From: Candidatus Parcubacteria bacterium
GTDB lineage: Bacteria > Patescibacteriota > Patescibacteriia > CAIXNZ01
DNA length: 64,000 nucleotides
Direction of reading: 5' to 3'
Assembly (NCBI GenBank): GCA_026395685.1
Contig: JAPLYG010000001.1
Coordinates: 7,862-71,861, forward strand
Part shown: positions 1-64,000 of the stretch, one piece after another
Layout of the letters: each line of letters starts with the position of its first letter
How positions within the stretch are numbered: the first letter of the stretch is position 1
Program-made: the position numbers and the translations under genes
Notes under the pieces: generated by a model
What the model was told of the DNA's origin: nothing
The model's database searches: none
The model's input: only the letters and a program-made list of their open reading frames with translations

Positions 1-19
1 AATTCTATCCCAAAAAGAG

Positions 20-667
20 TTGGGTTTTATTAATGAGTATTTAAGAAGAGAAAATATTAATAAGATTTTAGATGTCGGTGTCGGCAACGGCAGAATCTTA
101 AAAAATTTAATTGCTCATTCGGATCAGGCTGCTGAAATTTATGGCATTGATATTGCGGAGCAAATGGTTAATATTTGTTTAAATAAATATAAAGACGAAC
201 CAAAAATTAGGGAAATTAAAGTCTGCAATTTATCGAAAGAAAATTTAAATTTTAATAATAAGTTTGATTTTATTACTGCAATTAGGGTGCTTAAGTATAA
301 CCTGAATTGGCCGGAAATAATCAAAAAGATATATTCAGGATTGAATAATGACGGATATTTTATCTTCACTATGCCCAACGAGCTATCTATTACTTTTTTT
401 CACAAAGATAAATTTGCTAATGGTAAATTAATGATTCAATATTCAACTCCCAATAAAATAAAAGAAATTCTCAATGATTGCGGTTTTGAGAATATTAAGA
501 TTAAAAGTTTTAGCAAGCTGCCTGATTTTCTGTATTATCTTAGCAATAATATGTATTACGTTAAATTGCTATTGTTATTGGAAAATATTTTAAGCAAAAC
601 TTTCGGCAATATTTTATTCGGCAGAATTTTATTTATTGCCTGCCAGAAGAATAAAAATGAGGAATAA
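20..667 (+). CDS. Class I SAM-dependent methyltransferase (possibly 5'-partial; frame open to window start)
   Basis: Motif I-like 'LDVGVGNGR', followed by acidic motif II 'YGIDIAEQM' and 'FDFITAIRVL'. Typical Methyltransf_11/12 layout. Confidence 0.6.
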   Translation: MGFINEYLRRENINKILDVGVGNGRILKNLIAHSDQAAEIYGIDIAEQMVNICLNKYKDEPKIREIKVCNLSKENLNFNNKFDFITAIRVLKYNLNWPEIIKKIYSGLNNDGYFIFTMPNELSITFFHKDKFANGKLMIQYSTPNKIKEILNDCGFENIKIKSFSKLPDFLYYLSNNMYYVKLLLLLENILSKTFGNILFGRILFIACQKNKNEE

Positions 668-3600
668 AATAAAAAAATTCAAGAAAAGCAGATTTTTCAA
701 ATTTATCGCGCGCCATAAATACCCGATACTTTTAATTTTGCTCGCTATTATTACCCATTGGCAGTGGTTTGATCCAAACAGTTTGCTTTTTCACGGCGAT
801 TGGCGCAACTGGCCCAATGAAAACATCCAAAGGTTTATTAGCGGCGGCTATGGAGCTTATGTTGATGACCTGAATTTTGGCATCCAAAACATCCAGATTT
901 ATTTTAGTTTTATTTTCTTTCTTTGGGGAATAATTGGATCTTATTTGATGGCCACAAAATTAGTTATGCTTTTGCCCATCGCCCTTCTCTCTCTTTTAGC
1001 CCCTTATTATTTGGTTAAGGAATTGGTTAAAGATGAAAGAATTGCTTTTGTGGCTGCGCTTTTTTATGGCTTTACCACAGTATTACTCAAGCTGGAATTA
1101 GCCCATTTGTTTATCGCTTTTGTCTTTGCCTTAGCACCCTTGATAATTTTATCTTTCATAAAATTATTAAATAACTTCACCTGTAAAAATATCCTTGCCT
1201 TTTCCCTGTTATTTTCCCTGGGATGTTTTTATGAATTAAGAATAATGTACATCATAACTTTTATTATATTTTTCTACCTCCTCATTTATATAACAAAGAA
1301 AAAATTCAAGGTGAATTTTTTCAAATATATCCTTTTAGCCCTTGTAATATTGGCGCTAAATGCCTTCTGGCTACTGCCGACTGTTTTTAGCGACCGTACA
1401 GTATTAAATTCTATTGAAGACCGCGGACTTTTTGGCAATAATTTTTTTAATATTTTTTACGCTTTCAGCGATTTTGACAAATACTGGAACGGCCAGGTAT
1501 TAATTCCCTTTGAAGCCCAGCCTATTCCTTCTTGGACATGGATAATGCCGATCTTTATCTTCTCCTTATTTTTCTTTTTTAATAAAATCTCCAAAACCGA
1601 CAAAAAAATAATTTTATTCTCATTCTTTCTAGCTTTATTGGGCATACTTTTAAGCAAACAATCTTTTGAACCTTGGCCCGATTTGTATGCTTGGCTTTAT
1701 AAAAATTTTCCCGGCTTCAGCCTTTTCAGGGAAGCTTCAAAATTTTTTCTCATTATTACGCTAGGCTATTTGTTGTTATTTGCCTACGCCTTGAAATATA
1801 TAATCATTAAAAATAAAAGATTTAACAAACATTTTAAGTCCGCTATATTTATTCTTTTTAGTATAATCTTTTTATGGCAAGCTAAGCCGCTGATAACAGG
1901 AGAAGTAGGCTGGCTGTTTTCTCCCAAAATAGAGCCAGGGGAATATAAAATTTTAAATCAGATAATAAAATCCGGCAATGATTTTTATCGCACGCTGTGG
2001 ATTCCCCGCGATTCCCAATGGGGCTTTTATAACTGGGACAAGCCCAAAGTCTCCTTGGTATCTGTTAAGGATAGCGAATACAAAACATTTTACTCAGAGC
2101 ATAAAGCGGAAAAAAATTACGCTGATTTTATATTTGAACCCTTAGAAAAAAACTATGGTAATTATTTGGCCGATCTTTCAAATATTAAATATTTCGTTAT
2201 ACCTATGCCTGATTGGCAGAGTGACGTATATGAATATTATGGCAGCGCTTATCAGGATTATATTGATAAAATTAAAAATCTGGATTTTTTAACAGAGTTA
2301 AAAATAGACGGCCTGGATAAAATTAAATTATATGAAAACAAGGGGTACAAACCCTATATTTTTGCTTTTGACAGCCTTTTTGCCGTTAGCGCAAATCAAA
2401 ATTTAGAAAAAAAGTTTAATTTGATTAATAATTATTTAAATAAAGATTTTAATTTTACGCTCCTCAGCAATGGTGATAAAGAAATAGAAAACTTAACTGG
2501 GCTGGAAAATTTATTTGAAAATATTAATTTTGGAAATATCAAGCTGGATGAACTTATATTTACCGCAGATAGCTCAATTAATCAAAAAAACAATTTCCTT
2601 TTGACCAATAAATTTAAAAATAATCTATATGCCAAAAAGGAAAACTCTATTATATTATTTTATACTAAGCCTTCGGGCAGTTTGAATTTTAACGGCCGGC
2701 TAATTAGCCAGGAACAAACAAATATCCTGGAGCAAATTAAAGTTGAAGATGCTATTGAATATTATGTATCTCAAAATAGCAATTTAACTCCTTTAATCCC
2801 AAATGTGGAAATTTCTCTCGGCCAATTTGACAGGACAGCATCTCTAACACTATTTTCAGAAACTAAGCAAAATTTAATAGTCAATCCTTCGTTTGAACAG
2901 GGGCTTTGGCAGGACAAAGCCAAGGATTGCCATAACTATGACAACAACCCCATTTTAAATATTAATCTCAATAACCAAGAAAAAACCCAGGGTAATTATT
3001 CTTTGCAGTTAGAAGCAACCAAGCACACTGCCTGCACTTCAACGCAATTTTCCGTTGAACCAGAAGCGGACTTTATTTTCAGTTTTGATTACAAAAACCT
3101 AAAAGGACAAAAAGTCGGTTATTATCTGGAATTTAACAATCCCCAAAAAACAATAATCAATGAGAGTTTCATTAATAATGAAAACGATTGGCAGGTCTAT
3201 AGAAAATGGATAACCACGCCCCAAAATGCCACTTCAGCTAAACTTTATCTTTATGCTTTTGAAAGCGATGAGATGAACAATAATATAAACCTATATGATA
3301 ATCTGCAATTTTTAAAAATTAATCAGCTTAAATCCTGGGAAATACAAGGCAATAGCAAAGAATATAATCGGGAGAATCTTATTTTAACAGAAGAAAAAAA
3401 TGTTTTTTCTTATTCGTCTAAAAATCTCAATTATCAAAATATTATAAAAAATTCGTCTTTTGAAGATGGTTTGTGGCAGAAAAAGGTCAAAGATTGCCAT
3501 AATTATGATGACAACCCAATTTTGGCTATGAGCCAAAATAATCAAGAAAAAACTGAAGGTGACTATTCTTTGCAATTAGAAGCTACCAGGCATGACGCCT

Positions 3601-4373
3601 GCTCTTCAGTAAACTTTCCGATAAAAGAAAATTCAACTTATTTTTTTAGCTTTGATTATCAAAGTCCCAATGCGGAAAGTGTCGGCTATTATTTAAGCTT
3701 TAACAGTCCGCAAAAAGACTATTTGAGCGATAAAATTAAATTAAATAATCAAGATTGGCAAAATTTTAATAAAATCATCACTACTCCTGAAGGAGCCACT
3801 CAGGCGAATTTGTACATTTATGCTTACGCCACAAATAATGGAAAAAATAATATTACGCGCTATGACCATTTCCAATTCATAGAAATTACTGATTTAACGG
3901 ACAAATACTATTTAATTAGCCTGCCAAAATTTAAGATTCAAGAGCCTAAAAAAATAGAATTTGAAAATATCGGCCCCATAAAAAAAGAAATTAATATAAA
4001 ATCGGCTTCAGCTCCCTTTTTTCTGGCGCTCAATGAAAGCTATAATCCTTATTGGCAACTAGAGTTTAATGGCCAAGAAAACCAAGGAATTTTAAATTCC
4101 TGGTGGCCTTTTGCCAAACCTCAAAAAATCTCTGAAAAAAATCATTACCGATTAGATTCTTTTTTAAATGCCTGGTATGTTGATATTTATAAGTTGTGCC
4201 GAAATAATCAGGCTTGCGCTAAAAATGCTGACGGCAGCTATGATATCAAAATGACAGTTGAATTTTGGCCGCAACGTTGGTTTTATCTGGGCGCTTTAAT
4301 ATCATTTGTCGTTTCTATTTCTATGATTTTGTTTTATATAATTTTCTATAAATTCATATGGCTGAAAAAATAA
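636..4373 (+). CDS. Giant polytopic membrane protein, GT-C-fold glycosyltransferase-like (YfhO/PMT/ArnT-like topology) with two tandem CBM4/9-like extracytoplasmic repeats and a C-terminal TM anchor
   Basis: About 12 predicted TM helices in the first ~420 aa. An internal ~190-aa tandem repeat ('NPSFEQGLWQDKAKDCHNYDNNPIL...YSLQLEATKH' versus 'NSSFEDGLWQKKVKDCHNYDDNPIL...YSLQLEATRH') is visible at DNA level at about 2881-3400 and 3450-3960. Hydrophobic C-terminus. The true start may be the internal Met at ~657. Confidence 0.45.
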   Translation: MPARRIKMRNKIKKFKKSRFFKFIARHKYPILLILLAIITHWQWFDPNSLLFHGDWRNWPNENIQRFISGGYGAYVDDLNFGIQNIQIYFSFIFFLWGIIGSYLMATKLVMLLPIALLSLLAPYYLVKELVKDERIAFVAALFYGFTTVLLKLELAHLFIAFVFALAPLIILSFIKLLNNFTCKNILAFSLLFSLGCFYELRIMYIITFIIFFYLLIYITKKKFKVNFFKYILLALVILALNAFWLLPTVFSDRTVLNSIEDRGLFGNNFFNIFYAFSDFDKYWNGQVLIPFEAQPIPSWTWIMPIFIFSLFFFFNKISKTDKKIILFSFFLALLGILLSKQSFEPWPDLYAWLYKNFPGFSLFREASKFFLIITLGYLLLFAYALKYIIIKNKRFNKHFKSAIFILFSIIFLWQAKPLITGEVGWLFSPKIEPGEYKILNQIIKSGNDFYRTLWIPRDSQWGFYNWDKPKVSLVSVKDSEYKTFYSEHKAEKNYADFIFEPLEKNYGNYLADLSNIKYFVIPMPDWQSDVYEYYGSAYQDYIDKIKNLDFLTELKIDGLDKIKLYENKGYKPYIFAFDSLFAVSANQNLEKKFNLINNYLNKDFNFTLLSNGDKEIENLTGLENLFENINFGNIKLDELIFTADSSINQKNNFLLTNKFKNNLYAKKENSIILFYTKPSGSLNFNGRLISQEQTNILEQIKVEDAIEYYVSQNSNLTPLIPNVEISLGQFDRTASLTLFSETKQNLIVNPSFEQGLWQDKAKDCHNYDNNPILNINLNNQEKTQGNYSLQLEATKHTACTSTQFSVEPEADFIFSFDYKNLKGQKVGYYLEFNNPQKTIINESFINNENDWQVYRKWITTPQNATSAKLYLYAFESDEMNNNINLYDNLQFLKINQLKSWEIQGNSKEYNRENLILTEEKNVFSYSSKNLNYQNIIKNSSFEDGLWQKKVKDCHNYDDNPILAMSQNNQEKTEGDYSLQLEATRHDACSSVNFPIKENSTYFFSFDYQSPNAESVGYYLSFNSPQKDYLSDKIKLNNQDWQNFNKIITTPEGATQANLYIYAYATNNGKNNITRYDHFQFIEITDLTDKYYLISLPKFKIQEPKKIEFENIGPIKKEINIKSASAPFFLALNESYNPYWQLEFNGQENQGILNSWWPFAKPQKISEKNHYRLDSFLNAWYVDIYKLCRNNQACAKNADGSYDIKMTVEFWPQRWFYLGALISFVVSISMILFYIIFYKFIWLKK

Positions 4374-4837
4374 TATACCGCAAGAAAATCAGTAAGATTT
4401 TTAAGCTTTTTAAAAAATTCAAGCCTAGGGTTGAAAAATATTGCCAGCTGGGATTAGATTGTTTGGTGAATACCTCAAGGGTTGTTTATTTGCAAGTAAA
4501 AAAAGAAAAGCTCTATGGATTTTTAATAATCATTGTTTTTATTATTATTTGGCTTCTGATAAACTTTGCGACTGCTTGTTTGGTAACATTATTTTTAGTC
4601 TTTCTTTGTTATAAGTGGGACAGAAGGATACTGTTAGCGCCAGCGCTGATTTTATTGATTAGCTGCCCTATTTTTTTGCATTTAAAACAGGATAATTATG
4701 CGATTCTAGCCGCAGTTTACGCTTATTATTTATTGCTGATGATTTTTACATTATTAGTTTTTGATTTCCGCGGTTATAATCTTTTTAATAAAATAAAAAA
4801 ATGGCTAAAAAAATTAAAAGCATCATTTTTTTCCTAG
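4358..4837 (+). CDS. Small integral membrane protein (hypothetical)
   Basis: 159-aa ORF with 3-4 hydrophobic helices, tightly packed between two membrane-protein genes. No recognisable motif. Confidence 0.3.
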   Translation: MAEKIIYRKKISKIFKLFKKFKPRVEKYCQLGLDCLVNTSRVVYLQVKKEKLYGFLIIIVFIIIWLLINFATACLVTLFLVFLCYKWDRRILLAPALILLISCPIFLHLKQDNYAILAAVYAYYLLLMIFTLLVFDFRGYNLFNKIKKWLKKLKASFFS

Positions 4838-6468
4838 GATTAACCATTATTATTCTTTGGCAAATGCTCAAGCCGGGCTACATCTTAACCTTGGATATGA
4901 TTTTTACGCCTCATTTTAGCAATTTTCTAACTAATAATAATATTTATAATACCTATCCCTTCTATTGTTTTTTGGCGCTGCTGGATTTAATTTTACCCTC
5001 TTGGATTTTACAAAAAATAATTTTATTGCTTTTGTTTTTGTGTATCAGTTATTTAGCTTTTAAATTTCTGCCCGTTCCTCAAAATTATCGCGCTAATTAT
5101 TGGGCGGCTTTGTTTTATACTGTTAATCCTTTTGTATATGAGAGATTTTTGGCCGGGCATTGGCAGCTTTTATTTGCTTATGCTTTTTTGCCGCCGTTAA
5201 TTTTCTATTTGCTGGAATTTGCCAAATTTCAAGATCGGCGACACTTAATCATAATTTTGTTCTGGATTTTTTTAATAGGCATGTTCTCTCTGCATTTTTG
5301 GGTAATTTCAATTCTGCTTATTTTAATTTTCTTAATTTTTCAGATTTTACATAGTTTAATCGCCAATAAAAAAGAGGCGGCTATGAGGTTGCTGCAATAT
5401 TGCTGCGCTTTAGGATTAGGCATTCTAATTTTAAGCAGCTATTGGCTGATTCCCTATTTAGTAAATAATCAAAAATCCATCCTTAACACTTTTACGCCGG
5501 AAAATATCCAATTATTTAAATCATCCGGAGATCCTCGTCTAGGCACAACTTTAAATGTCCTATCGCTTTACGGATTTTGGCAGGAAAATCAGCCCTGGGC
5601 CAATTATTGGCTCTGGCCAAAGGATAATTTTATTTTATGGTCAATCTTTAGCCTAAGTTTAAGTTTCCTAATTTTAACTGGCTTAATTAAAGGATTGCGC
5701 AACAAACGAAAGAGAGGCCTGGCTGTGTTTTTTTTTATTTTCGGCTTGCTGGCTTTTATTTTTTCAACCGGACTGGGCGAAACTATATTTAAGGGTTTAA
5801 ATAAGTGGTTATTCGCAAATATTTATTTTTGGCGGGGTTTTCGCGATACCAATAAATTCAGCGCCTTTTTAGTGATTAGCTATATTTTTTTTATTGGTTT
5901 GGGACTGGAAACAATTATAAAATTTTTAAAAGAAAGAAACTTCAAATTAACTAATTTTGTCTTAGCTCTCATTTTTCTCATCCCCCTTATTTATACATAC
6001 CCGATATTAGGAGGGTTTGCCAGACAATTACAGCCGATTTGGTATCCAAAGTCGTGGCTCCAAATTAATCAAATTTTGAATCAGGATAAAAGTGATTATA
6101 AAGTGCTTTTTTTGCCTTGGCACCAGTATTTTTCCCTTAGATTTAATAACACGTTAATTACTGCCAGCCCAGCTAAACTATATTTTGATAAAAAAGTTAT
6201 TCAGAGCCAAAATATGGAATTGGATTCAATTATTACCCCAATAGGCGCATCAGAATATCAGAAGGTTGAAAATATGATAATTAATGAAAATCAATTTGCT
6301 GAAAATAAAATAATTGAGACTTTACAATTAGAAAATATCAAATATATTATCTGGGCCAGAGATTTAGAAGGCCAGGATATTTTTCAGTATAATTTTTTAC
6401 AATCAAATCATCTGTGGAATACTTTTAATTCACTGGAAATAAATCTTTATCAAATTCAGGGAAATTAA
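4801..6468 (+). CDS. Polytopic membrane protein, paralog of the N-terminal GT-C-like domain of the upstream giant protein
   Basis: More than 12 hydrophobic helices. The 'YWLIPYLVNNQKS' segment resembles 'FWLLPTVFSDRT' of ORF 636-4373, and the periplasmic Trp/Tyr-rich tail is similar. Confidence 0.45.
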   Translation: MAKKIKSIIFFLGLTIIILWQMLKPGYILTLDMIFTPHFSNFLTNNNIYNTYPFYCFLALLDLILPSWILQKIILLLLFLCISYLAFKFLPVPQNYRANYWAALFYTVNPFVYERFLAGHWQLLFAYAFLPPLIFYLLEFAKFQDRRHLIIILFWIFLIGMFSLHFWVISILLILIFLIFQILHSLIANKKEAAMRLLQYCCALGLGILILSSYWLIPYLVNNQKSILNTFTPENIQLFKSSGDPRLGTTLNVLSLYGFWQENQPWANYWLWPKDNFILWSIFSLSLSFLILTGLIKGLRNKRKRGLAVFFFIFGLLAFIFSTGLGETIFKGLNKWLFANIYFWRGFRDTNKFSAFLVISYIFFIGLGLETIIKFLKERNFKLTNFVLALIFLIPLIYTYPILGGFARQLQPIWYPKSWLQINQILNQDKSDYKVLFLPWHQYFSLRFNNTLITASPAKLYFDKKVIQSQNMELDSIITPIGASEYQKVENMIINENQFAENKIIETLQLENIKYIIWARDLEGQDIFQYNFLQSNHLWNTFNSLEINLYQIQGN

Positions 6469-6639
6469 TCTTTTTACTCTTATTTTATTAAAAAAAGATT
6501 AAATTAAGATAAATTAAAAATTAAGCAAATATTAGCCAAAATTCATTGATCTTTTGTTTAAAAATTGGTACAATTATACTAATATTAAGGTTTTAAAAAT
6601 AAAACTTAAAATATCTACCTAAAAACTAATTTATCGCTT

Positions 6640-7254
6640 ATGAAACTGAAATTAATACGCAAAATAACACTGCCTATTTTGATTGTCAGCTTAATTATTT
6701 TTTCAACTGGTCTTTTAGGCCATGGCATTTTTTGGGGCATTAAAACCGCCTTTGGCTATGGCGGGGGCGGCGGAGGCTATTACCCGCCTGTTAATACAAA
6801 TACAAACACTAATGTTAATGCCAATACTAACATTAATCAACCAATTCAGGTACTTGCCCCAACTATTGATGCTTTTAGCAGTCCGACCGGCAATTCAATT
6901 TTAGTCTTACATGGAGGACGCGATGCCAATACCATTGTTTTTATTAATAATTCAGACAATTCTGTTTCCTATCCTACGGCCACAACTTGGCAAGCGACTG
7001 TTTCTTTGGAAATAGGCCTGAATTTTTTTACTTTAACTGCCAAGAATTCAATCGGCACGAGCAGCGGAGCGGTGGCGATTTTTGTCACTCGCACTGGCTC
7101 TGCTGATATAACTGGCGATAACATAACTGACGATCTTGATTTGGCGAAATTAGTTTCTAATTGGAACAAAAATTGGTCCGATGGCGATTATAATAAAGAT
7201 GGGATAATCGATGATCTTGATTTGGCCTATCTTGTAAGCCATTGGAGTATTTAA
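6640..7254 (+). CDS. Secreted/anchored protein with Gly-rich and (NT)n low-complexity linker and a C-terminal type-I dockerin module
   Basis: N-terminal hydrophobic segment. 'GYGGGGGGYYPP' and 'NTNTNTNVNANTN'. Two 22-aa Ca-binding dockerin repeats: 'DITGDNITDDLDLAKLVSNW' and 'DYNKDGIIDDLDLAYLVSHW'. Confidence 0.55.
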   Translation: MKLKLIRKITLPILIVSLIIFSTGLLGHGIFWGIKTAFGYGGGGGGYYPPVNTNTNTNVNANTNINQPIQVLAPTIDAFSSPTGNSILVLHGGRDANTIVFINNSDNSVSYPTATTWQATVSLEIGLNFFTLTAKNSIGTSSGAVAIFVTRTGSADITGDNITDDLDLAKLVSNWNKNWSDGDYNKDGIIDDLDLAYLVSHWSI

Positions 7255-7291
7255 AAAATTATTATTAATTTTTAAAATAACTGCAAAAATT

Positions 7292-8518
7292 ATGAAAAAA
7301 ATATTCATTGTTTTATTAATATCCTTGGTTCTAACTTTAATTTCCTTGCCTGCCTTAGCTGCCTCAGCCACGCTATCTTTAACGTCAAGTAAAACTACTT
7401 ATAAAGTTGGTGATGTTCTTAAAGTCTCTATTAATATCAATAGCGATGGTAATGCGCTTCAGGTAGTCAGGGCAAAGGTTTCTTACCCGGCTGATTTATT
7501 GCAAGCGCAGGGATTTACTTTGGGTTCGCTTTTTCCCCAAAAAAGTCCCGGTGAAATTATTGGTGGTGGCACCCTTTATGTCGGCGGTTATCGCATAGGC
7601 GAGGGTACAAGTTCAAATGGCGTCTTGGGCACAGCTACCTTTAAGGTCATAAAAGCCGGAAAAGCCGCCTTGTCTTTAGTCGCCGGTTCAAGAATGGTTA
7701 CTGCCGAACCAAAAGATATTTATAGCGGAGGCAATAGTTTGGCTTTCACTTTAAATACAGTTGAAAAGCCAAAAGAAGAAATAAATCCAGCTAAGCCGCA
7801 GGAAAAAATAATTTTAACTGCGCCGGAAATTTCCTCAGCTGCTAATCCTGAAGATGCCTGGTCAAAATCAAATTCAATAACTTTGAACTGGACCAAGCCA
7901 GCTAATGCGCTTGGTTATGTGACAAAATTATCAGCTGATACCTTGGAAGATATTGGTGAAACAATTACAACTAAAGATAATACTGCAACATACAATAATG
8001 TTGGAGACGGGATTTGGATTTTTTATCTGAAGGCTAAATATCAGACAGGCTTTAGCGAATTAGCCAATTATACTTTAAAAATTGACACAATTCCGCCAGT
8101 GGTTCCGCAACCCTCGATTGAAGCCCAGTTAAACCAAAATAATGCCAATACCTATCAAATTTTATTTAATACCACGGATGCTTTAGCAGGCATTGATCAT
8201 TATCAGATAAAATTTGACGATAGTGAGTTTAAAAATGCTAATAGCCCTTATATCTTAAATAGTAACGAAAAAGAAGCAAAGTTTGTCACTGTTAAAGCAG
8301 TTGACAAAGCAGGCAATGAAAGCACTGGCGTGTTAGCAATTAGCGATTATATCGCTAGTCAGGATAAAATAGCATTACAAAAAACAACATTGTTTGATAT
8401 TCAGGCTAATGCAGTTAAACAATCTCAATTAACTTTTTATATTGTTTTGGCTGCAATTATTGCCATTATCACGATTGTAATAATTGCCATTATTGTTAGG
8501 AATCGTAAAAAATCTTAA
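7292..8518 (+). CDS. Cell-surface protein with N-terminal cohesin-like domain, Ig/FN3-like middle region and C-terminal TM anchor
   Basis: Signal peptide 'MKKIFIVLLISLVLTLISLPALA'. The segment 'TTYKVGDVLKVSININSDGNALQVVRAKVSYPADLLQAQGF' fits the cohesin beta-sandwich signature. C-terminal 'IVLAAIIAIITIVIIAIIV' followed by 'RNRKKS'. Confidence 0.5.
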   Translation: MKKIFIVLLISLVLTLISLPALAASATLSLTSSKTTYKVGDVLKVSININSDGNALQVVRAKVSYPADLLQAQGFTLGSLFPQKSPGEIIGGGTLYVGGYRIGEGTSSNGVLGTATFKVIKAGKAALSLVAGSRMVTAEPKDIYSGGNSLAFTLNTVEKPKEEINPAKPQEKIILTAPEISSAANPEDAWSKSNSITLNWTKPANALGYVTKLSADTLEDIGETITTKDNTATYNNVGDGIWIFYLKAKYQTGFSELANYTLKIDTIPPVVPQPSIEAQLNQNNANTYQILFNTTDALAGIDHYQIKFDDSEFKNANSPYILNSNEKEAKFVTVKAVDKAGNESTGVLAISDYIASQDKIALQKTTLFDIQANAVKQSQLTFYIVLAAIIAIITIVIIAIIVRNRKKS

Positions 8519-8544
8519 TAAAATCATTTTTCTTAAGTTATCAT

Positions 8545-9435
8545 ATGACCGCCAAAGACTGGCAGAAAATTTTTTTAGTTATTATATTTATCAATGTATA
8601 TTTATTTTGGCCCAAAAATAATATTCTGGCGCAAAATTTGAATAAGATTGAAATCACAGCGCTGGAGCAATTTCAGACAATCGCGCCAGGCGAAAGCCTA
8701 CCCATAAATATTAAACTGCTAAATATGGGCGGCAGCGGACGCGTTGATGTGCAATTGGCTTACAGAGTTTTGGATGTAGCTAATAATCTAATCTCTGAAG
8801 AATCAGAAACAGTTGCCGTTGAAACTACTGCCAGTTTTATCAAGCAGGTAAAAATACCTTCAAATATAAAGCCGGGGCGCTATTTTCTCTTGGCTGATTT
8901 AAAATATGCGGATCAGGAAGTACCCGCTATTGCCAAAATCCCTTTTCAGGTAGAGTTTAAATTCTTGGGCTTATTTCTGAATCAATTGGCAATTTTAGGC
9001 GCTATAATATCAGTGGGAATAATTTTAGTATGGCTGCTTATTTATTTTATTAACAGGCCACGTAAAATTATAATCTCCAGATTTGATTATAAAAAAGTTC
9101 CCGTAAATTTAAAACCCTATTATGAATTAATCAGCGACATTATCCTGACTATGCAGCTGCATCTGGGCGATAAGGCTGTTAAGATAGCCAATAAAATTAT
9201 GGGGTTAAGAATCTCTGATCAGGGCGAAGTTTTGGAAATCAAAAAAGAGCCGGCGGAAATCGTCACTTTGCTGACTGTCGCCTTTCAAAAAAATCTTAAT
9301 TACCAAAGCCTGTATATTTCCCAAAAAGCCATTAGCCAAAGGTTGAAAATCAGCCCTTCGGCGCAAGACAAGGCTGAATACAAAAAAACAGCTGATTTGG
9401 TAAGCAATGTGGCTAAATTTTTTATAAAAAAATAA
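8545..9435 (+). CDS. Membrane protein, hypothetical (N-terminal signal/TM and central TM)
   Basis: Hydrophobic N-terminus and central helix 'LAILGAIISVGIILVWLLIYFI'. No recognisable catalytic motif. Confidence 0.35.
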   Translation: MTAKDWQKIFLVIIFINVYLFWPKNNILAQNLNKIEITALEQFQTIAPGESLPINIKLLNMGGSGRVDVQLAYRVLDVANNLISEESETVAVETTASFIKQVKIPSNIKPGRYFLLADLKYADQEVPAIAKIPFQVEFKFLGLFLNQLAILGAIISVGIILVWLLIYFINRPRKIIISRFDYKKVPVNLKPYYELISDIILTMQLHLGDKAVKIANKIMGLRISDQGEVLEIKKEPAEIVTLLTVAFQKNLNYQSLYISQKAISQRLKISPSAQDKAEYKKTADLVSNVAKFFIKK

Positions 9436-9459
9436 TTTAATGATTTTAAATATAAACTT

Positions 9460-9846
9460 ATGTCTAAAATTTTAGCAGTTGACAATGACTTAAACACTTT
9501 GGAGACGATTTGTTTAAGCCTGGAAGCAGGGGGACATAAAGCAAGCAAAGCTGAAAGCGGCGAACAAGCCTTGAAAGTTTTGAAGCAAAATAAAATCGAT
9601 TTAATTTTGCTTGATATTATGATGCCGAAAGTTGACGGCATCCAGGTCGCCAAAAATTTAGCGGCTGATTCTGCATTTAAAAAAATACCCATCATTTTAA
9701 TTTCCGCTCTGCCGATTGAATCAAACAGTTTTAAAAAAGCCCTGAAAGAAACTGAAAAGCTTGACAATGTCAAAGGCTCGATTGAAAAACCGTTCAAGCT
9801 GGAAGATTTGCTGGCGAAAATAGATGTAGTTTTAAAAGGCGTTTAA
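9460..9846 (+). CDS. Single-domain response regulator (CheY-like receiver)
   Basis: 'ILAVDND', 'LLDIMMPKVDGIQV' and a conserved Lys region 'IILISA'. No output domain. Confidence 0.8.
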   Translation: MSKILAVDNDLNTLETICLSLEAGGHKASKAESGEQALKVLKQNKIDLILLDIMMPKVDGIQVAKNLAADSAFKKIPIILISALPIESNSFKKALKETEKLDNVKGSIEKPFKLEDLLAKIDVVLKGV

Positions 9847-9871
9847 ATACGTTGGAATTTTTTAAAAAAAT

Positions 9872-11869
9872 ATGGCAAGCGCAATCAATGGTAAAAAAAT
9901 AAAAGCATTGCAGCGCCAATCTGATTTGCAAGAAAAATCAGTAATTAATGATTCTTTGGCCAACTTTTATAATGCCACGGAGCATTCATTCTCCGGCATT
10001 TTTATTTTGGACAATGATTTTAATATTATTTATCTGAATGAAGCAGCGGCTAAAAATCATGGCTATGCCAGGGAGAAGATCGGGATTAAAAATTTTTTTG
10101 ATTTAATCAATTGCCAATCAAATAATAAACAAAATAAGATTTTAGCCAGGTTGCAGAAAGGAGAGTGGATCGGCAAAATCAAAATAGATGGCGCTTCGGG
10201 CGACAGGATGAAATATGAAATTTATATCAATAAAATACAGCAAATTGGAAACGGACGACAGTCCTTTTTGGCCATAGAAAACCAAATTCTTGATTCAACC
10301 AAAACAGAAGAAAAATTGAGGCAGTCAGAGGAACGTTTCAGGATAATTTTTGAAAACGCGCCCGAAACGATTTATTTGAATGATCTGAAGGGAACATTTA
10401 TTGCCGGCAATAGAGCCTCGGAAATATTGACCGGTTATAAAAGAAACGAGCTGATAGGTAAAAGTTTTCTCAAATTGAAGCTGATTAGCCCCCAGCAAAT
10501 ACTCAAAGCGGCAGAGCTTTTAGCTGCTAATGCTTTAGGCAAACCGACTGGCCCTAATGAATTTAAATTAAGACGTAAAGACGGCGCAACAGTCATAGTT
10601 GAAATAAGCACTTATCCTGTTAAATTAAACGATAAAACCACAATTTTGGGCATTGCTAGGGATATCTCGGAAAGAAAATCCATGGAAAATAAGCTGGCTG
10701 AAAGCGAGGCAAAATACCGCTCTTTGGTTGAAGAAACAAGCGATATTATTTACTCTGCAGATTTGGACGGCAACTTGACTTATATCAGTCCGCAAATTGC
10801 CAAATTAGGATATCGCCCCAAAGAGCTTATCGGAAAAAATTTCCTCCAATTCATTCATCAAAGCGATAGGAATAAAGTAATTAATGATTTTAAAAAAACC
10901 ATCACAACAGGGCAGGAATTACCAACCCAATTCAGGCTCATATCAGACAATAAAAAAAACAATTATCGCTGGGTTGAAGAAACTGATAAAGTTATCAGGA
11001 ATCGCCAGAACAACATAGTCGGTGTCACCGGCATAGTTAGGGATATTACTGAACGCAAGATTATTGAAAAACAATTGGCAAAATTAAATAATGAGCTGGA
11101 TCGTAAAGTTGAACAAAGAACCAGGCAATTAAAAATAGCCTTAACAGAGTTAAAAAGCCTGGATGCTTTAAAGGATGAATTTTTGAATATTTCCGCTCAC
11201 GAGTTAAAAACGCCCCTAACTTCTATTATCGGTTTGACCGAATTAATGATCCTAAAAAAACAGGGTTCAATTAATAACCAGCAGGAAAAAAGCCTGCAGA
11301 TTGTCAATAATGAATCAAACAGGCTTTTAAATATTATTAAAAAGATTTTAAATATTACCCGTATTGAGGCCAAAAAAGCTGTCTTTGACCTGCAATTATT
11401 AAATCCCTGTGATTTATTGCCCAAGGTCGTGGAATCGCTTAAAACCATTGCCAAGGGCTTAGAAGTTAAAATAATCTGCCAACGGCCACATGGGAAATTT
11501 TTAGTTAAGGCTGATCCGGAAAAATTGCAGGAAGTGGTATATAACCTGATTGATAATGCATTAAAATTCAGCCCGCCCAACAGCAAGGTTCTTGTTTCCG
11601 GTGAAATTAAGGATAAGAACTTTATTTTCAGTGTCAAAGACCAGGGGCATGGCATTGACCCTGCTTCAAAAAAACGGCTCTTCCAAAAATTTTCCCAGTT
11701 GGATACCGGCTTCAGCCGCCAGCAGGAAGGCACGGGACTGGGCTTGTATATCAGCAAAATCATGATAGACAGCATGGGGGGCAAAATATGGGTTGAGTCA
11801 GAACTCGGCAAAGGCGCGACTTTTATATTCAGCTTGCCTATCGCTAAAAAAAAGAAAAACGCCGGCTAA
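9872..11869 (+). CDS. Multi-PAS sensor histidine kinase
   Basis: Three PAS-like segments. HisKA H-box 'SAHELKTPLTS'. HATPase_c N-box 'YNLIDNALKFS' and G-boxes 'DQGHGI' and 'GTGLGLYISK'. Confidence 0.85.
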   Translation: MASAINGKKIKALQRQSDLQEKSVINDSLANFYNATEHSFSGIFILDNDFNIIYLNEAAAKNHGYAREKIGIKNFFDLINCQSNNKQNKILARLQKGEWIGKIKIDGASGDRMKYEIYINKIQQIGNGRQSFLAIENQILDSTKTEEKLRQSEERFRIIFENAPETIYLNDLKGTFIAGNRASEILTGYKRNELIGKSFLKLKLISPQQILKAAELLAANALGKPTGPNEFKLRRKDGATVIVEISTYPVKLNDKTTILGIARDISERKSMENKLAESEAKYRSLVEETSDIIYSADLDGNLTYISPQIAKLGYRPKELIGKNFLQFIHQSDRNKVINDFKKTITTGQELPTQFRLISDNKKNNYRWVEETDKVIRNRQNNIVGVTGIVRDITERKIIEKQLAKLNNELDRKVEQRTRQLKIALTELKSLDALKDEFLNISAHELKTPLTSIIGLTELMILKKQGSINNQQEKSLQIVNNESNRLLNIIKKILNITRIEAKKAVFDLQLLNPCDLLPKVVESLKTIAKGLEVKIICQRPHGKFLVKADPEKLQEVVYNLIDNALKFSPPNSKVLVSGEIKDKNFIFSVKDQGHGIDPASKKRLFQKFSQLDTGFSRQQEGTGLGLYISKIMIDSMGGKIWVESELGKGATFIFSLPIAKKKKNAG

Positions 11870-11890
11870 TAAGCTGGCGTTTTGCATAGG

Positions 11891-12253
11891 TTAGGCGTTT
11901 TTTCCCAAAGATTGCCTGACGAAATTTTCAAGCACATCGTCTTGCCACGGTTTGGGTGTAAAAAGTATTCCGCTGGGAGCCTCTCTTGCCTGAAGATTGC
12001 CTGAAATCAGTATCACGGGCAATGCCGGATAGGTCTCTTTTACTTTGGAAATCAATTCCAATCCTGTCATTCCCGGCATTTTATGGTCAGTGATCAGCAG
12101 GTCAAATTGTTGCTTTTGCAACAAGATTAAAGCCTTTTCCCCGCTTTCCGCCTGTATAAATTCAACCCCCAATTTCCTTAATGCGCGGCAAATGGCTTTA
12201 CGCACATATTCTTCATCGTCAACGAGCAAAATTTGCTTCTTGGCCTCACTCAT
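11891..12253 (-). CDS. Single-domain response regulator (CheY-like receiver), convergent with the histidine kinase
   Basis: 'ILLVDDEEYV', 'LLITDHKMPGMTGLEL' and 'VILISG'. Confidence 0.8.
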   Translation of the reverse strand: MSEAKKQILLVDDEEYVRKAICRALRKLGVEFIQAESGEKALILLQKQQFDLLITDHKMPGMTGLELISKVKETYPALPVILISGNLQAREAPSGILFTPKPWQDDVLENFVRQSLGKNA

Positions 12254-12518
12254 TTTAACCTCCTTTATAATTTAGAATCTTACAATAAATCTCTTGCCCC
12301 CGATATGGAGATATCTTAGTATGAATTAGATTATTTATCAACCCTAAAGCCTGGTAAAGTTGTCCTATCTGCAGTTATGAGTTTCGCAATTTATACGGGC
12401 AATAAAGGGTTAATAAATGCTTGAATTTTATTAGGAAAAACGGCTTTTTTTCGTTTGACTCAGCGCAATTTTAGGCGTAAAATAAGAATAAATTAGCTTA
12501 ATTTTAAACTTCTCAAAT

Positions 12519-15422
12519 ATGGACAAAAAGCACCAAATCTTAAGAACGCCACAAATAGACAGTGATATAACAGATTCTGCTAAAAACAAGCTGAAGAAAG
12601 GGCTTGTTAGTTTGGTTCAGAAATTCAAGGAAGAAGACGGCTGGTCAAAGTCTGAAGAACATGTTCAGACCAGCTTTACGATTAAGTTACTGGAATTGCT
12701 GGGCTGGGATAGTTCAAGCTGGAATATCAACCAAGGACAGGATGTTAAGACTGGCAAAAAGCCCGATATAGTTTTAAAATCAAGCACATCCAAACTTTTA
12801 GTTATTGAGTCTAAGGATGCCCACAAAAAAGACATGCTTGACGGAGCATATCAGACCAAAACTTTTGTAGAGCAGTTATTAAAATATTGTTCTGGTGAGG
12901 GTGTGGCCTGGGGCGTACTGACTAATTTCGTGGAATGGCGACTGTACAGCTTTTATCAGGGGCGATTATATAAAAACAAAAAGTATGCCTTTTATGATTT
13001 GCTTTGGCCGAACGCCAACAAAGAAGATTATATTGATTTGCTTTCAGAAGATGGTTTAAACTTCTTACTCAAGCTCTCTAAAAGTTTCTTACTGCAAACT
13101 CAGGGCAGAATTGATCAGGATACTATTTATTATCCAGTTCAGCAGGATTTGGGCGTGGAAAAAATAAAGAAAGAATTTTTTGAAAAGATTAAAGTTTGGC
13201 GGTCATCCTTGCGTAAATATTTATTAAAGAATTATCCTCGCATTGAGGCTGATGATATTGATTTATTAGCACAGAAAATTTTAGACCGCTTAATCTTCAT
13301 GGACATCTGCCATGACAAGCATGTAATTGGCGAAGACATTATTGGTCAGGTTAAGGAATCAAAGTTGCCCAAGTATCAGGAATTGAAACTCAAGTTTAAA
13401 CAGATGGATGATAAGTTTAATACCGAGCTTTTCACATTTAAAGATTACAGCCAAGTCAATGAAGAAGATATTAAGATCAATGACGAAGTTATCCTACCAA
13501 TAATCACAGACTTGATAGAAATTGATTTTTCTAAATTAAGCGTTCATATTATCGGCGAAGTTTACGAGAATTATTTGGGCGAATTGGCCAAGTCCAGAAC
13601 TACTGATTCCGCCTCCGCTAAAGCTTCGGCGGACAGGGAAAAGAAAATCAGCGATAAGCAGAAACAAAAACGAAAATCCCAGGGTATTTACTATACTCCC
13701 GATTACATTGTTGACTACATTGTGAAAAATACAATCGGTGAGATATTGAAACAGGCAAAAACTGTTGAAGAAATAGAAAAAATAAGAGTCATAGATCCTG
13801 CCTGTGGATCAGGTTCTTTCCTTATCAGAGCATTTGATGAGTTTTTAAATGCATATATGCGGGTTCACAGAGAAGGCGGTCTGTTTGCTTTTGAATTAAA
13901 AAAGAAAATCTTGCAGAAGAATCTGTTTGGGGTTGATTTGGATGCCAAAGCCGTGGAAATTACAAAGTTGAATCTGCTGATTAAGGCTTTGGATGGCACC
14001 AAACCTGAAGATCTTAAGGGTAAACACCTTTTGCCTAATTTAAACTTGAACATTCGCTGTGGTAATTCATTGATTGGCGGTGAAAAATTACAGGATAAAG
14101 AGCAAAGCTTAAATCTTTTTGATAATTATAAAACTGAAGTTAATAAATTAGCTGACTTAAAGATTAGTTTTTACAAAGAATCAGATGATCAGAAGAAAAA
14201 GGACTTGCTGACAGAAATTGGCACATTGGAAATGGTGATTAATAAAAATCTTAACGGTGGGTTGAGCAAATACTTCTCCAACTTATCAAAAGTTGATCCC
14301 TTTAATTATTTCGTCGCATTTTGTTAAATATTTAATGATGGTGGGTTTGACGCAATAATCGGTAATCCGCCATATGGAGCTGAACTGAATGATAATGAAA
14401 AGGAATTTTATGCTAATAATTTTGGGGTCGGTTCAACTGATACTGCAATCCTGTTTATCAAGCGTTCATTTGATATTTTAAAGGATGAAAGTAAATTCGG
14501 ATTTATTGTCCCTAAAGCTTTTTGTTTTGCCTCTAATTACGAAAAAATCAGGGATTATGTTTGGAATAATCTGGAACAGATTGTGGACTGCAATAAAGTA
14601 TGGAAAGAAGTCAAACTCGAACAGCTTATATTTATAATCAACAAAGAAAAGAAATCTAAAAAATACTTATCCGCTAATTTTAAGAATAAGCAATTAAACA
14701 TCCTCGGCGATATTGATAAATCCGATGCAAAAGAATTTGGTTTCTTTTTAAATAGTGTTTCACCCGACGAAGTTGAAATCGCTAAAAAGATAAAATCAAA
14801 TTCACTTATGCTTAATGATATTGCCACTAATCAGAGGGGTGCAATTTTACAAAAACATATTTCAGACAAGGGCGAACTTGAGGTTATTGGCGGAGCGCAA
14901 GTACAGAGATTTGGAATTGATGGGATTAAGGGTAAAATTGACAAGAGTAAAATAGACAATGATCAAGCTTATTTAAAAGATAATTCTGTCTTAGTCCAGA
15001 ATATTGTCGCTCATATAGAAAATCCTGTTGACCATATTTTAATTATTGCAGGAATACCTGAAAAAGCAGACTATATTTTAGTGGATACCGTAAATCAAAT
15101 AACTTTACAAAAAGAGTTCTCGCCTTATTTTATTTGGTGTCTTCTAAATTCTAAGATAATTAACTGGTATGCTTATAGGTTCATTTTTGGTAAAGCTATT
15201 AGAACTATGCATTTTGATAATTCAGTGACTGCACGATTGCCTATTCCTAAGGCCACGAAGCAGGAGAAAAATTTATTAATTCAAAAGGCAAAGGAATTCT
15301 TGAAATTGGTAAAACAGAACCCAAGTGAGGATAAAATAAATGCGGTTAATTACGAAATTGACAAGGTGGTTTATAATTTGTTCGGATTGACTGATAATGA
15401 AATTAATTTATTATTTAAATAA
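12519..15422 (+). pseudogene. Type IIG restriction-modification enzyme (MmeI/Eco57I-like: PD-ExK nuclease, gamma-class N6-adenine MTase, TRD) interrupted by one in-frame TAA at 14325-14327
   Basis: N-terminal 'PDIVLK...VIESK' nuclease core. MTase motif I 'IDPACGSGSFL' lies upstream of the stop, and motif IV 'GNPPYG' (14358-14378) lies downstream of it in the same frame. The reading frame continues to 15422. The ORF track splits this into 12519-14327 and 14583-15422. Confidence 0.6.
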
Positions 15423-15437
15423 TCTAACTATAAAAAT

Positions 15438-16472
15438 ATGGATGACCGTAAAATACAAGAGATAAGAGAAGGATTACAAAGTTCTCATGTGAATTTTTTA
15501 TTTGGAGCGGGCTTGTCAACACCATATTTGCCATTGCTTGGCGATATTGAGATAAGATTATCAAGAGAAAGGAAATCCGCTGAAAGAATAAAGATAAAGA
15601 AGGAATACTTTGAAAAAGTCATGATCCCCAATTTAGAAATCATAAATAATGATATTACTAGTTCAAAACAGAATGATTTTAATATTACACAAAAAGCATA
15701 TAAAGATTTTTTTGAGCTTATTGGTCACATTTTACTTCACAGAAAAAATACTATTTTAAGTAAACAAGTAAATATCTTTACAACTAATATTGACATTCTA
15801 ATGGAAGTAGCATTAGAGGAACTTAACATGGAATACAATGATGGATTCTCTGGTAGACTAAATTCAGTTTTTAGTTTAAGTAATTTCAAGCGGTCTATTT
15901 TAAAACGAAGCTTGCACTATGAAAATGTATCGGAGGTGCCTATTTTCAATCTGGTAAAAATACACGGTTCCCTTACTTGGAAGAAAATTGAAGACAAGAT
16001 ATTTTTCTCTAAATTAACCCATTTTGATAAATCATTACTAAAAAAGTCTGGGAAAAAATTTGATGACAATTACAAAAAATTAGCAATAGTGAATCCTGAA
16101 AAGAAAAAACTTGAAGAAACCGTAATGGATCTGACTTATTATGAATTACTCAGAATGTATTCTAGTGAATTAGAGAAAGAAAATGTCATTTTATTTATTA
16201 TGGGTTTTTCAATGGAAGATGAACATATAAGAGAAATAACTATTAGGGGTGCTAATTCAAATCCCACATTAAAAATCTATCTTATTAGTCACGAAAAAGA
16301 TACTAATTTAGATCTGGCAAGAAAAATGGAAATCGGAAAATTGAGATATTCAAATATTGAAATAGTAGAACCTGAAGATGGAGAACAAAATAGCAAATTA
16401 AGTCTAACTGTAATTACAAAATTGATTTTCGAAAAAGTGGTTAAGAACATTGCTCATGACAACAAAGATTAA
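15438..16472 (+). CDS. SIR2-family NADase (defence-associated sirtuin) of a SIR2-HerA pair
   Basis: SIR2 signature motifs 'FLFGAGLST', 'FTTNIDILME' (TTNxD) and 'KIHGSL'. Confidence 0.8.
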   Translation: MDDRKIQEIREGLQSSHVNFLFGAGLSTPYLPLLGDIEIRLSRERKSAERIKIKKEYFEKVMIPNLEIINNDITSSKQNDFNITQKAYKDFFELIGHILLHRKNTILSKQVNIFTTNIDILMEVALEELNMEYNDGFSGRLNSVFSLSNFKRSILKRSLHYENVSEVPIFNLVKIHGSLTWKKIEDKIFFSKLTHFDKSLLKKSGKKFDDNYKKLAIVNPEKKKLEETVMDLTYYELLRMYSSELEKENVILFIMGFSMEDEHIREITIRGANSNPTLKIYLISHEKDTNLDLARKMEIGKLRYSNIEIVEPEDGEQNSKLSLTVITKLIFEKVVKNIAHDNKD

Positions 16473-18366
16473 TCCAATTGAAAAAGAATTAGTTAGGGAG
16501 TCAATTTTTATAATTGGACATGTTTTGTCTGTAGAGGGTAGGATTGTCAAAATTAAATTAAATAAAGATAAGAATCATTCCCACATACTGTACGAGGGTA
16601 AAACGGTAAAAAATGTTTCAGTTGGTGGTTATGTAAAAATCATTAAAGGTTTTGTTAGTATTATTGGTAAGGTTGAGGGAGAATATATTACTGAAGAAAA
16701 ATACATCAATAGAGAATATAACAAAGAAGAGATAAAAATAAATAGAATTTTGCAGGTTTCTCTTTTTGGTCATTTTGAAGGTGGTTGTTTTAGACAGGGT
16801 ATTAAAGAAATGCCACTTATTGATAACGAGTGTTATCTTTTAAATAGAGAAGAGTTCAACACCCTTCATCAGTTCTATAAAAATAGTCAGAAGTCGATAG
16901 TCATAGGAAGTTTAACAGAAGAACCTTCGCAAAAGATACGACTAGGTGTCAATAATTTATTTGCTAGTCACATAGGAATATTTGGCAATACAGGAAGTGG
17001 TAAATCAAACACATTAGCCAAAATTTACACTGAATTATTTATAGAATTTGATGATAACGAGGAGTTTAAAGCTAAATCTGATTTCGTGATTATTGATTTT
17101 AATGGTGAATATATAGGTAGGGATATAATTACCAATAATAAAACTGTTTACGAATTATCTACAGGTAAAGAAGGAAGTAAGAAAAAATATCCAATAACTA
17201 GAGAAAATCTTAATAAGGTTGAAGTGTTATCCGTTTTATTAGAAGCTACGGAAAAGACTCAAAAGCCTTTTCTGGATAGGGTTGTAAGAAATGATTACTT
17301 AAATGACGTCGATAAATTTAATAGTAGGGTAATTTCTGATATAGAAGATATTTGCAGAAACATTATTGACAAAAAAGACAAAAATATGCGAGAAGGAGTT
17401 GTGGTTGAGTTATTTGGACGAATTTCAGATTTAGTTTTAGATGAAAGTAAAGATGGGATAACAAATTTAAAAAAAGAAATTGAAAATAATTTGCATTTCT
17501 TTTCAGGTACTGGTGGTACCCCCGAATATTACTGGGCAAATTCCTCAGATTCAAATAATTTTAATAACAAGACACCAATTTATGATAATAAAATAAAAAC
17601 CGTAGTGGATGGTTTAAAATTTAAAAGTGATGAGTTTAGTAAATTAAAACTAAAGATTATACTCAATTATTTTCACGAGACTATTAAGGGATACTCAAAT
17701 CAGGAACACATTGCCCCTTTAATCGGCAGAACTTTTAGAAAATTCGATATGCTTGAAAAGTTAATTGAGATTAATGAAGAAGTAGACTCAAATAACTTAT
17801 CAATTGTTTGTTTGAGAAATGTAAATATTGAAATGAAAAAGATAATTCCTCTTATTGTTTCTAAGCAACTATACGAGAGGAAAAAAGAGATAAATGGGAA
17901 AAAATCATTGCATATCATTGTTGATGAAGCACATAATATTCTTTCAACGATGTCGCAAAGGGAAAGTGAAACATGGAAAGATTATCGCCTAGAAACATTT
18001 GAAGAAATAATTAAAGAAGGTAGAAAATTTGGTGTCTTTTTGACCATCGCAAGCCAAAGGCCATATGATATTTCCTCTACAATCATTTCTCAATTGCACA
18101 ATTATTTCATCCATAGACTAATTAATGATAATGATATTAATGCGGTTGAGAAGGCGGTTTCTTATCTTGATAAGCTATCATTTCAAACTATCCCAATATT
18201 ATCAGTTGGAAGTTGTTTTGTTGCTGGATTAGCTTCGGATATACCTATTAAAGTCGATATTGATCCACTGGAAAAAAACAAAAGACCAAAGAGCGAGACT
18301 GTTGATTTAGAAAATGCGTGGACAAAAATTTTGTCGCCAAATAATCGAAAATCAAGCAAACAATAG
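16450..18366 (+). CDS. HerA/DUF87-family ATPase partner of SIR2
   Basis: Walker A 'GNTGSGKSNTL'. Walker B 'LHIIVDEAHNI'. Size (638 aa) and 23-nt overlap with the SIR2 gene, typical of an operon. Confidence 0.8.
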   Translation: MLMTTKINPIEKELVRESIFIIGHVLSVEGRIVKIKLNKDKNHSHILYEGKTVKNVSVGGYVKIIKGFVSIIGKVEGEYITEEKYINREYNKEEIKINRILQVSLFGHFEGGCFRQGIKEMPLIDNECYLLNREEFNTLHQFYKNSQKSIVIGSLTEEPSQKIRLGVNNLFASHIGIFGNTGSGKSNTLAKIYTELFIEFDDNEEFKAKSDFVIIDFNGEYIGRDIITNNKTVYELSTGKEGSKKKYPITRENLNKVEVLSVLLEATEKTQKPFLDRVVRNDYLNDVDKFNSRVISDIEDICRNIIDKKDKNMREGVVVELFGRISDLVLDESKDGITNLKKEIENNLHFFSGTGGTPEYYWANSSDSNNFNNKTPIYDNKIKTVVDGLKFKSDEFSKLKLKIILNYFHETIKGYSNQEHIAPLIGRTFRKFDMLEKLIEINEEVDSNNLSIVCLRNVNIEMKKIIPLIVSKQLYERKKEINGKKSLHIIVDEAHNILSTMSQRESETWKDYRLETFEEIIKEGRKFGVFLTIASQRPYDISSTIISQLHNYFIHRLINDNDINAVEKAVSYLDKLSFQTIPILSVGSCFVAGLASDIPIKVDIDPLEKNKRPKSETVDLENAWTKILSPNNRKSSKQ

Positions 18367-18436
18367 TTTGTATAAAACACCACTCTCTTAATTAATTCTA
18401 TTAACATTGATAGAATAGATTGTCATTTTAAATAAT

Positions 18437-19906
18437 ATGCCACACCAAATTATAAAATTTTCAGAATATTTTAATCTAAATAAGAGTCAGTACGAACTTG
18501 ATTTTGTTGATGTTCCTATAAATAATGGCGATGTGCCTTTATTTATTGATCCCTATGCAATATCTAAAAGAACTGATTATTGGTCAATTGAGTGTCATAA
18601 TGCAATCGTAGATTTCTTTCAATATTTAATTGATCAAATTAGCCAAGGCAACACTCAACAAGCCAGGAATGCTTTATCTGGTTTAAGGGAGCCAAATCAA
18701 ACCAGATTAGGCATGTCTACTGGAAATAAGCCAAGAGGACGAGGTATCGGGAATGAGCAATCTGAATTTTTATTTTTAGCATTATCAGAAAGCACCGCTG
18801 TAAGAACTGGATTCATAAAAGATCTAGAAGAATGTGAACTTTTAATTGAGGGTATTGGCCGTGATAAAATTTCCGATATAGCCACAAATATAATCAGACA
18901 TAAATTAATTGAGTATACTCAAATACAGTGTGAACTTTGGAATATCACATTAAACTCGGTTCCAAGTGGGATGACATGGAATCAAGATTTAAATGAATGG
19001 GAGAATGAATATGTTAATCTGCCAGTATGTAATTCTAATAGTGTTATTTTAATCCCAAAGGCAATAGCTAGATTTGATATTGAATTTGATTATCAAGAAT
19101 ATTATCAACACTTCGTATTGAATTTTCTTCAATCCGAAGAATTATCTGCAAATTCTTCACTGGTTAGAACTTTAAAAAATGGGACTAAAAAACCACCCTA
19201 CAAAAAAGCTTTAAAGGAAAAATATCCTTTAACCAAGAAATATCTTTATGAATTTTCTAAAGAGCACCCAGATATATTAAGTAATTATAAAACTAGCAAA
19301 GGCTATAATTTAAGAGAATTAAGCGTAGAGGATATTTTATTTTTCGCTTATAAACAAGAGACAAATAGAAGCATTGATTATAATACTTTAAAGAATAAGT
19401 TAAATACCATTCAAACTGGAGACTCAGCCGCTAATCAATATCATGATTATATTATAGGAGCGATGACGGCAATATTTTATCCTTACCTTATCAACCCTAA
19501 AAAAGAGCAGGAAATTCATGATGGAAGGAAAAGAATTGATATAGTATTCCAAAATTCAGCACATGACGGTTTCTTTTTTGAATTACCGAATACTAAATCG
19601 GTTCCGTCCGGGTATATATTTGTCGAGTGTAAGAATTACGCAAGTGATCCCGCCAACCCTGCATTGGATCAATTGTCTGGAAGATTTTCAACTAATAGAG
19701 GTAAATTCGGATTTTTAGTGTGTAGGTCATTTAGCAATAAAGATTTATTTATACAAAGATGCAAAGACACAGCACAAGATGATAGAGGTTTTATTGTCGC
19801 ACTAGACGACGATGACATTGAAAAGTTATTAGAATTTAGAAGTAATAATAATTATGCTGGCATTAATACTTTTTTAGATGATAGATTTAAAGAATTGGTA
19901 ATGTAA
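18437..19906 (+). CDS. Hypothetical protein with C-terminal PD-(D/E)xK nuclease-like core
   Basis: 'RIDIVFQN...GYIFVECKNY' (D...E-x-K) near the C-terminus. The N-terminal 330 aa are unrecognised. Confidence 0.4.
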   Translation: MPHQIIKFSEYFNLNKSQYELDFVDVPINNGDVPLFIDPYAISKRTDYWSIECHNAIVDFFQYLIDQISQGNTQQARNALSGLREPNQTRLGMSTGNKPRGRGIGNEQSEFLFLALSESTAVRTGFIKDLEECELLIEGIGRDKISDIATNIIRHKLIEYTQIQCELWNITLNSVPSGMTWNQDLNEWENEYVNLPVCNSNSVILIPKAIARFDIEFDYQEYYQHFVLNFLQSEELSANSSLVRTLKNGTKKPPYKKALKEKYPLTKKYLYEFSKEHPDILSNYKTSKGYNLRELSVEDILFFAYKQETNRSIDYNTLKNKLNTIQTGDSAANQYHDYIIGAMTAIFYPYLINPKKEQEIHDGRKRIDIVFQNSAHDGFFFELPNTKSVPSGYIFVECKNYASDPANPALDQLSGRFSTNRGKFGFLVCRSFSNKDLFIQRCKDTAQDDRGFIVALDDDDIEKLLEFRSNNNYAGINTFLDDRFKELVM

Positions 19907-19912
19907 TATAAT

Positions 19913-20329
19913 ATGCTTAAAGAATCACAAGTTGAAAATATTTTGAGAGGATACTTAATTAGTAAAGGATGGCGATTAACAAACTTGCCTAAAGGTATTG
20001 GTGAAGGTGGTATTGATATTAAAGGTTATCATCCTATTAAAAGGAAGGTTTTATTGGTAGAGGTTAAAGGTGACGGGAAAGCAAAGAATCAAACACTGCA
20101 TAATGGTTTTTACACTATTTTAGGCCAGATACTTTTTCGCATGGATAAACAAGGTAATGATCAGAAGAAGGCTAGAACCTATGCCTTAGCCATCCCTGCA
20201 AATTGGGAGGATGCGTTTACTAAGAAAATCAAACAAATGCCATACGGCTGGAGTTTATTGCGATTAAAAGTCTTTTTAGTTTCAAATAGAAGCGTTGAAG
20301 AAAAAAATTATAAATATTTTTTAAAATAA
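19913..20329 (+). CDS. Small PD-(D/E)xK-fold protein (YraN/Hjc-like mini-nuclease)
   Basis: 'ENILRGYLISKGWRL...GEGGIDIKGY...LLVEVKGDGKA' resembles the UPF0102/YraN layout. Starts 7 nt after the previous gene. Confidence 0.4.
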   Translation: MLKESQVENILRGYLISKGWRLTNLPKGIGEGGIDIKGYHPIKRKVLLVEVKGDGKAKNQTLHNGFYTILGQILFRMDKQGNDQKKARTYALAIPANWEDAFTKKIKQMPYGWSLLRLKVFLVSNRSVEEKNYKYFLK

Positions 20330-20342
20330 TTAAATATAAATT

Positions 20343-20540
20343 ATGCTCACCTCAAAAATCAAAGTCCTAAACGAAGAAAAAATTGCCAATATAATTTTGG
20401 ATTTAGAACGCGGGAAATTAAAAATTCCAAGATTTCAGCGTCAATTTGTTTGGGAGCGGTCAAAAATTATTAAACTTTTAGATAGCATCTATCAGGAGTT
20501 TCCGATCGGCAGTTTTTTCGGGGGAATGACTTGTGGATAA
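20343..20540 (+). pseudogene. Truncated DUF262 (GmrSD/ParB-like type IV restriction N-domain) fragment
   Basis: 'IPRFQRQFVWERSKIIKLLDSIYQEFPIG' is the DUF262 signature. The ORF stops after 65 aa, whereas intact family members are several hundred aa. Confidence 0.5.
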
Positions 20541-20613
20541 GTATTGTTGTGTTCGGCTTTTGTTCGGGATATAATATTAATAACAAAATATCTCTAAGTA
20601 TTATTCATATTCT

Positions 20614-21564
20614 ATGCCGAAAACGAACTATTGGGATTTAACCAATAGGCCACATACAAAATTAAAACTGGAGATTTATGAAAAATACCTTAAGTCATGG
20701 TGCCAAATTTTTAAAAAACAGGCATGGGCTAAGGATGTTTTTATAGTAGATTGCTTTGCTGGTAAGGGCGATTACCTTGATAATGGCGCAATCGTGGATG
20801 GTTCTCCTCTCATAACCATAAAAACAGTTAAGGAAATTAATGAGGATTTTAAGAATAACAAAGTCAGGAATAAAGATTATTTTAAAATCAAATGTTTTTT
20901 TATTGAAGAAAATTCTGGTTATGCCAATAATTTAACTAAGCTTTTGGAGCCATATAAGAAGGATGTTGAATTTGAAATAATCAATGATGACTTCAATAAA
21001 GTAATCGCTAGGCTGGTAAAAGATATGGCAAATAAGCCGGCGTTATTTTTTATTGATCCCTATGGCATAAAAAGCGTGAATAAATCTAGCATCTTATCAG
21101 TTATTAATAAACCAGGGGCCAAAGATATTTTATTTAACTATATAAACGAAGGAGTCATCAGGATTGCTGGATTAGCCAAGAAAGTAATAACTAGAGACAT
21201 TGACGATATCACAGTCACGGAACTTAAAACAATAAAGCATTTGCAGAATTTTATTGGCGATAAGTTTTTAGAACTTATTGATAAAAATGACATAGAAATA
21301 CTTAAGTATTATGTTGATAATATTTTAAAAAGCAATAATAACGATACTGCCGGGAAAAATAATCTCGATGTAATCGGCTTTGACATGCCTTACCCCAATA
21401 AAAGCGATACGATTTATTATTTATTGTTTGCGTCAAGAAACAAACAGGCGATGAAAATCGTAAGCCAAGTATATGCTAACAGCAAAAAGGAAAACTTGCA
21501 GAAACAAAAAAGCCTTTTTGATTCTAAAGAGCAATTGAGAATACATAAGGATTTTAAGGTCTAA
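20614..21564 (+). CDS. Hypothetical protein, possible TcmP-like partner protein (MTase-like 'IVDCFAGKGDY')
   Basis: N-terminal 'FIVDCFAGKGDYLDNGAIVDGSPL' and 'LFFIDPYG'. Tight pairing with the downstream Cys-motif gene. The assignment is from memory of the family and not verified. Confidence 0.3.
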   Translation: MPKTNYWDLTNRPHTKLKLEIYEKYLKSWCQIFKKQAWAKDVFIVDCFAGKGDYLDNGAIVDGSPLITIKTVKEINEDFKNNKVRNKDYFKIKCFFIEENSGYANNLTKLLEPYKKDVEFEIINDDFNKVIARLVKDMANKPALFFIDPYGIKSVNKSSILSVINKPGAKDILFNYINEGVIRIAGLAKKVITRDIDDITVTELKTIKHLQNFIGDKFLELIDKNDIEILKYYVDNILKSNNNDTAGKNNLDVIGFDMPYPNKSDTIYYLLFASRNKQAMKIVSQVYANSKKENLQKQKSLFDSKEQLRIHKDFKV

Positions 21565-21599
21565 GTATAAATATGATATAATTAAAACATATAAATCCC

Positions 21600-22439
21600 A
21601 TGCAAAAAATAACCAGAAAATCTCTTTTATATAAAAGCGGTGTTGAATACGCTGATTTTTGCATTAATCATGTAGAGGGATGCTCTCATGGCTGTAAGTT
21701 TCCTTGCTATGCCATGATGATGAAAAAACGATGTGGGGTAATTAAGACTTATAGCGACTGGATCCAACCTAAAATAGTAAGCAACGCCCTGGAATTACTT
21801 GATAAGGAAATCCCCAGGTTGAAACATAAGATTAAAGTAGTTCATCTTTGTTTCACAACTGACCCTTTTATGTATAAACAGCCGGAGATTACAGATTTAA
21901 CTTTGAAAATTATTGAGAAGTTAAATGCTAATGGCATCAGATGCACGGTATTGACTAAAGGAATTTATCCTAAAGAATTGGCAGACACTACGAAATATAG
22001 TCCCAGCAATGAATATGCCGTAACTTTGGTTTCTCTGAATAAAAATTTCAAGGAGCAATTTGAGCCTGGCACAGCTCCTTACGAATCAAGAATAAACGCT
22101 TTAAAATATCTGCATGACAGTGGATTAAACACCTGGGTCAGTATGGAGCCTTATCCAACCCCTAATTTAGTCAGGCAAGACCTGGAGAAAATATTGGAGA
22201 AAATAGATTTTGTCGACAAGATAATTTTTGGCAAATTAAATTATAATGTTAAGGTTACCCAATTCCAAGATAATAAAGATTTTTATGATAATTGCGCCAG
22301 TGTTGTTACAGATTTTTGCACTCAAAATAATATAAGCTATCATATTAAATACGGCACGGCAAAAAAAGATAATTTTAAAACAGAGAAAATTTTCAAAGTT
22401 GCGAGCTGTAATTTAGATCCTGTAACTTTTAATGTTTAA
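21600..22439 (+). CDS. COG1533/spore-photoproduct-lyase-like Cys-motif protein (variant 'GCSHGCKFPCYA')
   Basis: 'NHVEGCSHGCKFPCYAMM' resembles the 'GCxHGCxYCYA' radical-SAM-type motif of SplB-like DNA repair lyases, but with CX3CX3C spacing. Confidence 0.4.
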   Translation: MQKITRKSLLYKSGVEYADFCINHVEGCSHGCKFPCYAMMMKKRCGVIKTYSDWIQPKIVSNALELLDKEIPRLKHKIKVVHLCFTTDPFMYKQPEITDLTLKIIEKLNANGIRCTVLTKGIYPKELADTTKYSPSNEYAVTLVSLNKNFKEQFEPGTAPYESRINALKYLHDSGLNTWVSMEPYPTPNLVRQDLEKILEKIDFVDKIIFGKLNYNVKVTQFQDNKDFYDNCASVVTDFCTQNNISYHIKYGTAKKDNFKTEKIFKVASCNLDPVTFNV

Positions 22440-22485
22440 ATATAACTAAAAAAGAGACGATTTAAACGCCTCTTTTTTGTTTTAA

Positions 22486-23946
22486 CTATATTTTTTCTAA
22501 AAACTTTAATATCTCCACCATGGCCATTGTATCCATAAAGCAATAATCCAGCATATCCCTATAAAGTTTATCTTTTTCTTTTTTATCAATATCATGATCA
22601 ATCAAGGTTTTCCAACTATCAGAAGCAGTCCCGCCTTCCTGAATATTTAAATCCTTGTAGGACAATTTGGGAATCAATACGGGCAATACCTTTTTAATAG
22701 ATGCGCTCCCGTGGAAATTCTTATGGACATAATAGCCTTTGCGGAAAATGAGCATTAGATCGTACATTGAATCATTGACTGATTTTAAGAACATAGCATA
22801 TTGCGGAGCCCGTTTTGCCATTTCACTGTTACAGCCCTTTTCAAACATCGCATTCCATGAAATGGCAGTGCCTTTCTTAGATATAAATTTTCTAAGAGCT
22901 TTTAATAAATCTTCAGTCGGATCTTTAAAGTCTTTGGCCAGAAATTCATAATGATTCAGCTTTCCGCCCGGCTTTTCCTGCACATGCAGGGAAAACTGAA
23001 AGACAATGCGCTGATAGGGCTTGTAGCCGTCAAAAAGCGGGATAGCAGGGCTGAATGTCTCGTAATCAAGGAAATAGAGCGGATATTTGAGGTTACTTAG
23101 GTCTTCTTTGATGTTTTCTGGTTCAATATGGACTTTGTTATGCTTAACCACATGTCGGTGCATTAAAGCTCGGTCTCTGGTCAAAAAGTCCTCGGGAACG
23201 TCCTTAATTTCTAAAATATCCTGATCTAGGAGCTCATTTAGCTTTTTCTCGCTTAATCCGCAGGCAATGCTGTAAATTGAGTGGTCTGGCACGTCTTTCC
23301 AGCAGTAATCAATGAATGGGCATTCATAGGGACTATTACATTGCTTTAAGATCCTTATTTGGGGTTCTTTGGGAGATTTGATAAGTTTAAGAGCGGATTC
23401 AATGTTTAGCTTGGTTTCGCTGATCAGATTTCTGACATCAGAAGTAATATCCTCAATCTTTAATAATTTTTTAGGATCAATTTCGCCTTTTCTTACATAG
23501 CTGGTATTGATTACAACCAAATGGGTTTTACCGATTTTATAACCTGCAGATTCAAAACAGACTTTCTGGAAGGACAAGTCAATGATATGGATATCTTTGA
23601 CCTGGGTTGAACTTTTAACTTCGTAAATATCCCACTTGTCTCCGTTCTTAACAAAAATATCAGCCATTGCGTAAAGGCTATTGGCCATGGCAGTGGCTTG
23701 AAAAATAACTTTATTGCCGTCTTTGATCAGTTTGTCAGTATTTTTCTTGGCGGTTTCATAAAGCCCCTCTGCCTTAACTCCCTTAGGAAATAATTTGCGA
23801 GCATAATCTTCAACTTCATAACCTTCGTCAAATATTCTTTGCAATGATTCATCTGTTTCTTCAGGCAACAAATCACGGCGGAATTTATACAGCCAAAGGT
23901 ATTTGTAGCACTGGATATATTTTAGGAATTGGGATTTGGATAGCAT
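22486..23946 (-). CDS. DUF2779-like protein with N-terminal Cas4/RecB-like PD-(D/E)xK nuclease domain
   Basis: 'SKSQFLKYIQCYKYLWL' and 'MADIFVKNGDKWDIYEVKSST' (D...E-x-K), plus a long C-terminal domain. Confidence 0.4.
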   Translation of the reverse strand: MLSKSQFLKYIQCYKYLWLYKFRRDLLPEETDESLQRIFDEGYEVEDYARKLFPKGVKAEGLYETAKKNTDKLIKDGNKVIFQATAMANSLYAMADIFVKNGDKWDIYEVKSSTQVKDIHIIDLSFQKVCFESAGYKIGKTHLVVINTSYVRKGEIDPKKLLKIEDITSDVRNLISETKLNIESALKLIKSPKEPQIRILKQCNSPYECPFIDYCWKDVPDHSIYSIACGLSEKKLNELLDQDILEIKDVPEDFLTRDRALMHRHVVKHNKVHIEPENIKEDLSNLKYPLYFLDYETFSPAIPLFDGYKPYQRIVFQFSLHVQEKPGGKLNHYEFLAKDFKDPTEDLLKALRKFISKKGTAISWNAMFEKGCNSEMAKRAPQYAMFLKSVNDSMYDLMLIFRKGYYVHKNFHGSASIKKVLPVLIPKLSYKDLNIQEGGTASDSWKTLIDHDIDKKEKDKLYRDMLDYCFMDTMAMVEILKFLEKI

Positions 23947-23961
23947 AAGCTTGTTTATATA

Positions 23962-25029
23962 TTAACGCAGTTTCTTCAAAACATCCATAACCCCCGACTT
24001 CTCTAATTCAAGTAGAGAATTGTAAATAAAAGTTATTGCCTTTTTTTCTCCACCCTTAATGAATTCGGGGAATGCCATTTCTTTTAAATATGGCCAATGA
24101 ATATCGTTCGGTTGTTTTACGAAAAATGTCTTATCGATTTTCTGCGGTTTTATATTTTTAAACTTTTCAGCGAATTCTTTTTTCCAGATAGCGATACATT
24201 GATAGTAATAAAGTCCATTCGTATAATTTTTTTCATCTATATATAAAGCGAAGCCTAATTCAATCCGTTTAAACCAACTCCATTCGTTTCTGCCAAAAAA
24301 TAAATAGAACAACATGTTGTCACTGCTGAATTTTGGGGTATTGCGTGTCACTTGCAATTTATGTTTCTTTAAAAATCCGATAATCCTTTTGTCTTTGTAA
24401 ATCTGTTTTAAAAAGGCAATTAGTTTTTTATTAAAGCCCAGGAAATTTGTTTTGGAAAGGGCGATGTCTTTCTTATCAAAACCCTGAAATGGTTGCATAT
24501 CTAATTCTTTCATGAATTTTAAAAAATTAGTAATAAAATATTTATTGGTTTTATTAATCTTATTATTATGAAAATAATCGTCCAAAAGATTATAGACCTC
24601 AAACCATTCAAATTGTCCTAGGAATTTGTCGATATTACTTTTAACTTGTATACTGCCCTGATCTTTCGTTATAAAACAAACAAAACCTTTATTCATTCGT
24701 AGATATTTTTCAACTTGTCCAAAATCATCCTCTGTAGCGTCGTCATAATAACGGTTTTCATGAGCATTGACTTTAATTTCAATAAATATTTTCTTATAGT
24801 TTTTATCAGTAACCTGCAAATCAATTATTGAATTGCCATATCTGACTTGGCTTTCTAAGGTAAAAGGAGCTTTAAATACCTGATCGTTACTGATATATTT
24901 TACAAATTTATTTAGAAGATCTGCATCAAGAGAAAGTATGATTTTTAAGCTTTCAGTAAAAAAATTCTCCGCAGGAGTCATTCCCGGCTGAGGCTTGTAT
25001 CTATATAAGGTAGAAAAAATATTTTCCAT
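23962..25029 (-). CDS. PD-(D/E)xK nuclease-superfamily protein (hypothetical), first gene of a two-gene minus-strand operon
   Basis: 'GNSIIDLQVTDKNYKKIFIEIKVNAHE' core. The likely start is Met 'MENIFSTLYR' at 25029 rather than the extended ORF start at 25080. Confidence 0.35.
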   Translation of the reverse strand: MENIFSTLYRYKPQPGMTPAENFFTESLKIILSLDADLLNKFVKYISNDQVFKAPFTLESQVRYGNSIIDLQVTDKNYKKIFIEIKVNAHENRYYDDATEDDFGQVEKYLRMNKGFVCFITKDQGSIQVKSNIDKFLGQFEWFEVYNLLDDYFHNNKINKTNKYFITNFLKFMKELDMQPFQGFDKKDIALSKTNFLGFNKKLIAFLKQIYKDKRIIGFLKKHKLQVTRNTPKFSSDNMLFYLFFGRNEWSWFKRIELGFALYIDEKNYTNGLYYYQCIAIWKKEFAEKFKNIKPQKIDKTFFVKQPNDIHWPYLKEMAFPEFIKGGEKKAITFIYNSLLELEKSGVMDVLKKLR

Positions 25030-25046
25030 ATAATAGGTGAAATTTT

Positions 25047-25083
25047 TGGGAAAACAAAAAGGGTCCCACGTCGGTGGCACCCT
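25047..25083 (-). terminator. Hairpin plus U-run immediately upstream of the 23962-25029 start (leader attenuator or terminator of an upstream sRNA)
   Basis: Minus strand reads 'GGGTGCCACCGACGTGGGACCC' followed by 'TTTTTGTTTT', about 20 nt before the ATG. Confidence 0.4.
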
Positions 25084-25782
25084 TTCGGGCGCCCAACAAC
25101 CTTTCGGATGTTGACCATTCGCATAGTGCCGATCATGAGACCGTCTTTATGCGAATGGATTTGAGCGACCATGCCCCAAGGAGGAATCCTTGGGGGTTAG
25201 GTCCAAATTGTATGAAATTATTCATATCATACCTTAAAAAATGGTTGCTGTAAAGCGGGGTTACCGACAGTTTATCTACTCGGGTTTCAGCAAAAAGTTA
25301 TCCACAATTTAATTTTTGACTTACAAAATCACAAAATTATAACATATCTGATTTTGCTTAATCTTAGATGAATTTTCATGGTTGACTTACGAGATGTAAT
25401 TATCTGAAAAACACGATTATAAACTTGACGGAACTGCTAGTTAAGCTATAATTAATGTAACAGTTCTTGTGACTAGCTCTTCGAAAACTTAATATCAGCA
25501 ATAAGATATAAGATTTTATAACTAATTAACATTTAAGTTCGGTTTTAAAAAGGAAAAAATCTATAACCCTAATAAAAGGTTTTAGGTTTGAAGTTAAAAT
25601 ATAAGATTTAAAATTAAAATTCTAAAAAAGTTCCAGTCATTTAATATCCCTATAAGATATTAAATTTAATTTTAAACAATCCAGCAATGGGTATATTTTA
25701 ACAACAGACTTAAGGCCTTTTTTTGTTAAAAGCTATCCCCATTGAGGATAGCTTTTTAATTATTTATAATTAATTTTATTTT

Positions 25783-27054
25783 ATGCAAAACTCAGCCAAA
25801 TTAAAAATAGAGTCAATTCCTATTGCTGAACTTAAGGTGGATATTTACAATCCCAGAATCCACACGCCAGAAGCAATAAGCCAGCTAAAAGAGTCAATTA
25901 AAAAGTTCGGCGAAATTTCGCCAATAGTGGCTAATAGTGCTCCCAACAGGAAAAATATTGTAATTTCGGGGCACATGAGAATAAAAGCCTGCTTAGAGTT
26001 AGGGCTTAAGGAAATACCGACAATTTTTGTGAACATCCCCGACATTAATCGAGAAAAAGAATTAAATCTTCGCATGAACCGTACTGGCTCATGGGATTAT
26101 GAACTTCTTAAGAGTTTTGACTTAAATGTCCTTTTGGATGTTGGGTTCGATAACAGTGATTTATCTTTGATATGGGATCAGAACTTGGAAACTGAAGATG
26201 ACAGTTTTGATGTAGAAACGGAATTAAAAGAGATTAAGAAAACAGACATAAAAGTTGGAGATTTATTCCAGATTGGATCTCATAGGATTTTGTGCGGTAA
26301 TTCATTGGATCTTTCAGCAGTAAAAGGGCTTATGGGCGGTAAAAAGACAAGGATGATATATACCGATCCGATCTACAACATCTCTCTGGATTATAACTTG
26401 GGGATTTCTCAGAAACAAAATTATGGCGGACAAACTAATGACAAGAAAACCGATGCTGAATACAAAGAATTTCTGAAAGGAGCTATTTCTAATGGATTGG
26501 CGGTTTCTGAAAAGGATTTACATGTGTTTGTTTACTGTGACCAAAGATATATTGGTTTAATTCAAGATCTTTATCATGAGCTTGGGATAAAGAACCAAAG
26601 GGTCTGCCTTTGGATTAAGAATGGATTTAATGTAACTCCACAAATAGGTTTTAATAAATCATATGAGCCTTGTGTTTATGGAACAATGGGAACGCCTTTT
26701 CTTTCAGACATAAAGAACTTAAGTGAAATTTTAAACAAGGAAATCGGCACAGGAAACAGAACAATTGATGACATCATGGACTTGTTGGATATTTGGCTGG
26801 TTAAACGTTTGCCAGGCCAAGATTACACACACGCCACAGAGAAGCCAACAACTCTCCATGAAAAAGCAATAAAAAGATGTACATCTCCTGGCGATATTAT
26901 TTTAGATCTATTCGCTGGTTCGGGATCAGCCATTATTAGTAGTGAACAACTTAAGCGAGTATGTTACGCCGTCGAGATTGAACCTATCTTCGTACAACTA
27001 ATTATTAACAGGTTTGAAAAATATGCAAACATCAAAGCAAAAAAGCTCAATTAA
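25783..27054 (+). CDS. ParB-N domain fused to beta-class N4/N6 DNA methyltransferase
   Basis: ParB-like 'ISGHMRIKAC'. MTase motif IV 'MIYTDPIYN' precedes motif I 'ILDLFAGSGSAII...YAVEIEP'. Confidence 0.75.
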   Translation: MQNSAKLKIESIPIAELKVDIYNPRIHTPEAISQLKESIKKFGEISPIVANSAPNRKNIVISGHMRIKACLELGLKEIPTIFVNIPDINREKELNLRMNRTGSWDYELLKSFDLNVLLDVGFDNSDLSLIWDQNLETEDDSFDVETELKEIKKTDIKVGDLFQIGSHRILCGNSLDLSAVKGLMGGKKTRMIYTDPIYNISLDYNLGISQKQNYGGQTNDKKTDAEYKEFLKGAISNGLAVSEKDLHVFVYCDQRYIGLIQDLYHELGIKNQRVCLWIKNGFNVTPQIGFNKSYEPCVYGTMGTPFLSDIKNLSEILNKEIGTGNRTIDDIMDLLDIWLVKRLPGQDYTHATEKPTTLHEKAIKRCTSPGDIILDLFAGSGSAIISSEQLKRVCYAVEIEPIFVQLIINRFEKYANIKAKKLN

Positions 27055-27793
27055 ATATGGTGACATTTTTACGCTAGGCGAACATCTTTTATGTTGCGGA
27101 AATTGTACAGATACGGAATTAGTAAAGAGGTTATTGGGCAATAATAAAATTAAATTAATTTTGGCGGATGTGCCGTATGGCGTGAATTTTACCCAATCAA
27201 AAGAAAGTTTATTGAAAAAAGAGACAAAGCATAAAGATATTGTCGGTGATGAAGATCAAAGCGACGAAAAATACAGTTCCTTCACCCGAGAATGGCTAGA
27301 AGCGATTAAACCTTATTTGGAAAGGAAAAATGCCTTCTATATTTTTAATTCAGATAAGATGATTTTTTCACTCAGACAAGGGATTGAGAATGCTGGTTAC
27401 AATTTTGGGCAGCTTCTAATTTGGGTGAAGAGTCAGGCTGTAATCGGACGAAAGGATTATCTTCCCATGCATGAGCTTATTGCATACGGATGGTGTGGTA
27501 CTCATGAATTTATGAAAAGTAAGGCGAAAAGCGTGCTCTTTTATCCTAAACCTCAAAACAACAATCTTCATCCGACAATGAAACCAATCAGTTTGTTAAG
27601 AGATTTGATTTTGAATAGCACAAGGATTGGTGACATTGTTTATGATGGATTCGTTGGGTCTGGGTCAACTATTTTAAGTTGTGAGCAAACTAAGAGAAAA
27701 TGTTTTGCTTTTGAGATCGAACCCGACTATTGCCGAGTTATTCTTGAGAGATTCGAGAAATTAACAGGCATTAAACCTAAAAAACTAACTTAA
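27014..27793 (+). CDS. Beta-class DNA methyltransferase (phage-type orphan MTase)
   Basis: 'LILADVPYG' (DPPY variant) and 'VYDGFVGSGSTIL...FAFEIEP'. Confidence 0.75.
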   Translation: MKNMQTSKQKSSIKYGDIFTLGEHLLCCGNCTDTELVKRLLGNNKIKLILADVPYGVNFTQSKESLLKKETKHKDIVGDEDQSDEKYSSFTREWLEAIKPYLERKNAFYIFNSDKMIFSLRQGIENAGYNFGQLLIWVKSQAVIGRKDYLPMHELIAYGWCGTHEFMKSKAKSVLFYPKPQNNNLHPTMKPISLLRDLILNSTRIGDIVYDGFVGSGSTILSCEQTKRKCFAFEIEPDYCRVILERFEKLTGIKPKKLT

Positions 27794-27797
27794 TACT

Positions 27798-28205
27798 ATG
27801 AAAGATCTAAAAACTAAAGAGTTATTTCTAGACCAGCTTAAGAAGACCCCAATAATTCAGGTCTGTTGTGAAAAAACTGGCATCAGCAGAGCAACACTTT
27901 ATCGCTGGAAAGCAAAGGATAAGGGTTTTGCTGAAAAATTAGATAAAGCCTTAGGCGAAGGCACTGAATTGGTAAATGATTGCGCTGAAAGCATGTTAAT
28001 TTCAGCTATTAAGGATAAAAACATGACGGCCATCACCTACTGGTTAAAAAATAAGTGTCCTGGATATATGCCTAAGCTGGAATTGTCGGGCAAAGTAAAA
28101 GTGGAAAACGAGGCTCTGTCCGAAGAACAGAAGTCTCTAATCAAGAAAGCCCTTGAGCTTTCTGGCTTAAATATTAATGATCCTAAATATGATAAGTACA
28201 AATAA
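27798..28205 (+). CDS. Phage terminase small subunit-like HTH protein
   Basis: 'KTGISRATLYRWKAKDKGFAEK'. Sits directly upstream of and overlapping the terminase large subunit. Confidence 0.5.
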   Translation: MKDLKTKELFLDQLKKTPIIQVCCEKTGISRATLYRWKAKDKGFAEKLDKALGEGTELVNDCAESMLISAIKDKNMTAITYWLKNKCPGYMPKLELSGKVKVENEALSEEQKSLIKKALELSGLNINDPKYDKYK

Positions 28206-29760
28206 TTTTGACCCAGAGCTAATAGCCAAAATAATGGTTGATCAAAAAGTCAGACAGGAAATCGCCTACAATTCTCATGTATTGTTCTTCCATATTTATT
28301 TTAGCCACTATGTCCAATATCAGACTGCGGATTTCCAGCGTAATCTATTTGATTTGACGCATGATGCTGAAAATCCGTTATTGTGCGTGCTCGCTTTTAG
28401 GGGTTCAGGCAAAAGTTCTATTATGTCAGTATCATTTCCGATTTGGGCAGTACTCGGCAAATTACAGAAAAAACACGTGGTGTTGATTGCCCAAACAATG
28501 GATCAAGCCAAACAAATGCTATTTAACATAAAAACCGAGCTTGAAAATAACCAGCTGCTTAAATCGGATCTGGGACCATTTAAGGAAGAAGAAGACTGGC
28601 GTTCATATACATTGGTATTATCCAAATATGGTGCGAGAATTTCGGCGCTGTCAACTGAGCAAAGCAGTAGAGGCATCAGACACAGAGAAAACCGTCCTGA
28701 TTTGATTATTTTAGATGATGTGGAAAATTCTTATTCCGTTAAGACCAAAGAGTCGAGAGACAAATTATATAATTGGTTTAATTCTGAAATTGTGCCTTTA
28801 GGCGATAAGCAAACTCAAACTGTGATAATTGGGAATCTGCTTCATGAAGATTCTTTGATGATGAGAATAAAGGAAAGAATTACCAGCGACAATCTTACCG
28901 GCAAATTTGTAGAAATACCGATTGTTTATAAAGATGGAAAGATTGCCTGGCCGGGAAAGTATCCGACGATGGCTGATATTGAAAATCTAAAAAAAAGAAT
29001 GCCCGATCCCGCCATCTTTGCTTTGGAGTATGAATTAAGAAAAATTGATGATGGAGATAGAATAATTCATCAGGAATGGATTAAAACTTATGCTAATCTT
29101 CCAGATCCCAATGATAAAACACATAGATACTTATTCACCGTCTCAGGAATTGATCCTGCGGCTTCGACTGATAGCGGAGCATGCTTTACGGCAATAATTT
29201 CTGCTCATATCTACCAAATTCGCGAAAGGCTTAAAATTTTTATTTTGCCTAATCCATTAAACAAAAGGCTGACATTCCCTCAGTTGATAGAGCAGATAAA
29301 ATTATTGGATATACGATTAAAAAGGGAGAAACATAAATTATTTATCGAAGATGTTGGCTATCAAAAAGTATTAATTCAGGAATTGTCTTCTCAGTATTTT
29401 GCCGTAGAAGGAATAAAAGTTGGCTCTCTTAATAAGTATGAAAGATTAAAGTTGACCAGCAATGCGGTTTTTGACGGGACTGTTTTGTTTCCTGAAAAAG
29501 GCTGTGAAGCGTTAATAAATCAGATTGTTAATTTCGGCGTAGAAAGATATAAGGATCTGGCAGATGCCTTTTCGCTATTAATTAACCAGCTGATATCCGC
29601 TAATTATAAGCAGAACGAACTTTATGTGACAACAGGAAATTTTACTCATATAAATATCCCCGGTCAAGACCATTTCACTGAACAGTCAAAGGCGGCAAAG
29701 ATAGCTGAATATAAAAGGTTACAGGATAAAATTAACAGAGACGGGTTTCTGTATTTTTAG
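28177..29760 (+). CDS. Phage terminase large subunit (TerL)
   Basis: P-loop 'AFRGSGKSS', 'LIILDDVEN', and a C-terminal RNaseH-like nuclease region with conserved acidic residues. Confidence 0.7.
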   Translation: MILNMISTNNFDPELIAKIMVDQKVRQEIAYNSHVLFFHIYFSHYVQYQTADFQRNLFDLTHDAENPLLCVLAFRGSGKSSIMSVSFPIWAVLGKLQKKHVVLIAQTMDQAKQMLFNIKTELENNQLLKSDLGPFKEEEDWRSYTLVLSKYGARISALSTEQSSRGIRHRENRPDLIILDDVENSYSVKTKESRDKLYNWFNSEIVPLGDKQTQTVIIGNLLHEDSLMMRIKERITSDNLTGKFVEIPIVYKDGKIAWPGKYPTMADIENLKKRMPDPAIFALEYELRKIDDGDRIIHQEWIKTYANLPDPNDKTHRYLFTVSGIDPAASTDSGACFTAIISAHIYQIRERLKIFILPNPLNKRLTFPQLIEQIKLLDIRLKREKHKLFIEDVGYQKVLIQELSSQYFAVEGIKVGSLNKYERLKLTSNAVFDGTVLFPEKGCEALINQIVNFGVERYKDLADAFSLLINQLISANYKQNELYVTTGNFTHINIPGQDHFTEQSKAAKIAEYKRLQDKINRDGFLYF

Positions 29761-29840
29761 TTATCAACAATGCCTCCTGGACTCAGCAAAGCCGTTGCGT
29801 CATCCCTTGTCTTAGGTAATAACTATTAACCTTAAGACCT

Positions 29841-31181
29841 ATGGATCAACCAACGACGCAAATTAAGGGCAATTTGGGGGCTTTAAGCAACAAACAGGCG
29901 GATTTGAAGCCTATACTCAAGTATTGCCTTTACTCAAGAAAATCAACGGAACAAGAGGAACGGCAGGCTCTTTCCATTGATTCGCAAATTAAAGAAATGT
30001 TAAAAGTTGCAGAAAGAGATAATCTGGAAGTAACCGAGATTAGGCGTGAAAGCCATTCTGCCAAAGCTTCGGGAGCCAGGCCGATTTTCAAACAGCTGTT
30101 AGTTGATATTGAGAAAGGACTATTCAATGGAATTTTAACCTGGGCTCCCGACAGGTTAAGTAGAAACGCTGGGGATCTGGGCGAATTGGTCGATCTGATG
30201 GATCATCAAAAACTGATTGAAATCAGAACATTCAGCCAGATATTCACTAATTCACCTAATGAAAAATTTCTACTGATGATCTTGGGCAGTCAGGCCAAAC
30301 TGGAAAACGATAATAGGGGCGTTAATGTCAAAAGAGGATTAAGAGCCAGAGTTGAAATGGGTTTGTGGCCCGGCCAGGCGCCGACTGGTTATCTGACTAA
30401 TAAAAATGTTGATAAGAAAGGTCAAGTTTTAGTAGATCCAGACCGAGCTCCAGTGCTCCGCAAAATGTTTGAAAAAGTAGCTTATGAAAATGTTAGCGGT
30501 CGTAAACTATATGCCTGGCTAAAATTTGATATAGACTTCAAAACTAAATACGGCAAACATTTAACGCTAAGCAATGTATACAGAATTTTAAATAGCCCGT
30601 TTTATTACGGCAGATTCCAATATCCTAAAGAAAGCGGAAACTGGTATCAGGGCAAGCATGAACCATTAATATCGCAAGAACTCTATGAACTGGTACAGCA
30701 AGCGATTACCAGAGGCCAGCATATTAAATCAGAAGCAAAGGAATTCATGTTTGTTAAGCTGATTAAGTGCGGAGCCTGCGGATCAGGAATAACCGCAGAT
30801 GAAAAATTCAAAAAGCTATTGGACGGATCAGTAAGCAGATATGTTTATTACGGATGCACTAAGAGCAAGGATATCCATTGCAAGACAGGTTATATAAGAG
30901 AGGACGAATTATTAAAGCAGATGCTGGAATTGATTGATCGGGTCGATCTTAATCAGCTGGGCATAAAAGAAAAAATAGAAAATGAAATAGACAGGTACTA
31001 TAAATTCAAAACCAGCGTGCTTGGCGAGTCAGACACAAAGAAAAATAAGCAAAAAGATCTGGATATTAAAAATTATGCCAAGTACATCTTAAAGGAAGGC
31101 AGTGTTTATGAAAAAAGAGATTTGTTATCTAACTTAAGAAGCAAGCTTGTACTTAAGGATAAAAAGTTGATGCTGGAATAG
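29841..31181 (+). CDS. Large serine recombinase/integrase
   Basis: Resolvase catalytic region 'YCLYSRKSTEQEERQALSIDSQ'. Recombinase domain, then zinc ribbon 'CGACGSG...YYGC' and a coiled-coil tail. Confidence 0.8.
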   Translation: MDQPTTQIKGNLGALSNKQADLKPILKYCLYSRKSTEQEERQALSIDSQIKEMLKVAERDNLEVTEIRRESHSAKASGARPIFKQLLVDIEKGLFNGILTWAPDRLSRNAGDLGELVDLMDHQKLIEIRTFSQIFTNSPNEKFLLMILGSQAKLENDNRGVNVKRGLRARVEMGLWPGQAPTGYLTNKNVDKKGQVLVDPDRAPVLRKMFEKVAYENVSGRKLYAWLKFDIDFKTKYGKHLTLSNVYRILNSPFYYGRFQYPKESGNWYQGKHEPLISQELYELVQQAITRGQHIKSEAKEFMFVKLIKCGACGSGITADEKFKKLLDGSVSRYVYYGCTKSKDIHCKTGYIREDELLKQMLELIDRVDLNQLGIKEKIENEIDRYYKFKTSVLGESDTKKNKQKDLDIKNYAKYILKEGSVYEKRDLLSNLRSKLVLKDKKLMLE

Positions 31182-31277
31182 GTAAAATAGAAAAACGCCC
31201 TGCTATTGCGGGCGTTCTTCTGTTTCTCTGAATTTGTACGTCCTTGAGGCACTCGGGTCTCTCGAACGCTTTCTTCT

Positions 31278-31352
31278 TGGTACCGCCTAGGGGAATCGAA
31301 CCCCTGTTACCAGGATGAAAACCTGGTGTCCTAACCACTAGACGAAGGCGGC
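31278..31352 (-). tRNA. tRNA-Glu(UUC), CCA encoded
   Basis: Minus strand reads 'GCCGCCTTCGTCTAGTGGTTAGGACACCAGGTTTTCATCCTGGTAACAGGGGTTCGATTCCCCTAGGCGGTACCA'. Cloverleaf with anticodon loop 'TTTTCAT'. Confidence 0.85.
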
Positions 31353-31356
31353 GTAA

Positions 31357-31611
31357 TTATTTAAGATTAAAACCTAATTTGTTAAGTAACTCTTTACGAA
31401 TTTGATAATTTTTCTTTAATATAAGTTCTATCTTTCTCGCTTCAGTTTTAGTATTATATTCTTCTATATATATTAATTCAAAGGGTATTCTACATTTAGT
31501 TGATTTTGTTTTGCCATTATTATGTTCTTTTAGCCTATTTGTTGGGTTATCACTTATTCCAATATAATAACCTTTATCATTTAAGCTTTGTAAAATATAT
31601 AAATAGTACAT
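31357..31611 (-). CDS. GIY-YIG nuclease-family small protein (YhbQ/UPF0213-like)
   Basis: 'YYLYILQSLNDKGYYIGISDNPTNRLKEHN' (GIY-YIG motif, Arg and Glu) and '...TKTEARKIELILKK'. The ORF-track N-terminus 'MVRTPGF...' is a read-through of the tRNA fragment, so the start is set at the internal Met. Confidence 0.7.
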   Translation of the reverse strand: MYYLYILQSLNDKGYYIGISDNPTNRLKEHNNGKTKSTKCRIPFELIYIEEYNTKTEARKIELILKKNYQIRKELLNKLGFNLK

Positions 31612-31620
31612 ATTAATCAA

Positions 31621-31694
31621 GGCAGGATGTCCGCCGGAGGCGGATCCGCCTTTGGCGGAAAAACCTGGTGTCCTAACCACTAGACGAAGGCGGC
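31621..31694 (-). repeat. Duplicated 5' half of tRNA-Glu (acceptor, D-arm and anticodon 5' stem) fused to GGATCCGCC palindromic hairpins
   Basis: Minus strand reads 'GCCGCCTTCGTCTAGTGGTTAGGACACCAGGTTTT' then 'TCCGCCAAAGGCGGATCCGCCTCCGGCGGA'. Identical to tRNA-Glu positions 1-35, diverging inside the anticodon loop. Confidence 0.6.
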
Positions 31695-31882
31695 AAGTTT
31701 AGTTCAAAGTTTATAGTGCAAAGTTTAAAGTTGCGTAATAATCATTTTAAACTAAAAATCCCCTAAGGGATTATGGTTATATTATAGGGTAAAAATCAAT
31801 TATCGTCAAGGCTTGACCTTTGTCAGGATATTTGATTAAGTAACTGTAGGACTAACTGTAATAATAACCAAGGAGGATTAAG

Positions 31883-32329
31883 ATGAAATACAAGTCTAAA
31901 AGATCAGCTCATCTGGTAATTGGAGAAATGATTGCGGAAACAGTGACCAAGATTTGTTCTTTAGCTGACTTGACCAGTTTAGAAGCTGCTACTCTTTTAG
32001 GGATGCTGGCAGCGGAGCTGGAGATGATGAAGCGAGTAAATATCTCGCTGGATGATTATAAGGCACTTTGCGCCACTTTGTGGAAAATTAAACAAAGCTG
32101 TTCCGATGATCTGGCTGAAAAGCTTTTGCCGGCGGCAATATTTGTTATTGAAGAAGAACCTGAAAAAAATGATGTGACTTATATTCCTTGCCCTGCTAAA
32201 GATTGCAATGGGCTGATGGAATCTAAGGGAAAATCTTCGGCTAAGGGTGACGATGGAAAGAGTTCGTATCTTACTTATATTTGTCCGAGATGTGGTCGCG
32301 AACAAAAAGTTCAACAGCCTCGATGGTGA
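31883..32329 (+). CDS. Hypothetical protein with C-terminal zinc-ribbon (CPxxDC...CPRCG)
   Basis: RBS 'AGGAGG' upstream. 'CPAKDCNG' and 'CPRCGREQ'. Confidence 0.4.
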   Translation: MKYKSKRSAHLVIGEMIAETVTKICSLADLTSLEAATLLGMLAAELEMMKRVNISLDDYKALCATLWKIKQSCSDDLAEKLLPAAIFVIEEEPEKNDVTYIPCPAKDCNGLMESKGKSSAKGDDGKSSYLTYICPRCGREQKVQQPRW

Positions 32330-32459
32330 ATTTTAACATGATAAACCGCGCTCAAGGGAGCCGGTTTTTTTTATGTTCTAACCTTGAATTCTATTGATTT
32401 TTAAGGTATCATTTAAATAAAGATTTTAAAATTTTGTTATAAAACTAAGTCTTTTAATT

Positions 32460-33500
32460 ATGATAATACTAGCCATTGAGACATCATGTGATGAAACAGC
32501 CGTCGCCTTGTTAGAAATTAATAGGGGTTATTTTAAAGTTTTGGCCAATTTGGTGGCATCTCAAATTAATATTCATAAAAAATACGGGGGAGTGGTGCCG
32601 GAAGTGGCTGCGCGTAAACACTTGGAAAATATGCTGCCGATTTTGGATAAGGCTTTAAAGCAGGCCAAAGTAACTCCGAAACAAATTGATGCCATCGCTG
32701 TGGTTTATGGGCCGGGGTTAATCACTTCTTTAATTGTAGGTGTGGAAGCTGCAAAGACTTTGGCCATGGTTTGGGATAAGCCTTTGATTCCGGTTAATCA
32801 TGTGAAAGCGCATATTCTGGCTAATTATCTCAAGGGCGAGCAGGGAAAACTTGAAGATATTAAATATCCTGCTTTATGTCTGGTTGTTTCAGGCGGGCAT
32901 ACTTCTTTGGTTTTACTTAATGATCCCAATGATTTAAAAACAATCGGCTCTACCCGTGATGACGCGGTTGGTGAAGCCTTTGATAAAGCCGCCAAAATTA
33001 TGGGCTTAGGTTATCCTGGCGGGCCGATAATCTCCAAACATGCGGAAAATGCAGATAAGGAAGATTATAAATTGCCCAGACCCATGATTCATTCTAAGGA
33101 TTTTGATTTTAGCTTTTCCGGCCTAAAAACCGCTGTTAAATATGAATGGGAAAAAGAACGATTTAAGGATGAAAAAAACATACGCAAAATGTGCGCCGCT
33201 TTTCAGCAGGCTTGTATCGATGTGTTAATTGCCAAAACTTTATCCGCGGCTAAACATTATAATGTCAAAGCAATTTTACTGGGCGGGGGAGTCTCGGCTA
33301 ATCGAGAATTGCGCCTGCAATTGGCCGCCAAAGTTAAGGATGAATTACCTAAAGTCATTTTTTCCCAGCCTGATTTGCATTTGACTACAGACAATGCTTT
33401 AATGGTAGCAGTAGCGGCTTTTTTTGAAACTCAGGGTGGTTTGGCTAAATTCAGGGATAATTGGAAAAATGTGAAGGTGGATCCGAATCTGGAGGTCTAA
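32460..33500 (+). CDS. tsaD: tRNA N6-adenosine threonylcarbamoyltransferase TsaD
   Basis: 'MIILAIETSCDETAVAL', 'GVVPEVAARKH' and 'VSGGHTSL'. Confidence 0.9.
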   Translation: MIILAIETSCDETAVALLEINRGYFKVLANLVASQINIHKKYGGVVPEVAARKHLENMLPILDKALKQAKVTPKQIDAIAVVYGPGLITSLIVGVEAAKTLAMVWDKPLIPVNHVKAHILANYLKGEQGKLEDIKYPALCLVVSGGHTSLVLLNDPNDLKTIGSTRDDAVGEAFDKAAKIMGLGYPGGPIISKHAENADKEDYKLPRPMIHSKDFDFSFSGLKTAVKYEWEKERFKDEKNIRKMCAAFQQACIDVLIAKTLSAAKHYNVKAILLGGGVSANRELRLQLAAKVKDELPKVIFSQPDLHLTTDNALMVAVAAFFETQGGLAKFRDNWKNVKVDPNLEV

Positions 33501-33590
33501 TTACCAATAACCAATATTCAATAATCAAACAAATTATATTACACTAAATACTAAATTCAAATTTTGGATTTTGAAATTTGAATTTAGACA

Positions 33591-34070
33591 TTGTTTGATG
33601 ATTGGTTATTGATAGTTGATTATTATAAAATAATGAAAAAACTAATATTAAAATCTGAGAAAGATACCAAGAAATTTGCCATTGAGCTGAGCAAGAAACT
33701 TAAGGGCGGAGAGATTATTGCTTTAGAAGGCGACTTGGGCGTCGGCAAAACTACGTTGACCCAATATTTGGCTAAAAATTTTGGAATTAAGGAAAAGGTA
33801 ACCAGCCCGACTTTTGTTTTAATGAAGATATATGAAATTAAAAATTTAAAATTTAAAATTAAAAATTTAATTCATGTCGATTGTTATAGATTGGACGATC
33901 CTCAGGAGCTTTTTTATCTGGGGATTGAGGAATATTTGAATAATAAAGAATCAATAGTTATAATTGAGTGGGCAGACAAGATTAAAAAGTATATTAAGGC
34001 TTTTAAAAATGTGATTTGGCTGAAAATTGAAATTAAAAATAATTTACGATATTTAAAGGTATTAAAATAA
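33591..34070 (+). CDS. tsaE: tRNA t6A biosynthesis ATPase TsaE (likely true start at Met 33633)
   Basis: P-loop 'GDLGVGKTT', 'SPTFVLM' and 'HVDCYRL'. Confidence 0.8.
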   Translation: MFDDWLLIVDYYKIMKKLILKSEKDTKKFAIELSKKLKGGEIIALEGDLGVGKTTLTQYLAKNFGIKEKVTSPTFVLMKIYEIKNLKFKIKNLIHVDCYRLDDPQELFYLGIEEYLNNKESIVIIEWADKIKKYIKAFKNVIWLKIEIKNNLRYLKVLK

Positions 34071-34074
34071 TAAT

Positions 34075-34614
34075 ATGGATAATGAGCAGATTAAAAAGTT
34101 ATCAGACGAAAAATTGATAGTGTTAGATTCTTTATTTAAAGGGAAAACAGATGCCCAGTTAACAGCTGAAGAAAAAAAACGAAAAGCGATTTATGCGGAT
34201 TATTTGTATCGGCTTCAAGATTTGGAAAATAACGCAAAATTAGAAATCGCCAATAATAAAGTTCGAAAAAAGAGGAGTCTGGAGGGTGATAGGGAAGAAG
34301 CACGGGAAATGATTGAAAAAATGATCAGTGAAAGAATATATCCAATCGTCACTGTCCCGGCTGAATTTTGGCCAAATATCCAAAGCGAAGGCGGACTTTC
34401 AGCCCATAAAACAAAATATTTGCCGGATTTTAAAAAAATAGTAGGCACTTTAGGTGTAGGCGCATATAATCCTCAAGGGCGCGTGCTTTTACAGATTGAA
34501 TGTGATCCAAACGATTTAGAGCCGAGAATGACCGGATCAAATTTGACCTACCATGGCATTGTTGGTTATACGAAAAATTTTGTGCCTCTTGAAAAAATTA
34601 AATTACTGCAATAA
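34075..34614 (+). CDS. Hypothetical protein
   Basis: 179-aa ORF in an operon with tsaDE. No recognisable motif. Confidence 0.35.
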   Translation: MDNEQIKKLSDEKLIVLDSLFKGKTDAQLTAEEKKRKAIYADYLYRLQDLENNAKLEIANNKVRKKRSLEGDREEAREMIEKMISERIYPIVTVPAEFWPNIQSEGGLSAHKTKYLPDFKKIVGTLGVGAYNPQGRVLLQIECDPNDLEPRMTGSNLTYHGIVGYTKNFVPLEKIKLLQ

Positions 34615-34649
34615 AAAAAGCGGTTAAAGTCTTGGACTTAGCCGCTTTA

Positions 34650-34850
34650 TCATTTAGATACGTTCAGCATGATTTCTTCGATGAAAAATCCGCTAGGCAA
34701 ACAAACTGTTTTTTTGTTGTTAAGATGAAAGATAACTAGTTTTTTATCGCTGGAAACGCTTGCGTCAATAATCACGAGTCCCTTCCCATCACTATAGGGC
34801 AATCTTTTCTTGTATTCAGCCAAGGCTAATGCAAGTCTGTCTTCTGCCAT
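34650..34850 (-). CDS. Small hypothetical protein (66 aa) with strong RBS
   Basis: 'GGAGGTG' lies 5 nt upstream of the ATG on the minus strand. Confidence 0.4.
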   Translation of the reverse strand: MAEDRLALALAEYKKRLPYSDGKGLVIIDASVSSDKKLVIFHLNNKKTVCLPSGFFIEEIMLNVSK

Positions 34851-34950
34851 TTTATCACCTCCATTAATCTATACTTAAAGACATTATTTCTTAGCGGATT
34901 ACTAACCTTAGCAGTTGTTTAGGTTATTGTCAAGCGGCAACCTTAAATAA

Positions 34951-34984
34951 AAGATCCTCCCTAAGGCGAGAGGATCTTTTTTAT
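34951..34984. terminator. Bidirectional rho-independent terminator
   Basis: 'AAGATCCTCCCTAAGGCGAGAGGATCTT' flanked by an A-run and a T-run. Confidence 0.6.
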
Positions 34985-34991
34985 TCAATGA

Positions 34992-36740
34992 TTATTCAAC
35001 TACTCTAAAGACTTCGTCAACTGTTGTAATGCCATCAAGAGCTTTTAAAATGCCGTCTTGAGCCATGCTGATCATGCCGCTATCATGGGCAACTTTGGAA
35101 ATAATATATTCTGATGTTTTGCCTGATAAAATTTCAGCTTCAATTTGGGGGTTAAGAGTAAAGATTTCATAAATACCGAGCCTACCCTTTAAACCAATAT
35201 GGTTACATTCATCACAGCCTTGTCCGCGATAAAATTTTAATTTATTAAGATCAATTTTATAGCCTGAATTGGGTGGTAAATTTTTGAGGGTTTCTTTAAC
35301 TTTTTCTAGTTGCGCTGGTTCCAGCTGGGCTTCAATTTTGCATTTATCGTGAATTTTTCTGACTAAACGCTGTCCAATCACGGCATTTAAGGCCGGGGCC
35401 AATAAATAAGGCTTGGCGCCCATGGATAAGAAGCGGGGAATGGCGCCAGAGGCATCATTGGTGTGCAGGGTGGAAAGTACCTGATGGCCTGTCAAAGCAG
35501 CCTGAATAGCTACATCTACGGTTTCCAGGTCGCGCAATTCGCCGACCATAATGATATCCGGATCCTGCCTTAAAAGCGAACGTAATCCGTCAGCAAAAGA
35601 ATAGCCGGCAGTATGGTCAATTTGACTTTGAGAAATACCTTCAATCTTGTATTCAATAGGATCTTCTAAGGTAATGATTTTTATTTCTGGATTATTTAAT
35701 TTACTTAAAATTGCATATAAGGTCGTTGTTTTACCAGAACCGGTAGGCCCGGTGGTAATAATCATGCCGGTTGGCCTGTCAATTTGTCTTTTTAAATCAT
35801 CAAAAGCTTTGCCTCTAATTCCTAATTCCTCAAAATTTAAGCCCGTGATATTGGGATGAAGTAATCTCAAAACAATACTTTCCCCATAGGCTGTGGGTAG
35901 GGTAGAAACACGGATTTCCATTTTATTTTCTCCCTTTAAGAATATAGTGATTCTGCCGTCCTGCGGTTTTTCAGTAATATTTATTTTCAAGCCGGCAATA
36001 TTTTTGATTCTGGAGTCAAGCCTCTCCCAGACGTTTTTCTGCAGAGTAGCGACAACATGCAAAACACCGTCAATTCTGTATCTGATATTTATTTTATTTT
36101 CTTCCGGCTCAATATGAATATCCGAAGAATTTGACTGCATTGCTCCCGCCAGGAGCATTTGAAAAATTACAGTCATATTTTTTTCTTCATTCAGTTTAGC
36201 ATTCAAAATTCCAAAATTTTTCAGTTCTTTCTGCAGCTGTTCCAGCTCAGCAGCGGTAATTTTAACGCCGGCAATAAATTCACGCGGGGGAGGAAATTTA
36301 TCATAAAGCTGATCTGCCGTTTTTAGGTTATGTTCGGAAATTAAATATATCTCTCCGGTTCCGCTGGCAGTATCTTTCGCAGCCATAGTTAAGATTTCTT
36401 TCAGCTTTGGATTATTCGGCATCGTCGAAGCGATTTTGGCGCCTTTTTCTGATTTATAAAAACAAATTACCTTATTCTTTCGGGAGATTTCTCGGGGAAT
36501 AGCATTGATGGCATCGCTATTAATCGGCAGGCCAATCAGATTAATATAAGGATAGCCCAGCTGTTGAGCCTGGGCCTGAGCTACTCCTTCCAGTTCTCCA
36601 AGCTTGATTGCGGTCATTTTTTCCGTAAATTTTTCCTGAACATTCGTTTCAGCTAAAACCGGTTTGAGTGATTTGTTTTTGCTTTCTGAAATTAAATCAG
36701 AGATGCCTTTTATTTTTTTATTATCGTCTAAGTCAGCCAT
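34992..36740 (-). CDS. Type IV pilus/type II secretion assembly ATPase (PilB/GspE family)
   Basis: Walker A 'GPTGSGKTTTLYA', Asp box, Walker B 'IMVGELRD', and a tetracysteine motif 'CDEC...'. Confidence 0.85.
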   Translation of the reverse strand: MADLDDNKKIKGISDLISESKNKSLKPVLAETNVQEKFTEKMTAIKLGELEGVAQAQAQQLGYPYINLIGLPINSDAINAIPREISRKNKVICFYKSEKGAKIASTMPNNPKLKEILTMAAKDTASGTGEIYLISEHNLKTADQLYDKFPPPREFIAGVKITAAELEQLQKELKNFGILNAKLNEEKNMTVIFQMLLAGAMQSNSSDIHIEPEENKINIRYRIDGVLHVVATLQKNVWERLDSRIKNIAGLKINITEKPQDGRITIFLKGENKMEIRVSTLPTAYGESIVLRLLHPNITGLNFEELGIRGKAFDDLKRQIDRPTGMIITTGPTGSGKTTTLYAILSKLNNPEIKIITLEDPIEYKIEGISQSQIDHTAGYSFADGLRSLLRQDPDIIMVGELRDLETVDVAIQAALTGHQVLSTLHTNDASGAIPRFLSMGAKPYLLAPALNAVIGQRLVRKIHDKCKIEAQLEPAQLEKVKETLKNLPPNSGYKIDLNKLKFYRGQGCDECNHIGLKGRLGIYEIFTLNPQIEAEILSGKTSEYIISKVAHDSGMISMAQDGILKALDGITTVDEVFRVVE

Positions 36741-36755
36741 AAAGTAAGTAAAAAA

Positions 36756-38093
36756 TTATTTTGATTTTTTAGATTTTCGTTTAGTTTTAACCGGGGGTTT
36801 AGTCTGGGTTTGCCATTCCTTCTGAGCTTCAATTAGTATTTTTTTTGCTCTTCTTTTTATTATAGGCTCAAATTTGGTATAGGCATAAACCGCTTCCTTG
36901 GCAACTTTCTGACTGCGTTTTTTTAGAACCGGCTTATACTCCCTGTATTTATCGTAAATATTTTGGGAGATTACCACTGCTTGTTTTTCCGCCTCTTTGG
37001 CTATCTGGGCGGCATTTTTTTCTATCATTTTCGCATCAATCTTAAGTTTATTTTTTTTGGCAAAATCTCTCATGAATCCGGGTAATTCCTTGATCAGATT
37101 TAGAATCTTTCCAAATAAAGTCTCTTCACTAAGCTTAATAAAGGTAATAGTCCAGGATGACAGATAGAATACCGTAAAAAATGAATTGATAAATAGCGAC
37201 AAAGCAGTAAAGGCTAAGACTAGAATTGTCAGACATAAAACAATGGCTAACAAATCGCCTTTAATTACTGATAAAACACCCATAATGCTCATGGGGAATA
37301 AGAATAACAGGAAAAGACTGAAAATAACAATCAAACTAAGCAGTTTAATAAAAAATAATATTGTGGCAATTTCAAGGCTGATCAGGATGTTTTTAGTAAA
37401 CAGTTTCCAGGCATGGGAAATCGCATCAATTACCTCCATGTCTTTCAAGACAATATAATTGATGGCGTAGGCTGTGATAAAACTGATAATTATTGCCAGG
37501 ATTATATAGAAAATAAAGAATAGAATATTGACATATACCAGAAGTATGAATTTTTGTATCAGGATGAGATAAAGCAAGGGCAGGCTTAAGGCAATAAATA
37601 ATGCATAGATTACGAGCTTATTGAGAATATTCAGACTTAAAACCGCCCAAAATTTTTCACTGCTTTGGCCCAGTATTTTACTGATTGTTATTTTCTTGCC
37701 ATGATAAATTAAACTCGTTCCCTTGATAACAAAGATTTGGGAAGTAAAGGCAAACCAGATAGCCGCTAAAATAGTTGCACCTGCCAGACAAAACGCAATA
37801 AAACCCAGAAAGTTTGGCTTTTGGATGCTCAATCCCATGAAAATTTTTTGAAAATATAGACCCTGATTTTGATAAAAAATAATCAGGCTTTGATAAAAGC
37901 CGACCGGATCCTGCGCCTGGGTAATCTGCCCCAGGAAAATTTCATAAATATTTTCCAAAGAAACAAAAGAAGCAAAAATACCAAAAACCCAAAGAATCTT
38001 ATTATGGGCGGTAATTTGCCAAGCTTGCTTAAGAATTTGTTTATAAGAAATGAACATATTTTTCCCCCGTCTCTTTGCGTTTTTATAAAGCAA
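36756..38093 (-). CDS. Polytopic membrane protein, hypothetical
   Basis: About 8 TM helices and a Lys-rich C-terminal tail. Not a recognisable PilC. Confidence 0.35.
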   Translation of the reverse strand: MLYKNAKRRGKNMFISYKQILKQAWQITAHNKILWVFGIFASFVSLENIYEIFLGQITQAQDPVGFYQSLIIFYQNQGLYFQKIFMGLSIQKPNFLGFIAFCLAGATILAAIWFAFTSQIFVIKGTSLIYHGKKITISKILGQSSEKFWAVLSLNILNKLVIYALFIALSLPLLYLILIQKFILLVYVNILFFIFYIILAIIISFITAYAINYIVLKDMEVIDAISHAWKLFTKNILISLEIATILFFIKLLSLIVIFSLFLLFLFPMSIMGVLSVIKGDLLAIVLCLTILVLAFTALSLFINSFFTVFYLSSWTITFIKLSEETLFGKILNLIKELPGFMRDFAKKNKLKIDAKMIEKNAAQIAKEAEKQAVVISQNIYDKYREYKPVLKKRSQKVAKEAVYAYTKFEPIIKRRAKKILIEAQKEWQTQTKPPVKTKRKSKKSK

Positions 38094-38241
38094 AAAAGAC
38101 TTAACTTTCTTAATTAATTTATTATAATAAAAAATATTTAGCTGTATAAATTATACTACAAATTAGCATAAAAATAAACTAGCCCCTGCTGAGAGGCTAG
38201 TTTTAAACTATAAAGATCCAGAGGGCTATGCTTATTGCTAT

Positions 38242-40059
38242 TTATTTTGTAAATAAGGCTTCAAAGTCACCGCGTTCCAGGGTTTCTTTTTCCAGCAAGA
38301 CAGAAACTATTTTTTCCAGTTGCACCTTGTTTTTTAGGAGAATATCTTTAGCTGTTTTTTGCGCCTGAGTGATCAGAGCTGAAATTTGATGATCAATCAT
38401 TTCTGATGTTTTTTCCGAATAATCGCGCTGTTCATGTATTTCTTTGCCTAAGAAAATAAGTTCTTCACGTTCTCCAAAGGTACGCGCGCCCAGGGTGTCA
38501 TCCATGCCATATTGGGTAATCAGGCTTTTGGCAAGCTTAGTGGCTTGTTGTAAGTCATTAGAAGCTCCGGTAGTTACTTCGCCAAAAATTTCCTTCTCAG
38601 CTACAAAGCCGCCCAGAAATACTGCTAATTCATCAATAAATTCTGAACGGGGATGTAAATGCTTATCTTCCAGGGGCAGTTTTAAAGTATAACCGGCAGC
38701 ATGGCCGCGGGAAATAATAGAAATTTTTTGTACCGGGTCAACATTTGGAAGCTCATGGGCAACTAAGGCATGGCCGGCTTCATGAAAGGCAGTGATTTTT
38801 CTTTCCTTTTCTGACAAAATGTGGCTTTTTCTTTCAGGTCCCAGCAAGACTTTTTCAATGCTTTCTAAAATATCAAGCTGTTCAATTGATTTTTTATTGC
38901 GTCTGGCCGCCATAATAGCGCCTTCATTCAAAACATTTGCCAAGTCAGCGCCAGAAAAGCCGGGGGTGCGTTCAGCTACTTTGCGTAAATCGACATCAGT
39001 GGAAAAAGGCTTATTTTCCGCATGGACTTTTAATATTTCTTCACGATCTTTAATATCGGGCATATCTAAAACTATGCGTCTGTCAAAACGGCCGGGGCGC
39101 AATAATGCCGGATCCAGAATGTCTGGCCTATTTGTTGCAGCCATAACAATGACATTGATTTTTGTTTCCATGCCATCCATTTCAACAAGAATTTGATTCA
39201 ATGTCTGTTTGCGTTCATCATGAGAGCCTCCCACACCTGCGCCACGCTGGCGACCGACAGCATCGATTTCATCAATGAAAATAATGCAGGGGCTGGATTT
39301 CTTTGCGCGTTTAAATAAATCACGTACTCTGGAAGCGCCTACACCCACAAACATTTCCACAAATTCTGAACCGGAAATAGAAAAGAAGGGAACATTAGCT
39401 TCGCCGGCAACTGCTTTGGCCAATAATGTCTTGCCTGTTCCGGGGGCGCCCATTAAAAGCACGCCTTTGGGAATTTTTGCGCCTAGCTGCAGGAATTTTT
39501 TAGGATTTTGCAGAAATTCAACAACTTCCAGCAGTTCTTCTTTTGATTCTTTACAGCCGGCCACATTTTTAAAGGTAATTTTATCCTTGCCTTTTTGCTT
39601 AAGTTCTCGAGCTTGGCTTTGGCCAAAAGACATGGCCTTGGTATTGGCTCCCTGAACCTGCCGCATCATCAGATAAATAAAAGCGGCGATAATAATAAAC
39701 GGAATTAAAATCGGCAAAATTGTGACTGCCCAAAAGCTCCAGCCTTCATCTTCTTTAACGTCAATCTTTACCTGTTTAATTTTTGCCGGATCAACATTAT
39801 AATTTTTCAATAATGTACTGAGAGAATCCGTGCTTTCTTTTTTGGTTATTTCCTTTTGTCCGTTAAGCAGGGTAATCTCCAGATTGCTGTTTTTGACAAT
39901 TATTTCCTTAACCTCCTGATTTTCAATCTGGCTGATTAATTTTTCCAGTCCGATTTCCGCGGGTTTTTCAGTCTTGGCATTGTAGGTGGAAAATAAGGCG
40001 GCAATAACCAGGAAGATTAGTAAGAAGATAAGAAAGTTTTTGAGGATAATTTTGGACAT
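38242..40059 (-). CDS. ftsH: ATP-dependent zinc metalloprotease FtsH
   Basis: Two N-terminal TM segments. AAA Walker A '[13 protein letters not shown]', Walker B 'IIFIDEID', SRH region. Zn site 'HEAGHAL'. Confidence 0.9.
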
Positions 40060-40158
40060 AGATGATAGATTATAGATAATGGATTATCCCGCGAAGCGGG
40101 AAGCCGCTACGCGGCTTAGATTTTAGTTTAAGATATTTTGCCGAAAAAGTCAATGATT

Positions 40159-40899
40159 CTATTTGGTTTTGCTTACATTCCAAACAACGCGCCAGATAAA
40201 TTTTAAACTGGTTGCTAATTCCTGGCTTTCAATGATCAGGCCATAGCTTTCTTTGGCTGATGAAAGGATTGAAATTTTATTATCATAAATATCAATATTC
40301 ACGAAAAAATCCTTTTCTTCAGTAGGGAAATATCGTAAATCACGTAAAAATTCTTCGCCTCCCTGCCATTCTTTTATCGGTAATTCTTTGCCCCTGATTC
40401 TGATAGCATTTACTTTAATGCCTTTTTCTTTTCTTTTTTTAATCCAGTCACCTAAAAATTTTTTTCCCACTAAATTAACTTCATCCTTGATAGTACCAAA
40501 ATAATATATCTGATCCTTGGTGGTTAATAAGTCTTCATATATATGCTTAATGCCTTCAATTCCTTCATAGTATCTGATCTTTGGTTTTTGCAGTGATTTG
40601 CTGGCTAAAAATTTTAAATCAGGCAAAAGCTGTTTAATGGCTTGAGTCTGTTTTTGCAAAATCAGTTCCAATGATTCCGGGGGAGCGGCATTATAAAGTT
40701 TTCTTTTACCGCTAAAAGTGGCAATGATAAAGCCCTGATGAATCAAAGGTTCAATAAATTCATGAATAGTGGTTCTTTTGACCCCTGATTTAGAAGCTAA
40801 ATCAATAATTGTAGTCGGTCCAAACTCCAAAGCAGCCAGATATACTTTGGCTTCTTTTTCATTTAAGCCTAATTGTTGTAATAAGTCTATTTGTTCCAT
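40159..40899 (-). CDS. TrmB-family transcriptional regulator
   Basis: N-terminal wHTH 'KEAKVYLAALEFGPTTIIDLASKSGVKRTTIHEFI'. C-terminal sensor-like domain. Confidence 0.6.
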   Translation of the reverse strand: MEQIDLLQQLGLNEKEAKVYLAALEFGPTTIIDLASKSGVKRTTIHEFIEPLIHQGFIIATFSGKRKLYNAAPPESLELILQKQTQAIKQLLPDLKFLASKSLQKPKIRYYEGIEGIKHIYEDLLTTKDQIYYFGTIKDEVNLVGKKFLGDWIKKRKEKGIKVNAIRIRGKELPIKEWQGGEEFLRDLRYFPTEEKDFFVNIDIYDNKISILSSAKESYGLIIESQELATSLKFIWRVVWNVSKTK

Positions 40900-41043
40900 A
40901 TGGCTAAATTTGAAGTGTTGACGAAATAACCGTCATATTTAGTATATCATAAGTTTTAGGCTAAGTCAATAGTGTCTATTTTATGGCTAATTGACGATAA
41001 AAATAAGAATTATGAAATTTTTATAACTAAGTGACGTAATACT

Positions 41044-41073
41044 TGACATATTTCTCTAAATGTGCTATACTGT
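41044..41073 (+). promoter_or_regulatory. Sigma70-type promoter (TTGACA-17-TATACT) for 41135-41809
   Basis: 'TTGACATATTTCTCTAAATGTGCTATACTG', followed by RBS 'AAAAGGAGGA'. Confidence 0.6.
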
Positions 41074-41134
41074 TATATCAGGATGAGAAAGGATAGTACT
41101 TAAACAAACGTTCCCAACCCAAAAGGAGGAAGAT

Positions 41135-41809
41135 ATGAAGAAGATGATGATGGCGGCTATGGTTGTTTGCCTGTTGGCTACTTCGGCTAAGGCTGGCCAG
41201 CTTCGGTTGGCAGGCTACTTCGATGTTATCCGGGAGCAGAGAACCATAACGCTTGATGGTTTCTCGCAGCTGTCCACGAAGTGGAGCGCCTGGGGATTCG
41301 TGGACTTTTACACAAATCCGGGAAACCAGAAGCAAGCAGCTGACAATGCTGATGTCCAGACGTTCTGTGGCAAAGGCACTCTGAGCTTCGTTCTCTGGCA
41401 GATTGATCAGAACAACTCTGTCAAACTGACTGGCGAGCTGATTGATTCTTCCTGGGCAAGCTCGCAGTTTCGGCCTGGTATTCAGTGGATGTTCGCCGAC
41501 GATCAGGGCTGGGTCAACTTCAAGATTTTGCCGGTCACGTTTGAACTGGTAACTCCTGAAGAAGAAATCCCGCAGGTCGGAGTGCTGGGCAGCGCCTGGA
41601 ATCTCAACGTGACTGACAAACTCTTCTGGGAAGGGTTCTGGGAAATGAGCTTTAGCTATGAGCAGCAGGATCAGCATTTCCCCTTTATTGCTGAGACTCA
41701 GCTTGGTTACCGGTTATTTGAAAAAGTTAATGTGCTGGTCGAGTACCGGTACAATAACTTTGTGGAAGATGACCACGGCCTCGGACTCGGGGCTGAGATC
41801 GTCTTCTAA
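41135..41809 (+). CDS. Secreted protein with predicted beta-strand-rich body and C-terminal Phe (outer-membrane-barrel-like signature). GC-rich relative to the flanks.
   Basis: Signal peptide 'MKKMMMAAMVVCLLATSAKA'. Alternating hydrophobic pattern. C-terminus 'GLGAEIVF'. Confidence 0.4.
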   Translation: MKKMMMAAMVVCLLATSAKAGQLRLAGYFDVIREQRTITLDGFSQLSTKWSAWGFVDFYTNPGNQKQAADNADVQTFCGKGTLSFVLWQIDQNNSVKLTGELIDSSWASSQFRPGIQWMFADDQGWVNFKILPVTFELVTPEEEIPQVGVLGSAWNLNVTDKLFWEGFWEMSFSYEQQDQHFPFIAETQLGYRLFEKVNVLVEYRYNNFVEDDHGLGLGAEIVF

Positions 41810-41858
41810 CGCAAGGGGAACAGACTTTCTGAAAGTCTGCTCCCCACCTAAATTCAAA

Positions 41859-41887
41859 TCCCGCCCTTAAGTGGACGGGATTTTTTA
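41859..41887 (+). terminator. Rho-independent terminator
   Basis: 'TCCCGCCCTTAAGTGGACGGGA' followed by 'TTTTTT'. Preceded by a second hairpin 'GGGGAACAGACTTTCTGAAAGTCTGCTCCCC' at 41815-41845. Confidence 0.7.
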
Positions 41888-42051
41888 AATGGGTTTATAG
41901 GTAATCGGTTTCGATATTCGTTTCGTTTATCGGAAATCGTTATTGGTAACAAATTCCGTATAACGCATAACGTAACGTTAAACGATACCGAATAACGAAA
42001 AACAAAAAAGAAATCCCTTGGTGGGGATTCCTTTTTTTATATTATTCAATT

Positions 42052-43464
42052 TTATTGCACTGTTAACACCAAATCATTGGAATAAACTCCGCAAGCTCCG
42101 CCCAGATATTCGCAGACTCGGAAATGATAAGTACCTGCGCTCAATCCCTGCCAAACATCGCTTTTAGCGGCGGAGCTGGAAAGATAATGATAATCATCAC
42201 CGGGATAAATCGGATTTATATGTTCAGCTTTAACAATTTTAAAACCTTGCCCGGAGGTAAAACTGGCTGTCCAGTTTAAACTTACGCTATTGCCGTAAAC
42301 TACCGCTGAAGCCGAGATGCTTTTATCGGCAGTTGAAGTTGTTGCTGCTTTGATAATTACTATTACATCATTGGAATAAACTCCGCAGGACCCGCCTAAA
42401 TATTCACAGACACGGAAATGCCAGGTGCCAACTGCTAAGTCAGACCATAAATCTATATTTGCTGACGGGCTGGATAAATAGTGGTATTCATCGCCGGGAT
42501 ATACTGGATTTACATGTTCGGCTTTGACGATCTTAAACCCGCTGGGAGAAGAAATATTTGTAGTCCATTTTATTTTTATGCCGTCAGTAACTGTTTCTGA
42601 CATTGCAGTAATGCTTTTTGTGCCGGTGTTTATTCCGTCTTCGACTATAAATGCCATGTTATCACTGTAGATTCCGCATTTGCCAGCCTGATACTCGCAG
42701 ACGCGGAAATAATAGGTGCCTTTGAATAGTCCTTCCCAAGTATCACTGCGAGCTGAAGGATCTGATAAATAATGATATTCATTGCCAGGATAAACCGGGT
42801 CTGGCTGGTTAGCCCAGACAACTTTAAACCCCTGGTCAGCGCTAATATTGGTGGTTGTCCATTTCAAGTTAACAGTATTGGTGGAAATAGATCCGGTTAA
42901 AGTAATTTTGCTGAGCTGGGAGTCGGTCGGATCTGGCTGGGTTGAAATTAATTTATCCTGATTAATGGAATAAGTCGCAGGGATAGCGGTTAATTCAGGA
43001 TTTTCTAAGGGTTCGCCGATTTTATAATTTATAAAAAATGGATCTGGCACATCATCAATTTTTTTAGACCAATCTGCACCCCATAAATTTTTTGCCAAAG
43101 ATTCGCTGGTTACCCATTTTAAAGTTCCTTCCTTATCAACATAGTAAACTTTGGGATCGGTGGTAATTTTTACGAGTTTAACGCCGGGCTTGTAGGTAAC
43201 ATTGCCGCCAATCGGAATTTCACCCAATAATTCATTACTGATTGCGATTACAGTATCAAAAGTGATAAACCAGGTTTTGTAAGTTTTTTCTGTGGGGAAA
43301 ACATAACGTTTGCCATCTGCGCCATAGTAATAAATACTATCGCTGGAGCCTCTAATCAAAGTTCCGGGGACTAAAGAGGAGGAGATGGTGGCTGAAGCTG
43401 TCAGAGGCAATAACGTTAAGACAAAAAGTCCTATTAGCGCCCCCACTAAAAATTTCTTCAACAT
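42052..43464 (-). CDS. Secreted protein with three tandem ~95-aa Cys-containing repeat domains
   Basis: Signal peptide 'MLKKFLVGALIGLFVLTLLPLTASA'. The repeat 'GFK(I/V)V...PVYPG(D/N)EYHYLS.PSA..D.W..L..GT(Y/W)(Y/H)FRVCEY..G.CG(V/I)YSN' occurs three times. Confidence 0.5.
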   Translation of the reverse strand: MLKKFLVGALIGLFVLTLLPLTASATISSSLVPGTLIRGSSDSIYYYGADGKRYVFPTEKTYKTWFITFDTVIAISNELLGEIPIGGNVTYKPGVKLVKITTDPKVYYVDKEGTLKWVTSESLAKNLWGADWSKKIDDVPDPFFINYKIGEPLENPELTAIPATYSINQDKLISTQPDPTDSQLSKITLTGSISTNTVNLKWTTTNISADQGFKVVWANQPDPVYPGNEYHYLSDPSARSDTWEGLFKGTYYFRVCEYQAGKCGIYSDNMAFIVEDGINTGTKSITAMSETVTDGIKIKWTTNISSPSGFKIVKAEHVNPVYPGDEYHYLSSPSANIDLWSDLAVGTWHFRVCEYLGGSCGVYSNDVIVIIKAATTSTADKSISASAVVYGNSVSLNWTASFTSGQGFKIVKAEHINPIYPGDDYHYLSSSAAKSDVWQGLSAGTYHFRVCEYLGGACGVYSNDLVLTVQ

Positions 43465-43784
43465 AAATTTAGGGTTATTAGTTAGGTTTATACTTTTAGT
43501 TTAGCAGATAAAGTTGGGTTTAGGCAAAACAAATTGTTAATCGTCAATCGGTATCGAAAATCGTTACGTTTATCGTTAATCGTTTGACGAGACGTAATGG
43601 AAAACGAAGCTGAAAAACGTATAACGAGAATGTTTGACAAATATCCCCAAAATGTTAAGTTTAAAGCAAATAAGAAATTGTCTAGGGGGACAGTTTTTTA
43701 TTTTTTAGAGATAAAGGTCTTTGAAAAAAAAGAGTCTTAAGGTATAACAAGGTTAACGATTACGCAAAGAAAGGGAGATGCCAG

Positions 43785-46700
43785 ATGTCTATGTTCTATC
43801 GCATCTATCGTCGGCCGCTACTCTCAACAGCCAGGACTGAAGAATTACAGCAAGTTCTGGCAGAAGTGGTGCCGGAAATTTCTGGGCTGGAAACTGAAAA
43901 AGTATTCTGCCTGGAAACAAAAAGGGAACTGACTGACGAGGAAATGGATCGGCTCAGGTGGCTCTTAGGCGGAGCTGACAGAGCCAAATGTCTGTCAGAC
44001 AGAACTTTTTTCCAAGATCACAGCAATGTGATAGAAATTGGTCCGCGGCTGCATTTTGAAACAGCTAATTCAACCAATGCTGTTTCCATTTGCCAGTCCT
44101 GTGAACTACCTGTGATCAGGCTGGAAGAAGCCAGACGTTACAAATTCATAAGCACTCAAACCTTGGGCAATGGCAAGATCGATCTGATTCTGCCGTTGTT
44201 GCACGACAAAATGACAGAGTGTCCGTATCCCAATCAGCTGACAACTTTTGTCACTGACAAAAAGCCGGAGCCGGTAAAGTATATTCCGGTAATGGAACAG
44301 GGAATGGATGCTTTGGTCAAAGCCAATGCTGAATATGGCACTGGCATGGACAAGGCGGATTTGCAGTACTATTTGTATCTCTTCACTGAAGTTGCCAAAC
44401 GCAATCCCACTGATGTTGAATGGTGCGATCTGGGCAACTGTAATTCTGAACATTCGCGACATCATGTCTTCCGCGCCAAGCTGATTATCGACGGACAGGC
44501 AATGCCCTTCACGCTGATGGATATTATCAAAAGCACGCTGACCAATCTCAGCAACTCTATTATTGCTTTTGATGATAATGCCTCGGCGATTAAAGGTGTG
44601 CCAGTTGGTTTCCTCATTCCTGAAAGACCTGGTTTACCTTCGCCAGTGCGTATGGCCGAACTTTTACTCCATTACGTGCTGACCTGCGAAACGCACAATC
44701 ACCCCTGCTTATGGGCAGCATATCCCGGAGCAGGAACGGGTGGCGGTGGCCGCAGACGCGATAATCAGGGTTTGGGCAGAGGCGGCTTAATTGCTGCCTG
44801 TTCAGCTGGATTTTTTGGCGGCAATCTCAATATTCCGGGCTATCCCCTGGAATGGGAAGATCCAAACTTTGCCTATGATCCGCTGTGCGAAAGCCCGCTG
44901 AAATTTTTCCGCAAAGCTGTTAATGGCGCTTTTGATGACGGCAATCAGTGTGGCGAGCCAGTCATTCTGACTTTCTTCGAGAGCTTTGGCTTGCGTATCG
45001 GTGCCGAACGCTGGGAGTACATCAAGCCGATCATGTTTACCGGTGGCTTTGGCTTCCTTGATGATCGCCATGTTAAAAAACACGAACCTGTTCCTGGCTG
45101 GCTGATTGTCCGAATCGGCGGCAAGGCCCATGAAGTTGGTTTTGGCGGCGGTGCTGCTTCCAGCTTAATGGGTGGTCAGAACATTGCAGCCCTTGATTTC
45201 AAATCAGTGCAGCGCGCTGATGGGGAAATGGCTCGCAAAACCGACCAGGTTATCCGCACTTGCGTCATGAAGGGTGATGATAATCCGATTGAAACGATTC
45301 ATGACCAAGGCGCTGGCGGACCTGGTAATGTGCTTAAAGAAATCATGGCTCCGGCTGGCGGTAGGATTGATATTCGCAACATCATCCTGGGCGATAAAAC
45401 CATGTCACCGGTGGCGATCTGGGTTTCCGAGTTCCAGGAAAATATGGCGATGTTAATCAAGCCAGAGCGCTGGGAAGAATTCAAGGCCATCTGCGACCGG
45501 GAAAAAGTCCCCTGCGCCGTGGTGGGTACGATCACTGGCGACGGCAAAGTCGTGGTTATTGATTCTCAGAACAATACCACTCTCTTTGATCTCAGTCTCC
45601 AGCAGATTTTCGGTGAATATCCTCTGAAAACTTATGAGGATACGCGCCGCAAACTAGAACTTCAGCCGCTTAATTTACCCGAAGATCTGTCAGTGGCTCA
45701 AGCTCTGGAAAAAACTTTCAAGCTGTTACAAGTTGGTTCGCAGGAATGGGCAGTTCACGTGGTTGACCGCAGTGTTACACCGCATGTGGTGCAGCAGCAG
45801 TGTGTCGGCCCCTGGCAATTGCCGATCAACAAATATTCGGTGATTGCGCCCAGCCCCTTCAGTCATACTGGCATGACCAATTCAGTAGGCACTAAACCCA
45901 TCATCGGCTTGATTTCACCGCAAGCCAGCGCCAGAATGTCTGCTGCTGAAGCTTTGTTAAGGCTGATGTTTGTTCCGGTCAGCAGTCGAGATGAAATCAA
46001 AGCATCCATAAACTGGATGCTGGCAGCCAAAGTCCCGGGCGGGATTGCCTGGCTGTACGATGCTGCTGTGGCTTTGCGCGATTTCATGAATAGCATCGGC
46101 ATGGATGCTGATGGCGGCAAAGATTCTTTATCAATGGCTACTAATGCCGGCGGAGAAAGAGTCAAATCGCCCAGCACAGTAGTAGTCAGCACCTATGCTG
46201 CTTGTACGGATTATCGCCAGAGATTGCAGCCTTACCTCAAGAATCCTGGCCAAACCAAACTGTTATTTGTTGATTTGGCTAATGGCAAAACCCGCTTAGG
46301 CGCGAGCGCCTTAGCTCAAGTCTGTGGCCAAGTCGGCAATGACTGTCCTGATGTTGAGAATGTTGATTTAGTCAATCAGGCTTTTGATAGCGTCCAGAAA
46401 TTGCTGGTCGCTGACGGCTTGATTGTCTCTGGCCAGCTGCGCAGTCGTAATGGTCTGATCTCGTCGTTGTGTGAAACAGCCTTTGCCGGCAACTGCGGAC
46501 TGTCAGTTAACATTCAACATCCGACAGCTTCGGCTAAAGAGGTACTGTTTTGCGAAGAGCTGGGTTTTGTCCTGGAATATCTGCCGGAAAACGAAGACGA
46601 CTTGTTGGCAGCGTTTGCCGAAGCCGGTCTTTCGAAGCATATCCAACAGATCGGAGTAACCACTACGGATAAGCAAATCATTATTCGTTTTAATGGGGAA

Positions 46701-47684
46701 CCGATCTTCAATGAACCGAGTGATCTCTGGCTACAAAAATGGCGGGAAACATCTTTCCGGATGAAAGCCTTGCGTTCAGTCAAAGCAGTCGTGGCTCAAG
46801 AAAGAGCCAATATTGCCAAAGGCAACGGCCTGGAATTTTCTCTCAGCTTTAATCCGGATTTAATTACTCCGGTGAAGACTGATTTTCCCGGCAAACCGAA
46901 AGTGGCCATTATCCGCGATGAAGGCACTAACAGCCAAGAAGAAATGAAAGTCGCGTTTTACTTGGCTGGCTTTGAACCCTATGATGTCACCATCACTGAT
47001 CTGGCCAGCGGAAAAGTCAGTTTGCGCGATTTTCGCGGCGTCGCTTTCCCAGGCGGATTCAGTTATAAAGATGTCCTGGGTTCAGCTGTTGGCTGGGCCG
47101 GAGTAATCAAGTTTAATCCGGTTCTTGTCAAAGAATTTTTAGCCTTTTTTCAACGGACAGATACTTTCAGCGTGGGCATCTGTAATGGCGATCAGGTAGA
47201 AATCTGGCTGGGAGTGCTTTATCCCGAGCTTGATGAATTGTCGCAGCCCAGGATGTACTTCAACTTGAGTGAATCTTTTGAATCGCGATTTGTCAGAGTG
47301 AGCATCTTGGATTCTCCAGCAATCATGTTGAAGGGTATGGCTGGATCAATTCTGGGAATCCACGTAGCTCATGGCGAAGGTCGTTTTTACTTCCCGGATG
47401 ACCAAATCTATCGTAGTATCCTATCCAAAGGTTTGGCGCCGGTAAGGTACATTGATCCGAGCGATCAACCGACTGAGGATTATCCCTTCAATCCCAATGG
47501 ATCTCCTGCGGGTATTGCGGCTTTGTGTTCTGCTGACGGCAGGCATCTTGCTATTATGCCGCATCCAGAACGTACAGTCCTAGTCAGGCAGTGGCCTTAT
47601 TTGCCCTACGGGACAAATTGGGAAAACTCGCCCTGGCTGAAAATGTTCCAGAACGCCTATCAGTGGTGTATGGAACAGAAGTAA
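43785..47684 (+). CDS. purL: Phosphoribosylformylglycinamidine synthase, single-chain large form (PurL/FGAM synthase)
   Basis: 1299-aa protein. AIRS-like domains, and a C-terminal class-I glutamine amidotransferase with catalytic 'GICNGDQ' and 'MPHPER'. Confidence 0.9.
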   Translation: MSMFYRIYRRPLLSTARTEELQQVLAEVVPEISGLETEKVFCLETKRELTDEEMDRLRWLLGGADRAKCLSDRTFFQDHSNVIEIGPRLHFETANSTNAVSICQSCELPVIRLEEARRYKFISTQTLGNGKIDLILPLLHDKMTECPYPNQLTTFVTDKKPEPVKYIPVMEQGMDALVKANAEYGTGMDKADLQYYLYLFTEVAKRNPTDVEWCDLGNCNSEHSRHHVFRAKLIIDGQAMPFTLMDIIKSTLTNLSNSIIAFDDNASAIKGVPVGFLIPERPGLPSPVRMAELLLHYVLTCETHNHPCLWAAYPGAGTGGGGRRRDNQGLGRGGLIAACSAGFFGGNLNIPGYPLEWEDPNFAYDPLCESPLKFFRKAVNGAFDDGNQCGEPVILTFFESFGLRIGAERWEYIKPIMFTGGFGFLDDRHVKKHEPVPGWLIVRIGGKAHEVGFGGGAASSLMGGQNIAALDFKSVQRADGEMARKTDQVIRTCVMKGDDNPIETIHDQGAGGPGNVLKEIMAPAGGRIDIRNIILGDKTMSPVAIWVSEFQENMAMLIKPERWEEFKAICDREKVPCAVVGTITGDGKVVVIDSQNNTTLFDLSLQQIFGEYPLKTYEDTRRKLELQPLNLPEDLSVAQALEKTFKLLQVGSQEWAVHVVDRSVTPHVVQQQCVGPWQLPINKYSVIAPSPFSHTGMTNSVGTKPIIGLISPQASARMSAAEALLRLMFVPVSSRDEIKASINWMLAAKVPGGIAWLYDAAVALRDFMNSIGMDADGGKDSLSMATNAGGERVKSPSTVVVSTYAACTDYRQRLQPYLKNPGQTKLLFVDLANGKTRLGASALAQVCGQVGNDCPDVENVDLVNQAFDSVQKLLVADGLIVSGQLRSRNGLISSLCETAFAGNCGLSVNIQHPTASAKEVLFCEELGFVLEYLPENEDDLLAAFAEAGLSKHIQQIGVTTTDKQIIIRFNGEPIFNEPSDLWLQKWRETSFRMKALRSVKAVVAQERANIAKGNGLEFSLSFNPDLITPVKTDFPGKPKVAIIRDEGTNSQEEMKVAFYLAGFEPYDVTITDLASGKVSLRDFRGVAFPGGFSYKDVLGSAVGWAGVIKFNPVLVKEFLAFFQRTDTFSVGICNGDQVEIWLGVLYPELDELSQPRMYFNLSESFESRFVRVSILDSPAIMLKGMAGSILGIHVAHGEGRFYFPDDQIYRSILSKGLAPVRYIDPSDQPTEDYPFNPNGSPAGIAALCSADGRHLAIMPHPERTVLVRQWPYLPYGTNWENSPWLKMFQNAYQWCMEQK

Positions 47685-47691
47685 TCCAAAC

Positions 47692-47724
47692 GCCCCGTTG
47701 TCGCAAGACGCGGGGCTTTTTTTA
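47692..47724 (+). terminator. Rho-independent terminator after purL
   Basis: 'GCCCCGTTGTCGCAAGACGCGGGGC' followed by 'TTTTTTT'. Confidence 0.8.
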
Positions 47725-47924
47725 ATTGGTGAGTAGTGTGTTGGTTAGGAAGCTAGTAGGTGGAGGTTTCATGGGTTAGGTGTTGAATAAATACTTTACC
47801 TTAACACTCTGCACTTACTAGCATCTTTACCTTTGCACTTAACCGTATGTTTGACAATTTTCAACATTTTTAATATGGTAAATACGAATTGGTTACAAGT
47901 TTGTACTTTAACAAGGAGAATATT

Positions 47925-49043
47925 ATGGAAGAACAAAAGGGAATGACGTATCAGGGAACCGGCGTAAACTACGATGACATGGATCCATTTAAAAGAGAGG
48001 CGCAACAAGCCGGACTGAAAACAGCCGGTAACATCAGCCGTCTTAATATGACGGAATTTGCTCCGAGCCGGGGCGAGAGCGCGTATCTGGTTGATTGCGG
48101 GAATCATTTTTTGGCGCAGGTCGTGGAAGGCTTGGGTACCAAGAATATTGTGGCCGAAGCCATGCAACAGCTAACCGGTGAATTGCATTTTGATTTAATT
48201 GCCCAGTGCTGCATGGCCATGATCGTCAATGACCTGATTACTGTCGGCGCCTTGCCCATTTCCGCGGCCATGTATTTGGCAGTGGGTGATTCAGCCTGGT
48301 TCAAAGACGAAGCGCGCGCCAAGAATCTGATTGACGGCTGGATGCATGCCTGCAATAAGTCTGGCTGTACCTGGGGTGGTGGGGAAACACCCACACTCAA
48401 AGGCATTATCAATCCAAATACAATCGATCTGAGTGGCGCGGCCATGGGCATCATTAGGAATAAACAGCATTTGATTACTGGCGAGAAGATCAAGCATGGC
48501 GATGTCATCATCGTTTTTGCCAGTTCCGGAATTCATGCCAATGGTCTGACTCTGGCCAGACGGATCGCTGAAAAGTTGTCCCAAGGCTACTTAACTCCAA
48601 TTGATTATATTGGCACGACATATGGCCGAGCCTTGCTGGATCCGACCGTGATCTATGTTCCTATCATCGAAGATTGTCAGTATTGGAATGTGAACGTACA
48701 CTACGCAGTCAATATCACAGGCCATGGTTGGCGCAAGCTGATGCGTAGTCAGGAACCTTTTATTTATGTCATTGAAACAATTCCTGATCCTCAGCCGGTT
48801 TTCCAGATCATGCAAAAGCATGGTCCGGTGGACGACGAAGAAGCCTATGGCAACCTGAATATGGGCGGTGGCTTTGCCATCTTTGTGTCAGAAAAGGATG
48901 TGCCTCTGGTCGTTGATATTTCCAAGGCTACCAACATACCGATTGTCGGCTACGGACATATTGAAAAAAGTGGTGAGGACAAGAAAGTCATCATTGAACC
49001 CAAAGGCATTACCTTTGATAGTAAAAGTCTGCAGGTTCGCTGA
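47925..49043 (+). CDS. purM: PurM-family protein (AIR synthetase / AIR-synthase-related)
   Basis: RBS 'AAGGAGAA' before the ATG at 47925. 'VEGLGTKN', 'MIVNDLITVGALPI', 'SGCTWGGGETPTLKG' and 'GDVIIVFASSGIHANGLTL' align with PurM motifs. Confidence 0.7.
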   Translation: MEEQKGMTYQGTGVNYDDMDPFKREAQQAGLKTAGNISRLNMTEFAPSRGESAYLVDCGNHFLAQVVEGLGTKNIVAEAMQQLTGELHFDLIAQCCMAMIVNDLITVGALPISAAMYLAVGDSAWFKDEARAKNLIDGWMHACNKSGCTWGGGETPTLKGIINPNTIDLSGAAMGIIRNKQHLITGEKIKHGDVIIVFASSGIHANGLTLARRIAEKLSQGYLTPIDYIGTTYGRALLDPTVIYVPIIEDCQYWNVNVHYAVNITGHGWRKLMRSQEPFIYVIETIPDPQPVFQIMQKHGPVDDEEAYGNLNMGGGFAIFVSEKDVPLVVDISKATNIPIVGYGHIEKSGEDKKVIIEPKGITFDSKSLQVR

Positions 49044-49283
49044 TTTGATTTTTAAAGGGATTCGTGGAAACGCGGGTCCCTTTTTCTAATTGTCAAAAAG
49101 GTTAGGGTTAGGATGTTGATAGGTGTAAAGTGCTTGGGTTAGGTGACCTTGCCCTGCCTGCCAATAGGAAGTAGACAGGCTAAACACTCCACTCTTAATA
49201 TCGTCTTTACCATTACACCTAACTCTTGTTTGACAAAATATAGATTTTATTATAATTTCAAGCTAGAAAAGAAGGGTCAAAAC

Positions 49284-49808
49284 ATGGAGATTAATGAAAG
49301 TCTAGCTAAGCAGATTCAGGCAAGAACTCGTGAATTTCAGAAAAAACGTCTCTGGAAGAAATCCACGGCCATTGCAAAGACATTTGGCAGAAAAGATGTC
49401 CGTGAAGCCAGCGATCATACGACTGTTACGTATGATTTTAATCAGAATCGATGCTGTGGTTTTTTCAGGGTCTACCTGTCAAATTTTGTTTACGGCGGAT
49501 ACTATGTGAATGTAGAAATCGCGGGCAAAACGGTTTTGTCCGCCCAGGAAACATTCGCTGATTCTGAAGACGCCAAACATTTTCCTTTCCAGATCTGCAA
49601 GTATGGGAGCAGTTTGCTCTTTGTTAAGATTTACATCCCGGGCGATTGGGAAAAACTTATGGATATGAAGTTTATGCGCAAGGAAGTAAAAGCCCTGGAA
49701 GCTGCAGAACAGGGCAGGCTTAAAGAACATGACGAAACAGCGGAAAAATCAAGACCCCTTACCAGGGAGGAACAAGAATTAGCCGCGAATTTCGGCATCA
49801 AAGGCTAA
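49284..49808 (+). CDS. Hypothetical protein (start at ATG 49284 preferred over the extended ORF start 49143)
   Basis: A repeat element and a TTGACA/TATAAT promoter occupy 49150-49260. No known motif. Confidence 0.4.
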   Translation: MEINESLAKQIQARTREFQKKRLWKKSTAIAKTFGRKDVREASDHTTVTYDFNQNRCCGFFRVYLSNFVYGGYYVNVEIAGKTVLSAQETFADSEDAKHFPFQICKYGSSLLFVKIYIPGDWEKLMDMKFMRKEVKALEAAEQGRLKEHDETAEKSRPLTREEQELAANFGIKG

Positions 49809-49815
49809 AAATTAT

Positions 49816-49844
49816 GCCCGCATCTTCGGATGCGGGTTTTTTTA
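49816..49844 (+). terminator. Rho-independent terminator
   Basis: 'GCCCGCATCTTCGGATGCGGG' followed by 'TTTTTTT'. Confidence 0.8.
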
Positions 49845-50054
49845 TTTGTTGTTAGTGAATCGGTATCGATAATCGTTTCGTTTATCGTTAATCGTTTGAC
49901 GTGACGTATATAGTACAACGTTCAACGTAACCTGCCTGTCGGCAGACAGGCTAAACACTCCACTCTTACCAGCATCATTACCATTACACCTTGCCTTTAA
50001 ATAAAAATACCCTCGTGTTCCGAAGGTATTTTTAAGTAATTTGGCTGTCTGAGT

Positions 50055-50372
50055 TTACCATGACAATACGCTAAGAATTAATTTTTTCCAGCTGGGTTTT
50101 CTTTTATAGCGTTTAAATTTGCGTTCTGCTTTTTCAATAAGCTGGAAATAGTAAGTAGAACTCATTGTCCCCAAAACACAGCCCAGAGCATATGCCAGAA
50201 TAATACTCCAATTAGTAATGTCTGAAATGATGGCTTCAATAATATAGTACCAGACAATAATTTCAATCAGAGTAATTGCGCCGCTGGCCCAGACTTGGCT
50301 TTTATTGACCACCTTGGTCCAGATAGTGCAAATTATCATTTCAGCCAGGCCGATTAGAAAAAAGGAAATCAT
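50055..50372 (-). CDS. Small membrane protein (hypothetical)
   Basis: Three hydrophobic helices. Basic C-terminus 'KFKRYKRKPSWKK'. Confidence 0.35.
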   Translation of the reverse strand: MISFFLIGLAEMIICTIWTKVVNKSQVWASGAITLIEIIVWYYIIEAIISDITNWSIILAYALGCVLGTMSSTYYFQLIEKAERKFKRYKRKPSWKKLILSVLSW

Positions 50373-50622
50373 AGGTGTGGGGGATTAAAAATTAGATTAA
50401 ATATTATAGCCAGAATCTATAATCGTAAAAGCTAACTATTTTGATATTATGAGATTTTGGCTAAGGTCCGACCTTTGGTAAGAGCAATTTAAGGCGCTTT
50501 TGTGTGTTGCCTATTTTAGCAAATTTCAGGTAATGTGTCAAAAGTATCTTGTCAGGAGCGTCTGACATTCTTTAGCTAAAAAAGGCAGCTTAGTGAGCCG
50601 CCTTTTTTGCTGTAAATTTATA

Positions 50623-53600
50623 TTAGCGCGGTATATTTACATTGCCTTTTAGCCTGATTCTAGCAATAACGCCTCTGCCATTATTTTTTTCATCTTTTTC
50701 TAAAATTAATTCCCAATTTTTGCGGGCTTCAGGCGTTTCAGCATTAAAAAAGAGGGTTGGTATTTTGCTGTTGGGCACAAAAATTTTATACCAGGATACT
50801 TTGACTTCAGCTCCTGCATCTAAAATAGATATATCCTCAATTGGGAAAGAATTAAGGTTAAGCCTGTTTAAAAGGATCAGCGCATTTTCATTAAAATATT
50901 CCCCATTCCTAACGATTTGCCTGTTGGGAGGAAGTTGTCCGGCCAGAATTCTTTTGACATAATTATTATCGCCATAGTCAATTTTCTCGTTGGCCCCAAT
51001 AAGATTTTTCATAAAGGTTTGATCATTCAGCAGGTTTTTAGTAAATGCTTCAACGTCAGAATCAACCAGAGTTAGAATCTCCAGGACTACAGGAGTAAAT
51101 TCATTCAGCTTTGCTTCTAGAATCTGCTTAACCTCTTGAGGATGATTTTTGACATGATGCTGTAAAAATTTGCCTGTCAAAGGAAAATAAATTTGGGCAA
51201 ATTCTTTGGCTTCTTCAAAATTTTCAGCTTCTCCTAACTTTTCAAATACTTCACTATTAAGAAAATGATTTATATGGTTCTCAAGCTCATTTTTAAAGAT
51301 GCCTGCCAACTCAGTTAAAAATGTAATTTCTTTGGCAGAAAGCGATTTGTCCCTGATAACTTCTGCCAATTGGCCTTCTCTTTTCTTGAGATTTTTCAGC
51401 TTGTTCCTGATTATTTCCAGCTGTTTTTCTAGCGGAAGATTGCGCAGCCACGGACTGGCAATATTGAAATTTCTATTGGCTAAGGCAATTATAAATTCCT
51501 GATCTTTTCCCAAATCTGTACCTTTTGAAATCAAATCTTTGATCTCATCTTGTTTTTTTAATATTTCATCAATTTGCCTCAGGTCTTTTAGTGAGTTTAA
51601 TTCAGTAAAGATCAGCCTTTTTTGTTTTGTCGCTTCCACTAAGGGCAAGCCAAAATTAGGATTTTTTTCCACCAATTTCTCAAAAAATTGTAAGTTGTCA
51701 GGATTTTGCAGCCAGCTGGAATTGTAATTTAGGAGTTTTTCTAGCTGGCTTGTTTTGTCAAAATTTTCCTTTATAATTTCACGCAGTTCTGCCTGGCTGT
51801 TAGCATCGTCAAACAGCATATTGATATAAACAATTGCAGAATCAAAGTCTTTTTTTGCCATTTTTCTGACTTCGGCAGCATCTTCAAGAATAATTCCTTT
51901 TACGTTTTCCATAATTAACCTGGAATTGGTGCCACGTCCGGCTAACGCTTCCTTGAGAAACCTTTTTTGATCTTCCGGCGTTAAATATTTTAGATATTTC
52001 AACGCCAATGAGAAGCTAAGGTCTGCCAATTTGTTCATTATTTCAAGGTCGTCACAAATCTTTGGATTGCTTTTTAGAAAAGATTCAAGATCAAGCATCT
52101 CCGGGTGGATAAGGTATTCTTTAACAGATAAAATTATTTTCTTCTGGATTTCTTTATCTTTAGTTATTCCCAGGGCTAAGGCAAAATGATGATAAGCAAT
52201 TTCTCCAATGATATTCCTATTACTTAAATACTCTGGCTTAATTTCTAAAATTTTCTTTATATCACTTTCAGACAAATCTTGTATTTTTTTTATAATAATG
52301 TCCTCTAAGTTTGTAGCGCCGATTTGTGCTGGTAAGTCTTTCAGATAGGGAATTAAAAGAGAAAAATTATATCTTCTTACAGCTTGCAATAGTTGCTGAT
52401 CAGCAAGCAGTTCTTTGTTTCTGGCAATAAGGTCATTAAAAATTTCAATAGAAGCGGTAGAAGCAGTGCCGAATTTAATGTAGGTTATAACAACTTCCCT
52501 TTTTTCCTCATCAGTCAACTGCGGCAGCAACAGATCTTTATAGTAACTTATTTTTTCCTTAAGTGATGTCTTAATTTGGGGGACATCCAGCAAGTCAGGC
52601 CTTGCTTTTAAAAATTGTTCGATTTTATAAACATAATTATCTCCTCCGCTGACTGGTACGCCGTGATGAAATAATATTTTTTCCATAATAGCAATCTGGG
52701 TTTCTTCATCAACCTTGTCTGCAAATTTAAAAAATATTTCCGGGTTTTTTTCAGCAATTAATCGGCCGAAAGCTTCATTCTTTAAAAAATTCGGATATTG
52801 ACTTAAAATTTCGTCTAACTTATTGATTCTTTCCGGACTTTTAAAATTTATATTGGCAGCTTTTTCAAGATAATGTAATATCCTTTGCTTTTTTTGGTTT
52901 TCATCAGATAAAAGACTGGGATCAACTTCTATAATAGCTTTCAAGGCAAAAAAGTTTTTATCAATAAGCTCTGTCAGAAATCCCTGCTCTGCTCCCAATT
53001 TTGTTACTTTTGCTAAAGTCGTGAGAATTCTTGGAAGCGCATACTCTGATTTACAATTTAGAGCTAAAAATTTTAATAATTCTTTACCGCTCACGGTATA
53101 TTGCCGGGATATCAAGGCGTTAATAATGTCTACTTTGCCGGTCAGCAATTTTTTTATTTCCTCGCCATCTGTCAGCTCACGACAAATTGACAGAATAATA
53201 TGATCATAGGCTATTCTGGCAAAAGTATGCTTTTTTGTCGTGTCTTTTCTTTTTTTACCTATTCTATATACTTCCCATTCTTCCCAGTCATTATTGGAGC
53301 TCCTTTTATACTGAAGAAGTAAAATCAGTATTTTAGGCTTGGAAAGGTTATGTGTCTTGGAAATTTGTTTAATCAGCTTGTCTAAATTATCCGTATCAAA
53401 CTGATCAACGCCTGGTTTGCTGACTTTGTTTACCAGTTCTTCGTATTGTTCTCCGACCATTTTTCTCAGCAGTTTATCTTGTTTTTCCTGATCCATCTTT
53501 TCCCCCAGAATTTCTGTTCTAAAGCGAAAAATTCGATGAACAAAGCCCGGATCCGAAGTTATTGTATCTGAAAGTTTTACGAAAAGATCATTTAATTTAC

Positions 53601-56247
53601 TTTTGTGCACCCCAATTAATTTTATTACCTGTTCGTCTTGGCTATTGGCATCAAGAAAATAAAACAGACTTATAATAAACTCACGATCGTGTGATTTTTC
53701 AGCGACAGAAATCGCCTGCTCAAGGTTATTAATCTTTTCCTGCTTAAATTTTGTGGTTAGGCTAAAAAGCTGTAAAATTTCAGGTAGATTTAATTTATCT
53801 TCTTCAGGGTTATTTTTACTTAAATTGAAATAGTAACTGCTTAGTTTTTTTGGCGCATATCGCAAGACAATGGGTAAATCAAGCTTGGGCGTGGTTGGCA
53901 ACAGGCTCAAAACCTCAAGTAACTTATCCTGATTGGTTTTTATATCCTGAGTCAGCTTTTTTATATAATTCTCAATAGTTTCTTTAATTTCCGCTCCGAT
54001 TTTTATTTGGCTGAATAATTTTGCCTTTTCTTCAGTTGCAATATCCAGGATTAGCAAATTTTCCGCATAATTGGTAAAGTTTGCCAGCACTTTTTTGCGC
54101 ATAAATTCCTGCACCTCGGGATTTTTATGCTTTAGCAAGCTTATGGGAAAGTTTAATTTTGTGGTTTCCGGCAGAGAAGTTAAAATATCCAAAACCAGGG
54201 GCGCAAAGGCGGCTAATTTTTCAGAATTTCGTTCTTTAAAAAATTCTTTATAAATATTTTGGGCAACCTCTACGCTGACATTGCCCTTGAGTTTAAGCAG
54301 GCAATATTGCAGATTTTTGGGGTCAAGGCCTTTATTCAAAAAGCCAATTGGATTTTGGGCCACGTATTCCATGTATCTTTGATCCAGTCCGCCTTCTTTT
54401 TCTGCTGATTTTTTCACTTCTTTTATTACCTGAGTCGGAGTAATTTTTTCTTTGATTTGAAAAACAGTTATGTTGTTTAAGTCTGCGGCTAATTTTTCCA
54501 AATTAACTTTTTTGTCGATTTTTGCCAGGAAATATTTCAAGCGTCCCAGTTTGGTAAGGGCACGTTGGCGATGGGATTCTCCCAGTTTTTCTTCGATTTG
54601 ATTTTGGGTGTCCTTATCAAGTGTCGGGATGGCGCTTTTTTCCAGGACGCTGATATTATTTTTTGCCAAGACATTATAAAATTCCGAAGTAAAAGGCTGA
54701 TTGGTGGAAAAACGTAAAAGTCCGCCTGTTTTGGCCATGCGTACCATGTCAACAAGCATATTTTTTACATCATTTTCTGATGACGGCCCCTTAAGATTAT
54801 CAAAAGAAGAGCATTCTACCAGATCAATGCAATTATCGGCAATCGGCGTATGCTTCATATCCGCCAGAATATCATGGCCTTGATTTTTTATGTCTTGAGG
54901 CAAGGTTTCGCGACTGTTGGCCAGCATGTCAAGGCTGTAATCTGCTGAAATAATATGTTCCGGCATTTTATAATCAGGAAAGCGTTTGGCAATATCATAA
55001 TGGGCTCTTAATTCTTCATGAGGTCCGGAAGCAACAGAAAGAATTACCTGGGGAAGATTCTTTATTAATCCTTTTTTATATTTGCTGATTAAATCTAAAA
55101 CAGCTGCCCGATGTTCCAAATATTGGGGAAAATAATCCATATATTTGACATACAGCTTGGTAATTTCATTGGTCCATTTCCCTGTTTTGGTAGCATTGGA
55201 AATCAGCCAGAATTTTTGCTGCAGTTCATTGGGGACAATTGATTTTTCAGTGGTTTTAATTCTTTTAAAATTCAATAATTCAGGATTGGGATCTGCTATT
55301 TCTTTAAATTTAATGCCCTCCGCATCTAAAAAGGGGAAAATATTATGAAGCGGTATCATTTCAGCCGGGGTGTCATTTAAGACTTCGACAATTTTGCTTT
55401 GCTCTCGGGAGATCGCTCCGGAAAAAAATTCATTCAATTCTCGCTTGCCCAGTTCCTCAAATTTTTGCAGTTCCTTAAAGGTTGAAGCCTGTTTCAATTG
55501 CTTGAAGCGTAAATCTTCAATCTCAAAATCAGCAATGTTCAAGTCGGGATATTCTTTGCGCAAAATTTTCCAGACTGTTTCTTTTACTTCGTCGGCTAAT
55601 ATTTTTTTTATAAAATAAGCAATAATGTCAGATTTCTTTTCAGCCAAGACGCTGTCTTTGGGCAACCCTTTCTCCAATTTATATTGTTCTTCTAGGGATT
55701 TATTTTTTTCCAGGTTTTCTTTGATTTTTTCAAAGGTATAAAGAATCGCGCCGGTAATTTTCGGGCTGAGGTTTATATTATTGGGCAAACCATTAATTTT
55801 AAGCGCCACTCCCATCGGCATGATGGAAAATTCAGAAGCTGATTTTAAGTAGGTTTCCATAATCGGCAGATTGCCAAAAGGCAAGCGAGCTTCAATGACT
55901 GTTTTTTGCAGTCTTTCCTTTGAGGTAAGCTCTTCGCTTGACACTTCTTGTCCCAGATTAATTTCTTCGGATGTTTGTAATTTTTCTTTAATCAGAGATT
56001 TCATCTCCGCAGTCAGGTCAAGCTGCAGCATAACAGCCCAAAAGCGGCGTCTGATTTCCAGGCCGGAATTGCTAATCTTTTTTATATATTCGACAAAATT
56101 GGCAGTTTCTGTTTGTTTGTTTTCAGTGCTAAGTAAAATTAAAATTTCTTGGGCAATTGAATCTTTAAATTTTTCAGTGCCAAGTAGGTCTTTAAGCAGT
56201 TGTTGCGGAGATTTTTTAAGCTGTTCTTTCAGAGAAAAATTTAACAT
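50623..56247 (-). CDS. Giant (1874 aa) largely alpha-helical hypothetical protein with an embedded class-I SAM-MTase-like segment
   Basis: Uninterrupted 5.6-kb ORF. 'VILSVASGPHEE' and 'ADMKHTPIADNCIDLVECSSFDNL' resemble MTase motifs I and II/III. No TM segments. Terminator hairpin 'GGCAGCTTAGTGAGCCGCC' lies downstream at 50587-50620. Confidence 0.55.
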   Translation of the reverse strand: MLNFSLKEQLKKSPQQLLKDLLGTEKFKDSIAQEILILLSTENKQTETANFVEYIKKISNSGLEIRRRFWAVMLQLDLTAEMKSLIKEKLQTSEEINLGQEVSSEELTSKERLQKTVIEARLPFGNLPIMETYLKSASEFSIMPMGVALKINGLPNNINLSPKITGAILYTFEKIKENLEKNKSLEEQYKLEKGLPKDSVLAEKKSDIIAYFIKKILADEVKETVWKILRKEYPDLNIADFEIEDLRFKQLKQASTFKELQKFEELGKRELNEFFSGAISREQSKIVEVLNDTPAEMIPLHNIFPFLDAEGIKFKEIADPNPELLNFKRIKTTEKSIVPNELQQKFWLISNATKTGKWTNEITKLYVKYMDYFPQYLEHRAAVLDLISKYKKGLIKNLPQVILSVASGPHEELRAHYDIAKRFPDYKMPEHIISADYSLDMLANSRETLPQDIKNQGHDILADMKHTPIADNCIDLVECSSFDNLKGPSSENDVKNMLVDMVRMAKTGGLLRFSTNQPFTSEFYNVLAKNNISVLEKSAIPTLDKDTQNQIEEKLGESHRQRALTKLGRLKYFLAKIDKKVNLEKLAADLNNITVFQIKEKITPTQVIKEVKKSAEKEGGLDQRYMEYVAQNPIGFLNKGLDPKNLQYCLLKLKGNVSVEVAQNIYKEFFKERNSEKLAAFAPLVLDILTSLPETTKLNFPISLLKHKNPEVQEFMRKKVLANFTNYAENLLILDIATEEKAKLFSQIKIGAEIKETIENYIKKLTQDIKTNQDKLLEVLSLLPTTPKLDLPIVLRYAPKKLSSYYFNLSKNNPEEDKLNLPEILQLFSLTTKFKQEKINNLEQAISVAEKSHDREFIISLFYFLDANSQDEQVIKLIGVHKSKLNDLFVKLSDTITSDPGFVHRIFRFRTEILGEKMDQEKQDKLLRKMVGEQYEELVNKVSKPGVDQFDTDNLDKLIKQISKTHNLSKPKILILLLQYKRSSNNDWEEWEVYRIGKKRKDTTKKHTFARIAYDHIILSICRELTDGEEIKKLLTGKVDIINALISRQYTVSGKELLKFLALNCKSEYALPRILTTLAKVTKLGAEQGFLTELIDKNFFALKAIIEVDPSLLSDENQKKQRILHYLEKAANINFKSPERINKLDEILSQYPNFLKNEAFGRLIAEKNPEIFFKFADKVDEETQIAIMEKILFHHGVPVSGGDNYVYKIEQFLKARPDLLDVPQIKTSLKEKISYYKDLLLPQLTDEEKREVVITYIKFGTASTASIEIFNDLIARNKELLADQQLLQAVRRYNFSLLIPYLKDLPAQIGATNLEDIIIKKIQDLSESDIKKILEIKPEYLSNRNIIGEIAYHHFALALGITKDKEIQKKIILSVKEYLIHPEMLDLESFLKSNPKICDDLEIMNKLADLSFSLALKYLKYLTPEDQKRFLKEALAGRGTNSRLIMENVKGIILEDAAEVRKMAKKDFDSAIVYINMLFDDANSQAELREIIKENFDKTSQLEKLLNYNSSWLQNPDNLQFFEKLVEKNPNFGLPLVEATKQKRLIFTELNSLKDLRQIDEILKKQDEIKDLISKGTDLGKDQEFIIALANRNFNIASPWLRNLPLEKQLEIIRNKLKNLKKREGQLAEVIRDKSLSAKEITFLTELAGIFKNELENHINHFLNSEVFEKLGEAENFEEAKEFAQIYFPLTGKFLQHHVKNHPQEVKQILEAKLNEFTPVVLEILTLVDSDVEAFTKNLLNDQTFMKNLIGANEKIDYGDNNYVKRILAGQLPPNRQIVRNGEYFNENALILLNRLNLNSFPIEDISILDAGAEVKVSWYKIFVPNSKIPTLFFNAETPEARKNWELILEKDEKNNGRGVIARIRLKGNVNIPR

Positions 56248-56315
56248 ATAAAGAGGTTAATATTGATAGAGTAATTATAACACAATTTTAGCTTAAATTT
56301 AATAAATTTTGGGAA

Positions 56316-56360
56316 TAATAAAAGGGCGGTGCTTTTGCCCGCCCCTTGGTTGTCTTTTTT
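56316..56360. terminator. Bidirectional terminator between the giant gene start and the PEPCK stop
   Basis: 'GGGCGGTGCTTTTGCCCGCCC' with an A-run before and a T-run after. Confidence 0.6.
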
Positions 56361-58152
56361 AATTTTTGTTCAGTCGGTTCTTCAAAAGCAAATGCTGCTG
56401 GAAAATTTCAACCGGCACGGTATTGCCCAGTTTTTCCTTGAGGAATTTTTCCCGCTTGTCCATCTCTTCCAGCCAAAGATCTTTATCAATCTTCAGCAGT
56501 TTCTCCATGGTCTCAGGGTCAATGTTCAAGCCAGTCAGATCAAGGTCGTTTGGTCCCGGCATAAAGCCAATCGCTGTTTTTTGCGCTTCAATTTTGTTGT
56601 TGCAACGGCTAATAATCCATTCCAAAACACGCAGGTTATCGCCATAACCTGGCCAGAGGAAATTGCCGTTTTCATCTTTACGGAACCAATTGACATGGAA
56701 AATCTTTGGCGCCGGGTTCAGGCGCTCACCGGTACGCAGCCAATGGCTTAAATAATCAGCCAGGTTGTAGCCGCAGAATGGCAGCATGGCCATGGGGTCA
56801 AACCTTAGATCTCCAATGCCCTGAGTTTGGGCTGCTGTTACCTCAGAAGATGTAGTTGCCCCGATATAGACTCCATGTTCCCAGTTGAAAGCCTCATAAA
56901 CCAGAGGTGTGACTGTAGCGCGGCGACCTCCAAAAATAATCGCCGAGATGGGCACTCCTTGAGGTTGTTCAATCCGTCGGCTGACACTGGGACATTGTGA
57001 TAAGGGTGCAGTGAAGCGGCTGTTGGGATGAGCGCCCAGAATCAGCTTGTTGTCAGCGTCTCGCAATCCCGGGTACCAGGGTAATCCCTGCCAATTAACT
57101 CCGCTTGCCGGAGTTTCGCCATCGCAACCTTCCCACCAGACAGTGTAATCAGGTTTAAGTAAAGTATTGGTAAAGATCGTGTTTTTACCAATTGTTGCCA
57201 TGGCATTGGGATTGCTCTGAGTATTTGTTCCGGGTGCAACACCAAACATGCCTGCTTCAGGGTTGATACCCCAAAGTTGGCCGTCGGTATTCACCCGCAA
57301 CCAGGTGATATCATCGCCAATGGTGAAAATACGGTAACCCTTGGCTTTGAATCCTTCAGGAGGAATCAGCATGGCCAAATTAGTTTTGCCGCAGGCACTG
57401 GGAAAGGCCGCTGCAATGTAAGTGATTTGTCCGCTTGGACTCTCAATGCCCATAAGGAGCATATGTTCAGCCAGCCAGCCCTCTTGTCTGGCTTGGTAAC
57501 TGGCAATGCGTAAAGCCAGGCATTTTTTGCCCAGCAGTGCATTTCCGCCATAACCAGAACCAACGCTCCAGATTTCATTGTCCTGGGGAAAATGAAGAAT
57601 CAGGCGCCGTTCAGGATCAAGCGATGCCAGACCGTGCATGCACCGGGTAAATTCACCCTTGTACCCCAGGGCATCTAAAACAGCTGAACCGGCTCTGGTC
57701 ATGATCATCATGTTGATCACGACATAGAGAGAGTCGGTAATTTGGACTCCAATTTTGGAAAATTGAGAGCCAATTGGTCCCATGGAAAATGGGATCACGT
57801 ACATTACGCGGTTGCGCATGGAGCGTGAAAAGATCCCTGTTGCCCGATCGCGTGCTTCCTGAGGAGACATCCAGTTATTGGTCGGGCCAGCCTGGTACTT
57901 ATCCTGAGTACAGATGAATGTCAGCTGCTCAGTTCGGGCAACATCTCCAGAATTACTGCGATGATAATAGCAGCCAGGATGTTTATCCTGGTTTAGCTTG
58001 ATCAGGTCGCCGTTGCGCAAAGCAAGCTGAATTATTTCTTCTCGTTGTGCATCAGAGCCATCGACAATAACAATGTCTTTAGGCTCGCACATGGCAGCCA
58101 TCTGCCAGATCCATCTGCGCAGACCCTCATGTTTGATCTCATCCAATTTCAT
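56359..58152 (-). CDS. pckG: Phosphoenolpyruvate carboxykinase (GTP)
   Basis: About 600 aa. N-terminal 'WIWQMAAMCEPKDIVIVDGSD'. Kinase-1a 'AAAFPSACGKTNLAM'. 'YGGNALLGKKC'. GC-rich. Confidence 0.9.
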   Translation of the reverse strand: MKLDEIKHEGLRRWIWQMAAMCEPKDIVIVDGSDAQREEIIQLALRNGDLIKLNQDKHPGCYYHRSNSGDVARTEQLTFICTQDKYQAGPTNNWMSPQEARDRATGIFSRSMRNRVMYVIPFSMGPIGSQFSKIGVQITDSLYVVINMMIMTRAGSAVLDALGYKGEFTRCMHGLASLDPERRLILHFPQDNEIWSVGSGYGGNALLGKKCLALRIASYQARQEGWLAEHMLLMGIESPSGQITYIAAAFPSACGKTNLAMLIPPEGFKAKGYRIFTIGDDITWLRVNTDGQLWGINPEAGMFGVAPGTNTQSNPNAMATIGKNTIFTNTLLKPDYTVWWEGCDGETPASGVNWQGLPWYPGLRDADNKLILGAHPNSRFTAPLSQCPSVSRRIEQPQGVPISAIIFGGRRATVTPLVYEAFNWEHGVYIGATTSSEVTAAQTQGIGDLRFDPMAMLPFCGYNLADYLSHWLRTGERLNPAPKIFHVNWFRKDENGNFLWPGYGDNLRVLEWIISRCNNKIEAQKTAIGFMPGPNDLDLTGLNIDPETMEKLLKIDKDLWLEEMDKREKFLKEKLGNTVPVEIFQQHLLLKNRLNKN

Positions 58153-58320
58153 AGATTACCTCCTCAAAGAATCAAGAGTTTGTCAGTTTTGGTTAATTAA
58201 AGTTCCCTAGGGAATTTACTATATTTAACTGAAACGCGCAAGCATAAAAATGACTCTGTTTAAAGCAGAGCCATTTTTTTATTTTTTTTGATTAATGTTT
58301 CAAATTGTAGGTAGAAATTT

Positions 58321-58824
58321 TTATTGTGATAATTCAAGCCATTTGTTTTGGTCATTCACCCATTCGACTTTTTTAATTTCCGGAAATTGCATTAAATTGA
58401 CTTCAACAAAGGGTTTCCAATAGCAGAGGAATATAGATACGCCGGCCCAGCCATCAATCGGCTGAATATAGGCAGTATCGCCGACAATTTTTAAATATTT
58501 TTCGTCAATATTGTTATAAATTGAAAATTCCGAGTTATTGGCTGCTGCTGCCAGTGTTTCAATTATCAATTGGTTCGGCGATAAATTTCCTTTGTCAATT
58601 TTAACCTGATTTTTTTGGGTAATGGTTTTTCTAAAGCCCTCGCTGTCCATATCCGCACCATTGCAGTATTTATTGGGATCTTCTGCTGATAAAAGGATTG
58701 AAACTTCTGTTGAGGTTGCCTGGGGAGCAATATTTTGCGTTTGCTTGGCTTTGAAAAAATTACAGCCGGAAACAGCCGTAGTTAAAAGGATAGCCAAGAG
58801 CAGGGAGAATATTAATTTCTTCAT
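58321..58824 (-). CDS. Lipoprotein (hypothetical)
   Basis: Signal peptide with lipobox 'AVSGC'. Confidence 0.5.
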   Translation of the reverse strand: MKKLIFSLLLAILLTTAVSGCNFFKAKQTQNIAPQATSTEVSILLSAEDPNKYCNGADMDSEGFRKTITQKNQVKIDKGNLSPNQLIIETLAAAANNSEFSIYNNIDEKYLKIVGDTAYIQPIDGWAGVSIFLCYWKPFVEVNLMQFPEIKKVEWVNDQNKWLELSQ

Positions 58825-58939
58825 AAGTTTAAAGATTAATAATTAGCAGGTACTTGGAATTATAGCAATTATTACAAATAAAGTCTAAACAAAAAATCCC
58901 CCCGCAACGCGGAAGGGATTTTTGCTATGTAAAAAAGTA

Positions 58940-59167
58940 TTAAACTCGTTTTACATTGACTGCACGAGGACCTTTTTCAGAATCCTCCATGTCAAAGGTA
59001 ACTTCGTCGCCTTCTCTCAAATCAGTAAATGTAGCGTCTGAAAGGGCGCTAGAATGAAAGAAAACGTCTTTGCCCTGATTTTCTTCAGTAGCAATAAAGC
59101 CAAAACCTTTGTCGGTAAGTCTCTTTATTTTGCCGTTCATAATTTTTCTTAAGTAATTAATCTGCAA
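58940..59167 (-). CDS. Cold-shock protein (CspA family)
   Basis: 'GKIKRLTDKGFGFIATEE...DVFFHSSAL' (RNP1 and RNP2 motifs). Confidence 0.85.
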   Translation of the reverse strand: MQINYLRKIMNGKIKRLTDKGFGFIATEENQGKDVFFHSSALSDATFTDLREGDEVTFDMEDSEKGPRAVNVKRV

Positions 59168-59308
59168 AACTTAGCCTTTTGCAGAAATTCGACTTATTTC
59201 TACGCGTAAAAGGTAAATTTTCATATTATTATGATATCATAATTGAGATAGAAAGTCAACAGCTATGGTAATTAGAACAAAAAAACAAGACTTGCGTCTT
59301 ATTTTTCC

Positions 59309-59382
59309 TTGGGCGAGTAAAGGGAATCGAACCCTTGTTAACGGGACCACAACCCGCTGCTCTACCATTGAGCTATACCCGC
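59309..59382 (-). tRNA. tRNA-His(GUG) with encoded G-1 and C73. CCA not fully encoded.
   Basis: Minus strand reads 'G-GCGGGTATAGCTCAATGGTAGAGCAGCGGGTTGTGGTCCCGTTAACAAGGGTTCGATTCCCTTTACTCGC-C'. Anticodon loop 'TTGTGGT'. Confidence 0.8.
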
Positions 59383-59528
59383 CACGAAAATAGTTTAAAG
59401 TTCAAAGTGCAAAGTTTGAAGTTACAATGTAAAGTTTAAAATTTTGGAATAATTATTTAACATGTCCTTCCTAAACTTTGAATTATTAACTGCAATTTTA
59501 CATTTTAAATTTTGAACTTTTAACTATC

Positions 59529-59587
59529 CGTGTGTCCCCGCTAGGAATCTCCCGCGAAGCAGGATCCGCCTCTGGCGGAGAACCTTG
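59529..59587 (-). repeat. GGATCCGCC-hairpin element plus a duplicated 3' end of tRNA-Arg
   Basis: Minus strand immediately 3' of tRNA-Arg reads 'TCCGCCAGAGGCGGATCC...', then 'TTCCTAGCGGGGACAC', a repeat of the tRNA T-stem and acceptor 3' strand. Confidence 0.55.
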
Positions 59588-59659
59588 TGTCCCCGCTAGG
59601 AATCGAACCTAGATCTAAAGCTTAGAAGGCTTTCGTTCTATCCATTGAACTACAGGGAC
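59588..59659 (-). tRNA. tRNA-Arg(UCU). CCA not encoded.
   Basis: Minus strand reads 'GTCCCTGTAGTTCAATGGATAGAACGAAAGCCTTCTAAGCTTTAGATCTAGGTTCGATTCCTAGCGGGGACA'. Anticodon loop 'CTTCTAA'. Confidence 0.8.
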
Positions 59660-59679
59660 TTATTTAATTTGTGGGTACT

Positions 59680-59730
59680 CCATTGTCCCGCGGCGCGGGA
59701 TCCGCCTCCGGCGGAAACTACAGGGACGAA
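59680..59730 (-). repeat. tRNA-Arg 5' fragment interrupted by GGATCCGCC-hairpin element
   Basis: Minus strand reads 'GTCCCTGTAGTT' (tRNA-Arg positions 1-12), then 'TCCGCCGGAGGCGGATCCCGCGCCGCGGGA', then 'CAATGGA' (D-loop). Confidence 0.55.
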
Positions 59731-59960
59731 ATCCGCTCTGTCATTCCGAATGTTAATGAGGAATCTCTTTGGGTTTCGGTATCCAAGGAGATCCTTCGCT
59801 ATGCTCAGGATGACAGAGCGGATTTTAATTTAAAAAAGCTCAAAGCTCAAAGCTCCGAGCCCAGAGCTTACTCGTATTTTAGCAGAAAAATTTAGTTTAG
59901 TCAATATTAAAAAGGCGAGAGAACTCGCCTTTTGTCAGCAGTGGGAAAATCGTTTATCGA

Positions 59961-60320
59961 CTATCTTTTTCTGGCCAGATAATCCTCTGGGAATTTGGCT
60001 GGAATGATGATCAGCGCTTTGCAGTGTCGGCATTTAATTTCCAGTTTGTTACCGAGAAATCTGCCTAAAAGATTACCGCAGTCACACCTTTCATCCAGGT
60101 ATTTATTCGGCTCTTTACCGATTGAAATCTCCAAGTCAATCTGGCAGGGAATGAATATTAACCGTTTACAACGGCGGCATTTAATTTCAATACCGCTGGT
60201 ATCTCCCGTAACCACTTTGCAGAACAAAGTTCCGCAATCGCAACGTACTTCGTTGCCGATAATCCTAATCCGTGGCCTGTTACCCTTAAAAACTCTGTTG
60301 GTTCTGGGGTCATTAGCCAT
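59961..60320 (-). CDS. Tandem Mu Com-like zinc-ribbon protein
   Basis: Two repeats 'CDCGTLFCKVVTGDTSGIEIKCRRCKRLIFI' and 'CDCGNLLGRFLGNKLEIKCRHCKALIIIP'. Confidence 0.5.
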   Translation of the reverse strand: MANDPRTNRVFKGNRPRIRIIGNEVRCDCGTLFCKVVTGDTSGIEIKCRRCKRLIFIPCQIDLEISIGKEPNKYLDERCDCGNLLGRFLGNKLEIKCRHCKALIIIPAKFPEDYLARKR

Positions 60321-60413
60321 TTTTTACCTCCTAAGGTATTTTTTCGACTTCAGTTGAAGTCTCCGTTAAATTATCAGGAAGCAAATAATATGTCAAGGCG
60401 ATTATTCTTATGT

Positions 60414-61352
60414 TTAGCCTTTAGTTTTATGATGAAAATTCTTATAAACTTCGCGCAGTTGCTTATCAGTAATATGAGTATAAATTTGAGTAGTGGTAAT
60501 TGATGAATGTCCCAGCATCATCTGGACTGAACGGATATCAGCGCCGTTTTGGAGCAGATCCGTGGCAAAGGAATGGCGCAACACATGGGGAGTAATTTTT
60601 TTGGTAATGCCGGCAATCTTGGCGCATTTTTGGACGATCCTTTGAACTGACCGCGGAGTTAAGCCTTTATCTTCTTTGGTTTTATTGCGTTTTATTCCGG
60701 CTTTGTCATGATTGGTAAATAAATAGGCGGACATATCTTTGCGGGCATCACAATATTTTTTTATCCAGTGTTTGGCCTGGTTGGATAAAAAGACGACACG
60801 TAATTTCGAGCCTTTGCCGCGGACCGTGAATTCGTCTTTATTGAGGTTGATTGCCTCTTTTTTCAAGCCGGCTAATTCAGAAACACGCAATCCGGTACAA
60901 AATAAAGTTTCCAGAATTGCTTTGTCGCGCAGTTGTAATATTTCCGGCTGATCAATTTTAAAAGGCGCTTCCAGAAAGTTTTGCAAATCAGAGCCTTCCA
61001 AAAATTCGATCTGGCGTTCGGGCATTTTGGCTAGTTCAATTTTTTCCGGAGCTAAAGTTTTAATATCCTGTTTGGCTAAATACTTTAAAAAAGCGCGCAA
61101 GGCGATCAGATGATAATTCTGAGTATTTTTTTTCAGCGGCGAACCAGCCGCATCTGTTTGCCTGTTGAGCCATAAGCGATAATTGCGCACAGAATCCTGG
61201 GTGATTTGTTCTGCGCCGGAAAAACCAGACCAAGCCAAAAAACGGTTGAGATAGAAATGATAATTCTCAATCGTATTGCGCGCCCGGCCTTTTTCAATTT
61301 CGAGGTATTCGAGAAATTGGCGGATTAGGTTTTGGAGATTTGGTGATGGCAT
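60414..61352 (-). CDS. Tyrosine recombinase XerC/XerD family
   Basis: C-terminal catalytic region 'RHSFATDLLQNGADIRSVQMMLGHSSITTTQIYTH' (R..H..R..Y pentad). Confidence 0.85.
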   Translation of the reverse strand: MPSPNLQNLIRQFLEYLEIEKGRARNTIENYHFYLNRFLAWSGFSGAEQITQDSVRNYRLWLNRQTDAAGSPLKKNTQNYHLIALRAFLKYLAKQDIKTLAPEKIELAKMPERQIEFLEGSDLQNFLEAPFKIDQPEILQLRDKAILETLFCTGLRVSELAGLKKEAINLNKDEFTVRGKGSKLRVVFLSNQAKHWIKKYCDARKDMSAYLFTNHDKAGIKRNKTKEDKGLTPRSVQRIVQKCAKIAGITKKITPHVLRHSFATDLLQNGADIRSVQMMLGHSSITTTQIYTHITDKQLREVYKNFHHKTKG

Positions 61353-61670
61353 GTATTTTAATAGGATTGTGAGGGAGAATAGGAAGAAGATGATTAGATG
61401 ACTGTAGGAAAATAGGATAATAGGACAAAATCAGTCATCTAATCCTGTAATCCTATTCTCCTTTTCTTCCTCTTCTTCCTTTAACTCCTCTTATAAACAC
61501 ATTTTACGACACTTTGGAATCTTTGTAAATAAACTAGAGAAATTAATTAGTAAGTTAGAGTTAGATTTTGGATATATTTTGACTTGACAAGGTAATGCGA
61601 ATATGGTAATTTGCCAAATCGTACATATTGTCCTTTTAAAGCAATAACAACCAAGGGAAAGGAGAAAGTC

Positions 61671-61991
61671 ATGTGGGAAGTGCTTGAATTGGTTTTGTTG
61701 GCCATTATTTTTGTGATGGGTGTAACTCAGGTGGTTATTCCTGCGTTTTCCAAACTGCCCTTTTTTTGGCTCTTTCGCCAAAACGGCTTCAAAAGGCTCA
61801 TAAAGGCTGAGACAGATTTGACCGAAGCAGAAGTTGAGAGTGAAGCCCGCCAAGTTGAAAGAGAAGCGTGGGATAAAAAGTTGGACGGGTTGGGGATTGA
61901 CCATGATGAAAAACAAGATTCCGATAGTAATTTTGGGATACCGGAAACCAAACGCAGACAACAGCAGAAAGAAAGGGAGAAGGGAAAATGA
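61671..61991 (+). CDS. Small membrane protein, NfeD-like partner of the SPFH gene
   Basis: RBS 'AGGAGAAAG' before Met 'MWEVLELVLLAIIFVMGV'. The stop overlaps the start of the SPFH gene (ATGA). The minus-strand ORF 61491-62009 is considered spurious. Confidence 0.45.
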   Translation: MWEVLELVLLAIIFVMGVTQVVIPAFSKLPFFWLFRQNGFKRLIKAETDLTEAEVESEARQVEREAWDKKLDGLGIDHDEKQDSDSNFGIPETKRRQQQKEREKGK

Positions 61992-63229
61992 GAGACGACA
62001 GTTATTCACCGCAGGGGCTTTTTAAAAAGACCATCGGAGTCTTGGCGATACTCGCCTTGTTTGTGCTGGCAGCAGCGTCGACCAAGCTTTTTGAGCAGGT
62101 CGCGGCCGGCGAGATCGTGGTTATCCAGGATCCGTATGACGGCGAACTGCATTTTTACACTGACCCCGGACTGGTCTATCAGAACCTCGGACATGCGACC
62201 CATTACAAAAAATCCTTCCAGTACTGGTTTTCTAAGATGGATGATCAGGGCAATACCAAGGATCAGTCCATCAAGATCCGCTTCAATGACGGCGGTCACG
62301 CCACCATCAGCGGATCAGTGCGTGTGGATTTACCGGTCGATAAGGTTATGCTGAGGGATATTCACACGCGTTTGGGTAGTCAGGCTGCAATTGAGCAGGA
62401 AGTGATCAGGACCGTGATCGAAAAATCGGTTTACATGAGTGGACCGCTCATGTCCTCCAAGGAAAGCTACGCTGAAAAGAGAAACAGTCTGATCACATAC
62501 ATCGAAGATCAGGCTGCCTCGGGAATTTACCGGACAATCTCCAAGGAGGCCAAAGTTACTGATCCCCTGACCGGAACGGATAAAACCGTTACCCAGGTCG
62601 AGATCGCGACTGATGCTGCGGGCCTTTTACTGCGGCAAGAGTCTTCTCCACTTCTGCGTTTCGGCTTGAAGCTCTACAACCTTTCCATCAACGCCATCGA
62701 CTATGACGGCGAAGTGGAAAAGCAGATCAACAGCCAGCAGCAGGCGACCATGGAGGTTCAGACCGCCATGGCCGAGGCCAAAAAAGCTGAACAGCGCGCC
62801 ATTACCGTGGAAAAGCAGGGTGAAGCCAATGCTGCCACTGCCAAGTGGGAGCAGGAAACCATTAAAGCCAAGGCAGTGGTTGAAGCGCAGATGCGTCTGG
62901 ACGTGGCTACTCTGGATCGCCAGGCCGCGGAACAGACCAAGCAGAAGGAAATCCTGCTTGGTGAAGGCGAGGCTACCAGGAAAAAGCTGGTAATGGAAGC
63001 GGACGGTGCTTTGAGCCAGAAACTGGAAGCCTGGACTAAAGTCAACGAACTGTACGCCAACGCCATCTCCAATTACAAGGGCAATTGGGTGCCCGGCGTC
63101 ATGATGGGTGGGAGCAGTGCCAACTACGGAAACGGCGCTCAGGATCTGATCAACTTGTTGTCGGTAAGTACCGCCAAACAGTTGAGTCTGGATATGAGCG
63201 TCCCCGCCGGCAATCAGCCCCCCAAGTAA
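61988..63229 (+). CDS. SPFH/band-7 (flotillin-like) membrane-associated protein
   Basis: N-terminal TM. SPFH core, then an Ala/Glu/Lys-rich coiled-coil 'AMAEAKKAEQRAITVEKQGEANAATAKWEQE'. GC-rich. Confidence 0.75.
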   Translation: MRDDSYSPQGLFKKTIGVLAILALFVLAAASTKLFEQVAAGEIVVIQDPYDGELHFYTDPGLVYQNLGHATHYKKSFQYWFSKMDDQGNTKDQSIKIRFNDGGHATISGSVRVDLPVDKVMLRDIHTRLGSQAAIEQEVIRTVIEKSVYMSGPLMSSKESYAEKRNSLITYIEDQAASGIYRTISKEAKVTDPLTGTDKTVTQVEIATDAAGLLLRQESSPLLRFGLKLYNLSINAIDYDGEVEKQINSQQQATMEVQTAMAEAKKAEQRAITVEKQGEANAATAKWEQETIKAKAVVEAQMRLDVATLDRQAAEQTKQKEILLGEGEATRKKLVMEADGALSQKLEAWTKVNELYANAISNYKGNWVPGVMMGGSSANYGNGAQDLINLLSVSTAKQLSLDMSVPAGNQPPK

Positions 63230-63240
63230 CGCACAACCAA

Positions 63241-63269
63241 CCCCCGTCTGAATAAGGCGGGGGTTTTTA
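63241..63269 (+). terminator. Rho-independent terminator
   Basis: 'CCCCCGTCTGAATAAGGCGGGGG' followed by 'TTTTT'. Confidence 0.8.
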
Positions 63270-63487
63270 ATTAGGTTACAAATTTACTGATAAGCTACAG
63301 ATCTACGGATTTTGTCCCCGTAATTATATTAGTAGATTCGTAGCAAATTCGCAGATTAGCATCAATACTTTGTCTTGACATACATGAATTTAAGTGTTAC
63401 CATTACCTTAGCTAATAAAGTTAAGCGTTTTCTCGGTTTTGGGGCGGCTCCCACACTCGGATAAGCGCAATAGAAAGATTTAAAATT

Positions 63488-63781
63488 ATGCCATTAAGTA
63501 AAGAACAAAAGGACCGGGTAATTAAAAAGTACCGCGTCCATGACACTGACACCGGTTCAGCTGAAGTGCAGATTGCCATCTTGACTGAAGAAATTAAGCA
63601 GCTGACAAACCACATGAAAGAACATAAACATGATTATTCCAGCCGTTTGGGCTTAATCAGAAAAGTTCAGGAACGAAAGAGGTTATTAGATTACTTAAGA
63701 AGGGAAAATTTTGAAAGTTATGAAAAATTGGCTAAAGAATTAAAGTTGAAAGTTGCTCAACAAAAAATTGAACAATTATAA
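63488..63781 (+). CDS. rpsO: 30S ribosomal protein S15
   Basis: 'DTGSAEVQIAILTEEIKQLTNHMKEHKHDYSSRLGLIRKVQERKRLLDYL'. Confidence 0.9.
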   Translation: MPLSKEQKDRVIKKYRVHDTDTGSAEVQIAILTEEIKQLTNHMKEHKHDYSSRLGLIRKVQERKRLLDYLRRENFESYEKLAKELKLKVAQQKIEQL

Positions 63782-63931
63782 TATTTAATTAATTCCCCGT
63801 GCTAAGCGGGGATTTTGGTTAATAAGGAAATATCGGAACCACAGATTTTTATTCACTGATTGCACAGATTATTGGGGAAATTGGTCATCAGTGTTATCTG
63901 TGAATTTAAATCAGTGGTTAAGCTTATTCAT

Positions 63932-64000
63932 ATGAAAAAACATTCAGACCAGCGCGTCGGCGTATTCGTCGATGTGCAAAACATGTACCATTCCGCTAAG
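63932..64000 (+). CDS. NYN/LabA-like domain protein, 3'-truncated by the window end
   Basis: 'MKKHSDQRVGVFVDVQNMYHSAK' matches the NYN N-terminal signature. Confidence 0.45.
   Translation, partial: MKKHSDQRVGVFVDVQNMYHSAK

Follow-up and report, generated by a model that had tools for sequence, protein, structure and literature searches.

A giant Candidatus Parcubacteria protein with an embedded, divergent class I SAM-dependent methyltransferase domain

Methyltransferases (MTases) of the PF08241 and PF13649 families (UbiE/BioC-like; 3d2l, 1wzn, 1y8c; PfPMT 3uj6) are proteins of about 250 aa. In class I MTases an acidic residue at the end of strand 2 binds ribose hydroxyls, and an acidic or polar residue after strand 3 binds adenine. 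Here we describe a related domain that sits inside a protein of 1874 aa, encoded within a stretch of 64,000 nucleotides from a Candidatus Parcubacteria bacterium, which is referred to below as the window. Because CPR/Patescibacteria genomes are tiny, a gene of 5.6 kb represents a large investment.

50623..56247, minus strand: protein-coding gene, complete, with an ATG start, 1874 aa plus stop

A preliminary description of this locus, made from the sequence alone, reported a single uninterrupted 5.6-kb ORF encoding a soluble, uncharacterised giant protein of CPR origin without transmembrane segments, and our results agree on each of these points. At the base composition of the region the probability of a stop codon is 0.074, giving a chance of ~1e-63 for 1874 codons without a stop, and in 200 shuffles the longest stop-free run was 138 codons; the ORF is therefore not a chance product. 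The other two same-strand frames of 50623..56247 contain 145 and 191 stops. We conclude that the ORF is a real gene. Its product is identical to MCX6739646.1, annotated only as 'hypothetical protein NTZ49_00255 [Candidatus Parcubacteria bacterium]', and the GC content of the gene is typical of its genome. No transmembrane segment was found in the 1874-aa protein (Kyte-Doolittle 19-residue mean, maximum 1.2), no signal-peptide-like N-terminus was apparent in it by eye, and Rfam revealed no RNA element within or adjoining the gene. The minus-strand orientation was absent from the preliminary description, as were the N-terminal domain and the conserved C-terminal beta-barrel.

56321..56345, minus strand: intrinsic-terminator-like hairpin, GGGCGGGC-AAAA-GCaCCGCCC then TTTTATTATT, 3' of the PEPCK stop codon
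56274..56282, minus strand: extended -10 promoter-like element, TGtTATAAT, 27 nt 5' of the ATG, a consensus match only

The hairpin, which stands between the upstream PEPCK gene and the giant gene, was read straight from the sequence; its stem is bulged, and a consensus scan did not list it. Conserved synteny was not found in the window and the loci of five relatives, where the neighbours are unrelated housekeeping genes, and thus any inference based on operon structure is rejected for all six loci. Since a putative terminator and an extended -10 element lie upstream, and the neighbours differ in every genome examined, the sequence suggests that the giant gene stands alone as its own transcription unit.

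55234..56100, minus strand: N-terminal family-specific alpha/beta domain, aa ~50-338, from conservation and AlphaFold
54448..55233, minus strand: class I SAM-dependent MTase domain, aa 339-600, from Pfam, a family profile, AlphaFold and Foldseek
53098..54447, minus strand: helical region conserved within the family, aa 601-1050
50890..53097, minus strand: lineage-specific spacer, aa 1051-1786, without detectable homologues
50638..50889, minus strand: small beta-barrel domain, aa 1787-1870, one helix and six strands, predicted OB-like

The domain order is thus an N-terminal alpha/beta domain, the MTase domain, a helical spacer whose length varies greatly and a C-terminal OB-like beta-barrel. 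Evidence for the second of these comes from several comparisons. Pfam model PF08241 (Methyltransf_11) matched aa 430-512 with 23.9 bits against a gathering cut-off of 21.2 (E 6.8e-5), spanning positions 19-94 of the 95 in the profile, and four of eight family members matched PF08241/PF13649, the best with an E of 1.3e-7. A family profile searched against the PDB matched 3d2l, a SAM-dependent MTase, with an E of 6e-4 from strand 2 to strand 5; NCBIfam gave weak matches to UbiE/MenG and BioC. AlphaFold modelled aa 340-600 with a pLDDT of 80-95 and the canonical strand order (strands 1-4 at aa 401-405, 431-436, 457-461 and 474-479; strands 5-7 at aa 505-515, 532-543 and 571-577), and both AlphaFold and Foldseek point to the seven-strand alternating beta/alpha fold with its terminal strand 6-7 hairpin. 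The domain also has a helical cap at its N-terminus (aa 341-391), and two helices (aa 545-567) are inserted between strand 6 and strand 7. Foldseek returned 426 PDB matches at E<=1e-3, the best 50 of which were all class I SAM MTases, the nearest being phosphoethanolamine N-MT, RebM, GPP C-MT, TleD and a Trm112-dependent MTase. With solved MTases the domain shares only 10-16% sequence identity. Together, the profile matches and the model support the assignment of the embedded segment to a divergent but genuine class I SAM-MTase fold.

55012..55047, minus strand: Motif I, strand 1 plus cofactor loop, VILSVASGPHEE, aa 401-412, from the family alignment
54793..54861, minus strand: end of strand 3 (D463-M464), strand 4 and the post-strand-4 signature DLVECSSFDNL, aa 463-485

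The MTase-like segment had originally been noted for two stretches, VILSVASGPHEE and DMKHTPIADNCIDLVECSSFDNL, which indeed start at aa 401 and aa 463, respectively. In the AlphaFold model VILSV forms strand 1 and is followed by the cofactor loop, D463-M464 comes directly after strand 3, and CIDLVEC forms strand 4, so that the first stretch falls on strand 1 and the SAM loop and the second covers strands 3-4. Because both are placed on the Rossmann fold, the refutation named in the preliminary description does not apply and the MTase reading stands. The cofactor loop is in the expected place after strand 1, but reads S-V-A-S-G-P-H instead of the canonical D/E-x-G-x-G-x-G. Residues S404, A406, S407, G408, P409, H410, E411 and E412 do not vary within the family, whose signature is the SAM loop SxASGPHEE. 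Across about 100 related clusters 'SGP' is nearly invariant, and conservation is highest in the SGP loop and at D436, the acidic residue that closes strand 2; nearly all of 104 aligned domains retain the strand-2 Asp. Additionally, every family member keeps D436, D463, E478, C479, S480, S481 and G509. D436 and D463 provide the acidic residues at the end of strand 2 and after strand 3, and align with the Asp residues of 'GVD' and 'QDM', respectively, in 3d2l. This pattern of conservation argues for a cofactor site under selection. We infer SAM binding and catalytic activity for the domain, where the binding stays a prediction because Motif I is non-canonical and is left unaligned by the Pfam and PDB profiles. 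A catalytic Cys of the m5C type at C479 was considered as a clade-wide feature and rejected, since the helicase-fused branch of the MTase clade has Asn in place of Cys479.

The preliminary description also pointed to conservation and synteny of homologues as a check, and conservation is found, in a core of aa 50-720 that is alignable in every relative, while synteny is not. The alignment extends to about aa 720 for all relatives and to about aa 1050 for some. The N-terminal domain is kept in all full-length relatives; its aa 115-253 have a beta-alpha-beta-beta-alpha-beta secondary structure with a pLDDT of 55-80, and searches of Pfam and PDB sequences gave no match to it. Beyond the core, no homologues of the C-terminal 825 aa were found among 8000 word-sharing candidates, nor by phmmer against all fetched relatives, and the region equivalent to the spacer varies in relatives between about 140 and 1230 aa in length. 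The protein had been called mostly helical and repeat-like. Helicity is modelled for aa 600-720 and 1700-1786 only, in two AlphaFold models, and is deduced from composition for aa 720-1700. The repeat-like character is unsupported: self-BLAST of the protein produced no matches, and hhalign of segments of the protein against one another gave probabilities of at most 21%. Similarly, no HEAT, ARM or TPR match was found in Pfam, and neither profiles nor self-comparison fit a HEAT/ARM-type protein with tandem repeats of ~40-50 aa. These comparisons address repeats of sequence and are compatible with a helical solenoid lacking them.

The C-terminal domain carries the family motif GLNxFPV...GYxV...(I/V)FVPxS...LxL...GRVVGxI and recurs, as independent matches, in relative P0002 and twice in relative P0006. 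Its sequence conservation is weak, with a leave-one-out E of 0.004 at the right position and 3.3 bits. AlphaFold gave it a pLDDT of 82-90, and Foldseek searches of the PDB and BFVD placed OB folds nearest to it, all non-significant at E >= 0.047: the anticodon-binding domains of LysRS and AspRS, SSB (prob 0.89), Csp, S1, RPA and HIN. These weak structural matches to the model suggest an OB-like barrel, which may be an OB fold that binds nucleic acid. Searches of Pfam and PDB sequences with the domain gave no match; a cold-shock/S1 domain was rejected on this ground and on an hhalign probability of 0.6% against a Csp alignment.

The protein is a member of a very rare uncharacterised family: in a set of 1.84 billion representatives, about 12 clusters show the full architecture. 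Patescibacteria account for three of the four loci that carry a label, the relatives are 27-36% identical, and full-text literature searches, including work on CPR MTases, turned up no description of the family. Matches to F-box protein 3, MSV199, BIG2_C, patatin-like and ribosome hibernation factor models were below threshold and were judged compositional or due to chance.

Based on these results, we propose a cytoplasmic multidomain giant enzyme whose catalytic core would be the divergent class I SAM-MTase (aa ~339-600), placed between the N-terminal alpha/beta domain and a long alpha-helical spacer. The first ~450 residues of this spacer are conserved and the rest is free in length and sequence, with the barrel at its end. 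The barrel, and possibly the N-terminal domain too, would dock the protein on a macromolecule, most probably RNA or a ribonucleoprotein (RNP), and the MTase head of the docked protein would methylate this macromolecular substrate. A giant MTase tethered to a macromolecular, probably RNA/RNP, target is the reading that we prefer, with low confidence. A nucleic-acid target is hinted at because at least 16 distant relatives join an MTase of the same clade to SNF2/ResIII helicases. Points that we counted against the RNA/RNP proposal are the acidic pI, untypical of RNA-binding proteins and 5.3-6.2 in most family members; the closest structures, which are small-molecule MTases; the non-canonical Motif I; and, for the barrel, the non-significant OB matches, the weak leave-one-out result and the low Csp score. 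Known RNA-MTase families (THUMP, PUA, RsmB, etc.) had no match in Pfam/NCBIfam. Likewise, an RNA m5C MTase of the RsmB/NSUN type, with motif IV D-A-P-C-S and motif VI T-C, was considered and found no match in these databases.

Other explanations start from the same observations. The MTase could act on a protein or small molecule, with the helical region as a protein-protein scaffold and the barrel binding a protein or glycan. The top structural neighbours, small-molecule MTases and a Trm112-dependent MTase, fit this explanation, as do the weak UbiE/MenG and BioC matches and the acidic family; OB folds can also bind proteins and sugars. However, a scaffold of 1200-2500 aa suits a small-molecule enzyme poorly, biosynthetic neighbours are absent at the loci examined, and related MTase domains are joined to SNF2 helicases, and we consider such a target somewhat doubtful. 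The degenerate G-rich loop, with Ala for the first Gly, His for the third and Ser for the acidic residue, raises the further question of whether the fold is a pseudo-enzyme serving as a SAM/SAH sensor or structural module in a large cytoplasmic scaffold. The failure of Pfam and PDB profiles to align Motif I would agree with this, as would the fact that >85% of the protein is non-enzymatic. In contrast, relatives of 27-36% identity show no variation in the loop, at D436 and D463 or in the post-strand-4 residues, the pattern expected for a working cofactor and active site, and active MTases such as glycine N-MT tolerate Ala at the first Gly position. A pseudo-enzyme is thus unlikely in our estimation.

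The C-terminal ~800 aa without homologues and the hypervariable spacer length could also be those of an effector that an episymbiotic CPR cell exports non-classically to methylate a target in its host, the fast-evolving spacer then mirroring an arms race. Host-associated lifestyles are described for CPR bacteria in PMC11665869, and the gene two places downstream in one relative codes for a VirD4/TraG-like ATPase. The protein nevertheless has no signal peptide or transmembrane segment, secretion-system genes are not consistently near at the loci examined, and toxin/effector families gave no match to it, and we regard this explanation as quite improbable. A component of a mobile element or of an anti-phage defence or restriction-modification system would be in keeping with the SNF2 helicases of the distant relatives, which resemble DrmD, ZorD and DpdE, and with the integrase and tRNA genes ~4 kb from the giant gene. 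The evidence on the other side is broader: the window protein (P0001) had no match in PADLOC or PHROGs; tblastn of its MTase region against phage records and a scan of IMG/VR viral contigs found nothing; plasmids and phages searched with a helicase-fused relative, P0050, the only query used on plasmid records, yielded generic SNF2 matches only; no nuclease or helicase partner lies near, the neighbours at every locus being housekeeping genes; and the GC content is that of the genome. A restriction-modification or defence DNA MTase was rejected separately, since the post-strand-4 sequence is ECSSFDN where motif IV would read D/N/S-P-P-Y/F or P-C-Q; there was no N6_Mtase/DNA_methylase match in Pfam and none in PADLOC, and no partner nuclease or specificity genes occurred at any locus. 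We conclude that a mobile-element or defence origin of the giant gene is largely refuted and that the chance of its being correct is very slight.

A 'hypothetical' protein now has an MTase-fold core, confirmed at the level of the structural model, and a clonable domain map. A distinct class I MTase clade with an LSxxSGP loop recurs in large multidomain proteins, helicase fusions included. If the target of the tethered MTase that we prefer is RNA or the ribosome, it would add to the known peculiarities of the CPR translation machinery; if the target is instead a molecule of the host, the protein would be a candidate factor in symbiosis. More speculatively, and with little confidence, the protein may be the founding member of a largely Patescibacteria-restricted family of 'tethered' MTases with an SGP-loop head, a variable helical stalk and an OB-like anchor, and the SGP-loop clade, including its SNF2-fused members, may represent a new RNA/DNA modification activity outside the Pfam, NCBIfam, PADLOC and PHROG models. 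Overall, we regard the result as a sound improvement of the annotation and a curiosity of modest weight, and not as a surprise.

Compared with the PF08241/PF13649 MTases, the embedded domain has the Rossmann-type fold and strand order in common, along with the strand-2 acidic residue, 'DM' after strand 3 and a GG-containing strand 5, and its ECSSFDNL resembles the CDSLNYL of 3d2l. It differs from them in the SxASGPHEE loop, where they have D/ExGxGxG, and in having two additional helices that separate strands 6 and 7. The SNF2/ResIII-helicase-MTase fusions (the P0050 group), unannotated metagenomic proteins of about 1100-1250 aa, share with the window protein the LSxxSGP loop, the cap helices before the MTase and the FDMV(D/E)(N/C)xS strand 4, with E-values of only 1e-19 or weaker against the family profile. 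In this group, however, the helicase is N-terminal to the MTase, Asn replaces Cys479, and the N-terminal domain, helical spacer and C-terminal barrel are missing. The barrel is small, with 5-6 predicted strands, like the OB-fold domains of class IIb aaRS (anticodon-binding), SSB and cold-shock/S1 proteins, and we take its 'xVFVPxS' strand to look like the 'DVFVHFS' of cold-shock proteins, although on present evidence it is not a CSD or S1 family member. Finally, the giant proteins of uncultivated bacteria, such as those of Omnitrophota (bioRxiv 10.1101/2023.11.21.568195), are likewise large and mostly unannotated MAG ORFs; in comparison with these, the window protein has neither TM/secretion signals nor cell-wall-degrading domains and, at 1874 aa, is far smaller.

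The best-supported reading of our results is that the giant protein is a tethered macromolecular methyltransferase, in which accessory domains, possibly including a nucleic-acid-binding barrel, would bring a SAM-dependent head to a large target, most probably an RNA or RNP. The gene is a single uninterrupted frame, as a preliminary description had proposed:

50623..56247, minus strand: giant ORF, 1874 aa, ATG start (ORF listing)

The minus-strand translation is free of stops, the plus-strand translation is full of them, and the other two frames of the same strand contain 145 and 191. At the local base composition 1874 stop-free codons have a probability of ~1e-63, and shuffled copies of the region never gave a stop-free run of >138 codons. 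An exact match to the product, NCBI MCX6739646.1, is annotated as 'hypothetical protein NTZ49_00255 [Candidatus Parcubacteria bacterium]'. The Kyte-Doolittle mean over 19 residues peaks at 1.2, so that no transmembrane helix is expected, in agreement with the earlier view.

The segment at aa ~339-600 very probably has the class I methyltransferase fold, with the following elements:

VILSV: strand 1
ASGPH: cofactor loop
D436: acidic residue of strand 2
D463-M464: directly after strand 3
CIDLVEC: strand 4
AKTGGLLRF: strand 5

PF08241 (Pfam) matches aa 430-512 at 23.9 bits (gathering score 21.2 bits), PF08241/PF13649 matches were found in four of eight family members (best E 1.3e-7), and NCBIfam gave UbiE/MenG/BioC matches, all sub-threshold. 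The family profile aligns with the SAM-dependent methyltransferase 3d2l over strands 2-5 (E 6e-4). An AlphaFold2 model of aa 1-720, computed from a 10-sequence family alignment (mean pLDDT 73.6; 80-95 over aa 340-720), places strands at 401-405, 431-436, 457-461, 474-479, 505-515, 532-543 and 571-577 in the classical order, with a helical cap (341-391) ahead of strand 1 and two inserted helices (545-567) ahead of the last strand. Of the 426 PDB matches that Foldseek returned at E<=1e-3, each of the best 50 is a class I SAM methyltransferase. Pfam, profile, AlphaFold2 and Foldseek therefore agree on the methyltransferase that had been suspected from two strings, beginning at aa 401 and aa 463, both of which map onto strands or loop of the class I fold.

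Family-invariant residues comprise S404, A406, S407, G408, P409, H410, E411, E412, R414 and A415 in the loop, and D436, D463, D475, E478, C479, S480, S481, D483 and G509 beyond it. Selection on precisely the positions of the cofactor and active site argues for a site that works and would bind SAM. We regard the domain as somewhat more likely than not to be competent in catalysis; in the rival view it is a SAM sensor or a pseudo-enzyme.

The N-terminal domain (aa ~50-338) is conserved in the family and matches nothing known. Its modelled elements at aa 115-253 run beta-alpha-beta-beta-alpha-beta, an order that would fit a ferredoxin-like fold. The spacer between conserved core and barrel is 736 aa long, and among relatives its length varies between about 140 aa in P0002 and about 1230 aa in P0011; its modelled parts are short helices. 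Self-comparison of the giant protein found no repeats, and the earlier term 'repeat-like' is dropped.

No homologue of the C-terminal 825 aa was detectable. By inspection, a short motif was found to be shared among the relatives' C-termini. Eight C-terminal segments served as the seed of an HMM, which picked up two occurrences beyond that seed: P0002 has one (E 2e-6), and P0006 has a second copy (E 7.5e-8). A leave-one-out model matches aa 1778-1829 of the giant protein weakly (3.3 bits, E 0.004, single-sequence search). AlphaFold predicts one helix and six strands at aa 1787-1869 (pLDDT 82-90). Foldseek on this barrel gave nothing significant; OB folds make up nearly all of its best, non-significant matches: in the PDB the anticodon-binding domains of LysRS, AspRS and AsnRS, OBodies, RNase II, HIN, Csp, RPA and RuvA, and in BFVD S1 and CspC entries and an SSB (prob 0.89). 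Neither Pfam nor the PDB sequences gave a match to the barrel, and a direct profile comparison with hand-entered cold-shock protein sequences reached 0.6% probability. We therefore label the predicted barrel OB-like, unproven.

Only seven relatives (27-33% identity) came out of a word-indexed search over 5.8 billion clusters, and three more came from a profile search. Run exhaustively on 1.84 billion representatives, HMMER gave 108 proteins at E<=1e-3. Every relative aligns between about aa 50 and about aa 720, with some extending to about aa 1050. Only about a dozen of the 108 have the full N-terminal architecture (P0002-P0010, P0020, P0022, plus fragments). Among 185,579 species-representative genomes there were three matching loci, two in Patescibacteria and one on a 5-kb contig binned as Bdellovibrionales. 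Neighbours are housekeeping genes that differ in every locus examined, so that the check on synteny found none conserved.

Most of the 108 have only the methyltransferase domain in common, in some cases together with about 100 residues ahead of it. Retained in this wider SGP-loop clade are LSxxSGP...A, the Asp of strand 2 and, as strand 4, FDxV(E/D)(C/N)xS. In one branch, of about 1100-1250 aa, the domain follows SNF2/ResIII helicase and Helicase_C domains (Helicase_C in 16 of 44 scanned proteins, an SNF2-related domain in 14); another carries tandem W..NG..L..W repeats at its N-terminus. The metagenomic P0038 and P0039 have about 65-aa tandem repeats, F..xWLxxNGaxxLxxW, ahead of the domain; P0038 has no Pfam match. 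In the locus of the distant relative P0050 (L010, region 4937-11941), the SNF2-helicase/methyltransferase gene is followed by four similar-sized ORFs (~281-295 aa) without Pfam match, and it is preceded by similar ORFs of 291 and 175 aa, also unannotated.

The fusions to helicases are a hint at nucleic acids as the target of the clade, and are weak, indirect evidence on the giant protein's own substrate. We rate a nucleic acid substrate as possible but less likely than not; rival readings are a protein or small-molecule methyltransferase on a scaffold and an exported effector. A defence or mobile-element component is largely excluded; the protein has no match in PADLOC, PHROGs, phage records or IMG/VR contigs.

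The giant gene lies among these features:

about 56345-56321, minus strand: GC-rich hairpin and T-run after the PEPCK gene, read directly from the sequence
56282-56274, minus strand: TGtTATAAT promoter-like element, 27 nt before the giant-gene ATG, likewise read directly
50513-50567: region with the strong promoter-like site of the 105-aa gene, TTGACA-17-TAAAAT with TG
50055-50372, minus strand: 105-aa protein gene downstream of the giant ORF, sub-threshold DUF5698 match
43785-49043, 56359-58152, 61988-63229: GC-rich purL, purM-like, GTP-PEPCK and SPFH/Band-7 genes
60414-61352, minus strand: XerC/D-type tyrosine recombinase gene

The upstream PEPCK gene ends at 56359, and the putative hairpin and promoter suggest that the giant gene is a separate transcription unit. 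A weak hairpin follows its stop codon, ahead of the 105-aa gene's promoter-like site; we guess that the 105-aa product is a membrane protein. The GC content of the giant gene (0.357) is typical of the window (mean 0.373). Values for purL (0.49), the purM-like gene (0.476), GTP-PEPCK (0.489) and the SPFH/Band-7 ORF (0.53) are far above that mean; it is the metabolic genes on either side that look compositionally foreign, in contrast to the giant gene, and therefore may have been acquired. The tRNA-His and tRNA-Arg genes adjoin the recombinase gene (59311-61352), a region that could be an integration hotspot. The remainder looks like ordinary chromosome, with genes for FtsH, a PilB-type ATPase, a PAS histidine kinase, a type IIG-like methyltransferase, purL, purM-like, PEPCK, an integrase and three tRNAs. 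The 602-aa ORF at 12519-14327 (plus strand; HSDR_N and N6_Mtase/MmeI_Mtase domains) resembles a restriction-modification enzyme of type IIG. The second large ORF (636-4373, plus strand, 1245 aa) has CBM_4_9, a carbohydrate-binding domain, as its only recognisable domain and may encode a surface protein. A LOOT RNA (Rfam RF03000; 25076-25203, minus strand; 80.9 bits, E 1e-13) lies directly 5' of a 372-aa ORF (23962-25080, minus strand).

We found no description of the architecture, the SGP-loop clade, the N-terminal domain, the variable stalk or the C-terminal barrel in Pfam, NCBIfam, PADLOC, PHROGs or a literature search. The domain map helps annotation and the choice of constructs, and would not surprise a specialist. 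The catalytic fold is not new, and automatic annotation already calls one relative a 'class I SAM-dependent methyltransferase'. Compared with canonical class I methyltransferases, the giant protein departs from D/ExGxGxG in its cofactor loop.

Follow-up and report, generated by a model that had tools for sequence, protein, structure and literature searches.

The GC-rich hairpins beside the tRNA-Arg and tRNA-Glu genes of the analysed DNA (the window, a 64-kb stretch of 64,000 nucleotides) belong to a precise, mobile palindromic insertion of 30 bp, which enters a T-Y/N-A target and occupies a tolerated reading frame in protein genes. We refer to it as the double-hairpin element (DHE). The mobility, target and frame of the element are firmly shown by the evidence below. 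Our best explanation for the window, which we consider somewhat better than an even bet, is that its hairpins are non-autonomous, selfish DHE copies lying in spare tRNA pieces, and that these pieces came from a GIY-YIG cassette and from local duplications, not from the DHE itself.

To define the element, we examined the hairpins of the window. A preliminary description of this DNA had reported a palindrome of about 20 nt with a loop of 3 to 4 nt, occurring three times and each time abutting a partial tRNA copy. The quoted hairpin strings were all present, on the minus strand. The 3-nt-loop pattern TCCGCCNNNGGCGGA occurred four times in the 64-kb window versus 0.03 expected, whereas the 4-nt-loop pattern had zero matches there. 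The three tRNA-abutting palindromes were recovered as well, but the 20-nt unit did not hold, as each hairpin was one half of a tandem double hairpin of exactly 30 nt, built from two units with a 6-bp GC stem and a 3-nt loop each. Seven perfect GC-rich 6+3+6 hairpins were found in the 64 kb, all within four DHEs, and the eighth half, in copy 2, had one stem mismatch. Three of the four copies interrupt partial tRNA copies and one is intergenic:

59686-59715, minus strand: DHE copy 1, TCCGCCGGAGGCGGA/TCCCGCGCCGCGGGA, between positions 12 and 13 of the tRNA-Arg 5' fragment
59550-59579, minus strand: DHE copy 2, TCCGCCAGAGGCGGA/TCCTGCTTCGCGGGA, with the stem mismatch, in the T loop (56/57) of the tRNA-Arg 3' fragment
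31630-31659, minus strand: DHE copy 3, TCCGCCAAAGGCGGA/TCCGCCTCCGGCGGA, both halves of the TCCGCC type, in the anticodon (35/36) of an orphan tRNA-Glu half
40087-40116, plus strand: DHE copy 4, TCCCGCGAAGCGGGA/AGCCGCTACGCGGCT, with variant stems TCCCGC / AGCCGC, without tRNA link, between a TrmB-like gene on one side and ftsH on the other

The predicted single-stranded DNA fold was two hairpins for three of the four copies (-9.3 to -12.5 kcal/mol) and a single longer hairpin for the intergenic copy (-13.2 kcal/mol). The idea that the DHE is a perfect 30-bp palindrome through complementary loops was ruled out, the loops matching only at the A9/T22 pair.

To assess the distribution of the DHE, we scanned a species-representative genome collection with a pattern of 20 specified bases. 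The scan returned at least 120 loci, with 125 DHE instances among the matches listed, versus about 1 match expected by chance in 596 Gb by our estimate; the collection scans are biased toward exact patterns, and their figures are bound to the pattern used. About half of the 80 titled loci carried CPR labels (Kaiser-, Sacchari-, Parcu-, Doudna-, Magasanik- and Liptonbacteria, and others), and non-CPR labels among the matches listed included Omnitrophota, Kiritimatiellae, Lentisphaerae, Planctomycetales, Elusimicrobia, Ignavibacteria, Melainabacteria and others, where labels of metagenome-assembled genomes (MAGs) may be unreliable or wrong. Viral contigs gave only 4 DHE matches and no match for GGTTC followed by a DHE, and the DHE is therefore not mainly phage-borne.

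Stop-free frames of at least 150 codons held 90 of the 125 genome-scan copies among the matches listed (~72%). Of these 90 genic copies, 78 were read in the frame SAxGGSAxGG, and the other two frames accounted for 8 and 4 (chi-square ~115, our arithmetic). The host reading frames included LeuRS, DnaE (DNA polymerase III alpha), DnaG, LepA, UvrB, Mfd, MiaA and DnaJ, as well as a type I restriction R subunit and glycosidases. The flanks showed T at -2 in 81%, T or C at -1 in 85%, A, C or G at +1, and A at +2 in 78%, so the target is a symmetric T-Y/N-A. Loop 1 followed N-R-A and loop 2 followed T-Y-N; otherwise the loops varied independently of each other, and the conserved core is therefore AGGCGGA/TCCGCCT. 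Variant stems were still paired (TCCTCC/GGAGGA, TCCACC/GGTGGA and CCCGCC/GGCGGG). Landing in the loops of existing hairpins was rejected as a general rule: flanking stems of 5 bp or more were present at 7.3% of insertions versus 5.1% of control TY/NA sites, a difference that did not reach significance.

These scans also bear on whether the hairpins could be products of assembly or could serve the host in regulation, as terminators or as signals for RNA processing. Stable GC hairpins standing in AT-rich DNA beside tRNA genes would suit such a reading. However, no T-run, as expected of an intrinsic terminator, followed the hairpin at any of the four window DHEs, most of the copies listed lie in coding frames, and the MAGs come from many laboratories and assemblers, judged by isolate and contig naming schemes. 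Rfam at the gathering threshold recognised only tRNAs and the LOOT RNA in the window and no family for the DHE hairpins. We regard this reading as hardly credible.

The preliminary description had named copies distributed randomly in the full genome, without tRNA linkage, as the observation that would refute it, and formally this is what the scan found: about 122 of the 125 listed copies (~97%) had no tRNA piece, and most lay in protein genes. The other three were in tRNA pieces (L040, L069 and L115). This share of 3/125 is still far above the genomic share of such DNA.

To examine mobility, we compared alleles of one host gene. The query was a MiaA protein that carries the DHE after the conserved RQMTWF, and its best 120 homologues (63-74% identity) were compared. 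The interrupted form RQMTWF[SAxGGSAxGG]K(R/K)D was found in 6 of these 120 closest homologues, and 113 had an uninterrupted RQMTWFK, mostly followed by RD. Near relatives, P0058 and P0062 for example, were distinguished by the 10 residues alone. Filled and empty alleles were thus exactly 10 codons apart with zero duplication, a polymorphism that shows the gain, or precise loss, of the 30-bp unit. Together with the excess of matches in the collection scan (>120 vs ~1 expected), these alleles bear out the earlier suggestion of a small palindromic mobile element, and the insertion polymorphism that a comparison across strains had been proposed to look for was seen both in MiaA, with and without the 10 residues, and in a relative without the tRNA-Arg modules (L253, below).

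We then resolved the tRNA-Arg locus, which contains two DHE copies and the following features:

59716-59727, minus strand: tRNA-Arg 5' fragment, positions 1-12 (GTCCCTGTAGTT), identical to the intact gene
59679-59685, minus strand: tRNA-Arg 5' fragment, positions 13-19 (CAATGGA), not in the syntenic relative L253
59660-59678, minus strand: 19-nt spacer after CAATGGA, before the intact tRNA-Arg
59587-59659, minus strand: intact tRNA-Arg(TCT)
59580-59584, minus strand: left part of the tRNA-Arg 3' fragment, GGTTC (positions 52-56), the start of a 27-bp tandem duplication unit with GG microhomology at its bounds
59531-59549, minus strand: right part of the tRNA-Arg 3' fragment, GATTCCTAGCGGGGACACA (position 57 to the end), continuous with the ancestral downstream flank

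On the minus strand the order is GTCCCTGTAGTT, DHE copy 1, CAATGGA, the spacer and the intact tRNA-Arg(TCT), followed by CAA, GGTTC, DHE copy 2 and GATTCCTAGCGGGGACACAC. The insertion sites are GTT/CAA (12/13) and TTC/GAT (56/57). Comparison with the intact genes confirmed that the abutting pieces are a tRNA-Arg 3' end, a tRNA-Arg 5' end and a tRNA-Glu 5' half, as first described, and all three inserts in tRNA fragments were exactly 30 nt with zero target duplication.

Syntenic contigs were reached through PEPCK homologues. In L253 (PEPCK 83% identical), the order tRNA-Arg - tRNA-His - csp - ORF - PEPCK is shared with the window, and both its tRNA-Arg and its tRNA-His are plain, with no fragment and no DHE. 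Alignment with L253 revealed extra blocks in the window of ~62 nt upstream and ~50 nt downstream of tRNA-Arg. The downstream block, which we read as a 27-nt duplicate plus the 30-nt DHE, comprises a perfect 27-bp tandem duplication unit (GGTTCGATTCCTAGCGGGGACACAN) with the GG microhomology and the element. DHE copy 2 sits 5 nt inside the second repeat copy, and this second copy joins the ancestral flank. L254 (PEPCK 84% identical) has GGCGGGTATAGTT/DHE/CAATGG, 18 nt and an intact tRNA-His, and its DHE occupies the same D-arm site as in the tRNA-Arg of the window. Judged from these aligned contigs, the tRNA-Arg and tRNA-His modules are lineage-specific gains, because L253 is plain and L254 has the tRNA-His module instead. 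Fragment and DHE appear together in this comparison, and no DHE-free tRNA fragment was seen among the close relatives. The tRNA-Arg pieces may have arisen as short local slippage duplications, one being the 27-bp tandem unit on the 3' side and the other covering positions 1-19 on the 5' side.

The earlier proposal was that the palindrome duplicates tRNA segments when it inserts. Staggered cuts could bring this about, or replication slippage at the hairpin in an essential tRNA gene, with only the duplicated survivors being seen. The joint gain of fragment and DHE across relatives agrees with this, as do the regular length of the short fragment side beside the DHE (5-14 nt) and the distance of 24-26 nt between DHE and intact tRNA in three independent 5' modules (window Arg, L254 His and L038 Lys). 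However, a target-site duplication does not place the DHE 5 nt within the second repeat copy, the filled and empty MiaA alleles lack any duplication, and some 97% of the copies listed in the genome sample lie outside tRNA pieces. We therefore conclude that the DHE is not the duplicator, because the MiaA alleles carry no duplication and the DHE lies inside a repeat copy rather than between copies; insertion as the source of the duplications is improbable in our estimate, and this part of the preliminary description is not upheld.

At the tRNA-Glu locus, the third tRNA-linked DHE is part of a cassette with the following features:

31660-31694, minus strand: orphan 5' half of tRNA-Glu (positions 1-35), matching the intact gene exactly
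31623-31629, minus strand: tRNA-Glu positions 36-42 (CATCCTG), the end of the orphan half
31357-31611, minus strand: putative GIY-YIG nuclease gene, 84 aa, UPF0213-like, starting 11 nt after the orphan half and ending 4 nt before the intact tRNA-Glu
31278-31352, minus strand: intact tRNA-Glu(TTC)

The insertion site is TTT/CAT (35/36). Between the orphan half and the intact tRNA-Glu lies an ORF that matched Pfam PF01541 (GIY-YIG) with E = 8.9e-17. The closest solved structures were the UPF0213 proteins EF2693 and BH0048 (1ywl and 1zg2), followed, with weak similarity, by the domains of SLX1 structure-specific nucleases. The 84-aa protein consists of the catalytic domain alone, with no separate DNA-binding domain, and would presumably act as a nuclease. 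It is 100% identical to P0001, a protein labelled as coming from a Candidatus Parcubacteria MAG. An annotated N-terminal extension, (M/V)VRT(P/S/L/A)(G/S)(F/S)SAxGG(S/P)AxGG(H/Q)(P/S), was present in 8 of 56 homologues and is what tRNA-Glu positions ~18-35, the DHE and positions 36-41 encode when translated. Extension of the ORF by the DHE likewise gives a 107-aa version of the window gene. The preliminary description had come near in spirit when it spoke of a homing target, but the homing-type gene, the GIY-YIG ORF, was absent from it.

The same arrangement recurred in other genomes. L245, L248 and L251 share the layout of an old tRNA-Glu 5' half, a DHE at 35/36, ~8 nt, the GIY-YIG gene, ~6-8 nt and an intact tRNA-Glu, and the DHE at 35/36 was kept in 12/12 examined members of this tRNA-Glu nuclease lineage, which have diverged to 63-81% identity. 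The tRNA-Ser cassettes L040, L177/L184 and L233 have the same half tRNA/DHE/nuclease/tRNA layout, with a nuclease only 45-47% identical between the window and L040. L241 carries the same kind of cassette at tRNA-Met, with a nuclease 36% identical and an anticodon without DHE. Across the window, L040, L177, L233, L241, L245, L248 and L251, as well as the 8 homologues with the N-terminal extension, the GIY-YIG gene was placed after the orphan half and directly upstream of the intact tRNA. In L177, L233, L241 and L251 a 3' module (a few nt of T arm, a DHE and the old 3' end) follows the intact tRNA; no second tRNA-Glu 3'-end copy was found in the 64-kb window. In L233, GGAGATG... at the old 5' end is complementary to ...CATCTCC at the old 3' end, whereas the new gene (GGAGGGT.../...CCCTCC) differs from either, so that the working tRNA is another allele inside the split old gene. 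Other GC hairpins were noticed at 12/13 and in the D loop of orphan halves (L245, L248, L038, L102 and L069). These results firmly show a recurring composite, which consists of an orphan tRNA half with its DHE, a GIY-YIG gene and an intact tRNA. The cassette may be of the homing type, spreading by cleavage and repair and leaving the orphan half behind.

To examine 3' modules more widely, we scanned metagenomes for GGTTC followed by a DHE and obtained at least 61 non-redundant true DHEs among the matches listed. About 50 further loci had a single hairpin only, an unrelated motif; Rfam at the gathering threshold returned nothing for loci of the unrelated 'TCCGGGTTAGG' motif. In 29 of the 61 DHEs listed, the remainder of a T loop and T stem lay 3' of the element, and in 23 of these 29 T-loop-like cases an intact tRNA on the same strand lay 7-99 nt upstream of the fragment start. 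The isoacceptors were Thr, Pro, Ala, Arg, Leu, Lys, Ser, Met and Val. The acceptor strand of the fragment matched the neighbouring tRNA, and T-stem differences often arose through compensatory changes (L133, L139 and L189). In L197 and L230 the allele type differed between the two sides of the DHE. The remaining 31 non-redundant DHEs were not T-loop-like and included coding sites such as MiaA RQMTWF. A nearby GIY-YIG gene or 5' fragment was absent in 18 of the 23 T-loop modules listed, and 843 kb of DHE-centred loci gave 2 GIY-YIG matches. The composite of a tRNA and a 3' fragment with a DHE in its T loop is thus also firmly shown to recur, and the link to partial tRNA copies that had first drawn attention to the hairpins holds in this form. 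The DHE as an intron of a working tRNA was tried and rejected; in-silico removal restored 0 tRNAs in the genome sample and 1 tRNA-Pro (L230) in the metagenome sample.

Fragments of this kind could also be attL/attR scars of an integrase, with the hairpins as recombinase sites. The classical crossovers of tRNA-targeting integrases lie in the anticodon loop and the T loop. DHE sites coincide with both locations, several fragments represent alleles that have diverged from the neighbouring tRNA and carry compensatory changes in their stems, and recombinase genes lie near both tRNAs of the window:

60414-61352: tyrosine recombinase, scoring as an Xer-type housekeeping enzyme
29841-31181: serine recombinase

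Nevertheless, the repeats are only 2-330 nt apart, and no direct tRNA repeats flanking a multi-kb island were found. The window lacks the second tRNA-Glu 3' end that such a scar would leave, the tyrosine recombinase is of the housekeeping type, and the same 30-mer occurs in frame within housekeeping proteins. We consider integrase scars very unlikely and, overall, att scars, terminators and artefacts to be unlikely explanations.

A more serious alternative, possible though short of probable, is that the DHEs are not passengers of a GIY-YIG/tRNA homing cassette but have a function in it, as its ends or as other parts. The cassette would then run DHE - short tRNA piece - nuclease - replacement tRNA - short piece - DHE and invade a resident tRNA gene, with the DHE serving as the limit of the copied tract, as a binding or structure site for the nuclease, or as a stabiliser of the mRNA 5' end; solo DHEs would be derivatives mobilised in trans by the same nuclease. 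Consistent with this, the DHE at 35/36 is shared between all 12 examined members of the tRNA-Glu lineage and tRNA-Ser cassettes that are only 45% identical, DHEs stand on both ends in L177, L233 and L251, stems are kept by compensatory changes (CCCGCC/GGCGGG), the allele type switches at the DHE in L197 and L230, and SLX1 structure-specific nucleases are the closest solved relatives after UPF0213. Most DHEs, however, lie in protein genes without a nearby GIY-YIG gene, the nuclease is absent from most of the listed T-loop modules, the L241 cassette has an anticodon without DHE, and the intact tRNA beside the nuclease still holds any tRNA-internal target.

The explanation that we favour, selfish DHE copies in spare tRNA pieces, would account for these observations as follows. 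The DHE would be a selfish palindromic insertion that enters precisely at T-Y/N-A without target-site duplication. It occurs widely across CPR/Patescibacteria and a number of further uncultivated phyla, and protein genes are its main home, where the only tolerated frame is that encoding Ser-Ala-x-Gly-Gly twice. In the window, it would occupy spare, non-functional partial tRNA copies made by other processes. At tRNA-Glu, the orphan 5' half would have been left by a homing-type GIY-YIG (UPF0213-type) cassette, and the DHE at 35/36 would have been inherited with that cassette; at tRNA-Arg, short local duplications would have made the pieces independently of the DHE. Persistence in tRNA pieces may be explained because the tRNA loops suit the target (TTC/GAT, GTT/CAA and TTT/CAT), because a DHE in the working copy would probably be lethal, and because the 30-bp interruption may disrupt a direct repeat through which the duplication or the cassette would otherwise be lost. 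Among the ORFs of the window, neither a Y1/RAYT transposase nor any other enzyme that would mobilise the DHE was identified, and no TnpA was seen; mobilisation by a trans-acting enzyme and a stabilising role of the DHE are both plausible.

Several observations count against this explanation. Fragment and DHE are nearly always found together, which also fits a mechanistic coupling. The 12/12 retention of the DHE and the compensatory stem changes exceed what is expected of a neutral passenger. A GIY-YIG domain of 84 aa alone is atypical for a homing endonuclease. Finally, 18 of the 23 listed T-loop modules have no nuclease or 5' fragment, and the cassette therefore cannot account for all fragments. 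On a more speculative reading, to which we give slightly less credit than to the functional-part alternative, the DHE and the 84-aa UPF0213-type GIY-YIG protein might form one two-part mobile system, with a nuclease-driven, tRNA-swapping cassette and the DHE as a cis element whose hairpins are kept by selection. In such a system the nuclease would possibly be structure-specific like SLX1, and hundreds of in-frame solo DHEs would be spread across CPR and other proteomes.

If confirmed, the DHE would surpass every in-frame selfish element known to us in small size and in breadth of distribution, placing the same 10 residues in essential proteins of many uncultivated phyla, and CPR tRNA genes would have been repeatedly invaded, perhaps replaced, by a nuclease cassette. 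Confirmation would also give the uncharacterised UPF0213 proteins a testable role and provide a handle on recombination in uncultured organisms; the two-part system, if true, would assign the UPF0213 family its first function and add a new class to the selfish elements of bacteria. The DHE is moreover an annotation hazard, producing longer ORFs, split homology and pseudo-tRNA pieces. Our literature search found no description of the DHE or of the tRNA cassette, and the element is apparently undescribed.

Several known systems resemble the DHE in part. REP/BIME sequences are likewise short palindromic repeats, but REPs are extragenic with a GTAG head, whereas the DHE is mostly intragenic (~72% of those listed lie in long open frames). 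The ORFs of the window yielded no Y1/RAYT gene. IS200/IS605 elements also insert without target duplication beside a short motif, via DNA hairpins; in contrast, the DHE target is symmetric (TY/NA), with the downstream A as conserved as the upstream T-Y. MITEs have terminal inverted repeats and make target-site duplications; the DHE is palindromic, but no such duplication was present at the three tRNA sites or in MiaA.

For the nuclease, the known free-standing GIY-YIG homing endonucleases have a catalytic domain joined to a DNA-binding region. Phage T4 SegB is a free-standing GIY-YIG homing endonuclease encoded in the tRNA gene cluster (PMC2330249). The window gene similarly stands beside tRNA genes, at a conserved position and in a layout that hints at spread by cleavage and repair. 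It differs in that its product is the catalytic domain only, of UPF0213 type, encoded between an orphan half and an intact tRNA, and in the constant palindromic insert within the orphan half of the cassette. GIY-YIG ORFs have also been reported in non-intron insertions of CPR rRNA genes (PMC11270868); these share the bacterial group and the small GIY-YIG genes in structural RNA genes, but the sites are in rRNA, and tRNA cassettes and a 30-bp palindrome are not described there.

A close bacterial parallel is offered by the Rickettsia palindromic elements (RPE), which are roughly 100-150 bp long, are not known outside Rickettsia and were reportedly described by Ogata et al. in 2000. Like the DHE, RPE are selfish, non-coding palindromic repeats that stand in frame in unrelated, often essential protein genes and also in RNA genes. 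RPE are mentioned in PMC1779305. The DHE shares the in-frame insertion in unrelated genes but differs in length (30 bp), in sequence and consensus, in its hosts, which span many phyla rather than Rickettsia, and in its defined 10-residue translation. Among organelles, the PstI palindromes of Neurospora flank tRNA genes. Yeast mitochondria contain GC clusters (PMC4478555), and repetitive hairpin-forming and double-hairpin elements occur in sponges (PMC2800124). Such elements are short GC-rich hairpins that spread in AT-rich, compact genomes, and some are polymorphic, in frame or tRNA-associated, as the DHE is. They are organellar, however, of unrelated sequence and usually of variable length, and no link to a GIY-YIG/tRNA cassette has been described for them. 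If the present findings are confirmed, the DHE would be a bacterial counterpart of mitochondrial GC clusters.

The fragments of tRNA-Arg and tRNA-Glu that carry the 30-nt double-hairpin element (DHE) lay near repeats of other kinds, positioned as follows:

59390-59525: AT-rich quasi-periodic (A)AAGTT/AAATTT repeats with inverted symmetry, between tRNA-His and tRNA-Arg
59729-59825: palindromic element of 97 nt, arms AAATCCGCTCTGTCATTCCGA and TCAGGATGACAGAGCGGATTT
31700-31760: AT-rich quasi-periodic (A)AAGTT/AAATTT repeats with inverted symmetry, upstream of the tRNA-Glu fragment

The palindrome, present once in the window, lay immediately next to the 5' fragment of tRNA-Arg, at the fragment's position 1, and similar 'caatccgtctttgttgtcattccgagcg' repeats directly adjoined DHEs in a Kiritimatiellae MAG (twice in locus L006, and in L073). 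Many non-coding DHEs elsewhere lay within short tandem repeats resembling the AT-rich ones (AAAAGTC, AAAATC, AGGATTT, GGTTCTC).

Orphan tRNA pieces also held GC-rich hairpin inserts other than the DHE, which differed in sequence and length and were located in the D-arm (12|13), the D loop or the T loop, with nested DHEs among them (L245 1370-1470; L248 1340-1450; L038 7830-7880; L102 1615-1650; L069 2330-2365; L251 1880-1940). In L040, a 60-nt insert consisted of one DHE within the loop of another. The MiaA homologues P0082 and P0085 contained a second, different insert of 12 residues (EPPSPTGFGEPG and EPPTPTGFGGPS) two residues past the DHE site, P0085 carrying both this insert and the DHE; this suggests another small in-frame element family. 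A leucyl-tRNA synthetase frame with a DHE (L020 636-4058, minus strand) was a single open frame of 1141 codons, with NUDIX and alpha/beta-hydrolase domains between its editing and anticodon-binding domains.

A single-hairpin motif unrelated to the DHE, ...TTCGTGATT(N)ATCTTTTTTGGTTC TCCGCC-NNN-GGCGGA TCCGGGTTAGG..., recurred in about 40 contigs of the metagenome loci (L125, L129, L132, L141-L143, L149, L150, L158-L160, L166, L168 and L173, among others). It had no Rfam match and may represent a module, either an RNA or a terminator, that has not been described before.

A probable integrated island (~12500-31200) adjoins the tRNA-Glu gene, lying 3' of it; a repeat of the tRNA-Glu 3' end was sought at the far end of the island and not found. 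The island encodes a large serine recombinase (29841-31181), an N6-methylase/type I-like protein, a SIR2-like and HerA (DUF87) pair, a radical SAM protein, a DUF2779 protein, two ParB/N4-N6 methyltransferases and an HTH_Tnp_1_2 protein. Other features of the window were:

25076-25203, minus strand: LOOT RNA (Rfam RF03000, 80.9 bits; gathering score 46.4), immediately upstream of a 372-aa ORF (23962-25080) without a Pfam match
50623-56247, minus strand: giant 1874-aa ORF without a Pfam match
636-4373: 1245-aa ORF, sole domain CBM_4_9

The GC content was 45-50% at 44000-50000 and 56000-58000, which hold purL/purM-like genes and PEPCK, compared to 31-38% elsewhere in the window. The closest PEPCK homologues outside the genus were labelled Omnitrophota or Margulisbacteria, and the large-form PurL and GTP-PEPCK constitute metabolic content unusual for a Parcubacteria genome.
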